Source of the DNA: Larinioides sclopetarius
Taxonomy: Eukaryota
Direction: 5' to 3'
Assembly (NCBI GenBank): GCA_964023285.1
Contig: CAXIEN010000102.1
Span: 2,871,528 to 2,935,527 of the forward strand
DNA: 64,000 bases
In this document: one piece after another, positions 1 to 64,000 of the stretch
How positions within the stretch are numbered: the first letter of the stretch is position 1
How the letters are laid out: the number at the start of each line of letters is the position of its first letter
Program-made: the position numbers and the translations under genes
The notes under the pieces: generated by a model
Database searches by the model: none
What the model was told of the DNA's origin: nothing
The model's input: the letters and a program-made list of their open reading frames with translations, nothing else

Positions 1-199
1 AACTTAAGAATGGAAATTTCCTCACCACATGGAATGCAATGGATAATGATTTACAATTCTAGCATTTAAAAGAGGCTTAATAATGCTGAAAGAATCCAGT
101 GACTGAACTTGGGCAGTCATTACAAAAGGAAGAAACTTCAATCAAACATAACTGAACAGCATAGTGTGGCAGTCAGGACAGAATCAGAAACTTGAGTCC

Positions 200-962
200 A
201 GAGTAATTACAGAAAATTTGAAAAAAAACTCTCTGGCCTTTCCCCGATTTTCCTGACATGCAATATTTCCCTAATTTATAGCTTCTGATTACATTAGTTT
301 GATGGCTTTCTCTCTACTCAGAATCACTGAATATGCACAATATATATTACTAAAAACACTCTTACCAATTAAAATGAAAAAATTATATATTTTTATGAAA
401 TTTAATTTTTTTAAAACTGAATAAATTTCCTAAAAAACAATAGATTACATTTCTTATATGCAGAAAAATACTGTAATATATACTTTGCAATACAAGTTAA
501 ATTATGTTAACAATAAAGATAATTATGATTTTTGCTCTAAACTCTTAAAAAATCGTATAAATAATTAATAATTATATATATATTAGCACATTTTATAAGA
601 GAAACTGCCAAAATATCTCTTTAAATCCTTATTCTTTTATAAATCATAAGAAATCAATTGCTCTAATCTAATCTACCTAATAATTTGATAAATAAATATT
701 AATTTTTTAAATTCCATTTATCATTATAAATTATGTTAGACATAAGGTAATAATCTATAGATACAAGTTCAATTAACAAATAATTAGTGTTTCCCTATAA
801 TACTTAAACCGAATTACCGATCAAGTACATGTTTACTGTGAAATGTTCTTATCGGCATTTTCCCTGATTATTAGATATTTTAAATGTCCCTGATTTTTTT
901 CAGATACATAAAATCCCCTGCCCTCTTCTTGAAATTCCTGATTTCCCGGTTTTGTTGTCACC
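200..962. mobile_element. MITE copy of the CAGGGTGACTACAGAA-terminus family, ends diverged
   Basis: Colinear with the full copy at 42981-43773. The left end at about 200-260 reads taattacagaaaatttgaaaaaaaa. Shared internal blocks include ttagacataag and gctcttatcggca. The right end cccggttttgttgtcacc lies at about 945-962. Confidence 0.5.
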
Positions 963-3900
963 TTTTCAACAGCCCTTTATTCAAAGGTTGAGGGAAAAAT
1001 ATAACAAATATTTTTATTTTGAATGAACTAGTTATATTCCTATGGCATTGCTTTATGGTAGGAAAAACATTGTGGGTATTTCCATTTTTTTTTACCTGTA
1101 TTAAAGCATCTCATTTAAAAATATGAGTTAAATGAAAAGATATGGAAAGCGGCAGGCTTTTGCTTTCTTACATTAAGATAATAAATAGCTACAATCTCAT
1201 GAAAACAGTTTAAAAAACCATAAAATGTGAAATATATCTTTCAAAATTCTCAGTACATTGGAAGAAAGCAAATTCTACAAATTGTTCTGGGTGCAGTGTT
1301 CCACAATGCTGACTTTTATTAAAAACAGCCTGGAAAGAGAAAATGTAAAATAAGAATAAATGCAAAAATAGTAATCGGCAATTTTGATTTTAAGGAAATG
1401 TGTAGCTATTTCAATCAAAGAAAAAAATGGAAATAATCTCAAAAATATATAATTAAACATAAAATAAGAATCAGAGTATTTAAAAAAACAGACTAAATTT
1501 CATCCAACGTTTGTTCTTTCTATACACAAGTCTAACTAAACAGTAGAGATTCCCAACCTACAGTAAACGAAGGACCAGTTGGGGGTATACTAAAGTAATG
1601 TTACTAACGACGTAAACATGAAAATGAAGGGATTAAAATTAAATAAGTTTTACAAAATTTTGTTTCCCCAAGTTTTATGTTAATGTTCAATGAGAATATG
1701 TGCAAGTTTGAAAGCATATTTTTCCAATAAGAAGAGACAATAATAGATACTTGGTTTCTATTTTATTGTCTATAGATATAGGTCTGGGTTTTATGATTAC
1801 ATTTTAAACATAATGCAGGGCATCCCAATTGTTCAATTGAAAATTTGCCCCCTTTTTATAAGTGCTGAATTTGAAGTACATATCTGTAGAATGGTATTAT
1901 TTCACTATTGTTACTTTTTGAAATAGACAAGTGGTTGAAAACTAGGACTTATAAAAATGTCAAATAGAATTGAAATTGAAACCAATACAGCAATTACAAA
2001 GATAACAGTGAATCAGTCTGGTGATGATCGTGAGCAAATGCAAAGAGACTATTACAGCATTTTTAAGTAAGAAATAAAACTAATATTTAAAAGAATAAAT
2101 TAAAACACAAGTGTGCCTCTGAAGAAGAGAAAAAATTCTAATGAACACTGAAAATAAGGATTTTTTAATATGGGAAATCAAGTTTGACCCAACTCCTGTG
2201 CATTGTTTGCAGATAATATAATATATATATGTAAAATAATAGTATGTAATCATCTTCACTAATGCTCCATTTAGAGAAAAAAAGTAAAACTTATAAACAA
2301 AGACTTCTTCCAACGACTATTAAACAACTCCAATTTAACTTCTTATTTGATATCCAAAAACAAAGCAAACAAGAATGTAATTGGAGCATTATAAAAAATT
2401 AACTTTTCATATTGCCAAAAATGGGAAAAAAAAACATTCAATATCACTAAAAGTTAGATATTTCATCGAACATGTCTAAAAATTTAAAAATATTCCCTTT
2501 TATATAACACACTTTTTGAAGAACTAAAGATAGAATTGTCAACATTAAGACTACCATAACTGAATTTTATTTTTTAAAGCCCTTTCTTTCAATACTAGTA
2601 GATGAAGACACTGATGTTTCCAGTTTTCAATTAGGCTTGTTACTGCAAATAATTAAGCAAGTGCATTAAACATTAACCCGGACTTGCAGAGGATAATACA
2701 ATAAATATTTTATTGCATTATCCTCTAATTTTGTGAAAGTACTGGAAGCGAACAAATTTAATGCCATTTGGAATTACTATTGTGAAAACAAAATTGGTCC
2801 ACGTGTTGTGTTGCTTGCAAAAATGCCAAAAAAACTATGGTTAGTAGTAAAGCAGAACTCCACTAATCCAAACTAATTGGGACAGTATGTTTGGATTACA
2901 AAAAAATTCTGATTACCAGAAACTTTATTAAAATAGAAAAGAAAAGGATTTTTGCAAAAAAAAATGTAAAAGTTATAAGTCTCTGTACTATTATCTCTTA
3001 AATTATTTTATTAAAAAGCAATAGAAAGAGAATGTGTATTTTCTTTTCATTAGAATAATGTATGAGATTTGGTATAAAGTGGCCTTATCTCATCAAATTC
3101 AATAAGAAAATATTCTTTCTGTCATTCTGAAGTACTTTGGTATATAGAACAGAGTGAAAATGTGACATCAAGAAACATTATACTTTAGATTTTGGCATAA
3201 TGTTTTTGTTAGATGTTGTTTCAAGTCGAGAATAGCATCACTTCATCAAAAAAATTTCAACAGACCCAAAGGTCTTTAATGTAAATATGTAAGTAATGTG
3301 TTTGTGATAGTTGAGTTATTGCATTAGTTTCCTCAATGTATACAAAATTATGATTGCTTAAAAAGTACTTCTTTGTTTTAATATATTTAAATCTTTTCAA
3401 GTAATCTTTTCAACTATAATTTTTTTATTTCTTTTTGGGTTAACTGTAATTTTGGATTAGTGGGGTTCAACTGTTTTATAATATGTCAGTTATTAAATTG
3501 TTTAGGATACACTAGAGATACCCGACACTATATAATTTTCTGAGAATGGTAATTGCTCACATGGTCTAATGAAGGGGATTTTGATTCCAATTTAGAAAGC
3601 TATCATAATGGTGGTAGATGATTATGATTTGGAGCTCTAAAACTAAATTTAAAAAATTTCAGTCAATTAAAACTACGTTCAAAACGAGAATATTGAAAAG
3701 GACAATCCTGCCTTTGAGAAATGAGTGCCAGAATGAAATGTACATACAAGATAGATACATTGAATAAGAGTCCTACAAAACTACCTTATTTATTAAGGAT
3801 CTTTGTACACTGAAGAAGGAGTACAATTTTTTATTTAAGGATCCTATGAATGAATCTGCAGAAAATCAAAGTTCTTTATTTGCTGATAAAAAACTGTTGG

Positions 3901-6399
3901 TAATTTAACCATATTCAAAATGAGTGCTATGTTACTCTTTAACTGTTAATGTGCAAGAGGGGAAAAAGTCTTGGTAAATTTGTTGGAAACAAGCAAATGA
4001 AACTGAGAAAGAAAGACAATATGTACATCTATATAGATAAATATAACACAGTCTGGTGGAATGAAAACTTTCAAATATAACTACAATGGTGTAGCATGGG
4101 TTCCTATATCACATATTATAACAATACTACAATTCTAACTTTAAATAACAGAAGTATCAACTTTGATAGGGATATCTTACTAATAATGTACTATGTTATG
4201 ATATTTAATAATACACAATGTTTAAAATTCATAAGATGTCTCTGCGGCATATCATTTTTTACATTTAAATGAAATGAGTTTGATATATATATTATTGTGA
4301 ATAATTATTTTACCTTGAAAAGTGCTCATTTGTGAAAATAAAACCCAAAAAATTTTATGAGTACTAAAGCACAGTATTTAAATAAATTTATGTCAAATAC
4401 TATTGACTTTTTTTATCCCCTCTGTAAAATTTAAATTTAGTTATTGCCATTAAATTAAATTATTTTGATTCCAGGTCAATCAACTATGCATTTCTCAATT
4501 AGATATTCTCCCACAATTTTTTGCTTTAGAACATTTCGAATTTTTTGGAATAAAATATCTGTGTGATGCTTTGTGCCTTTGTTATGCTTGGAACTCTCCC
4601 TCGTGTAAGGTTGGAAGAATTTACTTATAGGATCATATCAAACGAGTCACTCTTTTAGTAGCATAAGTTCTATCCACAGACAAATTTTAGTTGCCAAACT
4701 CTTGTCAGATTCATTGAAAAAAGTATTTAATCAAATTCTTAAATTTCATTAAACCTAATTTAACTAATAAGTGACTGCTCAAAACTTTTTGTGAAACTCA
4801 CATATTACTTTACTTTTGCACATAGAAATGAGATGGATATTATGAAGAAAATTTCTCACAAGATTGCCGATACACAAAGTTCAAATGAATTTTGAAGGCC
4901 ACCTTTTTACATTGAGCTCTAAATTTTAGGAATGCAAATTACTGCTGGAATCCACATACTTATCTTGCATTTTTTCAGAAATATATAAATTTAATTTAAA
5001 AGATTTCAAAACAGTCATATAACTATCTTCAAAGTGATTGACAAAATTTATTTAAAAAAACAGTATAGCAGGTTTAAAAAGAAATCAGAGAACAAAATAA
5101 GTTTATACCAATAAATTTGGACACTAAATGCTACAGCAGTGTATAGATTTTAAAAGCATTCAATGAAATGCTTTTTCAAGAAGCCCGCTGGAATAGCATT
5201 CTGCACTATTCTTTCTTAACAAAAAAAAATTGTAAAATTCAAGAATTTTTTTTAACAATGCAGTTTTTTCCAATCTTTACCCTCCAAAATATGAAAAATA
5301 TTTAAACTTATGAAAATAAGAAAGTGGCCAGTGGTTGGCAGGAAGGGATAAAAAGCATTTTAAGATCACAAACATTTAATTGTATTTTTTGTTTCAATTT
5401 CTGAAAACCTCGTGATATTTTCCAAATTATTTATCAGTCTCATGATTTTATAATTTATTTACCCAATTATTATTTAATTTTAGTAATAACTTGGAATCAA
5501 TATAATTCTTTAAAAAATTATTCTTAAACATCTTCATGATATTCACATTTTTAGTACAGTACAAATTGTGTTAATATTTGATTTTAAAAATAAAAGTGTT
5601 GACATTTTATAAATCTGCAACTTCAATACTAAGATTAAATAATTATAGATTTCAAATGCTAAAATATGTTAATATGAAGTAATCTCTTGCTCCAATATCA
5701 ACATTTTGCCCTTTCCCCCAACAATATCACCAGGTAAGAGTGTTCTGGCACTGTTTAATTTACAACTACATCACTCATTTAAACCCAATTTCTACAAAAT
5801 TTAAGCTCCATGAGATGAGCTCAAGAATCTCTTTGAAATTGTATTCCACTTGAATAACTGATTACTATGAATAATAATTAAAAGCATTTATCAAAAATAA
5901 ATGTTAAAATATTTCAATACTGGTTTCATTTGTTTTGGCAATGAATAAAACCTATTGTAAAATTAGAATAAAACATAGAATAAATTCTAAAATTGTATTA
6001 ATTGACTTTTAAAATAAGCCAAGCCCTTAACATTAATAAAAACTTCTTTGTATGGGAATGGGATATAGAAAAATAGGCAGGCAAAAAAAAGCATTATCCA
6101 AGTATGCAAGAGCAAAAAGGTTGGAAATCACTGACTTTAGTTTTTGAGAAGATAACATTAGAAAACATACCAAAGATTTGTTATGTAAAAACATTTTATG
6201 GATAAATCTATTGGTAAAAATATACATAATCTAAGTTTTAAAATGGATACCTTAATTGCATTGTTAACCAATTTTGGTGGTTTATTTCATGGAGTACAGT
6301 TGTCGATGAGAAAAAGAGTTTCTCCTCTTCTTCTTCAGTACTGTTTTGAAATCTATCAACTAATCATTAAAATTTGCTTGAGTCTTCCATGATTTTTTG

Positions 6400-7330
6400 A
6401 TGGATTTATAGCATAGCGATGTTGGCAATCCATGGCATTGATATAGAGGTTTTGAAACAATGAAGTTTTTGGATATGCCAAAGTAACCTTTCCTTTCGCT
6501 ATTTCCGAATTGTTACAACAGAACAGAATGTTAATGCATATGCGTTGGTTGGAAACTTTACCTCTTACACTCTTGTCTCCCTTGGTTCAAGTTGAAAAAA
6601 CACTCCAGCTTTATCCGCATTAACCACATCATTCAGTCTTACTTCTTGATGAATGCTGCCATTTTTTCATGACATTGATTAACATCTCATTAACACCTCA
6701 CTCGTCTAACCAGAAATGCCTTTGACCGCCATACCATATCGCGCTCGGAAACAATTTAACACTTTCTTGAAAATTCTCAGAAATTATAAGGCTTTTTCTC
6801 AAATTAAAGGTCGATCAGAGGAACGTTTCTGAACGAACATCTCAAAACCATTTAAAAGCACTGTATCAGCATCTTCAAATTGCACCTTGCATATCCTTTT
6901 TCTGCTTGCACCAAGAACAGAAGTCTGCAGTTATTTCAAAATGCCTTCTCAATCCTTCAAAAAATATGACAATAATGACGGAGATATGCCATAATTTTTT
7001 ACCACTTCACTTATCTTCAATCCTTTATCTACTTTAGAAATAATGTTTTCCTTTTCTTCCAATGAAAATTGTAGGAGCAATCATGTACTAAGATAACGAG
7101 CGTAAAATACGAAATGTTTAGAAAAATTTCTAAAAGATGTTCATCTGAGTTAAACAGAGAATATGAATCTCTACGAGAATCTAACATAACGGGTTTTGGC
7201 CAATTAGCTCATAGGATAGTGCCACGTCATCGACTGGCGCGGAATTTCTATAGTGTGTTGGTTGGCCAAAACTTCTACAATGGAATTTATTGAAGAAGAA
7301 GCTGTGTGCTTGTTATTAGTTGAGTGAACT
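6400..7330 (-). pseudogene. degraded pogo/Tigger-like (CENP-B-type) transposase remnant
   Basis: Minus-strand translation gives LNDVVNADKAGVFFQLEP, matching the pogo DDE motif NADETGLF. A further piece ERDMVWRSKAFLV resembles the RFKxRHG helix-turn-helix region. The frame is broken by stops and frameshifts, and no terminal inverted repeats were found. Confidence 0.4.
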
Positions 7331-10300
7331 ATGAAAGAAAATATATTTTTTAACATAAATATTTCGTTGTATCGAAATCTTCAAAAATCGATGATTTCTT
7401 TATATTGATATTCATTTAACATTGGTTTAACTGCTCTTCAGATGGGGAATTCTATGGCTTTTGTAATAACGGGATTTTTCGTTGTATTGGTATTTGTTAT
7501 AATGGGAACTTACTGTATTATATTTTTCAATGGTTGTACAATCTAATAGAAACTTTTCAAAAAATAAATTTGTCTATTATATTTACAAAAATTATCTTTT
7601 GTTCTATCTTTCTACACAGAATTTTTTTTTAAATTACTTGATCTCAAATATTTTAAAGTTCATTTCAACCAAAATAATTGCTTCTTAAAGCAAAATTTTT
7701 TTTAAAAATAGATTTAATTTATATTAAGAACATGGTCAAATTCTGAGTTCGGAAATAAAGTCAGATCGTTGTATCGATTAAGTAAATTAATGTTCTGTGG
7801 CATCAAAAATTCTTTAAATATATATTTCTCAATGGTTGTACAATCTAATAGAAACTTTTCAAAAAATAAATACAACAATGTTATCTCATTTGAACTTTGA
7901 AATTAACAGTTACTGGGTATAAATAGTAATAGATATATAATAATGAAATTAGTAGCAAAATGCTGACACTCAAATCTGAAAACATAATTTAACAAATAGC
8001 TGATTATATTTCAAAAATTTGCTGGAAAATGCTACAGAAAGATTTTTACGTGATATAGACAACAAGAATACTTGATATATTCTTATTTGCACAATTAATA
8101 TAATTTTAAAATAAATTTTGAAGATGGAAAGAATTACAGATTTGCAATATGGTGGGCTTGTAAAAAATATAGCCACACATTTCTAGAAAACCATGGTAGG
8201 AAAAAAATATAATTTTACTTACATATATGCAAAATTTTTCATCAGGTGATAGAGAATTTCGACTCATATTCATTCTATGATAAGGCTGAAAATACATATA
8301 TATTAACATAATTTTTTTTTAAGACTCCATATTATTGGCATTGTACTGCACAAAAATTTATTTAAACCTTATTCAAGCACAAATTATCTCTATTTCGCAA
8401 AAGGTTTCAAAACATTTTTATCATACATACTATTTCATTGAAAATAACATAGTCACTTGCCAATACTGGAAGCTAAAAAGTTACATATTTGTTTTTCCAC
8501 TAATACAAGAAGGAATTTTTTTGAAGCAGAAATTTTCTATGAATTCATCACATCTGACTTTGAATTCAATAAATAAACATTTAAAATCTTCTTTATGCAA
8601 AACTTAAAATTTGAACTATGAGCAGCTTTCCCTTATACATTACAAAAATGTTGACAAGTAAAGTATGTATCTCGACTTATATGTAAAGAAGCAGAAAACT
8701 AAAATTTAAAAAGAGAATTCTGTATTCTGAGGGTTATTTAACCCTTTCTAAGCATCTGGGAAGAACAATTGACCATTAATATATAGACTGTAAGCATGTC
8801 CATTCAAAGAAAGATCAGTTAAGAGTCATGAAATGTCTTAGAACAGCTTCAGTAATTTATTATAGGCCAGTTTTTATCTTTAGATTAAATTAATTCTAGT
8901 ATGCCAACAGAAAAATGTTTTCATGAAAATACTCTTTCCTAATGACATGAAATTGTGAACATCCATATATCAAGTGTTTAACAGTTCCCTAGTCCAAGCA
9001 ATATTAGAGGATTTCCCAAAAAGTTTAAGTTATAAGTTTTTTTTTTAAGTCTCCAGATTGTAACTATGGTTTGAACCCGGAAACAGTCAGAGACTTGATA
9101 TATGGTGCCAAAATTTTTGTGCCATTAGGAAGAAAAAAAGATTTTAAAAAATAAGAAAAGATACTTACCAAATTCAATGTATCAGACCAGAGATACATTG
9201 GAGTCTGCTTAAAACTGCAAAGATGTTTCTGAAGAGTAATTGATGACTTGTAAACAGAAATACTACAATTAAACAAGCACTTAAAATCTTGAGTAGCATT
9301 TAAAAAGAAATAAATAAAATCATGATCCAAGTCATAGGTAATTGTGAACGGACTGCCTCCAAGCGACTGTCCAACAGTGACATCTAGATATTAAAAAGGA
9401 ATTTCAATAAATACAATGATTACAACAATAGTAATAGAGAAAAGAACGTGCATGATTTTGCATATTTATATTGTTTCATTTCATTTAAAGAGACAAAAAG
9501 AAAAACAATAATTGTCAAATATTATCCATCAAAAGAGCCTATTTTAACATCATCCAGTTCCATACAAGAAAAATTTACATCTTCCTTGCCTCACATTTTT
9601 TATTTATGCTATTACAGAATTTAGATTAATAGATATAATAAGTTTACAAAACACTTTTATTTATAATACTAAATCAAATTTTATTTTATAGTTCAGAAAT
9701 ACCCTGATTTGTATCTCTCTCAAGAACAGTATCTTTCTTTTATTAAAAATCAACTGAGAAGTTGGTTTCAGATAAGAGACTTTACATAAGAAAGCAAAAA
9801 ATACAGGCAATACACTTGTTCATTAGATTTTCTCAAAATTGTTAATAAACAAGAAAAACAAAAAATTTTTAAAGAACTTACTACTTAAAGAATAATTCAT
9901 AGCTTGAACTGAAATCAATTCACCAGTTTCATAATGGACATAAAAGTAAAATAACATGGGTCTCTTTGTTGGTATACTGAAGCAAGGAAACAAGATGTCC
10001 TAGAGATGAATTATTAATATATAGTGGAAAAAATCAGATGTCTTAATTAGAAAACAATTACAAAAACCATTAATTTAACCAACCATGACAAAATTGTTCA
10101 AATTTTAATCCTTAATCATTCCAGTTTTAATCTTAAATTTTTAATTAAGCTTACAATACATGTTTGCTGATTTTATTATCATGTTAGAATAAACAAATTC
10201 ATTAAAGTTATTAGAATTTAGATCAAAGTAGACTCATAAGTTAAATTATAGCAATTGAGAAGTTAGAAATATCAGCAAAATATCAAAAAGTGCTGGAATA

Positions 10301-10940
10301 CATATTTTCTTAAAAGAGTTATAAAATATATAAGTTAAGAGTTATAAAATGTATTTAAAAAATAAAGTATAGCAGGTATTGCCCACTTAAAAAATATAAT
10401 TGTTGCTTAACAAGCATTTCTTTGATTTGTCTTTCTGAATTTAGAAGAATTTTTCCTTCCTTTCTTATTGAATTGTTCATTTTTCCTGTGTTGCTGTACT
10501 AGATAAACATCAAGAAGTCATAGAACTTCTTGCAACTTTTGGCATTTCTGCTTAAAATTCTTGTAAAGACATTTTCTTAATATAATAAATCCATCTCCTT
10601 CTCATAGGTCTCAATAAGTTTTAAAACCATATGAATGAGTACATTCTATTAAGTAACAGATATAGAATTAAAACTACAATTCTTATTGCAAAAATTTAGT
10701 TATTGATTGGTCATTTATAAAATCTTAAAAAATCCCAGTCGGCAAGCCAGAATGCAAATGTAGATTCCTTTTGATTGGAGACATTAAGAAAAGTACAATA
10801 CATGCTCTAATTTCATTACGGTTAGAGTTACAAAAATAAAAGTTGATGCAAGAGACTGCAAATAACAAGAGCTTAAAAACAAGGTGTTACATACATTGGT
10901 TGAATTTCAATTTTAATTTTAGGAGGGCTCATAACTTCTA

Positions 10941-13494
10941 CAGGGTTCCCACTCATATCCTGCACCAAAATTTAAGGCCTTTTTAGGGGTTTTCGAAGGC
11001 TACTCTCGCTATTTTTAAGGCAGTTCGTGTAACAAAAATATGATGTACTATTAGCAACTAATTTTAACAAATCTGTCACAAAAAAAATGTTGAACACGAA
11101 ATTTCAAAACAAAACAAAATCAACAATAAAGGAAACTACATAAGTTAACAATTCAAAAAGTTTTTGATAATAAATAATATTTTAAAAGAATTGATATTAT
11201 TCTTGTTTTAATCACCTATTGTACTCTTAATAACAAAAAGAGTACAAAAATTTAAACTTTTCTTTCTCAGGGCATAGAAAACTTTATGTTTGAATACACA
11301 AAAATGCACCAAAAACAGAGAACATCATTACAAGAGTGGAAAATTAGTGTTAATTTAACTCAACATAACAGAGCCTTGGAACTTCATAAATAATGAATTG
11401 GACCAATCCTAAATATCAAGAAGTTAAATATTTGATTAAATGAAGAATAAAATAAATAAATTAAATAAGAAGCATTTGAGATATTAAAAATATTGTAGAA
11501 TTATTAAATTACAGAAAATTACATGGCTGGATTTAGTTCTTGAAGGACTCTATGCAAATTAAAAAACTACAGCCTTACACCAACAACCTGTTATAAAGGC
11601 ATCTAAGGAAAAACAGCATATGGTTTTTTTCACATTTCTTGGTAAATGTCCAAAAAGCAAAATTTTTATACTGTAACTGATATAGGTATTTATAATAATT
11701 TTTCAAAAACTATTTCATTAAAAAAAAAACAGTTAACAAGAATATACATAATTGAGGCAAATTTTTTAACCAATTTTTAGTTAAAAGAATTCTCTAATTC
11801 AGAAACAACGGAGCTTTTACTCAGTTTATATTGATTTTATAATATTATGAGATCTGACAATCTTGTTTCAGGTGTTATTGTTTGCAAATAGTTCTAGACT
11901 ACTTTTAGTTTTCCCAAACTACATCCCTTGGATACAATACCTCTTGGAAGAGTTAGTAAAATATTTAAAGCACTTACAAACTTTGTGCAATGTATTGAGC
12001 AGAATTAATTTCAAAACTTTTAAAAATCCTAAATCTATCTTAAGAAAACAGGTATGGATATTTCATCACAAAATTTTACTCTTGTTGTATCCAATGGTTC
12101 TCTTATCTGTTATAAAGATTTCCAAATTTTGACTTTTTCCGAATGGATTTTTTTCACTGCAATCGGACAAAATTGAAAAATGTTTAATAACATTTTAAGT
12201 GGTATAAAAAAAAATTCTGTCCTTCCAGACTTTTAACACAAGGACAAAAATTTTATATAATATTGAGTAATAAAAAGTCTACTTCAAAAATTAAAAAAAA
12301 AATACTTTAAGCTGCTTGGCTTCTCTCTTAGGCCATCACTATAACAAATTTCATATCTCACAGCAATTTCTATGTTGCTCTGCAACCAGGAAATCACCTT
12401 ATATATTATATATATGATGAATATTAATTATCTCCATGAATATTAATTATTTGTCTTGCATTATAATATTTATATCTCTTATAGGTAAGTCTGTTTAACA
12501 GTTTTTCTTTATATGTCAATTAGGAGTGTAATGCTTTTCATTATTAGATTAAACACTATAAATTAAAGAAACTAAGTTTTTTAGAATAAAATATTTTTTT
12601 AACTAAAAGTAAACATTAAAGTAAAACAAAAAGTAAGTAAAGAAAAAAGTAAAGTGAACATTTAAACATATCAATGAATAAATGCTAAGAAATATAAATG
12701 TAGAGAAATATTTTATATTGCAATACAGCAGAAGTTCTAATTTAGTCCCATGAAACTATCTAATAAAGCAACTGGAGAAGGAAAAAAGTATAAGAAAAAA
12801 AAAGCTAAACAAAGCTCTATATATATATTAATTACTGTAAAATAATACCTTTACAATTTCATCATTAGTACATAAAATTAGATTGTTTTATTATTTTTAG
12901 AATCTTTTCAGAAAATTCTCTAATCATTCAGGAATTCTTTACAATTTTTCTCATTTTATTGAGGTAATTTTGTACTTTAATTTTTTTACTCCTTGCTGAT
13001 AAATGGAGTGATCATATGGACATGAAAAGTTAAAATTTGATATCAAAAAAGGGAAAACCTGCAGATTTGGGTCATGTCTGTTCAACTTCTTAAAGCATCA
13101 AATGGTCAGGCCTGAGGCGATAGGGGAGACTGGATGATGGTCCAAATGGGGGAAGAAGTTCTAGAATTTTTGCTTTAATTCAGATCTTCTGACAGTGAAT
13201 AGCTTGAGGCAGTAGAGGAGACTGGAATGAGGGTTTGGAAGTAGAGGAATATCTCTTTTCTGTACAATCCAAAGCAAGGATGTGCCTCTTAACTCTGCAG
13301 TGCAAAATCAGAAAGCATTCAGTCTTCACTTTCCTAAATTTTGGCACCGAGAGCATTAAGTGAGGTAAAAATTAAGGCCTCGTATTAGAAAAAGGGTTGT
13401 TTTAGGGCCTTGAAACAAATATTATGGCCTTTTTAGGGGCTCCTAAAAGGATTTTGATATTTAGGGGCTTTTTTAAGGCTTGTGGGAACCCTGT
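10941..13494. mobile_element. non-autonomous DNA transposon with CAGGGTTCCCAC termini and 5-bp TSD TTCTA
   Basis: Left end cagggttcccac starts at 10941 and right end gtgggaaccctg ends at 13494, a perfect 12-bp terminal inverted repeat. Both ends are flanked by ttcta. There is no long ORF. Internal ggcctttttagggg sub-repeats occur near both ends. Confidence 0.65.
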
Positions 13495-13694
13495 TCTAAA
13501 CAATTGCAACTATTGAGAAAGTTAAATTGGAAAAATTGTTCGTTATAATAAGACACTAATTTTTCTGATACAAATGTTCTTTCTATTTTCAGCAGTAAAA
13601 GAATTATGAGAAAATGAAAACTTTCACCTGCCACCCATTTCCATCCCTTTTGAGCTGAACAGCCCATATTTTAATTCAACTGAGATTTTCACTA

Positions 13695-16600
13695 GAGATG
13701 TAATGGATATTCGACAACTATTCGGTATTCAGCCTTTTTGCTAAATATTCAATATTAGGCTTTTTGCCAAATATTCAGTTAACCGAATACTACGCAGATA
13801 TTTGGCAAAATATTTTCAAGATATTAATTTTTTAAAAGTATTAAATGATAAAAAAAATTCAGAATTATATTTTATTGCATTTTATCTAAAAAATATATCA
13901 TTTACTGAGTTTTAAGATATATATATGTATATAATTTATATATTATTACAAATGTTTACATATATTTAAAATTATGAAATATATAGCACATAAATGAACT
14001 TAACAATTTTATATGTTTCTAATGGTTGTAAAGCCTACAATATAAGCAAGCATACATAGCATATGCAAGCAGTGATGTGGACTGGGTAAATACCCAGTGG
14101 GTAGGTAAATATTTTTTGGGTATATACCTGGGTAAATACCCCAAAACTGGGTATTTTGCGAAAAAAATTTATTTTTGAATGCTGAATTGTAAGGAAACAT
14201 GCAAAGCTTAATAAATATTCCCCAAAACAAGCATTTACACACAAAAAAAGTATTTGTGGGTGGTCATTCAGAATTAAGCTTAAAAATTATAAATACCCCA
14301 AATAGGGTATTTTCCAAAAATGTAGTTGAGGGTGATTAAAATTGAAGCTTTAATTTTATGACTGTCTTTACACTGAATATTTTGTGCAAGCATATAAAAT
14401 TTATAGCTAATTTTTTAACTTTAAAAATTTTGCAACAAATGCAGTTTAGAATTTTGATTCAAAATGAGACCTTTAGATTTATAAATATCCTGAAACCGTG
14501 AATTTTTTTAATTATTTCCAAATGGTGATTTAAAATTAAATTTAAAAATAAAAAGTACCCATAAATTGGGTATTTTGTAAAATCGAAAAAGTATTTGCAA
14601 AATGACAATTTAAATCAAACATAAAAAAATTATAAACATAATATATATAAATAGTTACAATTTTTTTTATTTAAAGTTTTAACTAAATTATATAAACAAA
14701 TGCCAATTTCTCTCTGGATGCAAAATAAAGTGTTCTAATTCTTAAACGAAACAGGCGAATAATTTTGATTCACGGATTGGAAACTTTGATATTTACAATG
14801 GAATAATTATTTGTAAAAATGCTTTTGTAATACTGGCCGCCTTCAGCTACCAGCCAATTTGCGAGGATTATAATTACAACTAACTTTTTTTATGAGTAGT
14901 TTGAAATTCTAGGACCAAAGTAATTTACCTGAGTAATTTTATACTTCAATTGTGATGGAGGTTTAGACACTTTCTGTAAATACTCTAGCACTTCTTTTGT
15001 TGGTGTTTATTTGGACGTCTTAATAAGGTCAAGTTACTGTTCGTTTCTAATTACTTTTAAATTGTATGAAATCCATGGGAATACAATTTAACAAATTTAT
15101 TTCAAAATCGAAATACCTCGGCACTTTTTATATCCAGTAACATATTAACTGGCTTAGAACAGGCTGAAAAAAATTAATTCAAGTATAGTAACCATAATCC
15201 TTGAATTTACTGGACTATTTCCATTCATACTTACCATCTTGATGACTTTCTTTACAGATTTCAGAAAAGAAGATGAGCAAGTAAAAAGAAAATCCTATGG
15301 ATTATATTAATTTTAAACAATGGCAGAGAAAAACGCAATTAAATATTCGTTTAAAAACAATAAAAGCGATTTGAATTTCATTGTAACAAAATTATTTTTG
15401 AAAATTTATTAAAATTTAAGAACAAAATCGAGTGAAAACTCGATTATTAGCTCGACTATCATCACTGAAAATTTAAGTTAAATTTAGTTTTTTCAATGAC
15501 ATAATTGAAAAGGTAAGCTAAATTTTCAAACAGAGTAAAAATAATTTTTTGTTGTAATATTTTCGGAAGTTATTAAGAGAAAATTCTAAAATTACATTTA
15601 CTTTCGTATTAAATAAAATTATAATTAAGATTGGAAATAATTACACAGTGCACATTCCCACTCTTTGTTTATACTAATTTTCGTTTCTCTAAGCATGGTT
15701 TTCTGCCTTGTACATGGCCAAAAAGCACATATATTTTTCTTTATTATTATTAAAGATGAACAGCTCTAGTGAATCTTGAGATCCATAATTTACTCACATT
15801 TCCATGCTAGAAATCAGACATTTTTATTTTTATTGAATGAAGAGTAGTCATTTACTTGGCTATTTCTATCAATTTTATCTTAAATCTTTTTTTTAATTAA
15901 AAGTTATTTTCTTGGAGCTTTTAATGTTAAGAAGGATAAAAGTATATATTGTAAGTTCTGTAATGTGTTGAGTACAATCTAGGCCAGGTAAGCAAATACA
16001 CAGACAAAAAAAGAAAAATATTTCGTAAGTGTTAGTAAATCAAAGTAGATTTTGAGAGAAATGAAATAAATAATGAACAATCTTTTAATTAGATCGCAAC
16101 CATGACGCTTCAACTTTAGAGTCTTAATAACAACTATGTACTGATGTGTTGATGATCCAGATGAATCCCGTCTAAATGGAAAACTGGGTGTGTGTTAACG
16201 TCAAATAATGTAACATATTCAACCAAAGAAAGAAAAAACACGCATTTCTTATTGCATTTTTTTAAAATAAAATATTTTTGTTGAAAGTAATATGAGTAAA
16301 TACTACTTTTAGATAGTTCATATTTATAAACTGGTAATTTATTATTTTCTATCATCAGCTCTTAATCATTTTAAACCAAACTCAACATTTTCTTTTTTTA
16401 TTTAATTGAGTCTTAAAAATGATTAATATTTAAGCAACATATTTTATGGACGATCCATGATATAGTATGGCGTTTTGTTTTTCTTTTCAGATTCTTTTAT
16501 TTTATAGAATTAAAAAAGATTCATATATTATTAGTTCTTTTTACCACACCTAATGCTCATATATTCAAAGCATATTTATATTATATAGAGACATCATATT

Positions 16601-17424
16601 TCACGGCAGTGCCTGTGTTTCATCTGAATAAGGATAATTAAAAAATAAATACCCATTTTGGGTATTTACCCTTAAAAATAAATACCCGGGTATTTTACAT
16701 CACTGTATGAAAGAGCTATTTTGATTAATGCTAAAGATATATTCGGTCAAATAAATTCGGAACAATATTTTTAAAAATATGTATTTAACAAAGAATATTG
16801 CAGAATTACATTTCAATATATTATTATCAAAAAAATCACTTAACATTTATTAAACTTTAAGGAAGTTGGTAAGTATTAACAAGTTAAATAACTTTTAACT
16901 GTAGGTGTGGTTTATAAACCACATATATAAGAAAATACTCAAAGTTGAAGGATTACAAAAAAGGATGTTTCACTGGGTGGTAAATAGAAGTCAAGAATGT
17001 GTATATTTTAAAGGAAATGATTTAACATTCTGACGTGGAGAAATTTCATATACACGAAGGATAACAAGCAAATTTTTATTTTATTAGGTTATAATAAATT
17101 TTCTAAAAAAATTATACCTCAAAAATATATTTGAATCAATTTATAGGTAAAAATATACCATTATAATTTATTTAGATTTGTGAAAAAAGCCACATTATCT
17201 TATTCTTAAAATTAAGGTGTTTAAAGTATACAACAAAATATACATCAATGTTAATATTTAATAAAACCAATAAAAAAGCGAGAAAACTGACTTTATTAAT
17301 AATTAATTTATTTAAAATTTGAGGAATATTTTATTTACCATAAAAAAGTAATGTTTTGAAAAGCAGATATTTGGCTGCCGAATATTTGATAATTCGGCCA
17401 AATCACCATTCGTTACATCATTAA
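13695..17424. mobile_element. copy 1 of the GGGATGTAAC-terminus element family, interrupted by a nested hAT-like insertion
   Basis: Left end gagatgtaatggatattcgacaactattcggtattc. Right end gccgaatatttgataattcggccaaatcaccattcgttacatc is its reverse complement. It is colinear with copies at 25099-26226 and 54837-55919. A ttttcacta direct repeat lies at 13686-13694 and at 17425-17433, which could be a 9-bp target-site duplication. Confidence 0.55.
14070..16705. mobile_element. nested non-autonomous hAT-like element, TIR CAGTGATGT, 8-bp TSD
   Basis: cagtgatgt at 14070 and acatcactg ending at 16705 form a perfect terminal inverted repeat. It is flanked by tatgcaag and tatgaaag. The uninterrupted homologous site in copy 2, gcacatgcaag|agctatt, confirms that this is an insertion. 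Subterminal repeats of the form AAATACCC-N-GGGTATTT occur at both ends. Confidence 0.7.
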
Positions 17425-17859
17425 TTTTCACTATCCTTACAACATATCCCTTGCTCTGGTTGCAATCTATTCAAAGTTACTCAAATTATGGTGTTCTCAA
17501 AATAACATAGGCAAACACTTTAGCTCATCAATATAAAGGAGCATTTCGTCCTATTTTCTTAAAGATTAGAGCAGCAAGGATGAAAATAGGTAGAATAAAC
17601 TACAAATGACAATGAGAGGTAACATGTATAGGCTGAAATATATTTTAAGGAAAGGGGAAGAAAGAGAAAATTACACTTTCTATAGCTTATAACTTCTAAC
17701 AATTGCAACTATAAAAAAAAATTTTTAATACAAAAGTTATTCATTATAAGGCACCAATCTGCCCTAGTTTAAATTTTCTTTCTATTATTAATTGTAAAGA
17801 AATTATAGAAAATCTAAAATTTTCAAACCCTACTACTTCCAAGATTTGAGATGGATAGC

Positions 17860-18100
17860 TGATCTATGAATTCAACCAAGATTTTCATTGTCCCTATTTT
17901 ATATCCAAAGCTAGTTATATTTAAATATAAATTACTCCAGTTATCATGTTCACAAGATAATATAGAGAAAAGCATTATACATGTATATAAACTTTTTAAA
18001 AGAAGATCGTTTGGAGTTCTAGGGATCATGATAGGTGAAGATATGTTAAAATTTTCTAGAAGTTGCGTAATGAGAACCATTGCAATAGATAGATTTTCCT
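17860..18100. repeat. dispersed repeat, inverted copy of 50860-50990
   Basis: The reverse complement of 18010-18100 aligns to 50860-50990 (caattgcaatggttctcat..cttcaccgatcatga..ctagaac). The two ORFs that start MVLITQLLENF and MVLMTRLPENF are the same repeat read in frame. Confidence 0.4.
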
Positions 18101-21100
18101 ATTAGGAATATACATCATATATATTTGTAAAATGTACAGAAATGCATTTACTATAATCATGTAATAATTCATTATTGTTGTGATACATTGTATCAGTATG
18201 TTCAATTTTTGTTTTTCATTTATATGATGTACATATTGTGTGTGTATATATATATAATAGGGGAATAAGCAACAAAATGGAAAAGTTAAAGTTTGGAAGG
18301 GTGTAAAGTAGTAAATACCATTCCAAAATGTTTGAAAATGACTTTATAAAATTTATTGAATTGGAACACATATTATGAATTCAAAAATTCATGAATGATA
18401 ATCACATAAACTTTTATTCATGATTTGGCAAAAATTGTGATGGTCTGTTTTGAAATGGAACTGGAGAAAAATTTAACCTTGTTTTATTTATTCTTTGAAA
18501 ATTCTTAAAAGTAAGAAATAAATGGGTTTTTTTATGAATATTCAACATATTATGAGTTATATAAAGTCTAAGGAATTCGAATAAAACTACTTCAGACTAG
18601 TGGCAAATCGCAGATTCAAATCTTTAAGGAAGGTCATAAAAATTGTATATCATCCATCAAACCTCATGGCTTATGTTAACCTCGTGGTTTTTTAACCTTG
18701 TAGATTTTACACACCTGGAAATGAGGTTCATAAAAATAAGAATACAATGTTTTTGTGTATTAAAAAATATTGAAATAACTAGCCAACTGTTTTCAACCAT
18801 GTCAACATTACTAGTATAAGTGGAATCTCTAGAAAAGTAGAAAACTATTTGAGCCTGTCAAACAGGAAACCAATGTTGTTACATTTTTATTATATATATT
18901 TTTTAACGGAAGGAGATAAGAACAAACATTTATAGTGATTTTAAATAAAATCAAGGATTTTGCCCCAAGTGTAGATGATAACAAAGAATTACTATAAGGC
19001 CAAGTTCGAAACTAAGAAATATAATGCAGATAGGTAATAGATTAATTCAAAAAGTAACATTAACAAAAAAATAACTGCTATCTAAACATAATCATAACTT
19101 ATTTGACTTATCTGAAGAAAAAAACTGTAAAACTGCAATATATAGTTCTAAAATATGCATAGAAGCCAATGTCAATGCTTGCTTGGACTATGGTAAATCA
19201 GTGATGCACAGGAAGGTGTATAATAAAATTCCAGGAGTTTTTGCCAGTTAGTGCAACAAACTAGACAAAAAAAAGAGTGCTTAGTTTTCCCTATATTTCT
19301 ATGAGTGTGTGAACAAAACATACTAAGATCAACCACCAGTAGGAAAGTCTGCAAAATATATATATATGAAATAATCTTTGATATGGTGATGTTTTGAGGC
19401 ATCTTAAAAGAAGACTACAATTGTTTGTAACTAAAGAACAATTTAAGTATATTTCAATAAAATGCTTCATACCATTTTAGGTAAAATTGGAATCGACAGA
19501 GATCAATTAGATCACAGAATGGCAAGAAATACAAAGTAAAAGTTACTACCAATGTTTAAAGCAAAAAAAAGGAAAGATGGTAGCCAGCCTACACTTTAAA
19601 TAATGTAGAAAAAAAGGGAGTTTCCAAAAAACATGGTTCAACTAACAGTGCAGATTTTTGTGACTCATTAAGATGAAATAGCAGTGTGGTTTTGTTAAAA
19701 CTTAAGCAGCAATAAAAAGAGTTTATTTTTAAAAATGGGTAAAATTCCAAAACAATATATATACATGTTCTTTTGTAAAAACTAAATCATTTTTTGCTTC
19801 TACAACTTGCAACAATTAATATTTTTGAAGAACTTGATAAAAGAAAAATAGCACAGAAATAAGTAAAATTAACAACAAAAAAAACAATTCAAGACTTACA
19901 TTTGAGTCCATAATAATTGAAAATGGTATAAAAAATTCATAGCATGGTTTCTTGAGTCCAAATGAGAATTTGACAAGTAAAGACTGATTACCTGAAATAC
20001 CAAAATGTTAAAAACAGTTAAAAATAAATAAATTAAAACTTCTCTAAGCAATTACTCCAGAACAGTGATCACTCCTCTCCATGGCTACTTTTGTTTGACC
20101 CAAATATTAATGTTAGTTAAATCCTAGACAAGCCACACAACCCCCCCCCCCTCAAATGGTGAGGAAGCCCGTCCAATTTAAGAAAAAAAAGAAGGGATTA
20201 TATTTTATTATGCCTAGATCTCTTGAAAAGAGAAAGAGGAACCAAAAGTAAATATGCAGACATATTTGCAGAAAAACAAAGTAAAATTTAACATTCTATG
20301 AACATGGACAGAAAAATGAATCTCTTATTCTGGTTAAAGTTGAAATTCAAGTGCCATGGTTATGAAGCAAATGGCAAGGAGTAATTTCTGCTACAAGCAT
20401 AAATCTTTTAATCTTTAAATAACATAAAAGTGTGTTTTTCTGAATTCTGGACTAGCATAAAGAAATGCTCCATCTGTATGACATTGTAAAATTGGTAATG
20501 AAGTTAGGCAAATTTATCATTTCTGGGAGAACATCAATAACACAAAATCATTAATTCTTAGTTAAGCAGATTTTGTGAAAACTCCATTAGAGAATTAGCG
20601 ACCATTCCTTTACAACTACCAACAAATCGATCTTGTATTTAAGAAAACAAAACTGTAAAAGAAGACCAGTGAAAAACAGAAAGATCCAAGAAAACAAAAA
20701 TTGTATCTTTTAAAAACATTAAAATCTCTTCAATTAAAATATTTTTTTTCTTCCTATGATAAAGCATAACTTCAACATTGCTTAAAAATATAAGAAAAAT
20801 TTTTATGCAGTCTATTAATATCTTTATTTATTTTGGATTAAAAAATAAGCTTTATAACTATAGACTAAAGATGTAATTATATATAAGAAAGTTGTGTGAT
20901 AACCATATCATACTAGTTTAAATATGTTGATGATGCAACTCTACATGCTAGATTCACTATATCAGAAATAATGAATTTAGCATTGTTTTAACAAATACTT
21001 CCAAAAATAAAGCTTTCGGAGCAACCAACACCTCGGAATGGCTGATTTTGTTTGAAATGGAAGATGGCTGCTTTATAGAGATTTTAGATTATTGGTTATT

Positions 21101-23877
21101 TTATTTTTTTTAATTAATAAACTTTAAAAAAGTTCAAATATGATGTTAAAAAATCTTTTTATACTATTCCTGAAAAGAGACAATAGATTTAATTTTCAAA
21201 AACAAGAAAATATAAAAATTTATACCTAATATATAAATATTTAAAAGCTGAATACAATAAACACTTTTTCACTTAGTGCACTGTATTAATATAAGATTTA
21301 CTGTGTATTTTGAATGAACAAAGATGTTGGTAGTTATTATGCAAAGTTGTTTTGCATAATTTTGTAATGTTCTTATTTTCTCAATTAAATGCATACACAT
21401 ATAACTGTTAGCATTTTCTACTGATTTACTTTATCTTAATGTAAATTTTAAAAAACTATTAAAAATTAAAAAAGAGAAAAAAGACTTAGTTTTGTGACAC
21501 TTTTTGTATATCCCTCCTTGATTTTGGATAGAAATTCCTTCATCCCCTTAAAAAAATATCTTTTAAACTGTTACTAATCAAACATTCTTTCTGAAGTTTC
21601 ATTAACAGAAACACATGCAATAAAACAGATATTGCACTAAATGGATAGAGTACTAATAATACTAACAAAAAGAGCCATTTAAAAAGTTGAATTAAAATTT
21701 TATAATAATCTTAAAAAAATAAGTTTCAAATAAAATCAAAATCTTACCTTGTTTAATTGGATTATAAGAATTCAATACTACTTGGACTTGATAATCATCA
21801 TTCTTTTTTTGCTTAATTTTGATTTCTTTTAGATGAACATCAATTTTATTGATTTGATTAACAACAAACAAATTCTTACCTATTAAAAAATTATAAATAG
21901 ATGTTTTAAAAGGCACATACTATATTTATGTAAGTAATGCACTTCCTGTCATTTTCATTTGAGAAGAATTACTTAGTTTTTAATGTTTAAAAACCTCATT
22001 CACATATGATCAGCTATAAATACATGGCATTTGCATTTTTTTAATAATAAATGCAATATTTTATTTTCCTAAGTGAATTTCCTTAACAATAGGATATTGA
22101 ATATACTATTCTTTTCCATCCAAATATATAGCATTTATCAGTTTGCTTCACAACAATCTTTATTAAACATGACATTTTCTGAATACTTTTGGAGCCATCA
22201 TAATATTTACAAAAGTACATAAAAAATATTGCAAAAATAAAATACACAATTAACTGCACCAGCGAATTTAGCAAGCATTTTGGCTGCTATCATAATAAAG
22301 GGAAAATATAATATATATATATATATTTGCAAATATTTAAAATATACACAAAAATGATAAAATCCTGATATACATACATTAATGAAATGCAACACTTTTA
22401 TATTAATTTTAATCACACTAGTAAAAATAAAATAGTACCCTGTCGATCGCATGATGTTCTTTTTGTACACCTTAGCACTGGTTGCTTAGAATGTATTACC
22501 TGTTAAAAGATGCATATCATATTAGAGTCATTTATAGTATATATAAATTTTAATATAATGACAATGAATAACAAAAAGAAATAAATCCCCTTTCCATTGA
22601 AATAGAATTTAAAATCTGATGTGCATTTTTATTTTTTCATATTAAGCATCATATTAAATTTAAGTAAGGAAGTACAAGTGCATACTGCATGATAATTTTC
22701 AAAAGTTGAAAACTATTTCCTACCTTATATAAAAGATCGGCATTCATGCAGCTAGATGTATCACAATGATTTTCTCCAATTGTATAGGAAACAGTTTTCA
22801 TAATTAAAGCAACAATTAATGAAACAAACCATATTAAGAACATATTGTGGAGTTCCTTAAAACTTAATTATTATTTTCTCATCGTGCATGTCTCACTCAT
22901 AAAAGACTAATAATAGCAATGTACCGAGCTTATCCGTCTCCAGAATGCAACAATTCTTGAATATTGAGACTAACAACTGACCAGTAATCAGATAAAGTTT
23001 ATTTAGTAAACAAATGATTGGTTGCTTGAAACTTGACCACTGATATAAGGATTTTTTTTTCATAATAGGATCACATGTTTACATGTCAGGAAAAAAACAC
23101 CAAGAGAAAAAAATTGTATGTATTTATAAGTTTTTTCGCGTGTTTCAATTATGCGAGTTCTTCCTTATAACCCTTTCTGGTAAAATTAAATCATGGAATA
23201 GTATTTGTATCTGTGGTTTGTATAGAATGAAAAACCAATGACAAGCTGTACTCGTCATTTTACAGAAAGAAACTTCACTTCTACTTTCTGAAATAACATG
23301 TGTTCTATGTAAAATCAGAATACGCGCGACTTGAGAAGAGATGCGATTCTTCCATTGGCTAAGGATGGAATGGGGGCATCAAATGGGGGGAGGAGAGAGA
23401 GAACTCATATTCAGAAATTCTCCTTTATAATTAGTAGAGATTACAGTATTTTACGCGCTACTTTGTCTCAATGTTTGCCCCAACAATGTATTCTTAAATT
23501 TCACAATAGAAACAGTGAGAGGGCAAAAATTTATAACTTTAAAATACCCATGAATATGGAGGGTAGACAACCAAATTTAAAAATTTAGTTATGCAATTAG
23601 TTAGCTTTTCCGAGCATTATTACCTTTTTGTAATTCCTGCTTTTAGACATCTAAAAGTAGATGAAAATTTAATTTTTCTTTCAAAATGTAAAGTTGACAC
23701 CCTCGCCTCCTTCCCAAATTTCGAAGATAAACTTTTTTTATAATCAGTTTCAAATACTATATATAGATTAGTGGACAGGTTATAAAATGAAAAAATATTG
23801 TGTGTTATGAATTTCGAAATAGTTTTCATAACCATAAATGCATCTCTCTCTCTAAGCCAAACATAAAGGTACAGTAC

Positions 23878-23926
23878 TGCGAATTATCCGAACTAGTCGG
23901 GAACTGTACTAGTTCGGATAATTAGA
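23878..23926. repeat. 17-bp-stem palindrome (hairpin)
   Basis: gaattatccgaactagt, then cgggaactgt, then actagttcggataatt. Confidence 0.5.
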
Positions 23927-24483
23927 CAGACAGTCAAGATGTTCTTGACTATACTAAAATTACATTAAATATATTTTTTATGTGTAATGGTTTTTTTAAT
24001 GCGGCATATTAATATTTTCATCAAATTTATAAGAGTTAATAGATAGAATAAAACAATATTATGTGTGTAAGCATAATTTCCCTTCAAACTTTATTCAAGC
24101 TTAGAACCGATAGCTGTTATAGTAAAAATTTGAGAGAGAAGGTTTGCTTCATAATACAACATCAAGATATATGGTCTGCGGAGAAAAAAGATTAATTTTC
24201 ATTGATTTTGTTTGAGAAAGTTGAAAGTTTGTTCGAGAACTCCAAAAAACCAGACATTTTTGACCGTTAAATTTCAACCAAAAACTATTCCGTTAAAAAA
24301 AATCGTCTAAAATGTTTTTTATCATAATTTTTTTCGACTGCTATACTTTGTTCGACCTCAAGTTGACAGAAAAGAAAAGACCGCTAGAAACGAACCACAG
24401 ACGTCTGCGCCAGAAATCAAACTTTAAGAAGTGATTTCCCATACTCCAGCATGCTTTTGTTTCAGCTGTATTCATAAATTTAT

Positions 24484-24499
24484 ATTATTATTATTATAA

Positions 24500-24532
<33 letters not shown>
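24484..24532. repeat. (ATT)n microsatellite
   Basis: attattatt repeated about 16 times. Confidence 0.9.
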
Positions 24533-24533
<1 letters not shown>

Positions 24534-24539
24534 GAAACT

Positions 24540-24816
24540 ACCAACTCATCACTCTAAAACTTTATTCTTTATAAAGTTATAAGAAATTGATAAAATATAT
24601 ATTTGTGATCATTTATCAATTTCATTTATTGTTACAAATAATGCTAGATATAAGATAGTTTATAGATTAATTCAAATGACAAATATAATTAATGTTTGCC
24701 AATAACACCTAAAATGAATCATTGATTGAGCACATGGCGCAAATGCTCTTATTGGCATTTTTTCAATTTTTAGATATTTTTATGAATTTCTCTGACCCGG
24801 TTCTGTCATCACCCCG
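24540..24816. mobile_element. 3' partial copy of the CAGGGTGAC MITE family
   Basis: It ends ctgacccggttctgtcatcaccccg, homologous to the right TIR at 43750-43773. Shared internal blocks include gctcttattggca. Confidence 0.5.
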
Positions 24817-25098
24817 CAAAAAGATATTCTCTATCAAAAACATATTTTTTCAGATAAAGCTATATCAGGGTAAAATTAAATATGTTTAAAAATATAAGAG
24901 TCCCAAGAAAAGGAAATTTTAATCCCATACAAATCATTTAAATACAATGAAAAAGTATTTTTAATTCAAGTAGATTCTGGGAAATTTTAAATGGGAAAAT
25001 AATATGGTTTATAAATAGAAATATTATATCTTAAGCAACAACTTGTTAAAAAATCCTTTAAGGAAGCAAAACATTTTAACAAAACAGATTTCAAATTA

Positions 25099-26226
25099 GG
25101 GATGTAACTAAATATTCGGCAACTATTCGGTATTCGACCTTTTTGTCGAATATTCGGTACTCGACTTTTTCTAAGTATTCGGCTGGCCGAATACTAAGCA
25201 GGTATTTGGCAAAATATTTTCAAAATAGTAATTTTTTAAAGTATTAAGAAATAAATATACATTTCATTGCATTTTTTATCTAAAAAAATCCAGTATTTAC
25301 TCAGTTTTAAGTTACACACACATATATATATCGTTATATAATTTACACATTATTTATTACATATGTTTACATATATTTAAAATTATAAAACAAATGGTAC
25401 ATATGTGAATTTCATAATTTTATATGTTTTTTTTATGATTGTAAAGCCTACAATACAAGCAAGCATATATAGCACATGCAAGAGCTATTTTGACGAATGT
25501 GAAAGATATATTCAGTCAAATAAATTCAGAATATTTTTTAAAACATACATTTAACAAAGAATATTGCAGAATTACATTTCAATCTACTTATTACGAAAAA
25601 ATCTCCTAACATTCATTCAATTTTAAGGGGGAGAGTAAGCATTATCAAGTTAAATAACCCTTTAATAACCTAGGTGTAGTTTATAAGCCACATATATAAG
25701 AAAGTACTTGAAGTTGAAGGATTAAAAAAAAGGAAAGATGTTTGACTGGGTGGTAAGTAGAGTAGAAATTGATATATTTTAAAGAAAATGAGACTGTCTG
25801 ACAAAGAGACATTCTGATACATAGAGAAAAGAAATTTCTAATATTTAAGAGAAAGACGACCAGCAAATTTTTATTTTATTTGGGTTATAACAAATTTTCT
25901 CTAAAAGAAAAATTAATATCTTGAAAATGTGTAATCCAATCAATCTATAGTTAAAATTATATTATAATTTTAGATTTGTGAAAGTTACATTGTCTTATTC
26001 TTAGAATTAAGGTGTATAATATATACGACAAAAAGTACATTAAGATGTGAATACTTAATAAAACCAATACAAATAAAAAAAAATTACCTTTGTTAATCAT
26101 TAATTTTTTATTTAAATTTTAAAAAATATTTTATATACCATACAAAAGTAATGTTTTCGAAAGTATAGATATTCGGCTGCCGAATATTCGGTATTCGGCC
26201 TGATTATTAGCCAAATCACTATTGCA
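25099..26226. mobile_element. copy 2 of the GGGATGTAAC-terminus element (uninterrupted, right tip truncated)
   Basis: Left end gggatgtaactaaatattcggcaactattcggtattcg. Right end gatattcggctgccgaatattcggtattcggcctgattattagccaaatcact. It is colinear with copy 1 minus the nested insertion. Confidence 0.6.
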
Positions 26227-26759
26227 GATTATCCCAGACATACAGAAACAGACTAATAACTATTTTTAGCAATACTCGCAGAATAACTCTGAATGTCACA
26301 TTAAAACTGAACCGGCACACTAGTTTTCTCTTTCTAAAAAGTAGTTCATCTACAGTAAGTATGCATTAAACAGCTTCTCATTGTCAGTTTAAGAAGGGGA
26401 TCTTTCATATTGTCAAGTTGTTGCCCCAGGAAAAATAGGGAGAACAATGTAGATTCTAACATAGAGGGTTTTTACTAAGCTATGGGGAACATGAAATGTG
26501 TTGTAGTACACAAAAGGTGGTATGGAGAAATAGTTAAATCGAAGAGACATAGTTTCTTCTAGCAGTCTCATGTAGTATAAAAAATCATTTCAGTGGAATT
26601 TTACAATATATTTTAGGAAGAAAAAAGGAAAATAAATATTTTTAATTCGAACTTCTTTATTTCATAAATTTTTCCAGGCTTTTTGCCCAAAAATTTCCAA
26701 GTTTCCTGACTTTTCCAGGTTATCCAGATGGGTAGATACCCTGATTTTTGTAACCTACT

Positions 26760-27000
26760 GGACGGCCTTTAAAACTAGTTCTTTCTTCTATATAATTGAA
26801 TGCTTCAGTCTATATTGATATAACGCTTACTTTTAAACGAAACATATTAATAAACTGTATCAAACTTTTTATTCTATTTTAAACAATGTTGAAGCTATCA
26901 AATCGTGATCAGAACCTCCCGAAACGTGTAAATCTATCAAAAAACGGAAGTCGAAAATTTTCGCGATTCCAATATTTCCTTCTTATATATGATACATGTA
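26760..27000. repeat. copy of a dispersed repeat module ending in double hairpin plus TAAAAA
   Basis: ttcttctatataattg..gtcgaaaattttcgcgattccaata..cttcttatatatgatacatgtagaagaaagtaaaaa. Homologous to 40200-40290, 32840-32930 and 57220-57300. Confidence 0.4.
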
Positions 27001-27437
27001 GAAGAAAGTAAAAAGTTCATTATGTTTTTCAACAAAGTTTTTTTTCCCTCAGTAAAAAAAAAAACATGGTTTTTTAACCCTTTACTTGCCAAAGTATTCA
27101 GTATAATTCTTTAACCTTCAAATGGGAGGGACGCTCAGAGAGACCCGACTTTACAGCTTAAAAAGCAATCTACAGACTGAAGGTTAAAGCTTAAAAAATC
27201 TGAAAATTATTCTATAAGTATAAAAATTTCTTTTTAACGACAAATAAAAAAATCATTACTGCATATTGATAAAAATTTATTATTTTTCAGGAAATTTCTT
27301 CGTAAAAAAACCTTGTTCCAATTTCATAGTATTGGCATGCACATTTCATAATCAATGTTGGTTTATTTTACTCAAATCACAAGAACAGTTGAATATCTTA
27401 AAAAACTTAATGGCTGACAGCTTTTAAAAAAGTTAAT

Positions 27438-27552
27438 ATTATAGAAATTTGAAAATTATTATTATATTATAAATTTGAAAATTATTATTATATTATATAA
27501 ATTTGAAAATTATTATTATATTATAAATTTGAAAATTATTATTATATTATTA
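27438..27552. repeat. 27-29-bp minisatellite (AAATTTGAAAATTATTATTATATTAT)n, array half 1
   Basis: About 4 tandem units. The same unit resumes at 30975. Confidence 0.8.
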
Positions 27553-30500
27553 CTAGCTGACCCGGCAAACGTTGTTTTGCCATGTAAATAATTTCTAGAG
27601 AATTTCTAGGGTAGAAAAAAAATAACTAACTTATTGTAAGTGTGTAAGGATGTGGTATATGAGTGAAAAAGGCATGGAGCGCTGTGAACGATGAGGGAAT
27701 ATAAAAATAACAAAACACCAAACATTATTTTTAAAATTTATTATAATTTATTTTAAGTAATAATTATTTATATCATTAATTCATTACATAATATTAATCT
27801 CTTAATGCTACAGCGTGAATAATATTTTTTGTTAGCAAGTCTTTAGCTAATACAAACAAACTTGATGGTTTACCCACTCGAGAGCATGCAACGTATAATT
27901 GTCCGTGTGAAAAACATGGTGTGCTCAAATCTAAGCCACAAACAGACATTGTTTGGCCTTGGGATTTACTAATAGTCATTGCAAATGCCAATCTAATCGG
28001 AAATTGAATACACTTAATTTGAGTTGGCACATCTGTGGGTATAATAGGTATACGTGGTATATATATATTTTCACCTCGAAACTTGTCATTTAAAATGGTG
28101 GCTTCGATAACGTTTTTCATTAATTTTTTAATTACTAATCACGTACCGTTGCACAGCCGTGGAGGGTTCAAATTACGAAGCAAAATAATTGGAGATCTAA
28201 CCTTCAATTGTGAGTTATGCGGTGGCATGCCTGGCAAATCCAGTGAGTTCAAAAACTCTGTTGGAAAATTTACAGTTTCAGTGGCATCGCAAACTGTATC
28301 AATAGATTTATATGATACCATGTCCCCCGGCAATAACTGTTGTATCTTCAGATTCAAAATGTTTTCCACACAATGTGTTCCACATTTTTTTGCCGCTAAA
28401 ATTGATCTTTCTGCAAGCCACTCGAGATTTATGTAATTCGTGTGTACATCGGGAAATATTTTTCCAATGAGAGCATCTTGCGATTCAATGATTGTGCAGA
28501 AATCAGTCGGTAATTTTACGCATCCAGTTTCATCTATAGTGACTTTTCCATCGTCGATATCTAAGAGTTGTTTTGAGAATGTTTCAGCGGATGGATCTTG
28601 AAGCATTTGAACGCGCATATTTACTTTCAGCTATACTTTTTCAACATTACGCCACAATGGCGATGATTTTAAGCAGGCGTTGATTTCATCAGCGTATGTT
28701 GAACGTGGAATGACGGGAAGTGTTTGTCTGAAGTCACCTGAAAGGACTAAGAGTGCCACCAAATAGTTTGTTGCTGTTTTTAATATCTTTCAATGTCCTG
28801 TTCAACGCCTCAAGCGAATGTTTGTGTGCCATGGTACATTCATCCCAGATGATAATTTTACACTGTTTCAGCACTGCGGCTATGGACGATTGTTCTTTTA
28901 TGCTGCACACTGCGTCAATGTTATTTTGAATATTTAGTGGTAGCTTAAATACTGAATGAGCTGCTCTGACTCCATCCAATAAAGTTGCCGCAATACCCGA
29001 TGATGCAACGGCCAATGCGATGCCATTATTTGATCGTATTTCGGCGAGAATTAGCGAAATAAAGAATGTCTTGCCAGTTCCACCTGGTGCATCTAAAAAG
29101 AACCCACCTTGTCCTGCTGAAACTGCGGCGAGCATAATGCGGTCGTAAATGGTTCTTTGTTCCTCATTCATTAGTGGGACATTGCGAGTAACAATCGCCG
29201 CCATTTCTACAGTGTTGTACTGCAGTTCACGATTCATTTCAGTGTTCATTAAATCAGTTGCACCTCGATTTGGCGAATTCATACCGAAATGACTGAGTGG
29301 TAAGTTGGCAATGATAATGCAAAGATCCTCAATCGCAATCAATGCTTCATTGTGCATATCGTCGCTGAATGTTATCTCGAGATCGTTACACTGTGTACAA
29401 TGTTGATGCAATATATCATCAGTCATTGAATCTTTGTGATTATCCCACAATATCTCTGCTCGGGCTGGAAAACATGTAGTCAACACTATAGCGAATAGTA
29501 GATGAATTTGTATTGCTGTACAGTTCAATGGTGCTTCAGCAAGCATACATTCCCACTGGTTGTCATCTTCCAGCAAGGCATGCATCTTTATACGTTAGAT
29601 ACTGTTGCCCATTCACTTTACGTATATCTTGAAATGACAATGGGCCAGTAACATTAACCAACAACAGTCGAAGATAAAAACACTCAGTCTGTCTTAGATT
29701 CACTGTAAATACTCGCCCAAGGCGTTTGATTTGAATAAATTGGGACATGCATCAACTGGTGAACCACGCAATTGCGCCATTCTCACACGCGCTCCAGTAT
29801 TTTCTTCCTAAACTTGTTCTTCGGTTCTTTGGGCTCTTCTATTTCGAATGCTTCTAGATTTATTTGTATCACGGCTTAAATTGGCCCCTTTGCGTTTTGT
29901 TGGCATTGTTCACTGTACAATACAAAACACACATAAATAGAACTGATTGAATTATTTAATGATGAAAATTATTATATTAATAATTTATTTTATCTTTGAT
30001 TACATTAAATATACATGTAAAAATTAGATAGTTTCACAAAAGCGAAAAATTTTATTTTTCTTAATTATATCGAAAATGCATATTGTTAGAAATAGTGAAA
30101 AAAAAAAATTCTGTAGAAGTTAGAGCTCTTATAAATAAACACACAAAAAAAAATTCCCAATTGTAATAAAAATCTAACTTTCACCGAATTCGTTTTTCAC
30201 CATTCCCAACAATATTTTCGTTATAAATACGAAAGAATAACGTATAAAAAGTAATTTATACTTACAACTCAATAGCCGTTGTTTGCGGGAACTCGTGACA
30301 CGTGTTGAGTATTTTAGAGGTTATGTAAATCACTTAATTAACTGATCGTGCGAATTACACTCAAAATTAATAATTTTATTAGTTATTAATAATTAATTAT
30401 ATTCAATAATATTAGTTATTAATAAATAAATAATAAAGTTACTTGAGAATATATTTGATATGAGAGTTACACTGAGATAGTGAAAATGTTTAACTACTAC

Positions 30501-30974
30501 GCTTGACGCATAAACACTAATAATAGCCGAAAACTGTAGAGGGAGTGAGAGAAGGCTTATTGTTTGAGAGAAATAGGAGACCATCTTCGTTGTCATCCCT
30601 ACTCCGTGCTGTTTACTGGGTGAGAAGTGACACCGGTAGACACATGGAGGGGATGACTTACCAAGTGATAATAATTGATGTTATCGAGCGGGATAAAAAA
30701 ATGATAAAATTATTAAAATGACTATTAAAAAGCAGGGGTTGGTGATAGAAGAGTGAAAATTTAGGGTTATATGTATTTTTTTAATGTCACATAATACAAA
30801 AATTTAAAAAAATTTATCCAAAAAATTGGGGTGGACACCCCTTATCACTTAGGGGTTTGAAAGATAGATAGTAGCCGATTCTCAGACTTACTGAATATGC
30901 ATAAAAAATTTCATAAGAATCGGTCGTGCCGTTTCGGAGGAGTATGGGAACGAACATTGTGACACGAGAATTTT
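27553..30974 (-). mobile_element. Helitron remnant, Rep domain absent
   Basis: On the minus strand the 3' end reads hairpin ggcaaaacaacgtttgcc, then gggtcag, then CTAG, followed by host T at 27552. The 5' end reads TCTAATATATAAAA, preceded by host A. Removing 27553-30974 restores a perfect minisatellite junction tatattatta|tagaaatttg. A Pif1-like helicase lies inside. Confidence 0.6.
27794..29760 (-). pseudogene. Helitron Pif1-like helicase domain, frameshifted into four or more ORF pieces
   Basis: Motifs seen: SFQDIRKVNGQQYLTYKDACLAGR and HALLEDDNQWECMLAEA (the Helitron helicase N-terminal signature). Walker A GGFFLDAPGGTGKTF. IIWDECTMAHKHSLEALNRTLKDI. The C-terminal piece FAMTISKSQGQT..GQLYVACSRVGKPSSLFV. 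Confidence 0.8.
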
Positions 30975-31150
30975 ATATATTAGATAGAAATTTGAAAATT
31001 ATTACACAAATTTGAAAATTATTATTATATTAGTATAGAAATTTGAAAATTATTATTATATTATTATAGAAATTTGAAAATTATTATTATATTATTATAG
31101 AAATTTGAAAATTATTATATTATAGAAATTTGAAAATTATTATTATAGAA
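30975..31150. repeat. same minisatellite, array half 2
   Basis: About 6 units of tagaaatttgaaaattattattatattatta. Confidence 0.8.
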
Positions 31151-32439
31151 ATTATTGGATAATTATATATTTTCCATTTAATATTTTTCTTGAACCATTC
31201 TTGTACTGAATGAGTTGATAAGCACACTAGGCCACTTTCCTACATGAAACTATATCCGTCCAACTGAAAGTACCGACCAGTCACTGTTGATATCGACTAC
31301 GAAAAACAAGTTTTTTTAGAGAAATCACCGGAGTTAGGAGGTAACATAGTGTGCTACCGACCGCTATTGTAAATAATTTCTTTCAAATTTGGCTGGCGCC
31401 AAAGCACTCAGACTGGTTTTTTAAAAACGAAGCAAAAAAAATTAGGATCATTAATTTCATCTGGCCATTTATTTATGCTGGATTGCTGTTTTCCATATTG
31501 CTAATTTAGAATACTTCATTTCCCCTATTTCTTTGGATTGAAAATTTTCTTTCAGAATTTTTTGTTTTGTAAGTAGTCGTGCAATTTTTTTTCTTTTGGT
31601 TGTGATATTGCATTATTTAGCATGTAGCAAAATTTTATGAATTTTTCTTCTCTTGTGTGCATTTTTAGGTGTTAGTGCACACAATCAGGAGCAAAAGGCA
31701 GGACTGTGTGCGAAAAAATTTTCATCAAAAGGATAAATGATGCACCACCCAGTAAACCCAGCCTAGAATGATCTCTGCATAATAAATTATTTTTTCATTC
31801 TTAATTTGCATTTTTGTGCAAAAAGTAAGCTTTTTCATCGGGATTTTCTTCTCGTCCAGATGTAGAGGAAGGGATAACTACAATTTATCTGCAACTCCCA
31901 TCGCATTTCTCTTTTTTGAATAGTGTTCTGCAAAGGCAATAATTTATCTGCAGCACCCATTGCCATGCTGCACTGATGTCCTAATTTTTTAAGGATTTTG
32001 GTTTACAGAAACTATGAGATTTGAGTGTGTGTGTGACATCATGATAAACCAGTGGAAGTAGCCTTCCCTAAACGTTCTCGTATAGTTTCCCTGAATTGGG
32101 TCGTTTCCCATCTACCAGCTTTAATAAAAAAAAAATCCACCGAATGTAAAAACTAAAAACCTGATAAAAATTTTTGAATCTGCTCTTAACGCGAAACGTC
32201 ATTTTCACGTAATTAAAATAATCTAACTAATATCAGATTTCGCCAAAAGGAAAAAAAAGCATCCAAATGAAAGAAAAAAAAAACACCTAGGGAAGTCCTA
32301 TTAGACACAATATTTTCCTTTGCTCACAAAACGACGCTTTGCGCATGCATGCGCATTAAAAATTTGGGGAAGCAATTAAGCCACTTCTATTTACACGAAT
32401 GGGGCGAAATTTTTACATAAGTGTGCAATTTATATTAGC

Positions 32440-32930
32440 ACATCACATACTAAATTTTATATATCTAGACCAAAGGGTTTAAGAGTTATAAATTTTACAA
32501 ATATGTGATTATACAGACCGACTGACTTCCCTTGTACGGATTTGGCCCAAAATTTTATATGGACATACATTTATAAAGAAAAACCTGTGTACCAAATTTT
32601 ATCTATCTAGCTTTTCAAACCTTTGATTTATTGAGTTCACATGAAAGCGGACAGACAGATAGCCGAACTTCCCGTTTACGGATTTTGCCCAAAATTTTAT
32701 AGAATCTTACAAATTATATACAAAGACCACATACCAAATTTCAGTCTCGTTGCTATAATGGTTTTTGAGGTATCGTGTTCACAGACAGACAGACTTATTC
32801 CCAAAATTGTGTTTTTCGGACTCGAAGAGGTCTAAAAAGTAGATTCGTCAAAATCTCTCTAGTTCGAATTTTTTGACGATTATAATACTTTCTCTATACG
32901 AGAAAGTAAAAATTATGACCTCATCACCCC
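32440..32930. repeat. solo arm of the long-TIR foldback family (homolog of the 56840-57300 arm), with internal tandem duplication
   Basis: agagttataaattttacaaatatgtgattatacagaccgactgac matches the outer terminus of the element at 56840. The sequence ..cacagacagacagacttattccc.. is duplicated. The tail is gattcgtcaaaatctctctagttcgaattttttgacgattataatactttctctatacgagaaagtaaaaa. Confidence 0.45.
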
Positions 32931-35562
32931 TCAAACCAAAATCCTGGATTCACCACTGTTTAGTTATATTGTACCTTTACAAAAAATACAATGGTTATAT
33001 GAGGACAAGCTCAGTTGTTTCAAATTTGGACAATGAACGAGACAAAGCATTTCAGATGTAATGTGTTATGTTCAAATATACGAATACTCTTTAGTGAAAT
33101 TGAATCCAATTAACCATTATTCCGACATGCCTTTATTATTATGCAGCATATCTAGAAATAAAAAGTTAAGATGGATCTAAGTAAATGCTTATAATTTAGA
33201 ATTCTAATAAAACCAAGTTTTTCTCGTTAGTACAAAAATCATACTATTGTGCAAAATCTGCATGTTAAAGAAATTCAACATAGGTGGCAATATTTCTAGA
33301 ACAATTTCTTTGGTATCAAATCTATTTTGATCGCAATATTAATCAGTAAATCCTCAAGGAAAACATGGCTTAACGATGTTCCTTCAAAAAAAGTTATTTA
33401 CTGTAAGCAGTCTTATCCACAAGCTTTTGTATACAGAGACTCAAAGTTGTACATATACCCCTATGTATCCAAGAGAAAATAAATGTCCTTAATTTAAATA
33501 ATTATAAAGCTCTTTGCTTTTAACCACAATTTAAACCCTAAAACTTCAGCATCAATCAGATTTAAGAAACATGATATACTATGTAAAATATTTTATACAC
33601 ACAATATTCAAATTACCCAGTAAATAGATAAACCAATCCCAATTGTTCTTAATTTTGGTAACAATACCCCTTAACTTGGAGCCAATATAGCTCAAACAAA
33701 ATATGTGAATTTTACACTTTCTTAATAACCAAAATGGACAGATAAATTAAGCAGGGTCAATACGCCACCAATATTTCCAAGAAAAAATGCATCAGCAGCA
33801 CCCTCACACCTTTAATGATATCTGCTATTTTGGAACCACAAATGCTGAATTCTGCTACACATCTAATAAATGAGGAATCTGGAATCGTAAACTTTCATAA
33901 AACTAGTCCAAGTCACATGCCTCAATATTTTCATAATCAATTTTTTTTACTACAGCATATATCCAGTACTAAACTACAGATGAAATCGAAAAGAAACTTT
34001 TCTTTATGAGTAGTACAATTGTTGTATCCGACACTTTTCAGAATTTCACACTCCATAGAGTTCTTCCGGTATTAGCCCCCATAATCTAAACAGGGGTCAT
34101 AGCAGGGTCAGAAAAAATATACAATTCTAAACGAAAAAAAAATAGCAGTTTTAAGAAGAAAATATAGGAGTTTAAAAGAAAAAACATAAGAATTATAGAG
34201 AAATTACACTGTCAGAGACGTTATGCAAAACCTGAATTTGTTTTAACAAGCAGGTACCATTCAAAGCTGCTGAATGAACATATGAAAATGTAACAGATGT
34301 AAAAAAAAGCAAAAAAGTCCTATTTTTAAAACTTCTTTTTATCGAATTAAGTTGCAATGCGATGTCTTTTCAGTTTTTCTCCCTTTTAAGTAAGCAATTT
34401 GTGCCCTGGCTGCAGAAGGGATTGTGAAAAGCATACTTCCGCCATATTGTTAATTAGGAACTGCTTTTTTCTCGTATTAGCTTCGCTAATTAAAGGAATG
34501 GCTGGAATCAACAGCTTTTTTAAAATGTTCTGCTTGATTTCTTAACTTTTTAATTCATCATCACACTTCCTCTTCTAATTTAAAACTGCCCTTTCTTTTT
34601 GCATACAACTTGTGGGCTTCTCCGAAAGATTTCAGCATCTTGAGAGAGATGGGAATTTGTTACATTACTACCTCTGCTTCCGATTTCTGCCTCAGCTATG
34701 TGAAGACTATTAATTGTCTTTCGTTCAAAGCACAAGATGTCATATAGCAAAGATTTACAAAAAAAAACACATTTCAACATCAACTTGTCATGACATATGT
34801 TCAATACCACTTTAATAGATTAAAAGAAATTATGATATTTATCATTGCCAAAATTATTTTTCATTTGTAGTATAGTAGACTAGTAATCATCATATTTGGT
34901 GCAACCTGAGGAATTTTACATAGTTACGAATCCTGGCTGGAGGTTCAAAGATTGAATGGACTTTGAAAAAGACGACACAAAAAGATTTAATTGTATTATA
35001 CATTTACAAATATTTACACTAGGTTAGGCATAAGCAATCCAATCTTCAAAAGACTTCAGCAGATATACAAATCACAGCACTAATAAGAATTTATCACAGT
35101 CAGCAAATTCTCAAACAGTATTTAACTAGTGCTAATAAGTACTTCAGTTGACCAGCCTATTTGTTGATCAGAAGTTCAACTTTACTCAAGTCTGATCTCA
35201 AATATTGTCAATTAACAGACTTAGTTAATCTCTCTCTTTCTCTACTCACAAACTATCCTGGTTAACTGAATCTAATATAATCGAATCATTCTATTGACTT
35301 AGCAGTTAGCTTTTATAACTGTTTAACAGGAAGTGACACAACAGGAATTAAGTAATATCAAAAAATTTCTGGTGGAAGTAAAGATGTATTCAAATTCAAA
35401 ATGTTATCTAGAAAATTCTATTTGTCACCAACTCTGGCAGTGTCACTAAATATAGTAGCCAAGTTCACCAACTCAGTTTTGTCTCCAAAAATTATCACCA
35501 AGTCATTGCATTTATACAATTTGTAACATTGACTTAATCACGCTTGATATATGAATGAAAAG

Positions 35563-37850
35563 CAGTGGCGTGACTACATAAAATGGCGCCCAGGGCAAAT
35601 CTGCCCCCAATTTTTTCTTTTAATATGATCCTTATTCTATTTTCGGAAACGTTTTGACGTGGAATGCAAAGTTTAAAAAGGGATTAAAACTTAAAAAATA
35701 ACAAACATTTTTAGTTGATAGGAATTAGATTTGTTTATTCAACTGCATTGAATTTTCACTGAAAATTTGATACATTTTAAATCCTTAAATATTGCTTAAA
35801 TAAAAGAAATTCGAAGTTTTTTGAAGAACTTCAGTTACATAAGAAATTTATAAATAAAAGGCCCATTCCATTTATGCACTAATCTTTTAATCCATTGGGG
35901 AAAAAACCGCATACATAATAATTATTAAAAATATATATAAACATTTTTGCCAATAATCAGTATATGTACTGGTTATAATAATACTGGTGTCACCCATCCG
36001 AATTATTTTTGGAGTAAATTGAAAAGGTTTTTTTTTATTAAATCGTTTGCATGTAGTTCAATGCAGTAGAAAATATTTGTGCTACTCCTAGTGGTCAATT
36101 TTATTCTGCTGATGATTCATGCCACAATCTATGAAATAAGACAACTGAAGAGGAATCCAAAAATATCCATTCTTAATTCGAATAACTACAAAGGTAAGGA
36201 ACTAAAATGAACCAAAATCCAGGCTTAACTCAAGTTAAAAAAAAAAAATCACTTATACCACTATTATTCTAGCCAACAGATATAAAAACTCGAAACATTG
36301 AAGTTAATAGCTACTGCAAATAAAATCATTCCAAAAGCTGTAATGATTAATAAATATATTTACGAATGATTAATAAAATTATCTGTTGTAAATATAACAA
36401 TGTTTACAACAGAATTCATCAAGTTTTCATACAGATCTTTAAATTTTTTAATCAAAATTGATAACTAATAATTTTTATGTTTTGTCTACCATTTTTTGAT
36501 TACATGCAATTGGGGGATACGCAAATGCAGGACAAAATGCTAATTCAAAAATAAATTTAAATTATTAATTTGTTTTTTATGTGAAGTTTTGTACTTCCTT
36601 TTTATTTTAGTGAACATTATATATTTGTGTGTATAAAAAATACATTATTTCTGAAAAGTTTTAATACCTTTAGGGTATCTGAAAAGTTTATTGACAAAGA
36701 GTTTATGAATACAAACAAATCCAAAATAAGAAAAATCACATTTTTAATAAGATTTAAAATCAATAAATAAATTGTAGATTCTGAAATATTTTTCTGACTT
36801 ATGAAGGTAATCGAAAGAATTCCAGTTTTATTTTGGATATTTTTTTTTAACCACCGAGGCAAATTTTTTGGACAAAAAAATAATTAATTTCAAGTACAGC
36901 AAGTTTTATAAATTTTCTGCCCGATTCTTTTGAATACTGCGAAAAGGTAGATCTGAAGACCATTATCCTGATTATGGTAATTAATTCTAAGAAATATATC
37001 ATCATGCCCATATCATATATTATCATAAGCTCACTTGCTGGAACAAAATTGGCCAAATCAAATTTCTAAATGCTGAATATTTCACAGACAAACTCATGAT
37101 TCCAGATGTTATCGAATAGAAATCTTGAACTAGACATCTAATTTAAAACTAAAATTGAAGTAGTCAGTATAAAATTTAAATTATTTTCACTGAAATTAAT
37201 AAATATACATTATCATCCTATTCAAAAGGAGCTCCAGGCTTGGGCATGATATAATTTCTTAGAATTAATTACCATAATCAGGATAATGGTCTTCAAATCT
37301 ACCTTTTCACAGTATTCAAAAGAAAATGGTATAAAAAGGGCATTCCTTTTTTTCTTGGAGGGTGAGAGGAAGCTGCTGTAAATGTTTGAGAAGTACTTCA
37401 TAATTAATACATAAACCTTTTTGCTATTTCTTAAAAAATTAGTCAAATTATTTAACATCTGTTTGCAAGGTCTGCAGCTTTTACCAGCAATTGTAAAACT
37501 TTATGCATTCTTTCTCTCTCGTATTTTTTTAACATTTGGCAGAGCAATTGCATGAAGTTTTCTGAAATATTTTTTTTTAAATAAACACTACAGCAATTTT
37601 ATCATACAAATTCTGCAGTCCAAAAAAATCGGAAGTGTAATATTACTTGTTACTTTTTTGAAGCTCGCAGTTTCTGCAATTCTAAAAATGACTCCATCTT
37701 AAGGATCTCCTCACATTTTGTTGAAACCATTCAGCTTTTAAGTGTTTTAAAAAATTCTACTTTTGTATTAAATCTAACCAATCAATTTCTTAACTTGTGC
37801 CCCCTTGCAACTGCGCCCAGGGCACCTGCCCCACCCTTGCTACACCACTG
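35563..37850. mobile_element. non-autonomous hAT-like element, TIR CAGTGGCGTGAC / CAGTGGTGTAGC, 8-bp TSD ATGAAAAG/ATGAAAAT
   Basis: The termini cagtggcgtgactacat..ggcgcccagggca and tgcgcccagggcacctg..ctacaccactg are inverted. It is flanked by atgaaaag (35555-35562) and atgaaaat (37851-37858). No long ORF. Confidence 0.65.
36921..37330. repeat. about 90-bp near-perfect inverted repeat with about 235-bp spacer (foldback)
   Basis: 36921-37010 ttttgaatactgcgaaaaggtagatctgaagaccattatcctgattatggtaattaattctaagaaatatatcatcatgccca is the reverse complement of 37241-37330. Confidence 0.8.
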
Positions 37851-39871
37851 ATGAAAATTCTTAGCAATGTTATTTAAAGGAAGGTGTTTAATTAATAATT
37901 AAAAACAGCAACTTTGAAATTTTTTGCTTCCAAATACAAGTGCTTTCTATCTTAGTTTTTTTTTGGCAAGAATTTATTCTCCTTGAAGAACCTAATCAGA
38001 ATTTTTCGGGTCAAGAGAAAGGAGTCTGGATAAATATTTCTTTTTCGATTTTTCAGGCATTATAAACGTTTTTATACAGTACAGTAGAAGTTCAATATCC
38101 CAAAATCGAATGAATCTGGAAAAAATTTGCAGTTATATATGTGAGGTTACCCTTTCAAGCATTAAAAATAATAAAAGTGTATTTGTAATAATGCTTCAAT
38201 TTAAAATTTCTGGAAAAGTTCAGCATTCCATGAAATGTTGAGTAAGTGAACAGCAAACACAGTTTAGCCTGAGCCATAGTAATTTTGGGTTCTTCTGAAC
38301 TCTTTCTCATCTCCAGTCCACTAATCACACACTTGAACTCTGAGTCAAGCTCTGTAACTTTTTGAAATGTTGTTTAAGAAAAGTTGAGAATTTTTTAAAC
38401 TTCTCATTCTGCATATCGCTCCGGTTCTGTGGGGGTTCCTGCTCTTACCCGATTCACTTTTTACAGTAGATAGTTGGGTGTGAAGGAAATAGTATTATTC
38501 ATTTAAAGCAAATTTAAGAAAAAATTTTGGCCCTACAAAATTGTTTTGACATATCAAGGTTTTGAGTGAAAACTCTTTGACATAGCAATCGAAACTAGCA
38601 TTACAGAAATATGGAATTTTGTGGGGGGAAATATTTGAGTAATCAAGAGTATATCAGTTCAGCTATTTAGTCAGTTAAATCAGAATAATTTCAGATAATA
38701 CTTTATGGAGACATTTTTTGCATAGAATTTAATGGTAGATGTAAATATATATATATATATGAGAGTATCTGCAAAATTAAGAATATAGGACTATGAGGCC
38801 TCTCTAAATGTTAATATGAAGCAAAAATAAAACTCTTATGTAGAACTACAGAAAAAAAATTAATCCATGTAAACTAGAATTTCTGTAAATAATAAAATTA
38901 TGCTAATGAAGGGGTGTGGGGAAGCGCCTACAGACTTTTGTTCGACAGAACACCCACTTCACAATGTATTATAGAAAAAAATAATAAATAGGAAACTTAA
39001 TCTCTAAGCCCTTCCTTCTTAAAACATACATTTTATATGAATCTTTTCAATATTTTTATAGCACAACTACCAAGATGGGGAGTCATCTTTCCTGTATGAA
39101 AGAATTAAACCCATTACTATTTTACTACATACAAAAAATAATGGTGAATCATGTATCATTCCAAATAAAACACTTCAGTAAAATGAGCAAGGTTGAAGAT
39201 TAATGAGACGTTAAACAAGAAAGTGGTTTTCTATTTTTTATTTAAGAATTTGACAAATTGATGCATTTATATGATTCCAATCTGCAAAGAAAAAAAGATA
39301 ACAAAATTAGTACAACATGCAATAATCTTAAAACATAAATATATATCACAATTTGAAAATATAAAAAGAATCATGAATAGAGACGTTCTATTTTAAATTA
39401 AAATCTTAATGTAAAACTGTAATTCTACTCGAGACAGATTTAAATTAGAAGTCAACCACTAGTTTTAAAAAATAAGCTGCATAAATGACAGTGGTATAGA
39501 CATCCCAACTTAGTTTTGAATAATTTCTAATACCGTTTGCAAGTAGTTTGAGTAGAAAATTTTTAAACTTCTCCTAGTGGTTAATTATTGTAGTACTGAA
39601 ATATGTAGCCAATTACAGCAAGAGAAACTTAATATTTTTTTTTCAAATTGAAGTAAACATAATATTAAATACATATTAATGGCTTTATATCCCATTATCA
39701 ACATTAAAATACTCACTCATCCAGCTGATTATCAAAAATAAAATTTACCGATGTTAAGTATAAAACTAGTATGATGTGTCCACCACAAAACTTTCTTCTA
39801 TATAATTATATGATTAAAGCCGAGATATATACTACAAACAAATATTGAAAAATTTATGAAAAAATTGAAAT

Positions 39872-40145
39872 AGCAGCGCCACCTGTCGAGCGATCTACAC
39901 AAAAATTTTATCAACAACAATTTAAGTCAAGATAAAACTAAATATAAAATTTCATGAAATTTCTCCCATTAGTTTTTGATGTAGAGTGCCTACGATAAAA
40001 TGTAATAGCAGCGCCACCTGTTGAGCGATCTACTCCAAAATCTAATCAGCAGCAATTTATGTTAAAATACAACTAAATATCAAATTTCATAAAATTCTGT
40101 CAATTAGTTTTTGCGCTAGCGAGCCCACAAAATTTCGGTTACATA
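39872..40145. repeat. tandem duplication, about 138-bp period (2 units)
   Basis: atagcagcgccacctgtcgagcgatctac..aaatttcatgaaatttctcccattagttttt occurs twice in a row. Confidence 0.7.
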
Positions 40146-40290
40146 CACCACACAGACAGACATTTTCTAAAAATAGTGAAATCGTGTTCAGGAGCCCCCA
40201 AAACGTGTAGATCCATCAAAAAACGAAGGTCGAAAATTTTCGCGATTCCAATACTTTCTTCTTATAGAAGAAAGTAAAAAATGAAAAGTG
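40146..40290. repeat. copy of the double-hairpin/TAAAAA repeat module
   Basis: cacagacagacattttc..gaaggtcgaaaattttcgcgattccaatactttcttcttatagaagaaagtaaaaa. Confidence 0.45.
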
Positions 40291-41919
40291 AATTTCTATA
40301 CTGTAAAATAATGATATTTTTTTAACAAATACTTCACCATCATATAGATAAATGTAAATAAACAAATGCATTTTTTTTGAAAAAGGAATGTTGTAACGAT
40401 AAAACTTTTATGATATAGAAGTATGTGGTGCAAATAAATTTAAGCCCTAGGCTAAAAACTATTAATGCATGTTACAAAGAACTTTAATTGGAAGAATTAA
40501 TGTTAAAAATATAAAAAATTACTATACACACATCTCTACAATATATTTACTTAAAGCAATTAGAGTATATTAAAAGTTACCAAAACAAAATAATCAAGAG
40601 TTTTTTTTTTTAAATATATGCGATTCAAATAAATAAAAGAAACAATCATATCTGAATGTTTAAAAATCATTTTTTAATAGTTTAACATTATTGTCCTAAG
40701 TATCTCAACTGAGTCTAGATGAATAGAATCCATTCACTTCTTGGATTCAGGTCCACGAGTGTGAATCAGTTTCCAATCTTGACTGCAAATGTTAATTACC
40801 TCTTATCTTTATAAAAATCATGTTGGTTGTTGAATTTTTTAATCAAATTAATACAATATCTTAACTTTATGTTAATGTATTAGATAAATGTTACCCAATC
40901 TATCGATTTCATTTTATTAAGATTTCGCTTATAAAATAGTTGAGAAAAGAAAAAAAAATTTAGTTCAGCATTTTGATTGTCCTCACCAAACCACTGTTAG
41001 GATTATCCCCACCACCAAAAATAAATCCATTTCAAACATGGCTGTTATTCTTGCTGCAAGAGCAAAATTTCTTCCTCTCCCCCATCCAAAACAGAAGAAC
41101 TATCATTAACTCCTTTGAGACATCAAATATGTTCATTCCAAACCACCTTATTTGGATGTTTCTTTTGTGGACCTGGATCTTCCAGGGATTGAATGAAACA
41201 TCACCGATCTTGGAAAATTTCCAGTGTAAATTGCGAGTGGTTATTTTAAAATGGAGGAATTTGTTTCCAGAGTGGCCACCCTGCTAGAAAGGAACCCATA
41301 TCCATGTCTTATTCAAATTGTACAATTTTATGATTGAACTACTTTCATTTTAACAAGCTTGAATGCAATTAGTCAGATTAGTTAACTAGTTACTATTATA
41401 CATGAAAAGACAAAACTAGCCAAAACAGAATTAAAGTTCTAGACAATTTTCAAAAATATATAATCAAAAATTATAAGGGAAACATGATATGAATAGTACT
41501 GCAGTGATCATTCTAGGAGGGGTGTATGGTACGTGCCGCCCCATTTGCTGAAAATTTTTTGCCCTTTGAACCTGCTTGAGCACACTGAAAATGCACCCCA
41601 CAAAGAAAAATCTCGCCATCTGCCAAATAAAATAATATATCTACTAACAGAAAATTATGCATGGACAATTGCAAAATAAAAAAATCTGAACGAATATATT
41701 CAATTTCAAGATTAAAAATTTTCTTTAAAAACAATATATTTTTTACAGGGTGAAAAAAAAATCTTTTTTTAAAGCATAATGCTCTTTTCTAAAAATATAG
41801 CGCCTTTTTTAGCCTTTGGCTCCCTGCCCCTTTTTAAGCCTAGAATGATCCCTGGTACTAACACAATAAAAATTAACCTCATCAGCTTCTGTACTAATTT
41901 ATTAATAATGGAATAATAT

Positions 41920-42440
41920 CAGGGTGACTACAGAATCTTTCAAATTTCCCTGGTTTATGGATCCTGATTTTATTAGCTTTCTTTGCTGTCTCCCTACTCA
42001 AAATCACTGTATATGCACAATATACTATAAAAACACTTTTACCAGTTATTTAGTATGAAAAAAAAATAAACATTCCATTTAAAAAAAAACAGAATTAAGA
42101 TTCTAAAAAAATTATTAAAACAGCATATTGAAAAAATGCTGAAAATTTTAACATTATACTTTGCAAAAGAAGTTAGATTATATTAAGAAAAAAGGTTATG
42201 ATTTCATTTCAGAACCTTTAAACAGTTTTATAACTAATAAATGCTCTTTGCATGGGTATGAGAATAACATGTTGCAGCAAAAAAAGTATAATAATAGTAT
42301 ATGTGCTTTAATAGTATATATTTTAGAATATTTTATTAGAGAAATTGCAAAAATTCCATTTACTATTCAAAAAATGTTAGACATAAGATAGAAATTTATA
42401 GATAACTCAAATTTATAATTGATGTTGTGGGAAGAAAGAA
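41920..42440. mobile_element. 5' portion of the CAGGGTGAC MITE family (right TIR missing)
   Basis: It starts cagggtgactacagaatctttcaaatttccctgg, and the internal sequence is colinear with 42981-43560. Confidence 0.45.
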
Positions 42441-42586
42441 GTAATTTAAAAACCATAAATTTTTCTAGAAAATTTCCAGTTCAATAACAAGAGGAAACAG
42501 TTCATAAAAAGATGTTTAACTTTGATAAGAAATACCAATATGAAAGATTGAAGATTAATATAAATGGAATACAAAAAGCGACTCAC

Positions 42587-42656
42587 TTTGTTAGCAACAT
42601 CCAATGCATCATAATCAGGAGCCAGTTTCACATATGCTTTCTTTTGTCCATCAGGT
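42587..42656 (-). CDS. RpL23A: ribosomal protein L23a coding exon (.. R)[23 protein letters not shown]; terminal IGII exon not located
   Basis: Acceptor ctctctcag|ACCTGATGG. The exon translates to [23 protein letters not shown] and is followed by donor gtgagt. It matches the uL23 C-terminal region [23 protein letters not shown]. Confidence 0.85.
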
Positions 42657-42980
42657 CTGAGAGAGATGAAAATTAAAAATAATTATCGATATTCAATTCA
42701 TTACTCGCATACATTTAAACTTTGGAAGAAAAAAACTGAAAAAGTTGAAATTTCTAATAAAATATACAAAATTATAGTCTTATTCAAAATGATTTTACTT
42801 GATTTTTAAAAAATAAAAGCATTAAAAAAATAAATGAACCACCAAACTATGAATAAAGCTAATTTTTGAGTTAATAATACTACTTGGACATTGTCCAAAT
42901 AATTTCTTTGCTAAAAACCTCACAATTTTAAAATATCACAGCTCTGAAATTCAGTCAATAAACTTTGATATTATAATATA

Positions 42981-43773
42981 CAGGGTGACTACAGAAACTT
43001 TGAAAAAAAATTCCCTGACTTTTCCCTGACTAAACTTGAAACATTTCCCTGATTTACGGCAACTGATTACATTAGTTTTCAGGCTTTTTTTCCTACTTTG
43101 AATCGCTATATATGCAAAATAAACTATATTAAAAACACATTAACCACTTATTTAATATGAAAGAAATTATATATTTTTATGAAATTTAATTTAAAAAATT
43201 GAGTTAACATTCTAAATTTACATTTAATTTCTATATATGTATTATTATACAATACTTTTACTGTTTATAAATGTTTTATAACTATAGTGCTCTTTGCTTA
43301 TGTACGAGAATAGCATGATATATATTGCAGCATAAATACAAAAATAGTATAATTTACATGCCTAAAAATATATATTTTTGCATAATTAATTAGAGAAACT
43401 CTCAAAACAACACTTGAAATCTCTTTATTCTTTAATAAATCATAAGAAATCGATTACTCCAATGAAAACCTAATGATTTTACAAATGAATGCAAGTTTTT
43501 TTTCTTACGATTTATTATGAGAAATAATTTTAGACATAAGATCGTAATTTATGGATAATAACTCCAGTAATAAATAATTAATGTTTTCCTATTATACTTA
43601 AAATGAATCACTTATCAAGAACTTGCAGGGCACAAAATGCTCTTATCGGCAGTTTTCCCTGAGTTTGGCACATTTTTATGAATTTTCCTGACTTTTCCCT
43701 GATTTTTCCAGATCCATAAAATTCCCTGACTTTTCCCTGAAATCCCTGATTTCCCGGTTCTGTCGTCACCCTG
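42981..43773. mobile_element. full-length MITE, TIR CAGGGTGAC(T/G)ACAGAA, 5-6-bp TSD (A)ATATA; lies in an RpL23A intron
   Basis: Left end cagggtgactacagaaac. Right end gttctgtcgtcaccctg. Both flanks read aatata. Subterminal ttccctga(c/t)ttt repeats occur at both ends. No ORF. Confidence 0.7.
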
Positions 43774-44409
43774 AATATATATTTGCTCATTATTTATGTA
43801 ATTTAATATGTGCAGTTAGTCTCATTTTAAAACAGAAGTAATGCCAATAATCAGTAGATATAAAAATATGATGCATGAAAAATAATTTTCACAAGTTTCT
43901 ATAAAAAACAAATATCCTCATATATAGTTACCCTCATCGCTGACTGACTCTAACACTTGTCATGCGATTCAAAAAGGCAAAATTCTGTAATCGTTTGGTT
44001 TTAAAATCTGTCACGTGATACTTAAAAGTGTGAAATAAACTATTTTCAAAAATCAAATATCATGTGATCATAGAGCAATTTTAAGATTTGCTAAATAAAT
44101 AATTTGTAGAAAATTGACTGAAATTACTCAACTCTTGGAGATTCACATATATAAATTCAATTCTGAAAAACTTATACCTCCAACAATTAGAAAGAAACTG
44201 GCAAGAAATAATAAAAATTAATTGAATTAAACATATTGAATTGCTGCGAACTGGAAAACGTTTAGGTGAAATAATTTTGTATTAGATTGTAAATTTGTTA
44301 CAATCAGTTCTGAGAAAAGGTTTTCAGGTTAAAAGACGGTTTTAAACTGGCACAAAATTTCTAGTTAACTACATATTCTTCAACAGAATAGAATTGTGAC
44401 AAAAAAAAA

Positions 44410-44815
44410 TTAGTTGGAACAGCTGGGATATACGGCACCCACGACGATTTGGCGACGTTTCAATGTAAACAAACATGGCGGCTGGCGAGTTATAATCGTT
44501 ATTCAAGATGGCGGTTATGTATAGTTTCTTATGAAGAAAAGTTCTTGAAGTAAACATTATGTTCTACGCGTTCCGGGCAATTTTTTTTACTTAAAAAAAC
44601 ATCGGCGGCTTCGCTTTCGGCGAAGCAGCTCCCTAGTAGCTTCGCTTTTACATTAACTGTTAGGCAACTAGTTTTTTATTGCCCAGAAATGGAAAGCTCA
44701 ATCTAAAGATCTTCAAAATGGCGGCGCGCGATAGACGCAAACGCGAAAAGTCGCCACTCAAACCAAATCTCGCCAAGTCGCCTTGGGTGCCGTATATCCC
44801 AGCTGTACCAATTAG
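44410..44815. mobile_element. about 405-bp MITE with about 40-bp TIRs, inserted 4 nt from the RpL23A exon 5' splice site
   Basis: Left end ttagttggaacagctgggatatacggcacccacgacgatttggcgac. The right end cccagctgtaccaattag is the reverse complement of ctaattggtacagctgggatatacggcaccc. No ORF. Confidence 0.65.
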
Positions 44816-44819
44816 TTAC

Positions 44820-44996
44820 CTGATCAAAGTGTTGACTTTTTGTACATCAATATTATACAACTTCTTTACAGCATTTCTAATTTGAGGTTTGTTTGCCCTC
44901 TTGTGAACAATGAACACTAATGTATTATTGTCCTCAATCTTTTTCATAGCAGACTCAGTAGTAAGGGGGTGTTTAATTGTAGACCATTGATCAAAT
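44820..44996 (-). CDS. RpL23A: ribosomal protein L23a coding exon (..[59 protein letters not shown](R))
   Basis: Acceptor tttgcag|ATTTGATCAATGG. Donor AG|gtaact. Splice phases match the neighbouring exons. It matches the uL23 core [44 protein letters not shown]. Confidence 0.9.
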
Positions 44997-46127
44997 CTGC
45001 AAATATAAATATACATAACAATTTATATTTTATATCCATTTGCAATGCCGACACCAATAAAAGAATGCTGTATTAAAAGAATGAATTTAAACTTAAATTA
45101 CTAAAACTAAGATCAACTGAACATACAAGAATAAAAAAAATAGCCCATTTCTTTGAATCAACAAAAATGTTGAACAATGTTCAATTAATTTCACATTAAT
45201 ATACTATCTGGGCATAACATTACAAAAAAAATGAAAAGTACGTAAAATAGAAAAAAATCGTTAATTATTTTTTCTATCAGGTGAATCAATCAATGAAAAC
45301 TAGAAATACAAAGACAAAACGGAAGAAAATCATGCCTGAACATACTTTTAATTGGAAGTTAACAGCAATCAAATTGCTTAATAAAAACTTTATATTTGAT
45401 ACTGAATAAAATAAGAAGTTCTGTCTATTATGGGATTTAGAAATAAAAAATGTGCAATATTTTGATGATATTCTTAAATATGTCACTTGATCTAATTTAT
45501 CAATACTTGTGAATCTTTAGTAGATTAATACTCTCAGTAATAACCTCTTTATTAAGGGCATCTATTCTTGATCATTTCAAAATGCCAACATTAATAGATC
45601 AGAATGACTTTACTCCAAAAGAAAGGTGACAGGTAACAAGTATAAGCATTATTTTAAGAATTCTTTATTGGGTCACACTACATGTAAACATACCCTACTC
45701 AACTCTCCATCTCACCAGACCAAGATGATATAAAAAACTGTCTACAAACTCAATTTCCGCACACACAAAAAAAAGTGTGCCTACCGAGTCCTATATTGCC
45801 ACCAATAGCAAAAGTGTTAAGTTATATGCGAGTGGAACGCCTGCATGCATGTATAACAGAAGCTATTGCTACCAATAAACAAAATCAAAACATGTTACAG
45901 AAAGAAAAATAAACTAAGATTTAAAATCTTACTTTAAAAATTCTGAAGTGATTTAAATTTAATAATGAAGAAACCTGTAAAAATATAACAGCCTACACAC
46001 TTTGAAATTTTTTACAAATGGCATTCGCCTACATTATATAGGTATATACCTCACTTCTGTTATAATGAAAAATTCCACCTGACACATGTACATAAATAGA
46101 GGATTTTAGAATCCAAGAATCATTAAT

Positions 46128-46381
46128 CAGGGTTCCCACTGTTATCAAAGAAAAAAATTTCAAGGACTTAATTTAAGAATCTTTTATGGGAAAATTCAAT
46201 GACTATAAAATTACACATTGCATGCTTACACATAAACTGAATTTTTCACTTGAAAAAATTTAAAATGTGTATTGTACAACTCTTTATGTTCATAAGTGTG
46301 AGGAGACAGATTATTGGCAGTAGCTTAAGAATTGAAGGACCTAATTTCATCAAAGGACTTTTAAGGATTGTGGGAACCTTG
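46128..46381. mobile_element. 254-bp MITE, TIR CAGGGTTCCCAC, 5-bp TSD TTAAT; in an RpL23A intron
   Basis: Left end cagggttcccactg at 46128. Right end gtgggaaccttg ends at 46381. ttaat lies on both flanks. The termini match those of the 10941-13494 element. Confidence 0.75.
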
Positions 46382-46945
46382 TTAATATGTTCTAGGTAGA
46401 GCTGTAATCTAATGTACTTCTGCTTCCTAAGACTATGTTTCACTAAGAAATACACTACCCCAAATGTTGATGCCAATTCATTTTAAATTGACAATGACAT
46501 ATTACAAAGAGCAATCTGATAATATTGGATGAAAAATGCCAACATGTAACAAAATGTAAAATTCTTACCATAAACGTTAATTTTTAATCCTATATGAAAT
46601 GGATATCCTAATGGAAATAGATAATATAATGGATATGGAGCAGGCAAATGACGAATCAATAAGCAAAAATAGACTTATTCTGTTTAAGAATCTCCAAGGA
46701 AATTTAGGGCATTCAAAAAATAATTGTGAATGAAATTTAGAGCACCATACATTAAGTTGTCAGATTAAAGGAACGAAAATCACAAAACTACACAAGTGCT
46801 TTTTTTTTATAAAAAATCTTATCTCACCAACTCAAAAGTCACTTATTTTGTTACTAATTGGTAACTTTTTAAATTATTAATTAGTATCAAATTAATACCA
46901 ACACATGACAAACAATCACATTATTTAATACTCCATAAAACTTGC

Positions 46946-47264
46946 CTAGGTCTCCTTGGGCAACTCTTCCTGGGATACTTGGGATTCCTCATCAATGTAA
47001 GGGTTCTTGGTCGTCTAAATTGGACAGTAGTTCTAATTTTCCTAACTCTGGTTCCATGGGCTCCTTTAACTACTTTCTTCTTAGCTGCTAGAGCTTTTGC
47101 TTTAGCCTGGGCAGCACCTAACTTGCCTTTTCCCTTAGGGGCTACCTTTTCACCTTTACCTGCTGGCGCTGCAGCAGCTTTAGAAGCAGGAGGGACATTT
47201 TCTTTTTTTGTCTCCTTGGGTTTCTCTGTTTTTGCTGGCTTAGCAGCAGTGGCTGCTGCTTTTG
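46946..47264 (-). CDS. RpL23A: ribosomal protein L23a coding exon (N-terminal A/K/P-rich extension through ..[31 protein letters not shown]); initiator exon not located
   Basis: Acceptor tcttcag|CAAAAGCAGCAGCC. Translation: (A)[57 protein letters not shown], matching the uL23 region [37 protein letters not shown]. The exon ends AG|GCAAGT, an apparent GC-AG donor. The phase joins correctly to the next exon. Confidence 0.85.
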
Positions 47265-49825
47265 CTGAAGACAAGATATATAAAATTAGAATTGTTTCCT
47301 ATAATCACATCACAAATATTAAAACAATTATCTGGTTCTTCAAAAGCTGATTTTCTTCAATAAAATAAATTTTACATTTAAAAACTTAAAATAACCACAT
47401 TTTCAAGTTAATTCCTACATCTTAACAGTGGAATGGCTATCATTATATAAATACTAGTTGACAAAGTAACTTACTACATCTGAAAAAGTTCAAGATTTTT
47501 CTATATTTATATTAACAGTAATGACTATTTAAAAAAATGCTATAGGCACTGGTGACAAGAATATTGTATACTAAATTTGTGAATATTTATGAATCCAAGA
47601 GTTTACATTTAATTCAATATAATCTTCATCTTATAAAATTTGTATACATGGTGCAAATAGCCCCTTTGTTTTTCCCTGTTGACAAGGTTTGTTTTCATTT
47701 ACAAATCCCAACCCAGACGTGGATCTTTCCGCTAATCGGTTGGGCAAATCATGCGTTGCGAGAAATCTTCTTTTCATGAATTATTGATTTAAATAAGTTA
47801 GTGAAGATTAGAATACATCTCAATAGAAAAAAAACTGGCATTTGGTCGATTATAAATCCATATCGTCCTCAAATCACAGTGCATTCATTTTAGCGAGCAG
47901 GGTTAACATAGCAAACATGAGAGTTGCGTCGAATTTTCCTGGGGGTTGGCGAACTTAAGCGAGCAAGAGAAGGAGCCTCCGTTTTATAAATTTTAAGATT
48001 GATCAATGATGCAAAGAGAACATTTATAAAATAAAATTATACTTTACAGTTATTTTATGCAATCACCTAATTTAGATGGTAAGCATATTAAGAAATATTT
48101 GTTCTCCTTAAATGCGAAATTTATAGGCAAGAAAATAGCTCATCAATTTTTCGGTTTTCTGGAAATTTTATTTTGTCCTATGACATTTACTAATTATAAA
48201 AAGAAAATTTAAAGGTGATTTTTCTAACTAAAAATTTCACAGATAAATATGTTTAATGAGAACGCATATTTCTCAATAGGTATACCGTTTAAATTATATT
48301 AAATATTCAAGAATGTAATGATCTGTCTCCTATCCTATATAATTTTTGAATGATAAAAACCGAAATATGCGAACGGCAATAAAAATAATTCACAGATCCA
48401 GAAATTCCGGCTTTGAAAAAGGTTCAACTACGGATCACAACCACTCGTTATAGGAACATGCTACCGATTATAATTTTCTTAGTCTCTGTTGATATAAATT
48501 AATCATATCTTCACAAAATTGGCTTCTATGAACACACTACGAACTAAAGCAATCATTAAGTAAATATGGAAGTTAATAATCCGAATTATTATCTTTAAAA
48601 AGAAAATCTGAAATGTAGATTAATTAAGAGTTGTATTTAGGCATAAGTAGAAAGATATAACGATGTCAATCGGTATTTTCAGTTTTTCTTTTATTAATAA
48701 ATTAGAATAAAAATAATGTAAATTAAAATAGAATCAAAAGACGAATTCAAGATTAAATGAATCTGCAAATTGGCATACGTAACCACAAGCGACAGGATTT
48801 AGGCTTAAGAACGATGATAAAGCCTCGATTAATCTCTTTACATAAGTACTTATAAACTGCATATTGATATCCAAATAAAGTCGATGGTAATTACACAATA
48901 AGAAAACTCGCATATAAATTAATATATCTAATAACACAATTCGACATGAATATAACCACGAGGTGGGATATCCGAACAGCCATGTTAAAAAAAAATAATA
49001 CAACATATATAAAATATTAAAGAACTTATAAGCAAAAATATTACATAAAAATCAATTCAAACTAATATTAAAATAAAATTACGTTTTTCTGATGCTCCTT
49101 TCTTTGATTTCGGACCCATTTTTATTCAATATAACTCTTACACCGCGTTAGAAACACGTTTTCAATTTTTCCAAATCCAGAGTCAGTCACAGAGAAACAG
49201 TTGTGTTGCCAATCTCCTACTGACGAATAAAATAAATTATTTGATAATTTATTTTCATGCCTTTCCAAAAAATTTCATGATGATTTAACAAATAGATGTA
49301 ATAGCTTAGTTCTCTATACTCTATTTACGTTAAAATAATTTTTTTTAATAAATTTGGATTTAAAATTGTAAATGATTAATGTGCAGTTACAGACCTGCAG
49401 CACTATAGTGTTAGCTATCATTACAATAAAGAAGTTACAAGATTTTTTTTATTTTTTAATCGATTCTGCATGCTAAAATTAGCCTCTATACAAAATTTGA
49501 GGCTGAACGAGATTTTTTTTTCATTTACAAAAAAAATATTAAAAATTGTCTTTTTCGAAGAGTGCGAAGACGAGTAGATTGGACCTTGGTGGAAGTGGGT
49601 GCCTTCGAGGTAAAAGCTGACAGCGTGCAGCCAATGATATTTCGAAATTGTTCATCAGCTGCGGAGATTGACCAATGGCTGACGCCAAAAAATCACGTGT
49701 CAGCGTATTTGACATCACATGCATAAGGTCCATTCAAAGTGTGACGTCGCACCACATGAACTCCGCTTGCGGGTGATAGCGCTAGCAATGAAAAGCTTGC
49801 GGTGTTAAAACTATCGTATTCTTTC

Positions 49826-50987
49826 CAGGGCCGTACCGAGTTGACCCTGCGCCCTTGGCGGATCTGCAAAGCTGCGCCCCACCGTAACTTTACACATTTT
49901 CATTATTTTTTTTCATCATTTCTATTAAAAACCTATCCAGAAAAGCTACATCCTTTAAAATGTTTTTATATTCATATTTCTCTGATTTGTTAAATGTGCA
50001 TATTTTGTGAATTATTAAATAGGTTTAATACCACATTTTCTAAAAGACAAAAATCGAACAAACTTTATATATCTTATTGCAGCTATTGAACATTGACTTT
50101 TCTGTAATACTTAATAAAGAAAATAATTTATTTTCTATGCATTCTGTATAGTGTATAGCTCATACATTAGTAATTATAAAAAAAGAGAGATTAGAGCTGA
50201 AATTAAGAATTGGGTACATATGAGATGAAAATTCAAGTTTTATAAATATCAAATAATTTTTTTTATATCACAGTTTCTTTGCCTGTGGTACAAGTTGTGA
50301 ATATTCAAAATTAATATTTTTGATGGCGGAAAACATAAGAATATTCAAAAATTTCGTTTCATCAAGTTTGTTTAAAAATAAGTTCTAAAGCTTATTTACG
50401 GAATAAGAAATAGGAGACAGTGGATTGATATCTATTAATTGAGTAATTGTTAGCTTTCGTCAAATATTAATAACAAATTATTGAAAAGCTGTTTTCACGT
50501 TGAACAATTACTGCTCCCGTATTAAAACATTTACGTATTAATTGAAAGGAGCTGAACATCCGCATAAGACGAAACTAACAAACAAAAATTAAATGGGAAA
50601 TTATAAAATATCTGAACGTCTTATTACAAACTAAATGAAAAAAGATAAGGATTTTAAAAACTAAAAAAATACTGAAGTAGAAACTAAATTTACAAAAACA
50701 ATTTCAAGAAAATATCATTTAAAAAAATATTACTATCAGACTTTTCTACAATAAATAGTGTCTTTTCTGAAGATAATATATCATTATAAAAAGATAAGTA
50801 TCAGAATTTTCTAAATAATAAGTTTTGTAATGTAATAAAAGTTCGGATTTTTAGGTAGATTCCTTATAGGAAAAATCTACCAATTGCAATGGTTCTCATG
50901 ACGCGACTTCCGGAAAATTTTTGCATATCTTCACCGATCATGACTCCTAGAACCCCAAACCACCCTCCGTTAAAAAGTTTATATGTA

Positions 50988-51060
<73 letters not shown>

Positions 51061-53942
51061 CGCTGTTTTCTATGTTATTCCTGTGAACACGATAACTGAA
51101 GAAATTTTCATTTAAATTTAACTAAATTTGGAGATGAGGTAGAACTAGTAAAAATCTCGGTCAAGTTCGTAGATGGGCTATCCAGTTCAAAGGGGGTGGG
51201 AATGGCGGGGGGTGAAAGTTTTAATTTTCCCATAATTCCTTTACAATTGAAAATATAAAGAAAATTCCAATTAGGCGAATTAGCGTCTTATCATTACAAG
51301 CAACTTTTGTGTTTAATCTTTTTGATAGCTGCAATTGTTATGCGCTAAAAAGTGATTTTTTCCCTCCCTTCCCACCTCTCTCCCATAGTTTAAATTGCCT
51401 TTCAACATATACATGTTACCCCTCGTTGGAAAGCTCTTGTCATTTGCAGTCTTTTCTACCCATTTTCATTCTAGCAGCTCTAATCAGTAAGATATTAGAG
51501 AGGGAAATTTTCATTTTCTTATATTGACATGCTTAAAACGTTGCTCCTGTTATCTTGAGAACACGATAGTTTGAGTTACTTTGAATAGATTGCAGACTGT
51601 GTGTGTGCAAGCAATATGTTGCAAGGATAGTAAAAATCTCTGTCGAGTTCATACATAGTCTTTTCAGTTTAAATGGAATGAAAATAGGAGAATAGGTGTG
51701 TGTAAAAGTTCTCATTTTTTCATAATTTCTTTACAGCTAAAAATAGAAAGAAAATTCAAACCATGCGAATTAGCGTCTTATCATAACTACCACTTTTCCT
51801 TTAAAAATTTCTCAACAGTTGCAATTGTTTAGAAGTAATGAGCTGTGTATTGTAGTTTCCTTCCCAAATTAAAATTAAATTTCAACCTATAAATGTAGCA
51901 CCTTGTTTTAAAGTTCTTTTTATTTGTAGTCTCTAACATCTTTTTAAATTCTTGTAGTCCCAATAATGATGAAGTTATATTCCTTTCCTAATATCTTCAA
52001 TTGTATGGAATCTACCTTTGCCTTCCGGCCCTTCCGACTGGAATTTTTTTTTAGTAAAGATGACAAAAAGAAAGAAACTAATTATTAATAGAAAAAGAAA
52101 TATAAGAATACATTTTGTCAATTATTGTATTAAATTGAAGGGAGGAAAATATTATAAGCATCTGTAAACTTCTGCACGCTGGAATCCTGTGATCAAATAT
52201 GCAATAATATAAAAATAAGGAAATTAGTGATAATGTGATTAAATAAGGAAATTAATTTATTGCAAAATTGAAAAGTATTGTTTCCTGTCATACATTTTTT
52301 AATTTCTTTGAATTAAAGAGATGAAATGTACAGTTATTAAATTCGTAACATTAAAAAAATGATTTAAATTTTAAAATGAGGCAAAAGTCATTTTTAGATA
52401 GAATATTACCTAATTTCTTATTAACGAAGTTTCAATTATCTTTTGAGCTAAGCAAAATTGATAGTTGTTATACAATTGTTTTGAAGAGAATATGCTTCAA
52501 GTTTATACATTTTCGGATAAAAATGTTTTTTAAAAGGTTTAGAATATTTATCTTTTTGTATATATTATTGTAAATTAAAATTTTACTGTTCAATAGGTAA
52601 CAATTATGAGGACAAATAAAATCAAAATCCTAAATTTGGGTCAAAATAGTTTAATTTTTTATGCGATAAGCTCTTACACGGAATATTATAATGTTAATTT
52701 ATATTTTTGTTGTATAATAATGCTTTTTAATAGATTTGCCTTTTAGCTTTGATCTAAAATTCATTTTCTCACTTAGGACAAATAAATTTCAATAGAAACT
52801 ATACCATCTGCTTATTTGTAATAATTAGGTAAAATATTCAAGTGAAAGTAAGATAAACAAAGCGCAATAAATAAAATTTAGATCTGAAATATGCATGTAC
52901 AAAAATAAAAAATAGTTTTTATTGAATTTATAATGATCTTAAATAACCATTTTCCCTAACACTTTTTTTTGCAATGGAATGCAAAAATTAAAGTCAATTT
53001 TATTAGATGCGCGCAAAACCTATTGCCTTCAAATTTAGGTTAAAGTAGCTTACACAAAATTTTAAAAGTTGATGTTTTTAAAATTGATATGCAGAAAAAA
53101 TAAAAAAATGTTAAAATACGCGAATTAGTTTGCAGTAGAAGGTGGCTAGTATTTAATACTTTAAAAGCAATTTAAAAATATAGAAATAATGTGAGCTCAC
53201 CTCTTAAAAACTAATTTATCTCCCTATAAAAGAATTAAAATGGTCAAGTCTTTTTAATGCGCCCTCTCTGTCCGGTGAAACAAAAATATAAATAGAACAT
53301 TTCCTTCCTAGTAACTTGTCACTAAAGAACCGTCAAAAAGAACAGTTCGTCCAATAAAGAAGAGGCTCCTTTATTCTTCCTACTATATAGTCAACAAGAA
53401 AAAGTAAGAGCCGCCCCCCTACTCTGCAACACAAAATTCTAAGAAACAGAGTGTATCCTATATTCCTTTGAGTTTTTAAAGTGAAATAAACGCAGTTTTT
53501 GCCCTCCCTTCTTTCCATGTCAGGCAAGTTCCTTTAGCATCTATTTTTTACCGAAAAATGAGATGCAAAAAGCATGTTTTGTCATCTCTAGCCACAGAGT
53601 CAAAGTTAAAGACTGATACTTTTGCTGGAGGGGGCCCTTTTTCCTGCGGCAGAAGGAGATCTATTTGTAACAAAAAGCTTTGCTGCATTTCGTCCCAAGA
53701 AAAAGTCATCTTTCCCTGTCTCTGTAAAGGGGTCACAGCCAAACAAGCTAGAAACTTGACCACTGGACGAAACAAACAACTAGACAATCCCGTAATGCTT
53801 AAGGATCCAACGATGACTTATTCTCAAAACTTTGATGGTACCAATTAAACACTTCTAACTTTTTTAAACGGTCATTTTTGCGCCCTCTTCCTGCCACGCC
53901 ATTGGCGGGGGCCAATCTCGCCACCCCCTCGGTACGGCTCTG
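49826..53942. mobile_element. 4.1-kb non-autonomous hAT-like element, TIR CAGGGCCGTACCGAG, 8-bp TSD ATTCTTTC
   Basis: cagggccgtaccgag at 49826, and ctcggtacggctctg ending at 53942. attctttc is perfectly duplicated at 49818-49825 and 53943-53950. Inside are a (TA)n tract, a tandem duplication of about 480 bp (51080-51330 versus 51560-51800) and a copy of the 17860-18100 repeat. No convincing ORF. Confidence 0.7.
50993..51058. repeat. (TA)n microsatellite
   Basis: About 33 TA units. Confidence 0.95.
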
Positions 53943-54517
53943 ATTCTTTCACCCATAAATTCGTAACGGAGAAGAAAAAAAGTGTTATTTATAAGTATTG
54001 CATTTATTTGCATGTAAAATTATCACATTGAAAACTCCGAATTGTTCAATATTTATTTTTAAAAATTCCCGCTACTAAAGTAGTATACAGTGTACAGAGT
54101 TCAAAAGAAAGTTTATCCATATTCCATATTCCCTCACAAACAAAGAAAATGTTTTGATACCAAAAAGAATTAAATGCAATTTTTAATGAACCTTAATATG
54201 TGTACATCTTAATGAAATTTTAATTCGTTATTCCTAACAATTAGAAAATAATGTAGAAAATTTCATAGAATACAAGTAGATCAAAAATTTCAAGTTAAAG
54301 TTGAAACATGGAATTCATCCCCATCAATGAACAATGCAAAAATGCATGCTACAGTTAGATTTGAACCACAGTGAAAACTAGTTTCTACTACATTAACTCT
54401 ATTAACAAATTTTTGAAAGCACGAGGTGCATCTTAGTAACAGAAAAGGACTGATATGTCTTGAATTATGTTACGATATAGAATATATTGACAATATGCTA
54501 TGCTTTTGCAATCGAGT

Positions 54518-54830
54518 GTCATCTAAAAGCTTATCCACACCACATCCACCGATAGATCTGCCGTTAACATCTTCCGTCTTGCTAAGTTCTAGATTCTTAC
54601 CTTTTCAGACTTATTTCTTTCCATATTTGTATCAAAATGAGATTATGTTCTATAATTGAATTTCAAATCATAAAGCCAAACCGGATTTCAATGATAAAAC
54701 GTTTTTAGCTTTCCTCTAAATAATTCAACGTACTTAACGTTACGGAGAGAACACTTAATAGATCTGCAGAAGGGACGAAATTTCGTTTAGAGCGGCCATT
54801 TTGTACCAATCGCGTGACCGTGAATTGACT
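54518..54830. mobile_element. 5'-truncated copy of the 362-bp MITE family
   Basis: Colinear with 57550-57877 (catctaaaagcttatccacaccacatccaccgat..ccattttgtaccaatcgcgtgaccgtgaattgact). Left TIR absent. Confidence 0.6.
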
Positions 54831-54836
54831 CCATTA

Positions 54837-55131
54837 GAGATGTAACGAATAGTGATTTGGCCAAATATTCGGTCAAAAATTAGACCGAATATCTAATTTT
54901 TAAAAACACTACACTTTGATGATAAATCAAATATTACTCAGATTTTAAATAATAAAATTGTTCTTCTTATTATTTATTTTAATACATATTAACACTTCGA
55001 TAAATTTTTAGAAATATATTTAAATAATTACAATTGTTAGAATAAGATAATGTGTCTTCACAAATCTAAATAGATTATATGATAATATAATTATATTATT
55101 TATTAAGATCTGTGAAAGCCTTTTTTATATA

Positions 55132-55221
<90 letters not shown>

Positions 55222-55919
55222 ATTATATTTTTTTAGAAAATTTATTAAGCTAAAAAATATTTTTAAGATCTTGATTGTGTCATCCTCTGAGCTTTTCCCT
55301 TAACCGTAACAAATTCTTTTTATCCAAGTCAGAATGTGAAGTCCACACTTCCTTTATAAAAATTTTTCTTCACTTCTACTTACTACCCATAAAACATCTC
55401 GTTTCTTTAACCTTTTAACTGCGTTCTCTTTTTTATAAATGTGGTTTATATGCCACCTATATAAGAAAGATGCCCCTCATTGATAGGGTTAAAATCTATT
55501 TAATAATGCTTACACTCTCCAAAAAATTGAATAAATGATAGGATTTTTTTATAAGTGTATTGAAAGGTAATTCAGAAATATTCTTAAATAAGTACATATT
55601 TTTAAAAATATAATCCTGATTTTATTCGACAGAATATCTGGTAATCATTCGGCAAGAGGAATAGATTGCTTTTGCATTATAAATGGAGGAGTACATGACC
55701 TATAAAGTTATTAAATACTTTGACTACTATGTAATATAAAACCGAGTAAATGTTGGAAAATTTAAAAGAAGAAAATGGAAAGAAATATATAATTCTGAAA
55801 CGTTATTTTATTATTTAATACTATATTTTAGAGAATTATCTTGAAAGTATTCAGTCTAATATCTGTGTAATAATCAGCCAGCCGAATAACGATTAGTTGC
55901 CGAATATTAGTTGCATTCC
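54837..55919. mobile_element. copy 3 of the GGGATGTAAC-terminus element, carrying an (AT)n tract
   Basis: Left end gagatgtaacgaatagtgatttggccaaatattcggtc. The right end cagccagccgaataacgattagttgccgaatattagttgcattcc is the reverse complement of the family's left terminus. Confidence 0.6.
55134..55219. repeat. (AT)n microsatellite
   Basis: About 43 AT units. Confidence 0.95.
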
Positions 55920-56839
55920 TATTCATAATTTTGAAATAATCTATTAATTTAATTAAATTTTGATTCCATATTAAGGAAGCCACCTTTTTTAAATTTAAGG
56001 ATAATTTATTTTAAGATTCAATAATATGTATAGTAATAATTAGTATAAAGATTAAAAGCATCCCATAATAATAGAAGTATTCCATCCAAAAAAATACGAT
56101 TAAATACTTATAATACGATTAAAAATAGAAAATAATTAAAATAAAATATTATTCTTCTCAGTCTTGCCAAAACTTGTGTTTAGAAATTAATTTAAATGCA
56201 ATTAATTAAACTTTGATTTATTAAACTCAGAAAAATTATTTTAAATTCGAATTATCTACCAGCTTTGTTGCAAATTGGATGGGAATCGTGGTTATTAAAA
56301 TTCCCTTTTTTTAATTAGGCTTTTCACTTGCTTTTGCGGAACTTTCCTTAGAAAAAGTAAATTTAAATTGTAAAGAAACCAGTTTGTTTATCGGATAAAA
56401 TGGCCAGACCTCAGTCCAGTGGTCTGCCCTATAAAACACCAAGACACAAACATTGTCATTTATTAGTATTATTAGAGATATGTAGATGTTCATTTATAAG
56501 TTCAAAATCTCATAATAAATATTTTATAGAGTTTCAGCTATTATTTAATTTTTATGATATGACATTAAGATAATATTTTTTCTTCTTCCGATATAAGTAG
56601 ACACTTTATTTCCTAAGAGAGATTTGTTCATAATTTTTCTTTTTCTTTTAGTGCCTATTGTTCAGTTGGACAATTCTTATTCTAAATGATTAATTATTAT
56701 AACTGAATTTCCTAATTAACATTTAATTACCTCTAATTAAATTTGTATATGATATTTTAAAGTTAACTAAATTAGAAAAATTTGCTTGCTCCCCCCCCCC
56801 CGTCGGAAATTTTCTGGTGCCGCCTCTGATGTCAAAGCC

Positions 56840-58200
56840 AAAGGTTTAAAAGTAATGATTTTTACAAATAGGCGATTATATACAGACTAACTGACAGTCA
56901 ACCCTCTGACGGACTTAGCCTAAAAGTTTTTAAGGAGCTACTTTTGTGATGGTGAAACTGTCTACCAAATTTTATGTGTCTCGATATTCAAGTTTTCGAG
57001 TTATAATGTTCACGTGAACGCGGAGAGACAGACTTACCGTAATTGGATTTTGTTTCAAATTTGGTAGAAATCTACTATTTATATTTTCCTACTATTTATA
57101 TAGACCATATGCTAAATTTTATCCCTCTAAAATTAATAGTTTTTAAGTGATCGTGTTTATAGATGGATGGACATAATTCTAAAATTATATTTTTCGGACT
57201 CAGGGAAATCTAAAATGTGGAGATTCGTCATAATTTCGAGTTTGAATTTTTGACGATTACAAAACTTTCTCTTTTTATAAAGTAAAAACGTAGCGAGATA
57301 GATCAGTGGTGACCAAATGACTTGCTACCCGAATATTGACTTAAAAAGTCGTTTTAAATGACGTTGATTCTTTCTTGCGCTGATTTTTACTTTCTCGTAT
57401 ATACGAAGTATACAGAGAGAAAGTATTGTCATTGTCCGAAAATTCGAACTCGAGATTTTGACTGATCTACACGTTTTAGACCTCTCTAAATCCGAAAAAT
57501 ATGATTTTGGAATAGAGTCAATTCACGGTCACGTGACCCGGACAAAATGTCCGAAGACGCGCATGTCATCTAAGAGCTTATCTGCACCACTTCCACCGAT
57601 TGGTCTGCCGTTGACATCTTCCGCCGTGCTACGTTCTAGATGCTTAACTCATCAGTCTTATTTCTTTCCATATTTGTGTCAAAATGAAAATATACTGTGT
57701 GATTGGATTTCTAATCATAAAGCCAAACCGGATTGCAATGATAAAACGTTTTTAGCTTTCCTCAAAATAATTCAACATGCTTAACGTTACGGAGAGAATT
57801 CTCAATAGATCCGCAGAAATGACGAAATTTCCTTTGGTGCGGCCATTTTGTACCAGTCACGTGACCATGAATTGACTTCATTATATCTCTATGTATGTGA
57901 ACAGCATTAGTCAAAAACTATTCTAGTAACAGGGTTGAAATTTGTTTTATGTTCTTTACACATAACTTATAGGTTTCTTTCAAATTTTGGACAAAACCTA
58001 TGCACGGGAAGCCTGCCTGTCAGTTTTAAGTTGGGCGCAATAACTCATGGACTTAAATAGCTGGTGGATAAAATTTGGTACACATTTTTATTATCATAAA
58101 TGTAGATCCATATAAAATTTTGTGTCAAATCCGTCAAAGGGTTGACTGTCTATCCGTCTGTATATTCGCATATTTGTAAAAATTATAACTCTTAAAATAT
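56840..58200. mobile_element. foldback-like composite element with about 450-bp inverted arms, containing a nested MITE
   Basis: Left end tttacaaataggcgattatatacagactaactgacagtcaaccctctgacgga. The reverse complement of the right end reads tttacaaatatgcgaatatacagacggatagacagtcaaccctttgacgga. The inner ends of both arms carry the hairpin/TAAAAA module (57220-57300 and inverted at 57400-57470). Confidence 0.55.
57516..57877. mobile_element. 362-bp MITE with about 35-bp TIRs (AGTCAATTCACGGTCACGTGAC..), nested in the foldback element
   Basis: Left end agtcaattcacggtcacgtgacccggacaaaatg. The right end ccattttgtaccagtcacgtgaccatgaattgact is the reverse complement of agtcaattcatggtcacgtgactggtacaaaatgg. 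No ORF. Confidence 0.7.
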
Positions 58201-59707
58201 AGCTTAGATAAATAAAATTTGGTTCGATGTATTATAATATTAATCGTATAGCCGTGGCTAATTTTCAATTCAATTGTGTTAATAAATGACATTTAAATTA
58301 TATATTCAGTTTTATAACTATTGTAGCTCTAAGCACATGCGTAATGAGAGCAATTTTTGTGCAGTGGCTTCCTGATGAAAAATTCTTATTCCCTCTTTTT
58401 CTTCCATTTTAGTTTCTTTTTCTCCCTTTGGAAAATTCTGAACATACTTGGATTATTTAGCTTTATTTTGTTGTTTATACGCATAGGTACAAGTGGGTTT
58501 CTGGTTAAAGAGCAGATTACTTTTGAATTTTTATCCTGTTTATAATTATTATAGTTGGTTTGAATCTTTTTTTCCATCTTCGTTTGAGGATGGGAAACGG
58601 CATAATTTTGGGATAGTATATGAGAATGTTTCTGGGAGACAACTTTCACTGATTTTATAAATTTATTTTTAAAATGGTAAAAGAGAAAAAGATAATCGAG
58701 GTTATTGGAAAAATGAAGAATAAAAATTATCTTATTTTGAATTTAAACAATGTTTCCAAACAGATGCTGGCTAGCTGATTTTCTATTTCACCATTGCTCC
58801 TTTTGAAAATTTATTGTATCATCTCTAGTGACAGCTCACTCGCTTATTAAAAAACAGTGCTCCCAGAGACCTCTGTTGGAGGAAATTTTGCTCTGTTTAT
58901 TTTATGTAATAATAGTTTACTACAAATTGATAGTTTTGAGGTACAAACAAAAAATTTGGGAAAATTTTTTATGTTTTTTTTTAAAACTATAACATAACAA
59001 AACTCCAGTAAAAAATACTGGTCAAAAACATCAGATTTGTAACCAGCACCCACCGTAAAAAAAGGCCTTTTCCAGAATTGGATTTTTAAAAAAAATGTAC
59101 TTAACGTGGTCGTTAAAAATGTTTTTCTAGTTGATATCCATCACTAGATGTCGTTGATCGCAACTCGGTGAGATTGATTTGCTTACGTTTATGGTAACCC
59201 TGCCTTGCCTGGGCGGAGAAAAAAAAATGCTTTGCGCATGCGCTCTTACTGAATCTGAGAAAAATTTATCTGTCCCATCACCTCGATTATCTGTCCTGAA
59301 CGCGCGTTTCAGATATCATCGAAGCATACGGGTGAGTAGAATATGGGCATTGAGTGTGTGTGGGAGAGGGGGCGTCAAGGTCACATGTTGAATTGGATCT
59401 CCTCCAGCACATAGTAACATGTTTTCTTTTCGTTAACAAAAGTTAATAATAGTGGGGAGATTCGGCAATTTATTTTTTTGCGTCAGAAGCTTTATTTTAA
59501 ATTTTATTTATCAAAATAATGTCATAGAGCTGGGATAGTAGATAGAGAGATTGCAACCCTATTCAGCGCGATGACAAAATAAAATCAAGTGACTTGTGGA
59601 CAGAATTGGTGTTCACTGCAACCGTATTCTTCTTCCTCCATTGCTGATCTATGGCATCTAGTTCGCTGATTATGACTGTGTAAGTTTAAAACCTGTTAAA
59701 ATCATAG

Positions 59708-59778
59708 GGCATTATTGTTGTGCGTTTGGATGCAAAGAAGAAGTTTCTAAGGATTGCAAGGTGTCGTTTCACAAGAAG
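59708..59778 (+). CDS. candidate exon encoding the N-terminal half of a THAP zinc-finger domain (..HYCCAFGCKEEVSKDCKVSFHKK)
   Basis: Acceptor atcatag|GG. The translation CCAFGC-x9-CKVSFHK matches the THAP C-x2-4-C .. SFH(K/R)FP pattern. Donor AAG|gtacaa. A possible upstream exon ends at 59679 (ctATGGCATCTAGTTCGCTGATTATGACTGT|gtaagt), but its phase does not join cleanly. Confidence 0.35.
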
Positions 59779-60166
59779 GTACAATAAACATATTCTATTT
59801 ATAAACATTTAGAATCAATTTATAATTCCGTACCTTCGAATACTCGGGGATTTTTATATTATAATTGAATAGTATTTCATAATTTGCTTTAGTTATTGCA
59901 TTTAATTTAGTAAACTGGTTATTAAGCATCGTTTTAACTGATGTAACTGCAGTATATTTTCTTACTTGCTTTATTTTAAACTTGAATATGTTATCCGTAT
60001 TTGGCGTGACTTTTTCTCGCCAATGTAAGTGTACATAATAAACATTACTGACAAATTTTTCTTTAATGGAAGTTATTTGAACACTAAATCTTTATTATTT
60101 CATATATGTCTTTTTCCTCGTTATTATTTTAATTGTGACCTTATGAACTTCAATATCATCATTATA

Positions 60167-61674
60167 CACTCATGTCCATAAATTAAGGATAAGTCAGAAT
60201 CACACAGAAATTGAACTCTAAAATAAAAATTTCACCTGTAGAATTATCACACACATCTTGAAGAAGAATATGCAAATTACAGGAAACCACCAGATGGCGC
60301 GGATAGTACGTCACAATGACGAGAGTGTAAGAGAGGGGTATATAAGGAATGGTGGCAAAGAAGTAAAATTGTTCACAAGCGCTTTAAAAGCCTTTTAGTG
60401 CAATAACCGCATAGTTATGGCACAAAGGAAGCATTTGGATGATTTTTTACGTGGTAAAATTATCGGACGACTGGAATGTGGACGTACCCAGCTGGAAGTA
60501 TCCGAGGAATTTGGAATCGCCCAGAGTGTCATCTCCAGGCTTTGGCAACGATTCCAAGATGATGGTAATGTGAGTAGATGTTACAGCACAGGTCAGACCC
60601 GAGTTACAAAGCCGAATGAGGACCGGTATTTGGCAGTTACTGCCAAAAGAAACAGACGGAGCACAGCATCAGACCTGTCTCGTCAGCTCTCTTCAGCTAC
60701 CGGTACGACAGTTTCAAGGCAGACCGTGTACAGACGCTTAGGGCACATTGGTCTAAATGCTCGTAGGCCTGTCAGATGTGTTCCACTCACCGCAACTCAC
60801 TGTCGCCTGCGATTAGCCTGGAGTAGAGAGCATGCATTGGGGACACCGCAACAGTGGTCTTGTGTGATGCTTTCCGACGAGTCCAGGTTTAGTTTGCAGT
60901 CTGATTCTCGCCAGACTTTCATATGGAGAGCTCCAGGTACCCGTTACCACCAAGAGAACACCATTGAACGACACCGTTATGGTGGTGCAGGATGGCTCGT
61001 TTGGGGAGGAATTATTCTTGGTTCCAGAACTGACCTGCATGTTCAGAGTGTAACGATGACAGGCCACATCTATCGGGATGTCATTCTGGAACAATATGTA
61101 CCTTTGTTTCGGGGCGCCATGGGTGCTGAATTTCTGTTTATAGATGACAACACCCGTCCTCACCGTGCAAACATTGTAGACGAATGCCTTCAATCGGAGG
61201 ATATCACCCGTATGGATTGGCCAGCATACTCACCGGACTTGAATCCAATAGAGCATGTGTGGGATATGCTTGGCCGACGAATTGCAGACCGTCAACCCCC
61301 TCCCACCTGTCTACCGGAACTTCAGAGGGCATTGCTTGATGATTGGTGTAATATTCCCCAAGATCAGATTGATAATTTGATACTCAGCATGCCTAGGGTT
61401 GTAAGGCCTGTATTGCATCGTCCGTCCGGGAGACATACTCCGTATTAACCATCATACTAACCATGTTATACTGTTTTTTGTAAATAGGTTCTTTTTTGAA
61501 ATTTGCTCCAGGGAGTAAAAATCGCAATTTTTATTAATTATGTCAAACATATAGCATCTTTTTGGCTCTTTACCTTTTGTTTAATAAATAGACTTTACAA
61601 ATAAGTCAAATTTGTTTTGCTTCTGTCTCTTTCTTTGCCTGAACTTCATTATCCTGAATTTATGGACATGAGTG
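60167..61674 (+). mobile_element. complete Tc1-family (DD34E) DNA transposon with TA target-site duplication
   Basis: TIRs: cactcatgtccataaattaaggataa at 60167 and ttatcctgaatttatggacatgagtg ending at 61674, 25 of 26 matching. Flanked by TA at 60165-60166 and 61675-61676. Contains an intact transposase ORF. Confidence 0.9.
60417..61448 (+). CDS. Tc1-like transposase, 343 aa, uninterrupted
   Basis: N-terminal paired-like helix-turn-helix (GRLECGRTQLEVSEEFGIAQSVISRLWQRF). Catalytic D in VMLSDESRF and D in FIDDNTRPHRA. Then 34 residues to the E in WPAYSPDLNPIEHVWD, giving DD34E. No internal stops. Confidence 0.9.
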   Translation: MAQRKHLDDFLRGKIIGRLECGRTQLEVSEEFGIAQSVISRLWQRFQDDGNVSRCYSTGQTRVTKPNEDRYLAVTAKRNRRSTASDLSRQLSSATGTTVSRQTVYRRLGHIGLNARRPVRCVPLTATHCRLRLAWSREHALGTPQQWSCVMLSDESRFSLQSDSRQTFIWRAPGTRYHQENTIERHRYGGAGWLVWGGIILGSRTDLHVQSVTMTGHIYRDVILEQYVPLFRGAMGAEFLFIDDNTRPHRANIVDECLQSEDITRMDWPAYSPDLNPIEHVWDMLGRRIADRQPPPTCLPELQRALLDDWCNIPQDQIDNLILSMPRVVRPVLHRPSGRHTPY

Positions 61675-64000
61675 TAAATGAAATAGTGCATTTGAAAACA
61701 AATGCATGCGCAATTAAGAATTATGTTTGATAAAATTTTATAAAAAAGTTTAAGTGAAAATAACATGTTTTTCAATATATTTCAATTACCTACTGAAAAG
61801 ATCTAAAAAGAAACTTAAGATTTAAAAGAAATTTTCAAAAATTATTATAATGGACAGCTTTTTGATACTTAAGAATAAATAATTAAGGTTACAATGATTA
61901 AAGTCCTCTAAAAATAATTAAGTTATCTCTGGTCACAATTCTTAGAAAGAAATATAAAATTTTTATATTAAAGTATTACTGGTACATCGTATTGTTCTAA
62001 GAAACAATTAATAGATTATGCTTAAATTTACACAAATTTTAATTTAAAAAAAAACAAGAATATCTAATGAGAAAATCACACAATGTCTATATATCCCCAT
62101 TTTTAAATTCCATGCTTACTTCAAATGATATGAATGCATGACATTAGCACATAACATGAAAAGCATTAACATATCAGTACATATTCTTCGAAACAAAAGT
62201 CTATTAGCTCCGTTTTATGTGTTCTTAAAAATGTCACGTATTTAAAATAATACCAATAACATTTTAACTTGTAAAGTTAAACTACTTTTTCTACGTAAAT
62301 AAGAAAATTAAAATGATTTCTTAAGAAAAAACTACTCTAAATATTTGCAGAAGAACGGAATTAAATATGATTTCGATCACCAGTCTGATATCGGTGTTAT
62401 GAGAGAAAGGCATTTTTAATCCAGTGTTAATTTGATTAAAGCAATTTGTAGTAAAAGTCCTTAAGCTAATAACTATTATATGCACGTTTCTATTCCGAAA
62501 GTTGATAATTTCGTTTCTGGCAGAAAGTTGTATTCTTCCATTATAGTTTATTCATTCTTGCGTGTCCTTAAATTGTGAAAAGACTATACTAACGAATTTT
62601 GAAACACATAAATTTCGGGAATAGATATTTTTATTCCTCAGCTGAACAGGAAGTAAAAAAAAATAATAATAACTGAAAATAGCATTCTCAGTATACAAAA
62701 TGATTAACGTTTTCCGAATAGTAGATGTAGTCAAATAATATTCTTACAACAAGTTGCAAGCCAAGTCCACCCTAAAAAAGTTACAGTGCGAAAGTTTTGC
62801 GCGCTCTGCAGACTCGTGATATTTCGCCAAAAAGGTGTCCCAGCTCTTACCCAACCCGCAAGTCACGTGAGTAATTTTGGGTCCACTGCTTTCGAGGAGA
62901 AATATAGAACTGACTTCCTCTATTTATCCCAACTCTATGAATAATGTTTTTGAAACTGGAACTATGAAACATTCATTTTGGAAAATTGATCCTAAAATGT
63001 TTTTATTTCTAAAATTGAATACGTTTTTCTTTTCTTTTTTAATTAATTGATTACTTACATGTTATCTAAAATGTTATATAATGTTTTTTATTCAACATCT
63101 TTTTGAAGAATTAATGCAATGGTAATTTATAAATATTTTACTTAACAATAATAGTAACGGTCATTTATTACTGATCAAAAACAATAAAAAACTTTAAGAC
63201 AGCAAAATTTTTGTCACCAAAGTTAAAGCGTTCAGATATTGCTTTTTTTTTACAACTTTGGTAATATTAAACAACAAATATCGCATTTTTCAGAACAGGA
63301 AGCTACAACCGTCTTGTACGACATTGTATGAAAACTTCTTTGATTTATGAAATACATTCCTTTGAATTATGCCTTGTGTCTGTCCCTTTTTGTTCAGAGA
63401 ACACAATTAGTCAAAAATGAAATGACAAGATGAATGAAATGAAAGATTTGGTTTTGTTACCAAAATTATAGATCAGCATATAATTTTGGATTTTGTCCAT
63501 CAAACGGAAAGGGTAAAAAATATACTAATGAACTAATACAATGTGTTACTAAAGAATTGAATACAAAATGCATGGGTTATAAAAGGGTACAAGAAATTCG
63601 AGAAGGGAACACTCACATTTTTTAAAAAAAAATTTCAGCTATAAAGTGCATGGGGAAATGCCGAACAACATCTTGAATATACAAAATAATTATTAAATCA
63701 TTACTAAAAATAAAGGAGGTAGTCTTTGTGTATATTGGCGCTCTACGGGACCAAAGGATTGAGAGCCACAAAATGTGGAATAAGCATATTTTGGAATTAG
63801 GGATTACGTACCTAAGAGCCCTTTTTGTGAAATTTTAAGTAATTAAAAAGTAAGTGAACATAGCGCTTTTCCTTAATAACTTTCGACTTATCGATATATT
63901 CCGATTTACTTCCAATATTAATAACTATATAACTCTTTTCTGCTTACACATATTTATACTTATTTATTCCATATTTCCTAAGGGTTTATGCACTGTCAGT

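Follow-up and report, generated by a model that had tools for sequence, protein, structure and literature searches.

A 3,432-bp segment of the 64-kb window (the whole stretch of DNA that was analysed), lying at positions 27553-30984 with the minus strand as its sense strand and with boundaries that were read directly, is almost certainly a copy of a canonical Helitron, a eukaryotic rolling-circle DNA transposon, that entered between the A and the T of a pre-existing AT-rich minisatellite with neither duplication nor deletion of the target site. Since it holds only a helicase remnant, and Rep occurs in its longer relatives, the copy is a non-autonomous member of its family. It cannot move unaided, because the Rep nuclease region is deleted and the helicase half is a pseudogene, and it is an ordinary inactive deletion derivative. 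A Helitron had already been called here from an earlier sequence-only reading of the same DNA, and that call is supported by the termini, the A|T target, the independent copies with the same ends and the PIF1-like helicase content.

Copies used for comparison came from the braconid wasp Cotesia glomerata (L001), the aphid Cinara cedri (L002), JGI contigs (L003/L004), the bagworm moth Eumeta japonica (L005), the spider Parasteatoda tepidariorum (L006) and metagenome contigs (L007/L009 and L008). The element and its flanks are divided as follows.

27436-27552, no strand assigned: left half of the AT-rich host minisatellite, in 26/28-bp units (Tandem Repeats Finder and unit dissection).
27553-30984, minus strand: the whole Helitron copy, non-autonomous (direct reading, and identical first and last bases in independent copies elsewhere).
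27553-27556, minus strand: CTAG, the 3'-terminal CTRR motif (also in L001, L003, L006, L008 and the published Ptep_Hel2Ca).
27557-27563, minus strand: 7-nt spacer GGGTCAG between hairpin and CTAG.
27557-27796, minus strand: 3' non-coding region downstream of the helicase stop (86-88% identical to L001 and L002, in the same BLAST segment).
27564-27581, minus strand: 3' subterminal hairpin GGCAAA-ACAACG-TTTGCC, with a 6-bp stem and a 6-nt loop (DNA fold; stem constant and loop variable among copies).
27797-29765, minus strand: remnant of the C-terminal half of RepHel, comprising pre-helicase linker, PIF1-like SF1 helicase and 2B domain (ORFs, Pfam PF05970 and PF21530, tblastn against L001 ORFs, stop counts).
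29765-29768, minus strand: internal deletion junction with imperfect microhomology CGCAA(TT)GC (BLAST block structure and junction alignment).
29769-29906, minus strand: N-terminal remnant of RepHel (MPTKRKGANLSRDTNKSRSIRNRRAQRTEEQV*...), interrupted by one in-frame stop (tblastn, L001 ORF1 residues 2-47, 63% identity).
29907-30864, minus strand: 5' non-coding region (~72% identical to its counterparts in Cotesia glomerata and Eumeta japonica).
30865-30984, minus strand: 5' terminal conserved region with its 5'-TC start (TCTAATATATAAAATTCTCGTGTCACA...) (nine-sequence alignment, mean column identity 84%; 91% to the Cinara cedri copy over 120 nt).
30985-31153, no strand assigned: right half of the host minisatellite, in 31-bp units (Tandem Repeats Finder and unit dissection).

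Both termini have the form expected of a Helitron. On the minus strand the 5' end, at window position 30984, reads A|TCTAATATATAAAATTC, the host A being the complement of T30985, the first base of the right array half; the sense strand of the element starts as TCTAATATA, with the canonical 5'-TC. The sense-strand 3' end, at 27553, reads ...GGCAAAACAACGTTTGCC GGGTCAG CTAG and is followed by a host T, the complement of A27552, the final base of the left array half. CTAG at 27553-27556 conforms to CTRR, and the stem GGCAAA/TTTGCC stops 11 nt before the last base, as is usual for Helitrons (~10-12 nt). Folded as DNA, the hairpin reaches -7.7 kcal/mol, compared with -3.5 +/- 1.7 in shuffles (z = -2.4), and it displays no compensatory change among the few family sequences compared. 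No terminal inverted repeats are present: the best end-to-end local alignment scored 7, against a shuffle mean of 7.07, and 300 of 500 shuffles scored at least 7. The hairpin, the 7 nt, CTAG and host T described earlier on the minus strand are all there, with the element ending at 27553, and so is the host A before the 5' start. Both boundaries had been considered exact to the base; the left one, 27553, stands, and the right one, placed at 30974, falls 10 bases away from the actual 30984.

The phase of the interrupted array provides a second view of these boundaries. Array units are 20-31 bp long, mostly 26, 28 and 31 bp, rather than the 27-29 bp given in the sequence-only reading, and all 10 occurrences of a 17-mer core, AAATTTGAAAATTATTA, in the 64-kb window fall within the two array halves. 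The existence of the array was correctly recognised in that reading, which set its halves at 27438-27552 and 30975-31150; these limits need revision to 27436-27552 and 30985-31153, bases 30975-30984 being part of the element. Removal of 27553-30984 produces exactly the junction that had been quoted from the array, tatattatta|tagaaatttg, whereas the deletion proposed to produce it, 27553-30974, leads to ...ATTATTA|ATATATTAGATAG, which does not correspond to a junction between units. The rebuilt 31-bp unit, AAATTTGAAAATTATTATTATATTATTATAG, is identical to the intact units at 31039-31069 and 31070-31100, and a 35-mer across the rebuilt junction is found intact at 31052 and 31083. The empty site expected from this reconstruction is ...TATATTATTA|TAGAAATTTG..., and the uninterrupted array at the insertion point, as reconstructed from array units, is ...TATATTATTATAGAAATTTG...; a search of JGI metagenome contigs with a left-flank 27-mer returned 0 matches, and exact-sequence look-ups of the 283-aa helicase ORF and of a Tc1 transposase from the window retrieved neither protein. 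Only 2.2% of random cut pairs in the two halves yield a 34-mer junction present in the intact array. Among cuts placed no more than 4 bases to either side of the boundaries, just three pairs work, (0,0), (-1,-1) and (-2,+3), the second of which is the trivial A/A ambiguity.

The array alone would thus leave a 1-base A/A ambiguity and a possible 2-bp TA duplication, which are settled only by the family consensus ends. The second of these would suit a cut-and-paste DNA transposon with a TA target-site duplication, since the left flank ends and the right flank begins with TA (...ATTATTA / TAGAAA...), as do the flanks at L001 and L008. Other features speak against such a transposon: the protein encoded here is a RepHel and not a DDE transposase, the ends lack inverted repeats, and the flanks of L003, ...TAA|...|TCT, contain no duplicated bases at all. 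Moreover, with one TA fewer the empty site would read ...TATATTATTAGAAATTTG..., and the resulting unit is seen nowhere in the array. A TA-duplicating DDE transposon was rejected on the coding content of the element, the missing inverted repeats and the L003 flanks, and its probability is negligible. The absence of a target-site duplication, claimed in the sequence-only reading, is borne out by the exact in-phase reconstruction and by L003, and the arrangement A|...|T recurs in all fetched copies with intact ends.

Independent copies define the same ends. The 5' start a|TCTAATATATAAAATTCTCGTGTCACA, or a close variant, was found in seven fetched loci representing six independent insertions (L001, L002, L003/L004, L005, L007/L009 and L008), and the 3' end TTTGCCGGGTCA(G/A)CTAG|t in four independent insertions (L001, L003/L004, L006 and L008). 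The flanks of the fetched copies are all mutually unrelated, and similarity stops exactly at the terminal bases of the element. At least five other genomes hold copies in which the first 120 nt and the last ~60 nt of the element are conserved, non-coding sequence included. Copies ending elsewhere, or without the hairpin and CTAG, had been named as the observation that would count against a Helitron; the copies found share the same ends, and the interpretation survived. These data also bear on whether a host PIF1-type helicase pseudogene, or a chance TC...CTAG, might simply lie between two related arrays with no transposon insertion. The motifs TC and CTAG are indeed short, and the flanking sequence is AT-rich and of low complexity, but sharply bounded ends conserved in independent copies, on which account both versions were rejected, together with array halves that join in phase to an exact unit, make an explanation of this kind vanishingly improbable. 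Within the 64-kb window, searches with either terminus (<=3 mismatches) and by blastn of the whole element against the masked sequence revealed no second copy beyond AT-rich noise.

The interior of the Helitron copy consists of a decayed RepHel gene with a large part missing. The C-terminal-half remnant carries at least three in-frame stops and at least two frameshifts, which divide it into four or more ORFs; with the stop in the N-terminal remnant, the whole copy carries at least four stops and at least two frameshifts. Its PIF1-like helicase is recognised by Pfam PF05970 (E = 3.7e-40), and the protein is 85-90% identical to the annotated Helitron helicases of Cinara, Cotesia and Eumeta. The deletion, whose junction reads GAATGGCGCAATTGCGTGGTTCACCAG, removed ~2.2 kb (5558-7769 of L001 in full-length relatives), including all of Rep/HUH. 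Helitron_like_N occurs in L001, L002, L003 and L005 exactly within the segment missing here; in L001 it is found just upstream of the helicase (PF14214, E = 1.3e-43), and the longer relatives carry the Rep domains PF14214 and PF23343 at the deleted position. The copy is accordingly linked to RepHel by descent, through its own helicase remnant and the Rep of these relatives. As shown by its similarity to two other copies, the 5' non-coding region at 29907-30864 is family sequence and not captured host DNA. An autonomous, potentially active Helitron could be imagined from the intact canonical termini and the longest ORF, of 283 aa, which contains the Walker-A sequence GGTGKT and matches PIF1 strongly. 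Against it stand the loss of the Rep/HUH domain with the 2.2 kb that carry Helitron_like_N in L001, a helicase interrupted by three or more stops and two or more frameshifts, and one further stop in the N-terminal remnant; ORF analysis led us to reject it, and we hold it to be highly improbable.

How this inactive derivative arrived can be outlined from established Helitron biology and from experiments with Helraiser (PMC4778049), applied to this copy by analogy. Helraiser targets AT dinucleotides, with a preference for AT-rich sequence over ~20 bp around the site, forms circular intermediates and uses its hairpin as a terminator (PMC4778049). By the same route, a RepHel protein would nick the donor strand at A|TC, and its 5'->3' helicase would peel off the nicked strand until the subterminal hairpin paused it, permitting cleavage at CTAG-3'. 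The released circle would then integrate at an AT dinucleotide in AT-rich DNA. If the deletion preceded insertion, the copy would have been mobilised in trans by an autonomous relative. We lean modestly towards such mobilisation of a deletion derivative, because deletion derivatives dominate this family. The competing account, to which we give an appreciable probability somewhat short of even, is that the element was still full-length when it inserted, and that its deletion and mutations arose afterwards at this site. The short, imperfect microhomology at the deletion junction fits local repair or slippage, and no second copy with the same junction was found in the 64-kb window or in any of the fetched loci. 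However, template switching during rolling-circle copying could equally have produced the same microhomology, the search for a second copy covered 64 kb of the host genome only, and deletion derivatives are the common mobile form in this group, as exemplified by Ptep_Hel2Ca (2.9 kb, 345 copies; PMC6544945) and by L008, a 1.5-kb derivative with intact ends.

The copy can be assigned to a published family. Han et al. 2019 (Mob DNA 10:25, PMC6544945) require at least 80% identity over the terminal 30 bp, the first 30 defining the family and the last 30 the subfamily, and by comparison of these bases the copy would be placed in the Hel2 family, 3' subfamily C. Its last 30 bp match the Ptep_Hel2Ca consensus at 30/30 positions and L006 at 29/30 (97%). 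The first 30 bp are 84% identical (26/31 columns) to genomic L006, which is one copy, and 78% (25/32) to the OCR text of the consensus; identity to Csup_Hel1Aa and Cves_Hel1Aa is 72%, below the 80% required for Hel1. Neither the published family nor the absence of Rep and the decayed, non-autonomous state of the copy had been noticed in the sequence-only reading. A full-text search of the literature with the terminal sequences matched unrelated primers only.

Ptep_Hel2Ca, from Parasteatoda tepidariorum, is among the closest described relatives. It has the same last 30 bp, including the hairpin and GGGTCAGCTAG, shares the 5' conserved block ACTCCTCCGAAACGGC..GACCGATT..ATGAAATTTT, and in its OCR consensus is ~84% identical over 2.2 kb of helicase and 3' region (77% for L006). 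Both are deletion derivatives that lack Rep and keep the helicase part; they differ in the site of the internal deletion and at the 5' tip, which is TCTAATATATAAAATTCTCGTGTCACAATG in the window copy and TCTATATATATAAAAATCTCTTGTCACAGT in Ptep_Hel2Ca. The exact 5' variant of the window copy is absent from the supplement text of Han et al. 2019 and present in Cotesia glomerata, Eumeta japonica and metagenome contigs. Between the autonomous partners of Hel1 and Hel2, RepHel protein identity exceeds 86% (PMC6544945). Elements of the Hel1 family (Csup_Hel1A, Cves_Hel1Aa and others) have the same layout, with a conserved 5' region of ~126 bp, a variable interior, a hairpin and CTAG, and they have the 5' conserved block in common with the window copy, but the terminal 30 bp are only 72% (5') and 70% (3') identical, both below 80%, and the hairpin stem differs (GACAG.../...CTGTC). 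No relationship at the DNA level is to be expected between the window copy and Helraiser. The two share 5'-TC, CTAG-3', the subterminal 3' hairpin, a PIF1-like RepHel and A|T integration in AT-rich DNA without duplication; Helraiser (HelibatN), an experimentally active bat Helitron, was reconstructed as an autonomous element (Grabundzija et al. 2016, PMC4778049), whereas the window copy is defective. Finally, Hel_c35 of the Cotesia vestalis bracovirus (Heringer et al. 2017, PMC5714489), compared by description, is an arthropod Helitron with the same hallmarks and an association with Cotesia and with horizontal transfer; it is intact and autonomous, is 5,294 bp long, resides in a viral segment and resembles Drosophila Helitrons most closely.

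Horizontal transfer among insects and spiders has already been reported for the Hel1/Hel2 group (PMC6544945). Over 2.2 kb that take in non-coding 3' sequence, the window copy and that of Cinara cedri are 88% identical in nucleotides; identity is 87% to the copy of Cotesia glomerata, 86% to that of Eumeta japonica and 77% to that of Parasteatoda tepidariorum. A copy in an apparent spider host is thus closer to those of an aphid, a wasp and a moth (86-88%) than to that of another spider. The lineage with the 5' end TCTAATATATAAAATTCTCGTGTCACA is rather probably a Hel2 sub-lineage, not listed in Han et al. 2019, that has passed by horizontal transfer between spiders and three or more insect orders. 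Were this so, Hel2 would extend beyond the single spider of its original description. The aphid, Cotesia glomerata and Eumeta japonica are added to the genomes with Hel2-like elements, a modest extension of the published transfer pattern. With a viral vector in mind, the 3' terminal 29-mer was compared with IMG/VR viral contigs and gave 0 matches, a result that says little because the collection consists mostly of prokaryotic viruses.

The insertion is a textbook case of a known family, involving no new Helitron mechanism, and its value is mainly one of annotation. Its boundaries are fixed to the base along two independent lines, the consensus ends of the family and the phase in which the two minisatellite halves meet, and it is therefore usable as a positive control for Helitron-finding software. 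It is also a candidate presence/absence marker in the host species.

Three other features of the window, taken together, indicate that the host is probably a spider. An RpL23A exon has weak named matches at most; the highest, at 79%, is a Trichonephila clavipes entry that bears the flag 'UNVERIFIED_CONTAM'. The best matches of a Tc1-like transposase are to spiders only, and a 61-bp collinear non-coding block is common to the window and a T. clavipes contig.

The element on the minus strand at 27553-30984 (3,432 bp, both ends extracted from window 27200-31400) is a defective Helitron that belongs to an already published family and has inserted into a minisatellite. Read on that strand, it starts with TCTAATATATAAAATTCTCGTGTCACAATG at 30984, directly after a host A, and ends in ...ATGGCAAAACAACGTTTGCCGGGTCAGCTAG, with its last base at 27553 and a host T next. 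Exactly as the sequence-only reading had claimed, the 3' end comprises a hairpin (GGCAAA/TTTGCC stem, 6-nt loop), 7 nt (GGGTCAG) and CTAG, followed by the host T. The terminal 60 nt, folded as single-stranded DNA, reach -7.7 kcal/mol, versus -3.5 +/- 1.7 in shuffled sequences. A search of the element for terminal inverted repeats found none.

The minisatellite is split into two halves:

27436-27552, left half, units of 26 and 28 bp that combine into a 54-bp higher-order repeat (98% identity)
30985-31153, right half, 31-bp units

Tandem Repeats Finder places the arrays at 27436-27552 and 30998-31147, and inspection by eye moves the start of the right array to 30985. A 17-mer core, AAATTTGAAAATTATTA, occurs 10 times in the 64-kb window, each time within the two halves. 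The deletion proposed earlier, 27553-30974, was wrong by 10 bases and yields ...ATTATTA followed by ATATATTAGATAG; the quoted join of tatattatta to tagaaatttg is obtained with a right limit of 30984 and not with 30974. The seamless junction itself was borne out, as excision at 27553-30984 restores a 31-bp unit identical to both intact units at 31039-31100, leaving successive units of 26, 28, 26, 31, 20, 31, 31, 31, 25 and 28 bp, and the 35-mer spanning the reconstructed junction is present intact at 31052 and 31083. When cut points are paired at random in the two halves, 2.2% of the pairs give a 34-mer junction found in the intact array; within +/-4 bases of the boundaries only (0,0), (-1,-1) and (-2,+3) do so, (-1,-1) being a trivial A/A ambiguity. 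The exactly rebuilt unit and the junction found intact in the array therefore argue that the minisatellite is older than the insertion and that no bases were duplicated or lost. Taken by itself, this locus would be compatible with a 2-bp duplication of TA at insertion, since TA/TA is common to both flanks, but other copies of the family decide against it: the flanks of the copy on a JGI contig (L003), ...taa and tct..., have no duplicated bases in common. The two array halves differ in unit variants and the element has split a unit of the right-hand kind; it thus sits at the border of two unit variants.

Minus-strand ORFs at 27794-29748 encode a PIF1-like helicase domain (PF05970, E = 3.7e-40) and a Pif1 2B domain. 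Proteins of Cinara cedri, Cotesia glomerata and Eumeta japonica share 85-90% identity with a 283-aa ORF, and those of Araneus and Parasteatoda share 76-84%; several of these matches carry the annotation Helitron helicase-like. Measured against the 5.7-kb copy of C. glomerata (L001), the element retains its non-coding 5' region (72% identical over element positions 1-778), the ~47 opening codons of the Rep-helicase protein RepHel (1079-1216) and all sequence between position 1220 and the 3' terminus (87% identical). Between those parts 2.2 kb (L001 5558-7769) are absent, a segment that in L001 contains Helitron_like_N (E = 1.3e-43) and a match to REP_ORF2-G2P; the deletion junction shows imperfect microhomology, CGCAA(TT)GC. 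The remaining coding sequence contains stops in the N-terminal remnant (one), the linker (one) and the helicase (two), and at least two frameshifts. As judged from its sequence, the element is a non-autonomous copy with a dead gene and both termini intact. We lean slightly towards a deletion that came before insertion rather than after, because the copies that have multiplied in the Hel1/Hel2 group are Rep-less derivatives, as in Ptep_Hel2Ca (345 copies; Han et al. 2019, PMC6544945) and the metagenome copy L008, another Rep-less derivative.

Copies from elsewhere were obtained from DNA around helicase-matching proteins and by scanning metagenomes once with the 5' 27-mer.

Related copies in other genomes and metagenome contigs, by locus
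L001, Cotesia glomerata, 4349-10028: 5' end, a then TCTAATATATAAAATTCTCGTGTCACA; 3' end, GCCGGGTCAGCTAG then t
L003/L004 (one locus), JGI contig, 2794-14520 in L003: 5' and 3' ends as in L001
L005, Eumeta japonica, from 4401: 5' end as in L001; 3' truncated
L002, Cinara cedri, from 5946: 5' end as in L001; 3' tip mutated
L006, Parasteatoda tepidariorum, to 10580: 5' Hel2-type tip near 7676; 3' end as in L001
L008, metagenome contig, 1,509 bp: 5' and 3' ends as in L001
L007/L009 (one locus), metagenome contig, from 2249: 5' end as in L001; 3' end beyond the contig

In each copy homology to the window element begins and ends at identical bases, and the flanks are all mutually unrelated. Examined for ends lying elsewhere or lacking the hairpin-CTAG, these copies left the Helitron interpretation standing, and it is supported by the shared ends in independent copies, the lack of terminal inverted repeats and the PIF1-like helicase. 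Simple repeats of (TA)n type adjoin the 3' ends of two of these copies (L001 from 10029, L006 from 10581), so the family seems to have inserted into AT-rich repeats repeatedly. At L007 2249-3153 (the L009 locus) a Helitron 5' segment of ~262 bp is tandemly triplicated right after the TC start and its preceding a, resembling the 5' tandem repeats noted by Han et al. in Papilio machaon. At L003 7992-14520 (the L004 locus), where the ends are correct, the 3' half of the helicase lies in five blocks separated by inserts of ~0.2-2 kb, perhaps nested insertions or sequences resembling introns.

The Hel1 family is known from 27 insects and one spider, and the related Hel2 was described from P. tepidariorum; both start with 5'-TC, have a 3' hairpin-CTRR end, insert between A and T and show evidence of having been transferred horizontally (Han et al. 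2019, PMC6544945). Under the rule of these authors, elements belong to one family when their first 30 bp agree at 80% or more, and to one subfamily when their last 30 bp do (PMC6544945). The first 30 bp of the window element are 78% identical to the machine-read (OCR) Ptep_Hel2Ca consensus and 84% to genomic L006; the last 30 bp are 100% and 97% identical, respectively. By these thresholds the element would belong to Hel2 and its subfamily C, with the 5' criterion borderline. The supplementary Ptep_Hel2Ca consensus (2.9 kb) is likewise Rep-less and ~84% identical across the helicase and 3' region. Membership in Hel1 was rejected, with 72% (first 30 bp) and 70% (last 30 bp) both below 80%. The exact 5' variant is absent from the supplement text of Han et al. 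2019. The element is a textbook Helitron case that adds little new.

Nucleotide identity is 88% to the C. cedri copy (L002), 87% to C. glomerata, 86% to E. japonica and 77% to P. tepidariorum. That an element from a probable spider genome is closer to aphid, wasp and moth copies than to P. tepidariorum suggests, and fits, horizontal transfer, in agreement with the transfer already reported for the Hel1/Hel2 group; the comparison with Cinara, Cotesia and Eumeta also suggests an extension of Hel2-like elements to insects. By analogy with Helraiser experiments (PMC4778049), Rep would nick between A and TC, the strand would be unwound 5' to 3', termination would occur at CTAG, aided by the hairpin, and a circular intermediate would then integrate at AT within AT-rich DNA.

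The window has 29% G+C and coding sequence is nearly absent. Its other features are:

46921-47274, minus strand, first coding exon of RpL23A (Ribosomal_L23eN), N-terminus Ala/Lys-rich
60165-61676, plus strand, complete Tc1-like DNA transposon
60165-60192 and 61649-61676, its 28-nt terminal inverted repeats, 96% complementary
60417-61448, plus strand, its uninterrupted transposase ORF, 343 aa

The RpL23A exon shares 74% nucleotide identity with a Trichonephila clavipes contig, to which an upstream non-coding 61-bp block of the window (49065-49124) is collinear at 87% identity; this block may represent a promoter element or an exon of the 5' UTR. These matches are the chief pointer to a spider host. 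The Tc1-like transposon is possibly still active, and the best protein matches of its transposase are all from spiders, Araneus ventricosus (91-93%) being followed by Trichonephila and Stegodyphus.

Follow-up and report, generated by a model that had tools for sequence, protein, structure and literature searches.

Transposons of the hAT superfamily carry a recognizable signature, a CAGTG terminus with an 8-bp TSD and TIRs beginning YARNG, and their non-autonomous derivatives commonly contain internal rearrangements resulting from abortive gap repair. The Foldback (FB) transposons of Drosophila, whose arms are long arrays of tandem sub-repeats, are flanked by 9-bp TSDs. Long hairpins are also known in Drosophila to be diced into endo-siRNAs (PMC12553114), and hairpins derived from transposons are often miscalled as small-RNA genes (PMC3495686). 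In yeast, DSB repair gives rise to foldback templated inverted insertions, mostly of 5-34 bp, which are primed on microhomology and whose second end is captured by end joining (PMC11724301), and the MMBIR model covers template-switch events of this kind (PMC2621351). The foldback described here, a pair of short inverted arms (L and R) around a unique spacer, is probably an ordinary and neutral inverted duplication within a dead transposon.

The foldback lies in a 64-kb stretch of DNA, analyzed as a whole and hereafter called the window, which has a G+C content of 29.1% and is eukaryotic and spider-like. The window contains Helitron-type PIF1 helicase ORFs (27794-29585, - strand), an intact Tc1-type transposase ORF (60417-61448) for which an exact-protein look-up returned no recorded protein, and the gene of ribosomal protein uL23/RPL23a. 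The best protein matches of RPL23a were all from spiders (Parasteatoda, Uloborus, Oedothorax, Stegodyphus and Nephila), its middle exon had 100% protein identity to spider uL23, and the best DNA match of its exons, in a Logan contig, had 78-85% nucleotide identity. The exon structure and the identity of the middle exon thus indicate a real, intron-bearing RPL23a gene in a spider-like chelicerate genome. Downstream of this gene, about 4.7 kb past its last exon, the foldback occupies intergenic DNA rich in transposons (Table 1).

Table 1 Positions in the window of the foldback, of its putative host element and of neighboring features.
Feature	Position	Strand	Remarks
Left TSD of the outer element, ATGAAAAG	35555-35562		8 bp
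Putative non-autonomous hAT-like element (outer element) carrying the foldback	35563-37850		2288 bp; termini and TSD
69-aa ORF across L	36847-37056	-	TTG start; judged non-coding
Left arm (L)	36925-37010		86 nt; local alignment and blastn
Spacer (predicted hairpin loop)	37011-37240		230 nt, AT-rich
R', degenerate third partial copy of the outer end of the arm	37201-37228		same orientation as R; just inside the right arm
First 10-mer, TATTCAAAAG, last ten bases of R'	37219-37228	+	direct repeat with 37313-37322
78-aa ORF across R	37222-37458	-	judged non-coding
Filler, GAGCTCCAGGCT, between R' and R	37229-37240		12 nt; contains the palindrome GGAGCTCC
Right arm (R), reverse complement of L	37241-37324		84 nt; local alignment and blastn
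Second 10-mer, TATTCAAAAG, outer end of R	37313-37322	+	exact copy
Right TSD of the outer element, ATGAAAAT	37851-37858		8 bp
RPL23a exons (3)	~47160-46930, 44998-44819, 42661-42581	-	tblastn

An initial sequence-only reading had proposed that the foldback resides in a hAT-like element, and the boundaries of the outer element bear this out, with CAGTG... termini and an 8-bp TSD whose two copies match at 7 of 8 positions (ATGAAAAG and ATGAAAAT). The left terminus, at 35563, reads CAGTGGCGTGAC; the right one, ending at 37850, reads CAGTGGTGTAGC in reverse complement (...GCTACACCACTG as read on the given strand). The two termini match at 10 of 12 positions and fit the short TIR pattern YARNG, and the motif GCGCCCAGGGCA is found near both ends. 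A six-frame Pfam scan detected no transposase remnant or any other domain in the element, and blastn together with a relative search revealed no second copy of it in the 64-kb window, only AT-rich noise. The motif CAGTGGTATAGA is also present at 39489, with no collinear similarity after it. Classification as a non-autonomous hAT-like element, for which only the termini and the length of the TSD were available, is reasonable, and by its sequence the element is decayed and non-coding.

The two arms aligned with 82 of 86 columns matching (95.3% identity over all columns, 97.6% when only substitutions are counted) and were paired by blastn with an E value of 3e-34 within the window, well outside what chance would produce. 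Arms of 90 bp with about 97% identity, some 235 bp apart, had been described before; the measured values, 86 and 84 nt, 95.3-97.6% and 230 nt, are close to these, and an ungapped repeat search returned the pair as 36913-36995 and 37254-37336 at 92%. The differences between the arms amount to two substitutions, both C/T transitions (36940/37309 and 36953/37296) and one of them at a CpG site, and two indels of one base each in the AT-rich inner end. The arm ends are sharp, and inverted similarity past them was not significant either inward (shuffle p = 0.17) or outward (p = 0.40). No internal tandem repeats were detected in the arms by a repeat search, and the spacer (37011-37240) lacked ORFs, domains and any inverted symmetry within itself. 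The whole unit spans about 400 bp (36925-37324). Neither blastn nor a match scan evaluated against a null distribution identified a further copy of an arm or of the spacer in the 64-kb window, and 24-mers and 26-mers of the arms had no match in metagenome and viral contigs, a weak negative result. This analysis concerns one locus, and dispersed copies may be present elsewhere in the genome.

Two ORFs run across the arms and are best read, on the sequence, as non-coding artefacts. That they are by-products of the palindrome, as first suspected, is in line with the protein and Pfam searches, in which neither had homologues or domains. All open-frame translations of the foldback, concatenated and compared with 5.8e9 proteins, had no homologue at E <= 10, and exact-protein look-ups of both arm ORFs returned no recorded protein. 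An exhaustive phmmer search of the 78-aa ORF against 1.84e9 representatives produced a single match, P0026, with 29% identity; this homology was rejected as spurious, P0026 being a protein with a 7-fold tandem repeat whose score was inflated by the repeats. In practical terms, the arm ORFs should not be annotated as genes.

The sequence around the right arm offers an indication of how the foldback could have arisen. R' matches the outer part of R (37295-37322) at 22 of 28 positions; outside the arms, no other stretch on either strand of the 64-kb window matches as well (22/28 or better). Its gapped extension to about 37167 is marginal (p ~0.004-0.01; p ~0.01 from the empirical null of the window), and no mirror-image partial copy was found beside the left arm. 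R carries the 10-mer that closes R' once more at its outer end, and L has the reverse complement, CTTTTGAATA, at 36927-36936; these are the only three sites of the 10-mer in the 64-kb window (37219, 37313 and, as reverse complement, 36927). The two direct copies bracket an 84-nt block (37229-37312) made up of the 12-nt filler and an inverted copy of 36937-37010, and the filler, GAGCTCCAGGCT, has no counterpart beside L. Deletion of 37229-37322 would restore the simple sequence ...CCTATTCAAAAG/AAAATGG... (the slash marks the junction). From base frequencies, we estimated by hand a chance of about 2e-3 that such a 10-mer recurs within about 30 nt of an arm boundary.

On these grounds we tentatively favor an origin in place, by inverted duplication, over the insertion of a second mobile element. 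The nascent minus strand, having just copied TATTCAAAAG and ending 3' in CTTTTGAATA, would have come off its template and paired with the same 10-mer on the other strand (36927-36936), some 290-380 nt distant. Copying of 36937-37010 (~74 nt) in the opposite orientation would have followed, then the gain of the 12-nt filler and a return to the original template immediately ahead of the 10-mer. Such an event would fall under template switching primed on microhomology, or templated repair synthesis, as in FoSTeS/MMBIR, with the priming homology supplied by the pre-existing similarity of R', a weak and older copy of the arm end. The expected outcome, in which a 10-nt direct repeat encloses filler and inverted copy beside R', is the pattern seen. 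The empty precursor junction would read ...ATCATCCTATTCAAAAG/AAAATGGTATAAAAAGG..., also written TATTCAAAAG/AAAATGG, with 37229-37322 missing but L and R' in place. We also considered that the 3' end of ...TATTCAAAAG simply snapped back onto its own strand, and rejected this, as it would copy sequence to the left of 36927 and not the arm. With its 10-nt bracket, filler and degenerate partial copy, the locus makes a clean and textbook-style candidate for a template switch primed on microhomology, the mechanism that we infer from this arrangement. Against it stand the post hoc recognition of the 10-mer bracket and of R', whose significance is about 1e-3 to 1e-2 and not overwhelming, the lack of clear microhomology at the return junction, and the possibility that R' is instead a subterminal repeat of a transposon family. 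Because the bracket is post hoc and the extension of R' marginal, we hold the origin in place as a tentative preference. The duplication itself was probably neutral.

The earlier suggestion of a short foldback MITE nested in the outer element could not be upheld. According to this explanation, the segment 36925-37324 would be a MITE or foldback-type transposon with 86-nt TIRs, inserted into the older hAT-like element. In its favor, the unit has the length (400 bp), AT-richness, non-coding nature and long terminal-type repeats of a MITE, and transposons and MITE-like inverted repeats (44416-44809, 57176-57513 and 56845-58196) abound in the window. R' could be explained as a subterminal repeat or as what is left of an older member of that family. 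The absence at the arms of a TSD of 2-11 nt, the one defining trait of MITEs that a single copy can reveal, argues against a nested MITE. A scan of the arm flanks covered repeat lengths of 2-11 nt at boundary offsets between -15 and +24 and listed exact repeats of at least 4 nt and one-mismatch repeats of at least 7 nt. No direct repeat touched the arm ends or came within 3 nt of them, and the sole exact 6-mer, TATAAA, was placed asymmetrically, a match to be expected by chance. For TSDs of 2-3 nt, direct reading of the immediate flanks (...CCCGA / AATGG...) revealed no common 2- or 3-mer. Since the arms have diverged by only about 2.4% through substitution, a TSD of the same age would be expected to be intact, and a genuine MITE located elsewhere in the window (44416-44809) and taken as control has 42-nt inverted repeats at 90% identity and keeps a perfect 8-bp TSD, AATTAGTT. 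Further points against a nested element are that no other copy was found in the 64 kb, in metagenome or viral contigs or in translated form, and that the arm termini (TTCTTTTGAATACTG...) match no transposon superfamily signature known to us. A TA TSD with CTGYG termini was also considered and was rejected, as it needs a perfect 22-bp palindromic target, TTCTTTTGAA-TA-TTCAAAAGAA. Because no TSD emerged from this test, the foldback should not be filed as a MITE, and we regard a nested insertion as unlikely.

The inverted repeat could also be an inherited internal feature of the family consensus of the outer element, for example from an autonomous parent rearranged at an earlier time. It lies wholly within the outer element, and non-autonomous hAT derivatives are often rearranged internally. 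The arms, at 95-98%, look younger than the outer element with its termini at 10/12 and its TSD at 7/8, which speaks against inheritance; this age argument is weak, because TIRs can be imperfect from the start. All things considered, we find this explanation distinctly improbable.

A separate question, one of function and compatible with every origin proposed here, is whether the foldback acts as a dedicated hpRNA or endo-siRNA gene, diced into 21-22-nt siRNAs that would regulate a target gene or silence the transposon family. The folding predictions agree with the previous expectation of a long hairpin upon transcription, giving near-perfect stems for both strands: the + strand RNA folded at -159.2 kcal/mol, compared with -74.1 +/- 5.0 kcal/mol for shuffles (z = -16.9), and the - strand RNA at -176.2 kcal/mol (z = -16.0), with an in silico stem of about 84 bp and a loop of 230 nt. 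The stem of the - strand is uninterrupted, as both substitutions become G.U pairs. The very stable, near-perfect predicted hairpins, the preserved pairing of the - strand and the conversion of long hairpins into siRNAs by arthropods with a Dicer-2 pathway, as in the hpRNAs of Drosophila (PMC12553114), would be compatible with such a gene. Two transitions are, nevertheless, too few to serve as evidence for selection on pairing. The arms showed no protein-coding similarity in any open frame (5.8e9 proteins), nor did a target-like match to them rise above the null distribution elsewhere in the 64-kb window; with no other site in the window resembling the arms, no target is visible for them. This lack of a protein-level match and of a second site weighs against an hpRNA gene, as do the shortness of the stem (~84 bp), its location within a dead transposon 4.7 kb from the nearest gene end, and the fact that transposon-derived hairpins are a well-known cause of false small-RNA gene calls (PMC3495686). 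No Rfam family reached its gathering threshold across the searched sequence. The sole sub-threshold match, mir-8186 (25 bits against a gathering threshold of 80), was at 36376-36416, in the outer element but outside the foldback, and is noise. A microRNA precursor was rejected, given a stem of 84 bp and a loop of 230 nt compared with a stem of ~30-35 bp and a short loop, and the lack of an Rfam match. Overall, the sequence carries no sign that the foldback is a small-RNA gene, and we consider a dedicated gene very unlikely.

Should the region be transcribed through, RNA from either strand would be predicted to form a duplex of about 84 bp, a plausible Dicer-2 substrate from which about four 21-22-nt products per arm could be released, matching only this element. 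Any siRNAs so made would be an incidental by-product and not the output of a dedicated gene. There is also a slim chance that the foldback represents a very young hpRNA locus, that is, a template-switch duplication in a dead hAT-like transposon that is transcribed and diced into endo-siRNAs. If true, this would be a chelicerate case of de novo hpRNA origin from non-genic DNA, and only with small RNAs mapping to the arms would the locus become interesting as an example of hpRNA origin.

The arms could also stem from a short dispersed repeat that inserted twice, independently and in opposite orientations, 230 nt apart, which would suit a window as dense in repeats as this one. The arms are only 84-86 nt, neither has a flanking direct repeat of its own, both end at exactly corresponding positions and no third full copy is found in the 64 kb, making this a very remote prospect. 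An assembly artefact, such as a palindrome from a chimeric long read, has nothing specific in its favor and is barely credible, as it would give long, perfect palindromes with no spacer and not short arms that are 5% different, indels included, and separated by 230 nt of unique sequence.

Repeat-rich arthropod genomes commonly contain inverted duplications and foldbacks within decayed transposons, and at present this foldback matters little. Compared with the hpRNA loci of Drosophila, which feed Dicer-2/AGO2 endo-siRNAs (e.g., hp-mir-997-1; PMC12553114), it has in common an inverted repeat, a long near-perfect predicted duplex and a sizeable loop. It differs in its stem, which at about 84 bp is among the shorter ones for hpRNAs, in its position within a dead transposon and in having no identifiable target. 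With MITEs it shares the length of ~400 bp, the AT-richness, the non-coding nature, the terminal-type inverted repeats and the transposon-rich setting but, unlike them, it has no TSD, no further copy in the 64 kb and no recognizable superfamily terminus. The likeness to Drosophila FB consists in the foldback architecture; an FB transposon was rejected because the arms here are unique sequence with no sub-repeats and no TSD.

The yeast foldback insertions and the FoSTeS/MMBIR events share several details with the putative template switch, namely an inverted copy taken from a few hundred nucleotides away, the creation of a new inverted repeat, one junction at a short stretch of exact homology (here of 10 nt) and, at the second junction, filler that is untemplated or of unknown source. 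Relative to the yeast events, the copied tract of 72-74 nt is longer than 5-34 bp, the priming homology lies within a longer, weakly similar tract of 28 nt (R'), and the event is deduced from one finished sequence. As in the Ds-like non-autonomous hAT elements, the outer element combines a CAGTG... terminus and an 8-bp TSD with the absence of a transposase, and internal filler and inverted segments such as those seen here are typical by-products of interrupted repair synthesis in elements of that kind.

At the core of both arms of the inverted repeat lies a 20-nt quasi-palindrome (36959-36978 and 37271-37290), which includes CCATTATCCTGATTATGG, is self-complementary at 16 of its 20 positions and may be due to chance. 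A short AT-rich palindrome in the outer hAT-like element (36376-36416) gave sub-threshold Rfam matches to mir-8186 on both strands, scoring 25 bits where the gathering score is 80; these were judged to be noise. When the window is compared with itself, the long (TA)n microsatellites show up as perfect 'palindromes', although they are simple repeats and not structured elements.

Other features detected in the window.
Feature	Position	Strand	Details
Tc1/mariner element	60159-61681		terminal inverted repeats of ~34 nt (60159-60192/61649-61681), 94%
MITE, ~394 bp	44416-44809 (44408-44817 with flanks)		42-nt terminal inverted repeats (GGAACAGCTGGGATATACGGCACCCA...)
Ribosomal protein uL23/RPL23a gene, with introns	42581-47160	-	exons ~47160-46930, 44998-44819, 42661-42581
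Helitron-type PIF1 helicase ORFs	28734-29585, 28139-28618, 27794-28120	-	within 27433-31171
Long (TA)n microsatellites	50980-51060, 55125-55228
Older inverted-repeat pair, outer	56845-56975/58068-58196		arms 79%
Older inverted-repeat pair, nested in the outer	57176-57279/57409-57513		arms 80%
Direct repeat, 320 bp, adjoining the older inverted repeats	54517-54836/57564-57883		87%
Dispersed repeat family	199-962/42981-43770		transposon fragments
Dispersed repeat family	13693-14069/25097-25482		transposon fragments
Dispersed repeat family	16707-17399/25476-26200		transposon fragments
Dispersed repeat family	17424-18113/50855-51637		transposon fragments

The Tc1/mariner element is possibly still active; its transposase ORF (60417-61448) is unbroken and encodes 343 aa with HTH_Tnp_Tc3_2 and DDE_3 domains. 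On each side of the PIF1 helicase ORFs lies an array of ~30-nt tandem repeats, one at 27433-27556 and the other at 30966-31171, and the two arrays are 85-90% alike. No obvious target-site duplication (TSD) was seen by eye for either of the older inverted-repeat pairs, and the copies of the dispersed families share 72-85% identity within the window.

The MITE, our control with an intact TSD, is bounded by a perfect 8-bp duplication (AATTAGTT). It was also found to lie inside an RPL23a intron, where the 5' splice site is just 10 nt away. Read along the minus strand, the sequence is CAG/GTAACTAATT/GGTACAGC..., which places the TSD at intron positions +3 to +10 and leaves the GTAACT donor in place. 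The protein encoded by the middle RPL23a exon is 100% identical to uL23 of Parasteatoda and Uloborus, and the window is therefore spider-like.

Follow-up and report, generated by a model that had tools for sequence, protein, structure and literature searches.

A complete RpL23A (uL23) gene of Larinioides sclopetarius with a GC-AG intron and a MITE beside a splice donor

The locus described here is very probably an intact and functional gene for the large-subunit ribosomal protein uL23 (RpL23A) of the bridge spider Larinioides sclopetarius, an orb weaver, with five coding exons whose predicted junctions rest on protein identity, conservation and an evidence-guided annotation. It is single-copy within the window, that is, the whole 64 kb stretch of DNA that was analyzed. 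The gene is ordinary, complete and annotated beforehand, and nothing in it is decaying. This follows from its predicted product, which is 205 amino acids long and matches CAL1277462.1 (Larinioides sclopetarius) in the public protein collection at every residue. In the deposited annotation, this protein is seen on one contig. The annotation of the L. sclopetarius genome was built with MAKER, RNA-seq evidence and Augustus (PMC11323941).

The identity of the gene is supported by the reading frame, the domain content and the alignment with orthologues. Concatenating the five exons gives a coding sequence of 618 nt without internal stops. In Pfam, the translated protein contains Ribosomal_L23eN (PF03939, 82.0 bits) followed by Ribosomal_L23 (PF00276, 58.2 bits), both scores exceeding the gathering cut-offs of 27 and 30.8 bits, respectively. 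The three phase-consistent exons that an earlier note on this DNA had assigned to uL23/L23a are upheld, together with their phases. Identity to Argiope bruennichi uL23 (XP_055951187.1) reaches 96-97% over the full length, and identity to nine arachnid uL23 proteins ranges from 65 to 97% (alignment A1), with invariant termini. The protein is collinear with spider orthologues from M1 through the C-terminal IGII, which lies within ...DVANKIGII; the N-terminal MGPKSKKGASEKPK is conserved as well, the Lys/Ala-rich N-terminal extension is present as in the orthologues, and all invariant core residues are retained. Together with the araneid proteins of Argiope and Araneus, it forms one cluster at 90% identity. 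No second uL23 copy was found within the 64 kb window.

The first and last coding exons, both of which the earlier note had reported as missing, are present (Table 1). They seemed to be missing because the search distance was too short for a repeat-rich genome: exon 1 lies 1818 nt upstream of exon 2, and exon 5 lies 3305 nt past the GTGAGT donor of exon 4. Exon 1 is 94.6% identical to its counterpart in Araneus and 93% identical to that in Argiope, and the GTAATTTTATTT donor is common to them. The acceptor of exon 5 is a CAG preceded by a pyrimidine tract. This exon matches Araneus at 15 of 15 positions and Argiope at 14 of 15, its flanks align too, and it is the sole perfect match in the 64 kb window to the IGII-stop pattern proposed earlier. 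A second candidate, ATTGGTATTTCT at about 42540 in intron 4, resembles an IGI... exon and was rejected; it has no AG acceptor and would yield the wrong C-terminus, and the conserved exon is at 39281-39267. The donors previously given for exons 2, 3 and 4 are all as stated. Among the three explanations that had been offered for the incomplete gene, a greater distance to the terminal exons proved correct, while sequence divergence and a compromised copy did not, the frame being open and the protein identical to CAL1277462.1.

Table 1. Features of the RpL23A locus in window positions; at splice sites, a slash marks the exon-intron boundary
Feature	Position	Strand	Length (nt)	Details
Candidate polypyrimidine (TCT/TOP-like) initiator	49191-49205	minus		CAACACAACTGTTTCTCT; ~75 nt upstream of ATG; putative transcription start
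Coding exon 1	49119-49083	minus	37	ATG GGT CCG... = MGPKSKKGASEK + 1 nt; donor C/GTAATT; phase 1
Intron 1	47265-49082	minus	1818	
Coding exon 2	47264-46946	minus	319	acceptor tcttcag/; donor AG/GCAAGT
Intron 2	44997-46945	minus	1949	GC-AG; holds inverted-repeat element 46128-46381
Short inverted-repeat element	46128-46381			intron 2; ends CAGGGTTCCCAC and CAAGGTTCCCAC; TTAAT both sides
Coding exon 3	44996-44820	minus	177	donor AG/GTAACT
MITE 1	44411-44811	minus	401	ends TTGG[T/A]ACAGCTGGGATATACGGCACCC; 53-nt inverted repeat
MITE family A, full-length copy	42981-43773	minus		intron 3; ends CAGGGTGAC...; 21 nt, 90% complementary
Coding exon 4	42656-42587	minus	70	donor AAA/GTGAGT; phase 0
Intron 4	39282-42586	minus	3305	
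Truncated family A copy	41913-42405	minus		intron 4; one end; lacks ~last 215 nt; aligns to 42973-43558
MITE-like element	41506-41856	minus		intron 4; ends CAG[T/G]GATCATTCTAGG; GTACT both flanks
Coding exon 5	39281-39267	minus		ATT GGA ATC ATA TAA (ATTGGAATCATATAA), IGII-stop; acceptor ttatctttttttctttgcag/
AATAAA polyadenylation signal	39237-39242	minus		25 nt past stop codon; conserved in aligned Argiope 3' UTR

The promoter and 5' UTR are conserved with the Araneus and Argiope loci. Some 75 nt ahead of the ATG is a conserved block, ...AACTGTTTCTCTGTG, which reads CTCTTTCTCC in Argiope; taken as GGCAACACAACTGTTTCTCTGTGAC, it is unchanged in Araneus ventricosus and nearly so in Argiope bruennichi. 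Transcription may begin at the candidate TOP-like initiator found there.

Comparison with other spiders places the gene in a conserved setting. Its four intron positions are common to the orthologues of Araneus, Argiope, Caerostris and Trichonephila, and in exon-intron layout it keeps to the ancestral araneoid plan. Synteny with the single Araneus locus and the single Argiope locus extends to the promoter, the UTRs and the intron positions. The summed introns, in contrast, amount to 9.2 kb; the corresponding totals are 4.6 kb for Araneus and 3.2 kb for Argiope. The introns are two to three times the Araneus and Argiope size because MITEs and other repeats were inserted. The first ~880 nt of intron 1 still align with Araneus intron 1 at 75% identity, and the 2983-nt interior of intron 4 (42457-39475) has an 886-nt counterpart in Araneus. 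The Trichonephila clavata gene is longer still, at 12.3 kb. A nested gene in intron 4 is not indicated, as no Pfam match was obtained for its two longest open reading frames (40973-41287, plus strand; 41513-41734, minus strand).

The earlier claim of a GC-AG intron after the exon at 46946-47264 holds. Intron 2 reads TAG/GCAAGT...tttgcag/A, with GC at +1/+2 and an AG acceptor. Its position is the same across the six orthologous loci compared, and all six have GT at this donor (CG/GTAAGT in Araneus and Argiope), so that GC occurs here only. Judging by these six loci, the donor is a lineage-specific GT>GC change. The exon base at -2 differs as well (C>A), a synonymous change that brings the site closer to consensus. 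No alternative in-frame GT donor is found up to 30 nt either side of the junction; AG/GCAAGT is the sole frame-keeping donor in that range. The U12-type donor motif (/RTATCCTT) is absent at intron 2. Because all other donor positions fit the U1 consensus, the major (U2-type) spliceosome would be expected to process the intron. Indirect support for use of the GC donor comes from the evidence-guided MAKER annotation, whose protein requires this junction. Fewer than 1% of donors are of the GC type; such donors are compensated through a better match to the consensus and often interchange with GT (PMC2490688).

The inverted-repeat element reported earlier at 44410-44815, next to the exon-3 donor, was also recovered, as MITE 1. 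Its arms (44408-44460 and 44765-44817) extend over 53 nt and are 85% complementary. The site is empty in Araneus ventricosus, where window positions 44816-44410 correspond to positions 6237-6249 of the locus. A direct repeat, CTAA, is found at 44815-44812 and 44413-44410 and can be extended to the 8-nt AACTAATT, its length thus being ambiguous (4 or 8 nt). Contrary to the earlier interpretation, the bases at +5 and +6 of the donor are not supplied by the MITE terminus and belong to the flanking direct repeat, read as the target-site duplication. MITE 1 would accordingly have integrated 4 nt into intron 3; with the 8-nt duplication, the distance would be 2 nt. The duplication appears to have restored the pre-insertion intron start, GTAACTAATT, leaving the first 10 intron bases unaltered. 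For this reason, the hazard implied by describing a donor-adjacent MITE is overstated, and the insertion would have been tolerated because the rebuilt target site kept the splice signal unchanged. As RNA, MITE 1 is predicted to fold into a long terminal stem from intron position +7 (-149.7 kcal/mol, z = -6.9).

The remaining intronic elements fall largely in line with the further MITEs listed previously. The elements at 42981-43773 and 46128-46381 were found again, and the one near 41913-42405 is a family A copy without its far end. The full-length family A copy matches window positions 199-962 at 70% identity over 812 nt, fragments are present at 24528-24796, and the family is represented by four copies or fragments in the 64 kb window. 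The family A flanks are AT-rich and degenerate, and the site of the full-length copy is empty in Araneus (window 43792-42980 against 51 nt). The terminal inverted repeats of the element at 46128-46381 measure 12-27 nt. An element overlooked by the earlier note, at 41506-41856, has 16-nt terminal inverted repeats. Multiple copies are demonstrable for family A only. MITE 1 and the elements at 46128-46381 and 41506-41856 are single-copy in the sequence searched, with no further copies of any of the three in the window or in nine spider loci. A Tc1/mariner element with an intact transposase is also located in the window (60165-61676). It was considered as an autonomous partner of the CAGGGTGAC-ended family and rejected, as its ends (TACACTCATGTCC...) are unrelated.

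These features allow for readings other than that of an ordinary gene. It is extremely improbable that the locus is a compromised or decaying RpL23A duplicate, with end exons lost or splicing damaged by transposons and the functional locus elsewhere. Such a reading would draw on the enlarged introns, the non-canonical GC donor and the exon-3 donor, which has no +5 G and a MITE hairpin from +7; in addition, the paralogue search was confined to the window. However, neither end exon is lacking and both carry good splice signals, the frame is intact, and the near-identity to Argiope uL23 and the invariant core are retained. The syntenic promoter, UTRs and intron positions argue in the same direction, as does the deposited annotation, which yields the identical protein on one contig. 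Moreover, the absent +5 G is ancestral, the Araneus and Argiope donors reading GTAAAA, and the Trichonephila clavata gene is even longer.

With the gene taken as intact, two further explanations concern its donors. The GC may stem from faulty base calling or polishing, or represent a rare allele, the true donor being GTAAGT as in the relatives. Only one base separates it from the GTAAGT of Araneus and Argiope, and terminal-branch GT/GC differences are prone to sequencing error or polymorphism (PMC2490688). This explanation is nevertheless improbable: substitution errors are uncommon in the long-read assembly with 10x linked-read data (PMC11323941), the adjacent -2 base has changed as well, in a way that offsets a GC donor, and GT>GC switches are a common, well-documented evolutionary event (PMC2490688). 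A regulatory role for the GC donor, the MITE hairpin or both, through tunable or alternative splicing or through intron retention adjusting uL23 output, is less probable again and can be regarded as very unlikely. Alternatively spliced genes show an enrichment of GC donors (PMC2490688), and the predicted stem from +7 is very stable. Against this, both features are limited to this lineage, the closest relative having GT and no MITE; there is no in-frame alternative donor; and the simpler account is that they were fixed neutrally within a strong splice-site context (PMC2490688). The GC change and the MITE insertion appear to be selectively neutral events in a working gene.

The importance of the locus beyond annotation hygiene is small. 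It illustrates how a repeat-rich (47.5%), 2.27-Gb genome such as that of L. sclopetarius carries kilobase-scale introns even in compact housekeeping genes. For splice-site evolution, it offers a GT>GC donor conversion that is dated and lineage-specific and is accompanied by a compensating change in the exon, and for transposon tolerance, a MITE insertion with the donor preserved by target-site duplication. Neither is a new phenomenon, and all of it is ordinary genome biology. A bolder reading, which is unlikely, holds that an essential, very highly expressed ribosomal protein gene tolerated two near-lethal-looking donor-site events in one lineage. The GT>GC change would have been buffered by the simultaneous synonymous C>A at -2, and the MITE, 2-4 nt into the intron, would be harmless only through the donor-rebuilding duplication and a predicted RNA hairpin of ~50 bp whose start, at +7, narrowly clears the U1/U6 footprint. 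Should there be a measurable effect on splicing efficiency, the locus would be a natural test of how short the distance between a structured insertion and a 5' splice site can be.

Among known systems, the closest is araneid uL23/RpL23A (Argiope XP_055951187.1; Araneus ventricosus GBN18494.1), with which the gene shares its five coding exons, intron phases, promoter block and AATAAA 3' UTR. It differs from these relatives in its span (9.85 kb; Araneus, 5.2 kb; Argiope, 3.9 kb), in its GC instead of GT at the exon-2 donor, and in the lineage-specific MITEs of introns 3 and 4. Human RPL23A is a snoRNA host gene (SNORD4, SNORD42). The spider gene is an orthologous protein-coding gene, but no Rfam family matches were obtained in 38000-50500 (E<=1), and BLAST of the locus against Argiope aligned the exons, promoter and 3' UTR alone, with no conserved intronic islands. 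The intronic elements resemble MITEs in their length (250-800 nt), non-coding sequence, terminal inverted repeats, flanking direct repeats and presence or absence between related species; unlike typical MITEs, three of the five are single-copy in the sequence searched (window and nine spider loci). Intron 2, finally, resembles U2-type GC-AG introns in its perfect consensus elsewhere, its AG acceptor and its derivation from an orthologous GT donor (PMC2490688). Although this class is sometimes linked to alternative splicing, intron 2 is an unremarkable member of it.

The uL23 (RpL23A) locus is a complete, conserved housekeeping gene whose annotation is already published. Its middle three exons are present in the minus-strand sequence where the earlier note had placed them, with donors as it had described, and the first and last exons, which it had left unaccounted for, have both been located (table below). 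The terminal-exon pattern that it had proposed, ATHGGNATHATHTAR, was searched over the whole window and gave a single perfect match, which is exon 5. Of its explanations, the one placing the terminal exons at a greater distance was right: they were missed because the search reached only about 1 kb, and introns 4 and 1 measure 3305 and 1818 nt. The phase at the exon-1 donor is exactly that required by the exon-2 acceptor, and the five joined exons give 618 nt, or 205 codons, with no internal stop.

Structure of the uL23 gene in window coordinates (a slash marks the exon–intron boundary)
Feature	Position	Strand	Sequence features
Exon 1	ATG at 49119, end 49083	minus	opens MGPKSKKGASEK; donor C/GTAATT, phase 1
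Exon 2	47264-46946	minus	acceptor tcttcag/; donor AG/GCAAGT
Exon 3	44996-44820	minus	donor AG/GTAACT
Exon 4	42656-42587	minus	donor AAA/GTGAGT
Exon 5	39281-39267	minus	ATTGGAATCATATAA, preceded by ttatctttttttctttgcag
AATAAA	39242-39237	minus	25 nt 3' of the stop codon

The possibility of a compromised copy, also raised in that note, is rejected, since the gene is complete, conserved and annotated. The 205-aa product contains Ribosomal_L23eN and Ribosomal_L23 domains, both over the Pfam cut-offs, and its top database match is Argiope bruennichi uL23 (96% identity, full length). Alignment with nine arachnid orthologues shows conservation at both termini, MGPKSKKGASEKPK at the N-terminus and ...DVANKIGII at the C-terminus. 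There is no second uL23 locus in the window, where tblastn of the protein matches this locus only. An exact-sequence look-up returns an identical 205-aa entry, CAL1277462.1, "unnamed protein product [Larinioides sclopetarius]", so the gene model already stands in the published annotation, which was built using MAKER with RNA-seq evidence and Augustus on a genome of 2.27 Gb with 30.5% GC and 47.5% repeats (PMC11323941). Conservation extends to the promoter and 5' UTR (Araneus, Argiope), and alignment likewise covers the terminal exon, the 3' UTR and AATAAA. The block GGCAACACAACTGTTTCTCTGTGAC, which precedes the ATG by about 75 nt, is the same in Araneus and reads CTCTTTCTCC in Argiope; it is a plausible candidate for a TCT/TOP-type initiator.

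Orthologous loci were compared from Argiope bruennichi (L001-L002), Araneus ventricosus (L003-L006), two Caerostris assemblies (L007-L008) and Trichonephila clavata (L009), and all share the four intron positions and phases. The ATG-to-stop span is 9.85 kb in L. sclopetarius (introns 1818, 1949, 2163 and 3305 nt), 5.2 kb in Araneus (1515, 1179, 638 and 1220 nt), 3.9 kb in Argiope (959, 996, 807 and 480 nt), 2.5 kb in Caerostris and 12.3 kb in T. clavata. Consequently, long and variable uL23 introns are normal in araneoid spiders. The Araneus gene occurs on four contigs (BGPR01006383/84/89/90) of about 81 kb each, near-equal in length and with the same coordinates within each pair, which looks like haplotig or assembly redundancy, not gene duplication. 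Intron 1 contains a 32-nt island (47505-47536) sharing 94% identity with Araneus intron 1, amid surroundings of about 75%; it has no Rfam match, and its conservation does not reach Argiope.

The MITE beside the exon-3 donor (44411-44811) has inverted ends of 53 nt that are 85% complementary, in the layout CAG/GTAA CTAA (TTGGTACAGCTGGG ... CCCAGCTGTTCCAA) CTAA TTTTTTTTTGTC, the element standing in parentheses. Because TTGG/CCAA is self-complementary, the flanking direct repeat can be read as CTAA or as the 8-mer AACTAATT. With the element and one copy of the repeat taken out, the sequence is GTAACTAATTTTTTTTTGTC on both readings, so the first ten bases of intron 3 were unchanged by the insertion. 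The donor-adjacent position claimed earlier holds, and the bases at +5 and +6 belong to the target-site duplication rather than to the terminus of the MITE. In BLAST, intron 3 aligns with Araneus up to 44816 and again from 44410, and only 11 nt lie between these points in Araneus, which therefore carries the empty site. The exon-3 donor is GTAAAA in both Araneus and Argiope, and these donors indicate that the absence of G at +5 is ancestral. In the predicted RNA fold, the MITE ends pair into a long stem from +7 (-149.7 kcal/mol, z = -6.9), with +2 to +6 unpaired in the minimum-energy structure; we infer that this placement of the stem, outside +2 to +6, would matter.

The further intronic MITEs named in the earlier note were also recovered. 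The element at 42981-43773, with CAGGGTGAC... ends, has no counterpart at the orthologous Araneus site; other copies of its family are full (199-962, 70% identical), fragmentary (24528-24796) or truncated (~41913-42405), and the family, with copies about 70% identical, is old and locally abundant. The element at 46128-46381 (ends CAGGGTTCCCAC, flanks TTAAT) and a fifth, previously unlisted one in intron 4 at 41506-41856 (16-nt inverted ends CAG[T/G]GATCATTCTAGG, GTACT on both flanks) look like MITEs by structure; neither has further copies in the window or the nine spider loci. Together, the five elements make up about 2.3 kb of 9.2 kb of intron. Intron 4 also holds tandem 117-nt units (39862-39978 and 39997-40113; 83% identical, 135-nt period), beside which an 88-nt repeat segment (40179-40266) is 87.5% identical to 26900-26987, 13 kb off. 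A 451-nt block of intron 3 (43916-44366), without obvious inverted ends, lacks an Araneus counterpart, its flanks being essentially adjacent there (L003 6292-6294); it is either an insertion in the window or a deletion in Araneus.

Elsewhere, a plus-strand Tc1/mariner-type DNA transposon (60165-61676; inverted ends 28 nt, 96% complementary) carries an unbroken 343-aa transposase ORF (60417-61448; HTH_Tnp_Tc3_2 and DDE_3) and could, on this sequence, still transpose autonomously; the intronic MITEs have unrelated ends. On the minus strand, neighbouring ORFs of 283 and 159 aa at 28139-29585, the stretch of highest GC in the window (38.7%), match a PIF1-like helicase domain and a Pif1 2B domain and are probably a Helitron-type remnant, not a host gene.

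The GC-AG call made after exon 2 holds. Among the loci compared, AG/GCAAGT occurs in the window only; the donor reads CG/GTAA.. in Araneus, Argiope, T. clavata and one Caerostris, and AG/GTAA.. in the other Caerostris. The comparison points to a lineage-specific T>C change at +2, and, less probably, this single base may instead be an assembly error or a polymorphism. Since the 30 nt to each side contain no in-frame GT donor and a stop codon occurs 21 nt downstream, the GC donor is the sole source of the conserved ...PRRPR/FDQW... junction. Alongside the GC donor, position -2 shows a C>A change that is synonymous (Arg codon CGA becomes AGA) and brings the exon side to consensus. GC donors account for <1% of donors, are offset by a closer consensus match and switch frequently with GT in evolution (PMC2490688), and the exon-2 donor is a textbook case of this pattern. 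Like the MITE next to the exon-3 donor, the GC-AG donor is real, and both represent minor variation of a well-understood type.

Follow-up and report, generated by a model that had tools for sequence, protein, structure and literature searches.

The transposase of Tc1/mariner superfamily elements acts as a dimer: its paired-like domain binds the terminal inverted repeats (TIRs), and the element is then cut out and reinserted at TA. The ends of Sleeping Beauty (SB) are long IR/DR structures of about 230 bp. In the SB transposase, the AT-hook GRRR contributes to specific substrate recognition (PMC7827188), and the divergent GRKP carried by Bari1 indicates that a GRPR-type motif is not absolutely rigid (PMC3828361). 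In spiders, Tc1/mariner was among the top three TE groups of every assembly compared (PMC8693713), and in one spider genome, where many of its copies are of low divergence, its share is 31.5% (PMC13172734). Because of this abundance, a complete Tc1 copy in a spider genome is expected and unremarkable.

The element described here lies in a 64-kb window (the whole stretch of DNA that was analysed, 64,000 nucleotides). Read directly from the sequence, it is 1508 bp long (60167-61674), has 26-bp inverted ends matching at 25 of 26 positions and carries TA on each side. The inverted-repeat search returned arms at 60165-60192 and 61649-61676, which are 28 nt long with the flanking TA and 96% complementary. 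The 64-kb window contained exactly two occurrences of the 26-nt TIR pattern, one per end and in opposite orientation, and 100 dinucleotide-preserving shuffles contained none. The size, TIRs and TA flanks given in the preliminary description were thus borne out. The positions of all features are listed in Table 1.

Table 1 Features of the Tc1 element, with positions counted from the first nucleotide of the window.
Feature	Position	Strand	Basis
Left TA target-site duplication	60165..60166		Read directly from the sequence
Left TIR, CACTCATGTCCATAAATTAAGGATAA	60167..60192	+	Inverted-repeat and pattern searches, comparison with relatives
Upstream in-frame stretch, equivalent to the 49-aa N-terminal extension of 391-aa A. 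ventricosus gene models	60271..60416	+	Comparison with relatives
TATATAA, putative TATA box, 72 nt 5' of the ATG	60339..60345	+	Element position 173, same in the relatives checked
Transposase ORF, 343 aa (family consensus 342 aa)	60417..61448	+	Single ATG-to-stop ORF, domain and homologue matches
GQTR instead of family GRPR, codons 59-62, AT-hook-like linker between HTH subdomains	60591..60602	+	Consensus comparison
Catalytic D154	60876..60878	+	Alignment with SB100X columns
Catalytic D244	61146..61148	+	Alignment with SB100X columns
Catalytic E279, 34 residues past D244	61251..61253	+	Alignment with SB100X columns
Frameshifted segment	61398..61424	+	Alignment with relatives
AATAAA, putative polyadenylation signal, 135 nt past the stop codon	61583..61588	+	Position conserved in relatives
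Right TIR	61649..61674	-	Inverted-repeat and pattern searches, comparison with relatives
Right TA target-site duplication	61675..61676		Read directly from the sequence

The same TIR bounds the relatives of the element, and TA also flanks two independent Araneus ventricosus insertions from the same Tc1 family. The TIRs of the family consensus are paired along 27 nt, and 25 of these 27 positions are paired in the window copy. The sole mismatch within the 26-bp TIRs, at 61656, is a private change of this copy, since all relatives have T there, and a private T>G at 60193 affects position 27 of the left end. Judged from the flanks of the insertion, the empty site would read ...ATCATCATTA-TA-AATGAAATAG... 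The G+C content of the ORF region is ca. 50%, as compared to a window average of 29%. Searches with tblastn and blastn found no second copy or fragment of this family elsewhere in the 64-kb window.

Pfam searches with the 343-aa ORF product gave matches to HTH_Tnp_Tc3_2 at residues 69-139 (2.5e-17) and to DDE_3 at residues 151-293 (4.7e-13), while weak matches to HTH_32 and HTH_3 covered residues 18-108. The profile of the spider family also matched the chain of the SB DNA-binding domain, 5UNK (E = 0.005). The window ORF has the bipartite paired-like N-terminal helix-turn-helix (HTH) domain of the Tc1 family, and the N-terminal helix-turn-helix proposed previously was recovered in the HTH_Tnp_Tc3_2 match. 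The catalytic triad D154/D244/E279 shows spacings of 89 and 34, that is, DD34E, and its residues fall in the aligned SB100X columns, confirming the earlier assignment to the DD34E Tc1 class with all three catalytic residues at canonical spacing. A basic KRNRR stretch is present along with the triad and both HTH regions. The direct sequence search recovered a single relative of known structure, the SB100X catalytic domain (5CR4; E = 5e-26). With the family profile, the match to SB, a Tc1-family structure, reached 2.4e-29 versus 1.9e-5 for the mariner Mos1, a comparison at the level of profile matches. On its protein sequence, the element is classed as a Tc1-family (DD34E) member of the Tc1/mariner superfamily.

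Outside the ORF, TATATAA would act as a promoter element and AATAAA as a polyadenylation signal, and there is no ATG between the TATATAA box and 60417. In the window copy, the upstream in-frame stretch is closed by a TAG at 60396-60398, which arose by a private C>T. We rejected the reading of this 49-codon extension as coding sequence truncated by the TAG. The stretch is likewise closed by an in-frame stop in the lineage of relatives encoding protein P0004, and it contains the conserved TATATAA; for these reasons it most likely represents 5' UTR/promoter instead of coding sequence. The 391-aa models of the relatives (L008 and L009 of A. ventricosus) are probably N-terminal overextensions, an annotation artefact. 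On the opposite strand, a 126-aa antisense ORF lies within the transposase gene (60813-61193, - strand), and nothing about it points beyond chance.

The protein search, in which up to 8,000 candidates were scored, returned at least 6,698 proteins matching the window transposase at E ≤ 1e-10. The best 120 matches came nearly all from A. ventricosus, Trichonephila clavipes and Stegodyphus mimosarum, with three from sequencing-run assemblies, and the highest amino-acid identities to the window protein were 91-93%. The nearest protein clusters comprised 365, 158, 297 and 186 members. An exact look-up of the 343-aa window protein returned nothing on record. The window copy has A134 and F168, which are the Araneus-type states. 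The element is one insertion of a high-copy, spider-wide Tc1/DD34E family, of its Araneus-type subfamily, and represents a known, already annotated kind of repeat.

The species consensus proteins of this family, derived from the retrieved sequences, are close to one another: that of Araneus equals the family consensus, that of Trichonephila differs from it at 2 of 342 positions and that of Stegodyphus at 24 of 342. At the level of protein sequence, these small differences suggest long persistence or horizontal spread among spiders; on a more speculative reading, the near-identity of the Araneus and Trichonephila consensus proteins and the 93% identity of Stegodyphus would reflect recent horizontal spread. 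Individual copies of T. clavipes are far more decayed than those of A. ventricosus. Besides, two host gene models contain or cluster with the Tc1 transposase, namely the 515-aa 'tyrosine decarboxylase' of T. clavipes (P0093) and the 1297-aa 'ABC sub-family A member 17' of A. ventricosus (P0175). Both are probably chimeric annotations resulting from intronic or adjacent Tc1 insertions.

Nine related elements were compared with the window copy at the DNA level: seven contigs of ca. 1.5 kb from seven samples (L001-L007) and two genomic copies of A. ventricosus (L008 and L009). One and the same 342-aa protein, P0004, is encoded by all of L001-L007, whose DNA identity among themselves is 99.9-100%. 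Several of these contigs end at the TIRs or a few nucleotides from them, and one of the samples is labelled as a metagenome. Contigs that break at the TIRs and carry identical ORFs are the signature of a collapsed young repeat, here a very young, high-copy P0004 lineage, and the family therefore looks recently active elsewhere. The TIR-to-TIR length was 1505 bp in the five relatives complete at both ends, 1506 bp in a sixth (L009) and 1508 bp in the window copy, which shares 97.4% DNA identity with L008 and 95.7% with the P0004 lineage.

A change was regarded as private when the window copy differs at a position where three other, mutually agreeing sequences concur; these copies come from other assemblies and not from the host genome. 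By this definition, the window copy has 24 private substitutions, a 1-bp deletion and a 4-bp insertion; for the two A. ventricosus copies, the same criterion yields 13 and 16 private substitutions. The divergence of the window copy from the inferred ancestor is ca. 1.6% at the nucleotide level. The ORF of this ancestor, deduced from positions at which the outgroup sequences agree, has a translation identical to the 342-aa consensus built from 20 aligned family proteins. Identity to the consensus protein was 93% for the window copy, as compared to 96-98% for full-length annotated A. ventricosus copies.

Such low private divergence, the complete structure (TIRs, TA flanks, open ORF and DD34E triad) and the very recent activity of the family elsewhere, seen in the near-identical TIR-bounded contigs of seven samples, would fit an autonomous, currently active Tc1, in which the open ORF specifies a functional transposase able to bind the TIRs of the element and to mobilise it. 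We consider this very unlikely, because the coding sequence is damaged in ways that an ORF read alone does not reveal. The preliminary description had reported a 343-aa ORF without stops or frameshifts, and the ORF is indeed open when read alone; the alignment with the nine relatives, however, disclosed a compensated pair of frameshifts. Between 61397 and 61398, the only C of GGCG has been lost by a 1-bp deletion, and a 4-bp insertion at 61419-61422, located 22 nt from the deletion, is a tandem duplication of CGTC. The two indels (-1/+4) cancel each other, so that nine out-of-frame codons, VVRPVLHRP, replace the eight consensus codons RCKACIAS before the frame resumes at SGRHTPY. The affected stretch includes a C-terminal motif with counterparts elsewhere in the superfamily: in profile searches, PRRCKACIASSG of the family aligns with PERWEKCVASDG of Mos1 and PKRLTQVKQFKG of SB100X. 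AlphaFold2 models of the window protein and the consensus-like P0004, built with 20-sequence alignments, had mean pLDDT values of 32 and 34 and were uninformative on the C-terminal helix.

The occurrence of both indels within 22 nt might instead mean that they, and perhaps some of the substitutions, are assembly or sequencing errors and that the true copy is nearer to the consensus. Small indels are a typical error of long-read assemblies. This explanation is highly improbable, since the insertion is a clean CGTC tandem duplication and not a homopolymer-length error, and the deletion concerns the sole C of GGCG. Errors of the indel type would also leave the 24 private substitutions unexplained, three of which are adjacent within the GRPR codons, and the 15 replaced codons would remain even without the indels.

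These three adjacent changes, at 60595-60597 (codons 60-61), convert GRPR into GQTR. The window copy thus lacks a GRPR-like AT-hook linker, which is a defect of this copy and no bar to its membership of the family. In total, 15 codons carry private replacements, all of them at residues on which the consensus proteins of Araneus, Trichonephila and Stegodyphus agree. The replacements named as private are R14K, L32F, R60Q, P61T, T65K, Y114N, W142G, F152L and R166Q, and further along the protein H227Y, R229P, M242I, A246T, A291D, R303Q and E309D. None of the 15 falls on the 24 positions that vary between Araneus and Stegodyphus. Since the replacements avoid naturally variable positions, they strike residues that functional lineages keep. 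Neither GQTR nor RVVRP was present in any of the 178 retrieved family proteins. Shared ancestry of some changes with P0038, which has 'PVLHRP', or with other proteins in which individual private residues occur here and there, such as P0138 with R166Q and A291D, was considered and rejected in favour of independent origins: no protein shares more than two of the changes, and none is more than ca. 91% identical to the window protein.

The loss of GRPR and the replacement of 13 other family-invariant residues, including W142G, Y114N and F152L, the last lying two residues before D154, further argue against a currently active Tc1. Of random replacements in an enzyme, roughly a fifth to a third abolish its activity, and 15 replacements together with a scrambled motif would therefore leave little chance of full activity.

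The private coding changes comprise 17 nonsynonymous nucleotides (15 codons) and three synonymous ones, against 785 nonsynonymous and 241 synonymous sites. The resulting dN/dS is ca. 1.7; an omega of 1 was not rejected (P = 0.27), while an omega of 0.3 or lower was (P ~ 1e-3). The private changes thus show no purifying selection, as expected of a transposon copy drifting after insertion, and a dN/dS of ca. 1.7 counts further against a working transposase. In simulations, ca. 38% of neutral copies with 20 random substitutions kept the ORF open, and an open frame at such divergence is therefore weak evidence of function. Moreover, the spider proteomes contain hundreds of open copies that are nearer to the consensus (96-98%) than the window copy (93%). 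The premise of the preliminary description that an open ORF is rare among such copies does not hold in view of these numbers.

That the ORF has stayed open despite the substitutions and two indels could also be taken to indicate a domesticated transposase, held open by selection for a host function. We regard this as scarcely credible. Both TIRs and the TA duplication are retained, the private changes bear no mark of purifying selection and fall on conserved residues, and a copy only ca. 1.6% from its ancestor is too young to need selection to keep its frame open.

Based on these results, we consider, with a probability of roughly 0.8, that the window element is a young, neutrally decaying full-length Tc1 copy whose ORF is open by chance and which is most likely non-autonomous. 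The copy would have inserted at a TA dinucleotide, as suggested by its TA flanks and the known mechanism of the superfamily. After insertion, it would have drifted neutrally, acquiring private substitutions at ca. 1.6% of its positions and two small indels, which by coincidence bring the frame back. Since the indels restore the frame and the drift is neutral, the ORF would be open by chance and not maintained. A consensus-like ORF without frameshifts and with intact motifs, as expected of an autonomous transposon, is not found in the window copy. The loss of GRPR, the scrambled C-terminal motif and the 13 further replaced codons together make self-driven transposition most likely impossible, and the protein encoded by this copy is, as judged from its sequence, probably inactive or severely impaired despite the DDE triad. 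The ends are near-intact, and mobilisation in trans is therefore still conceivable; the element could be mobilised in this way given functional host copies.

Several observations count against regarding this copy as dead. The copy has kept its catalytic triad, the two HTH regions and the basic KRNRR stretch, and a divergence of only ca. 1.6% marks the copy as young. GRPR-type motifs tolerate variation, as the GRKP of Bari1 illustrates (PMC3828361). Since the reference copies come from other genomes, some of the 'private' changes could be common to a host-specific subfamily that has propagated. We give little credence to the view that the copy, or the host subfamily that it represents, would still be transposition-competent despite the remodelled C-terminus and GQTR. 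If it were true, the Araneus-type spider Tc1 family would be naturally active and able to tolerate changes at the C-terminus, and might serve as a native transposon tool in spiders.

The earlier characterisation of the element as intact and possibly active is thus sustained for its ends and its catalytic triad, but not for its coding sequence, in view of the C-terminal frameshift, the loss of GRPR, the 13 further replacements and the lack of purifying selection. Similarly, the suggestion of recent activity fits the family, which looks recently active, while its derivation from the intactness of the window copy is weakened. These results call for caution, as an open ORF and a correct DDE triad do not prove that a transposon copy is intact; the compensated frameshift and neutral decay became visible through comparison with the family consensus and are invisible from the ORF alone. 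In genome annotation, the element is best masked as a Tc1 repeat rather than treated as a gene. As a discovery it carries little weight, being an abundant spider repeat of a family annotated hundreds of times in public spider proteomes.

Upstream of the element, the peptide YCCAFGCKEEVSKDCKVSFHK at 59686-59775 matched residues 4-24 of THAP1 at a borderline E of 0.012. It belongs to a stop-to-stop segment at 59662-59784 (+ strand) that has no in-frame ATG, and Pfam returned nothing for this segment at E ≤ 1. No convincing downstream exon with the rest of the THAP domain was found between the element and the window end, and the placement of the element in an intron of a THAP-like gene, as suggested in the preliminary description, is accordingly tentative. 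The 'RFPNS...' frame at 62708-62941 was rejected as the THAP remainder because a suitably placed acceptor site is missing and Pfam did not match the frame to THAP. Just upstream of the THAP-like segment, at about 59100-59400, there is a stretch richer in G+C (0.44). Elsewhere in the window, two adjacent ORFs of 283 aa and 159 aa at 28139-29585 (- strand) encode parts of a PIF1-like helicase (Pfam PIF1, 3.7e-40; Pif1_2B, 1e-11), and their split arrangement points to the decay of a Helitron-type or PIF1-like repeat. An ORF at 46921-47274 (- strand) contains a Ribosomal_L23eN domain (1e-23) and resembles the N-terminal exon of a gene for ribosomal protein L23a.

Among known systems, the closest to the window element are the 'Tcb1/Tcb2 transposase' genes of A. 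ventricosus (e.g. GBM34711.1, here P0001, on contig BGPR01000767.1), which belong to the same family and share 97.4% DNA identity over the whole element. These A. ventricosus copies and the window copy have the same TIR and TA flanks, and their TATATAA and AATAAA positions match. Unlike P0001, the window copy is 1508 and not 1505 bp long and carries the -1/+4 frameshift, GQTR and 13 more replacements; its identity to the consensus protein is 93%, whereas that of P0001 is 98%. The names 'Tcb1/Tcb2/Tc3' that database sources have given to the spider proteins are taken to be best-hit labels and not statements of orthology.

The SB transposase is only distantly related in sequence. The catalytic domain of SB100X (PDB 5CR4) nevertheless aligns end to end with the window ORF, with matching SDE, DN and NPIE columns, and its final PxR...G..T.Y motif aligns with the C-terminus of the family. 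SB likewise has this paired-like DNA-binding domain, in which the AT-hook linker reads GRRR (PMC7827188). In contrast to SB, the spider family has simple TIRs of 26-27 bp, and the window copy lacks the basic linker motif and has its C-terminal motif scrambled. Mos1 mariner (PDB 3HOS and 2F7T; DD34D) belongs to the same superfamily and, like the window element, duplicates a TA target; the C-terminal half of its catalytic domain aligns, but its third catalytic residue is D where the window ORF has E, and the match is much weaker than that of SB. Tc1 and Tc3 of Caenorhabditis, compared by architecture alone, share with the window element the combination of HTH_Tnp_Tc3_2 and DDE_3 and the DD34E spacing.
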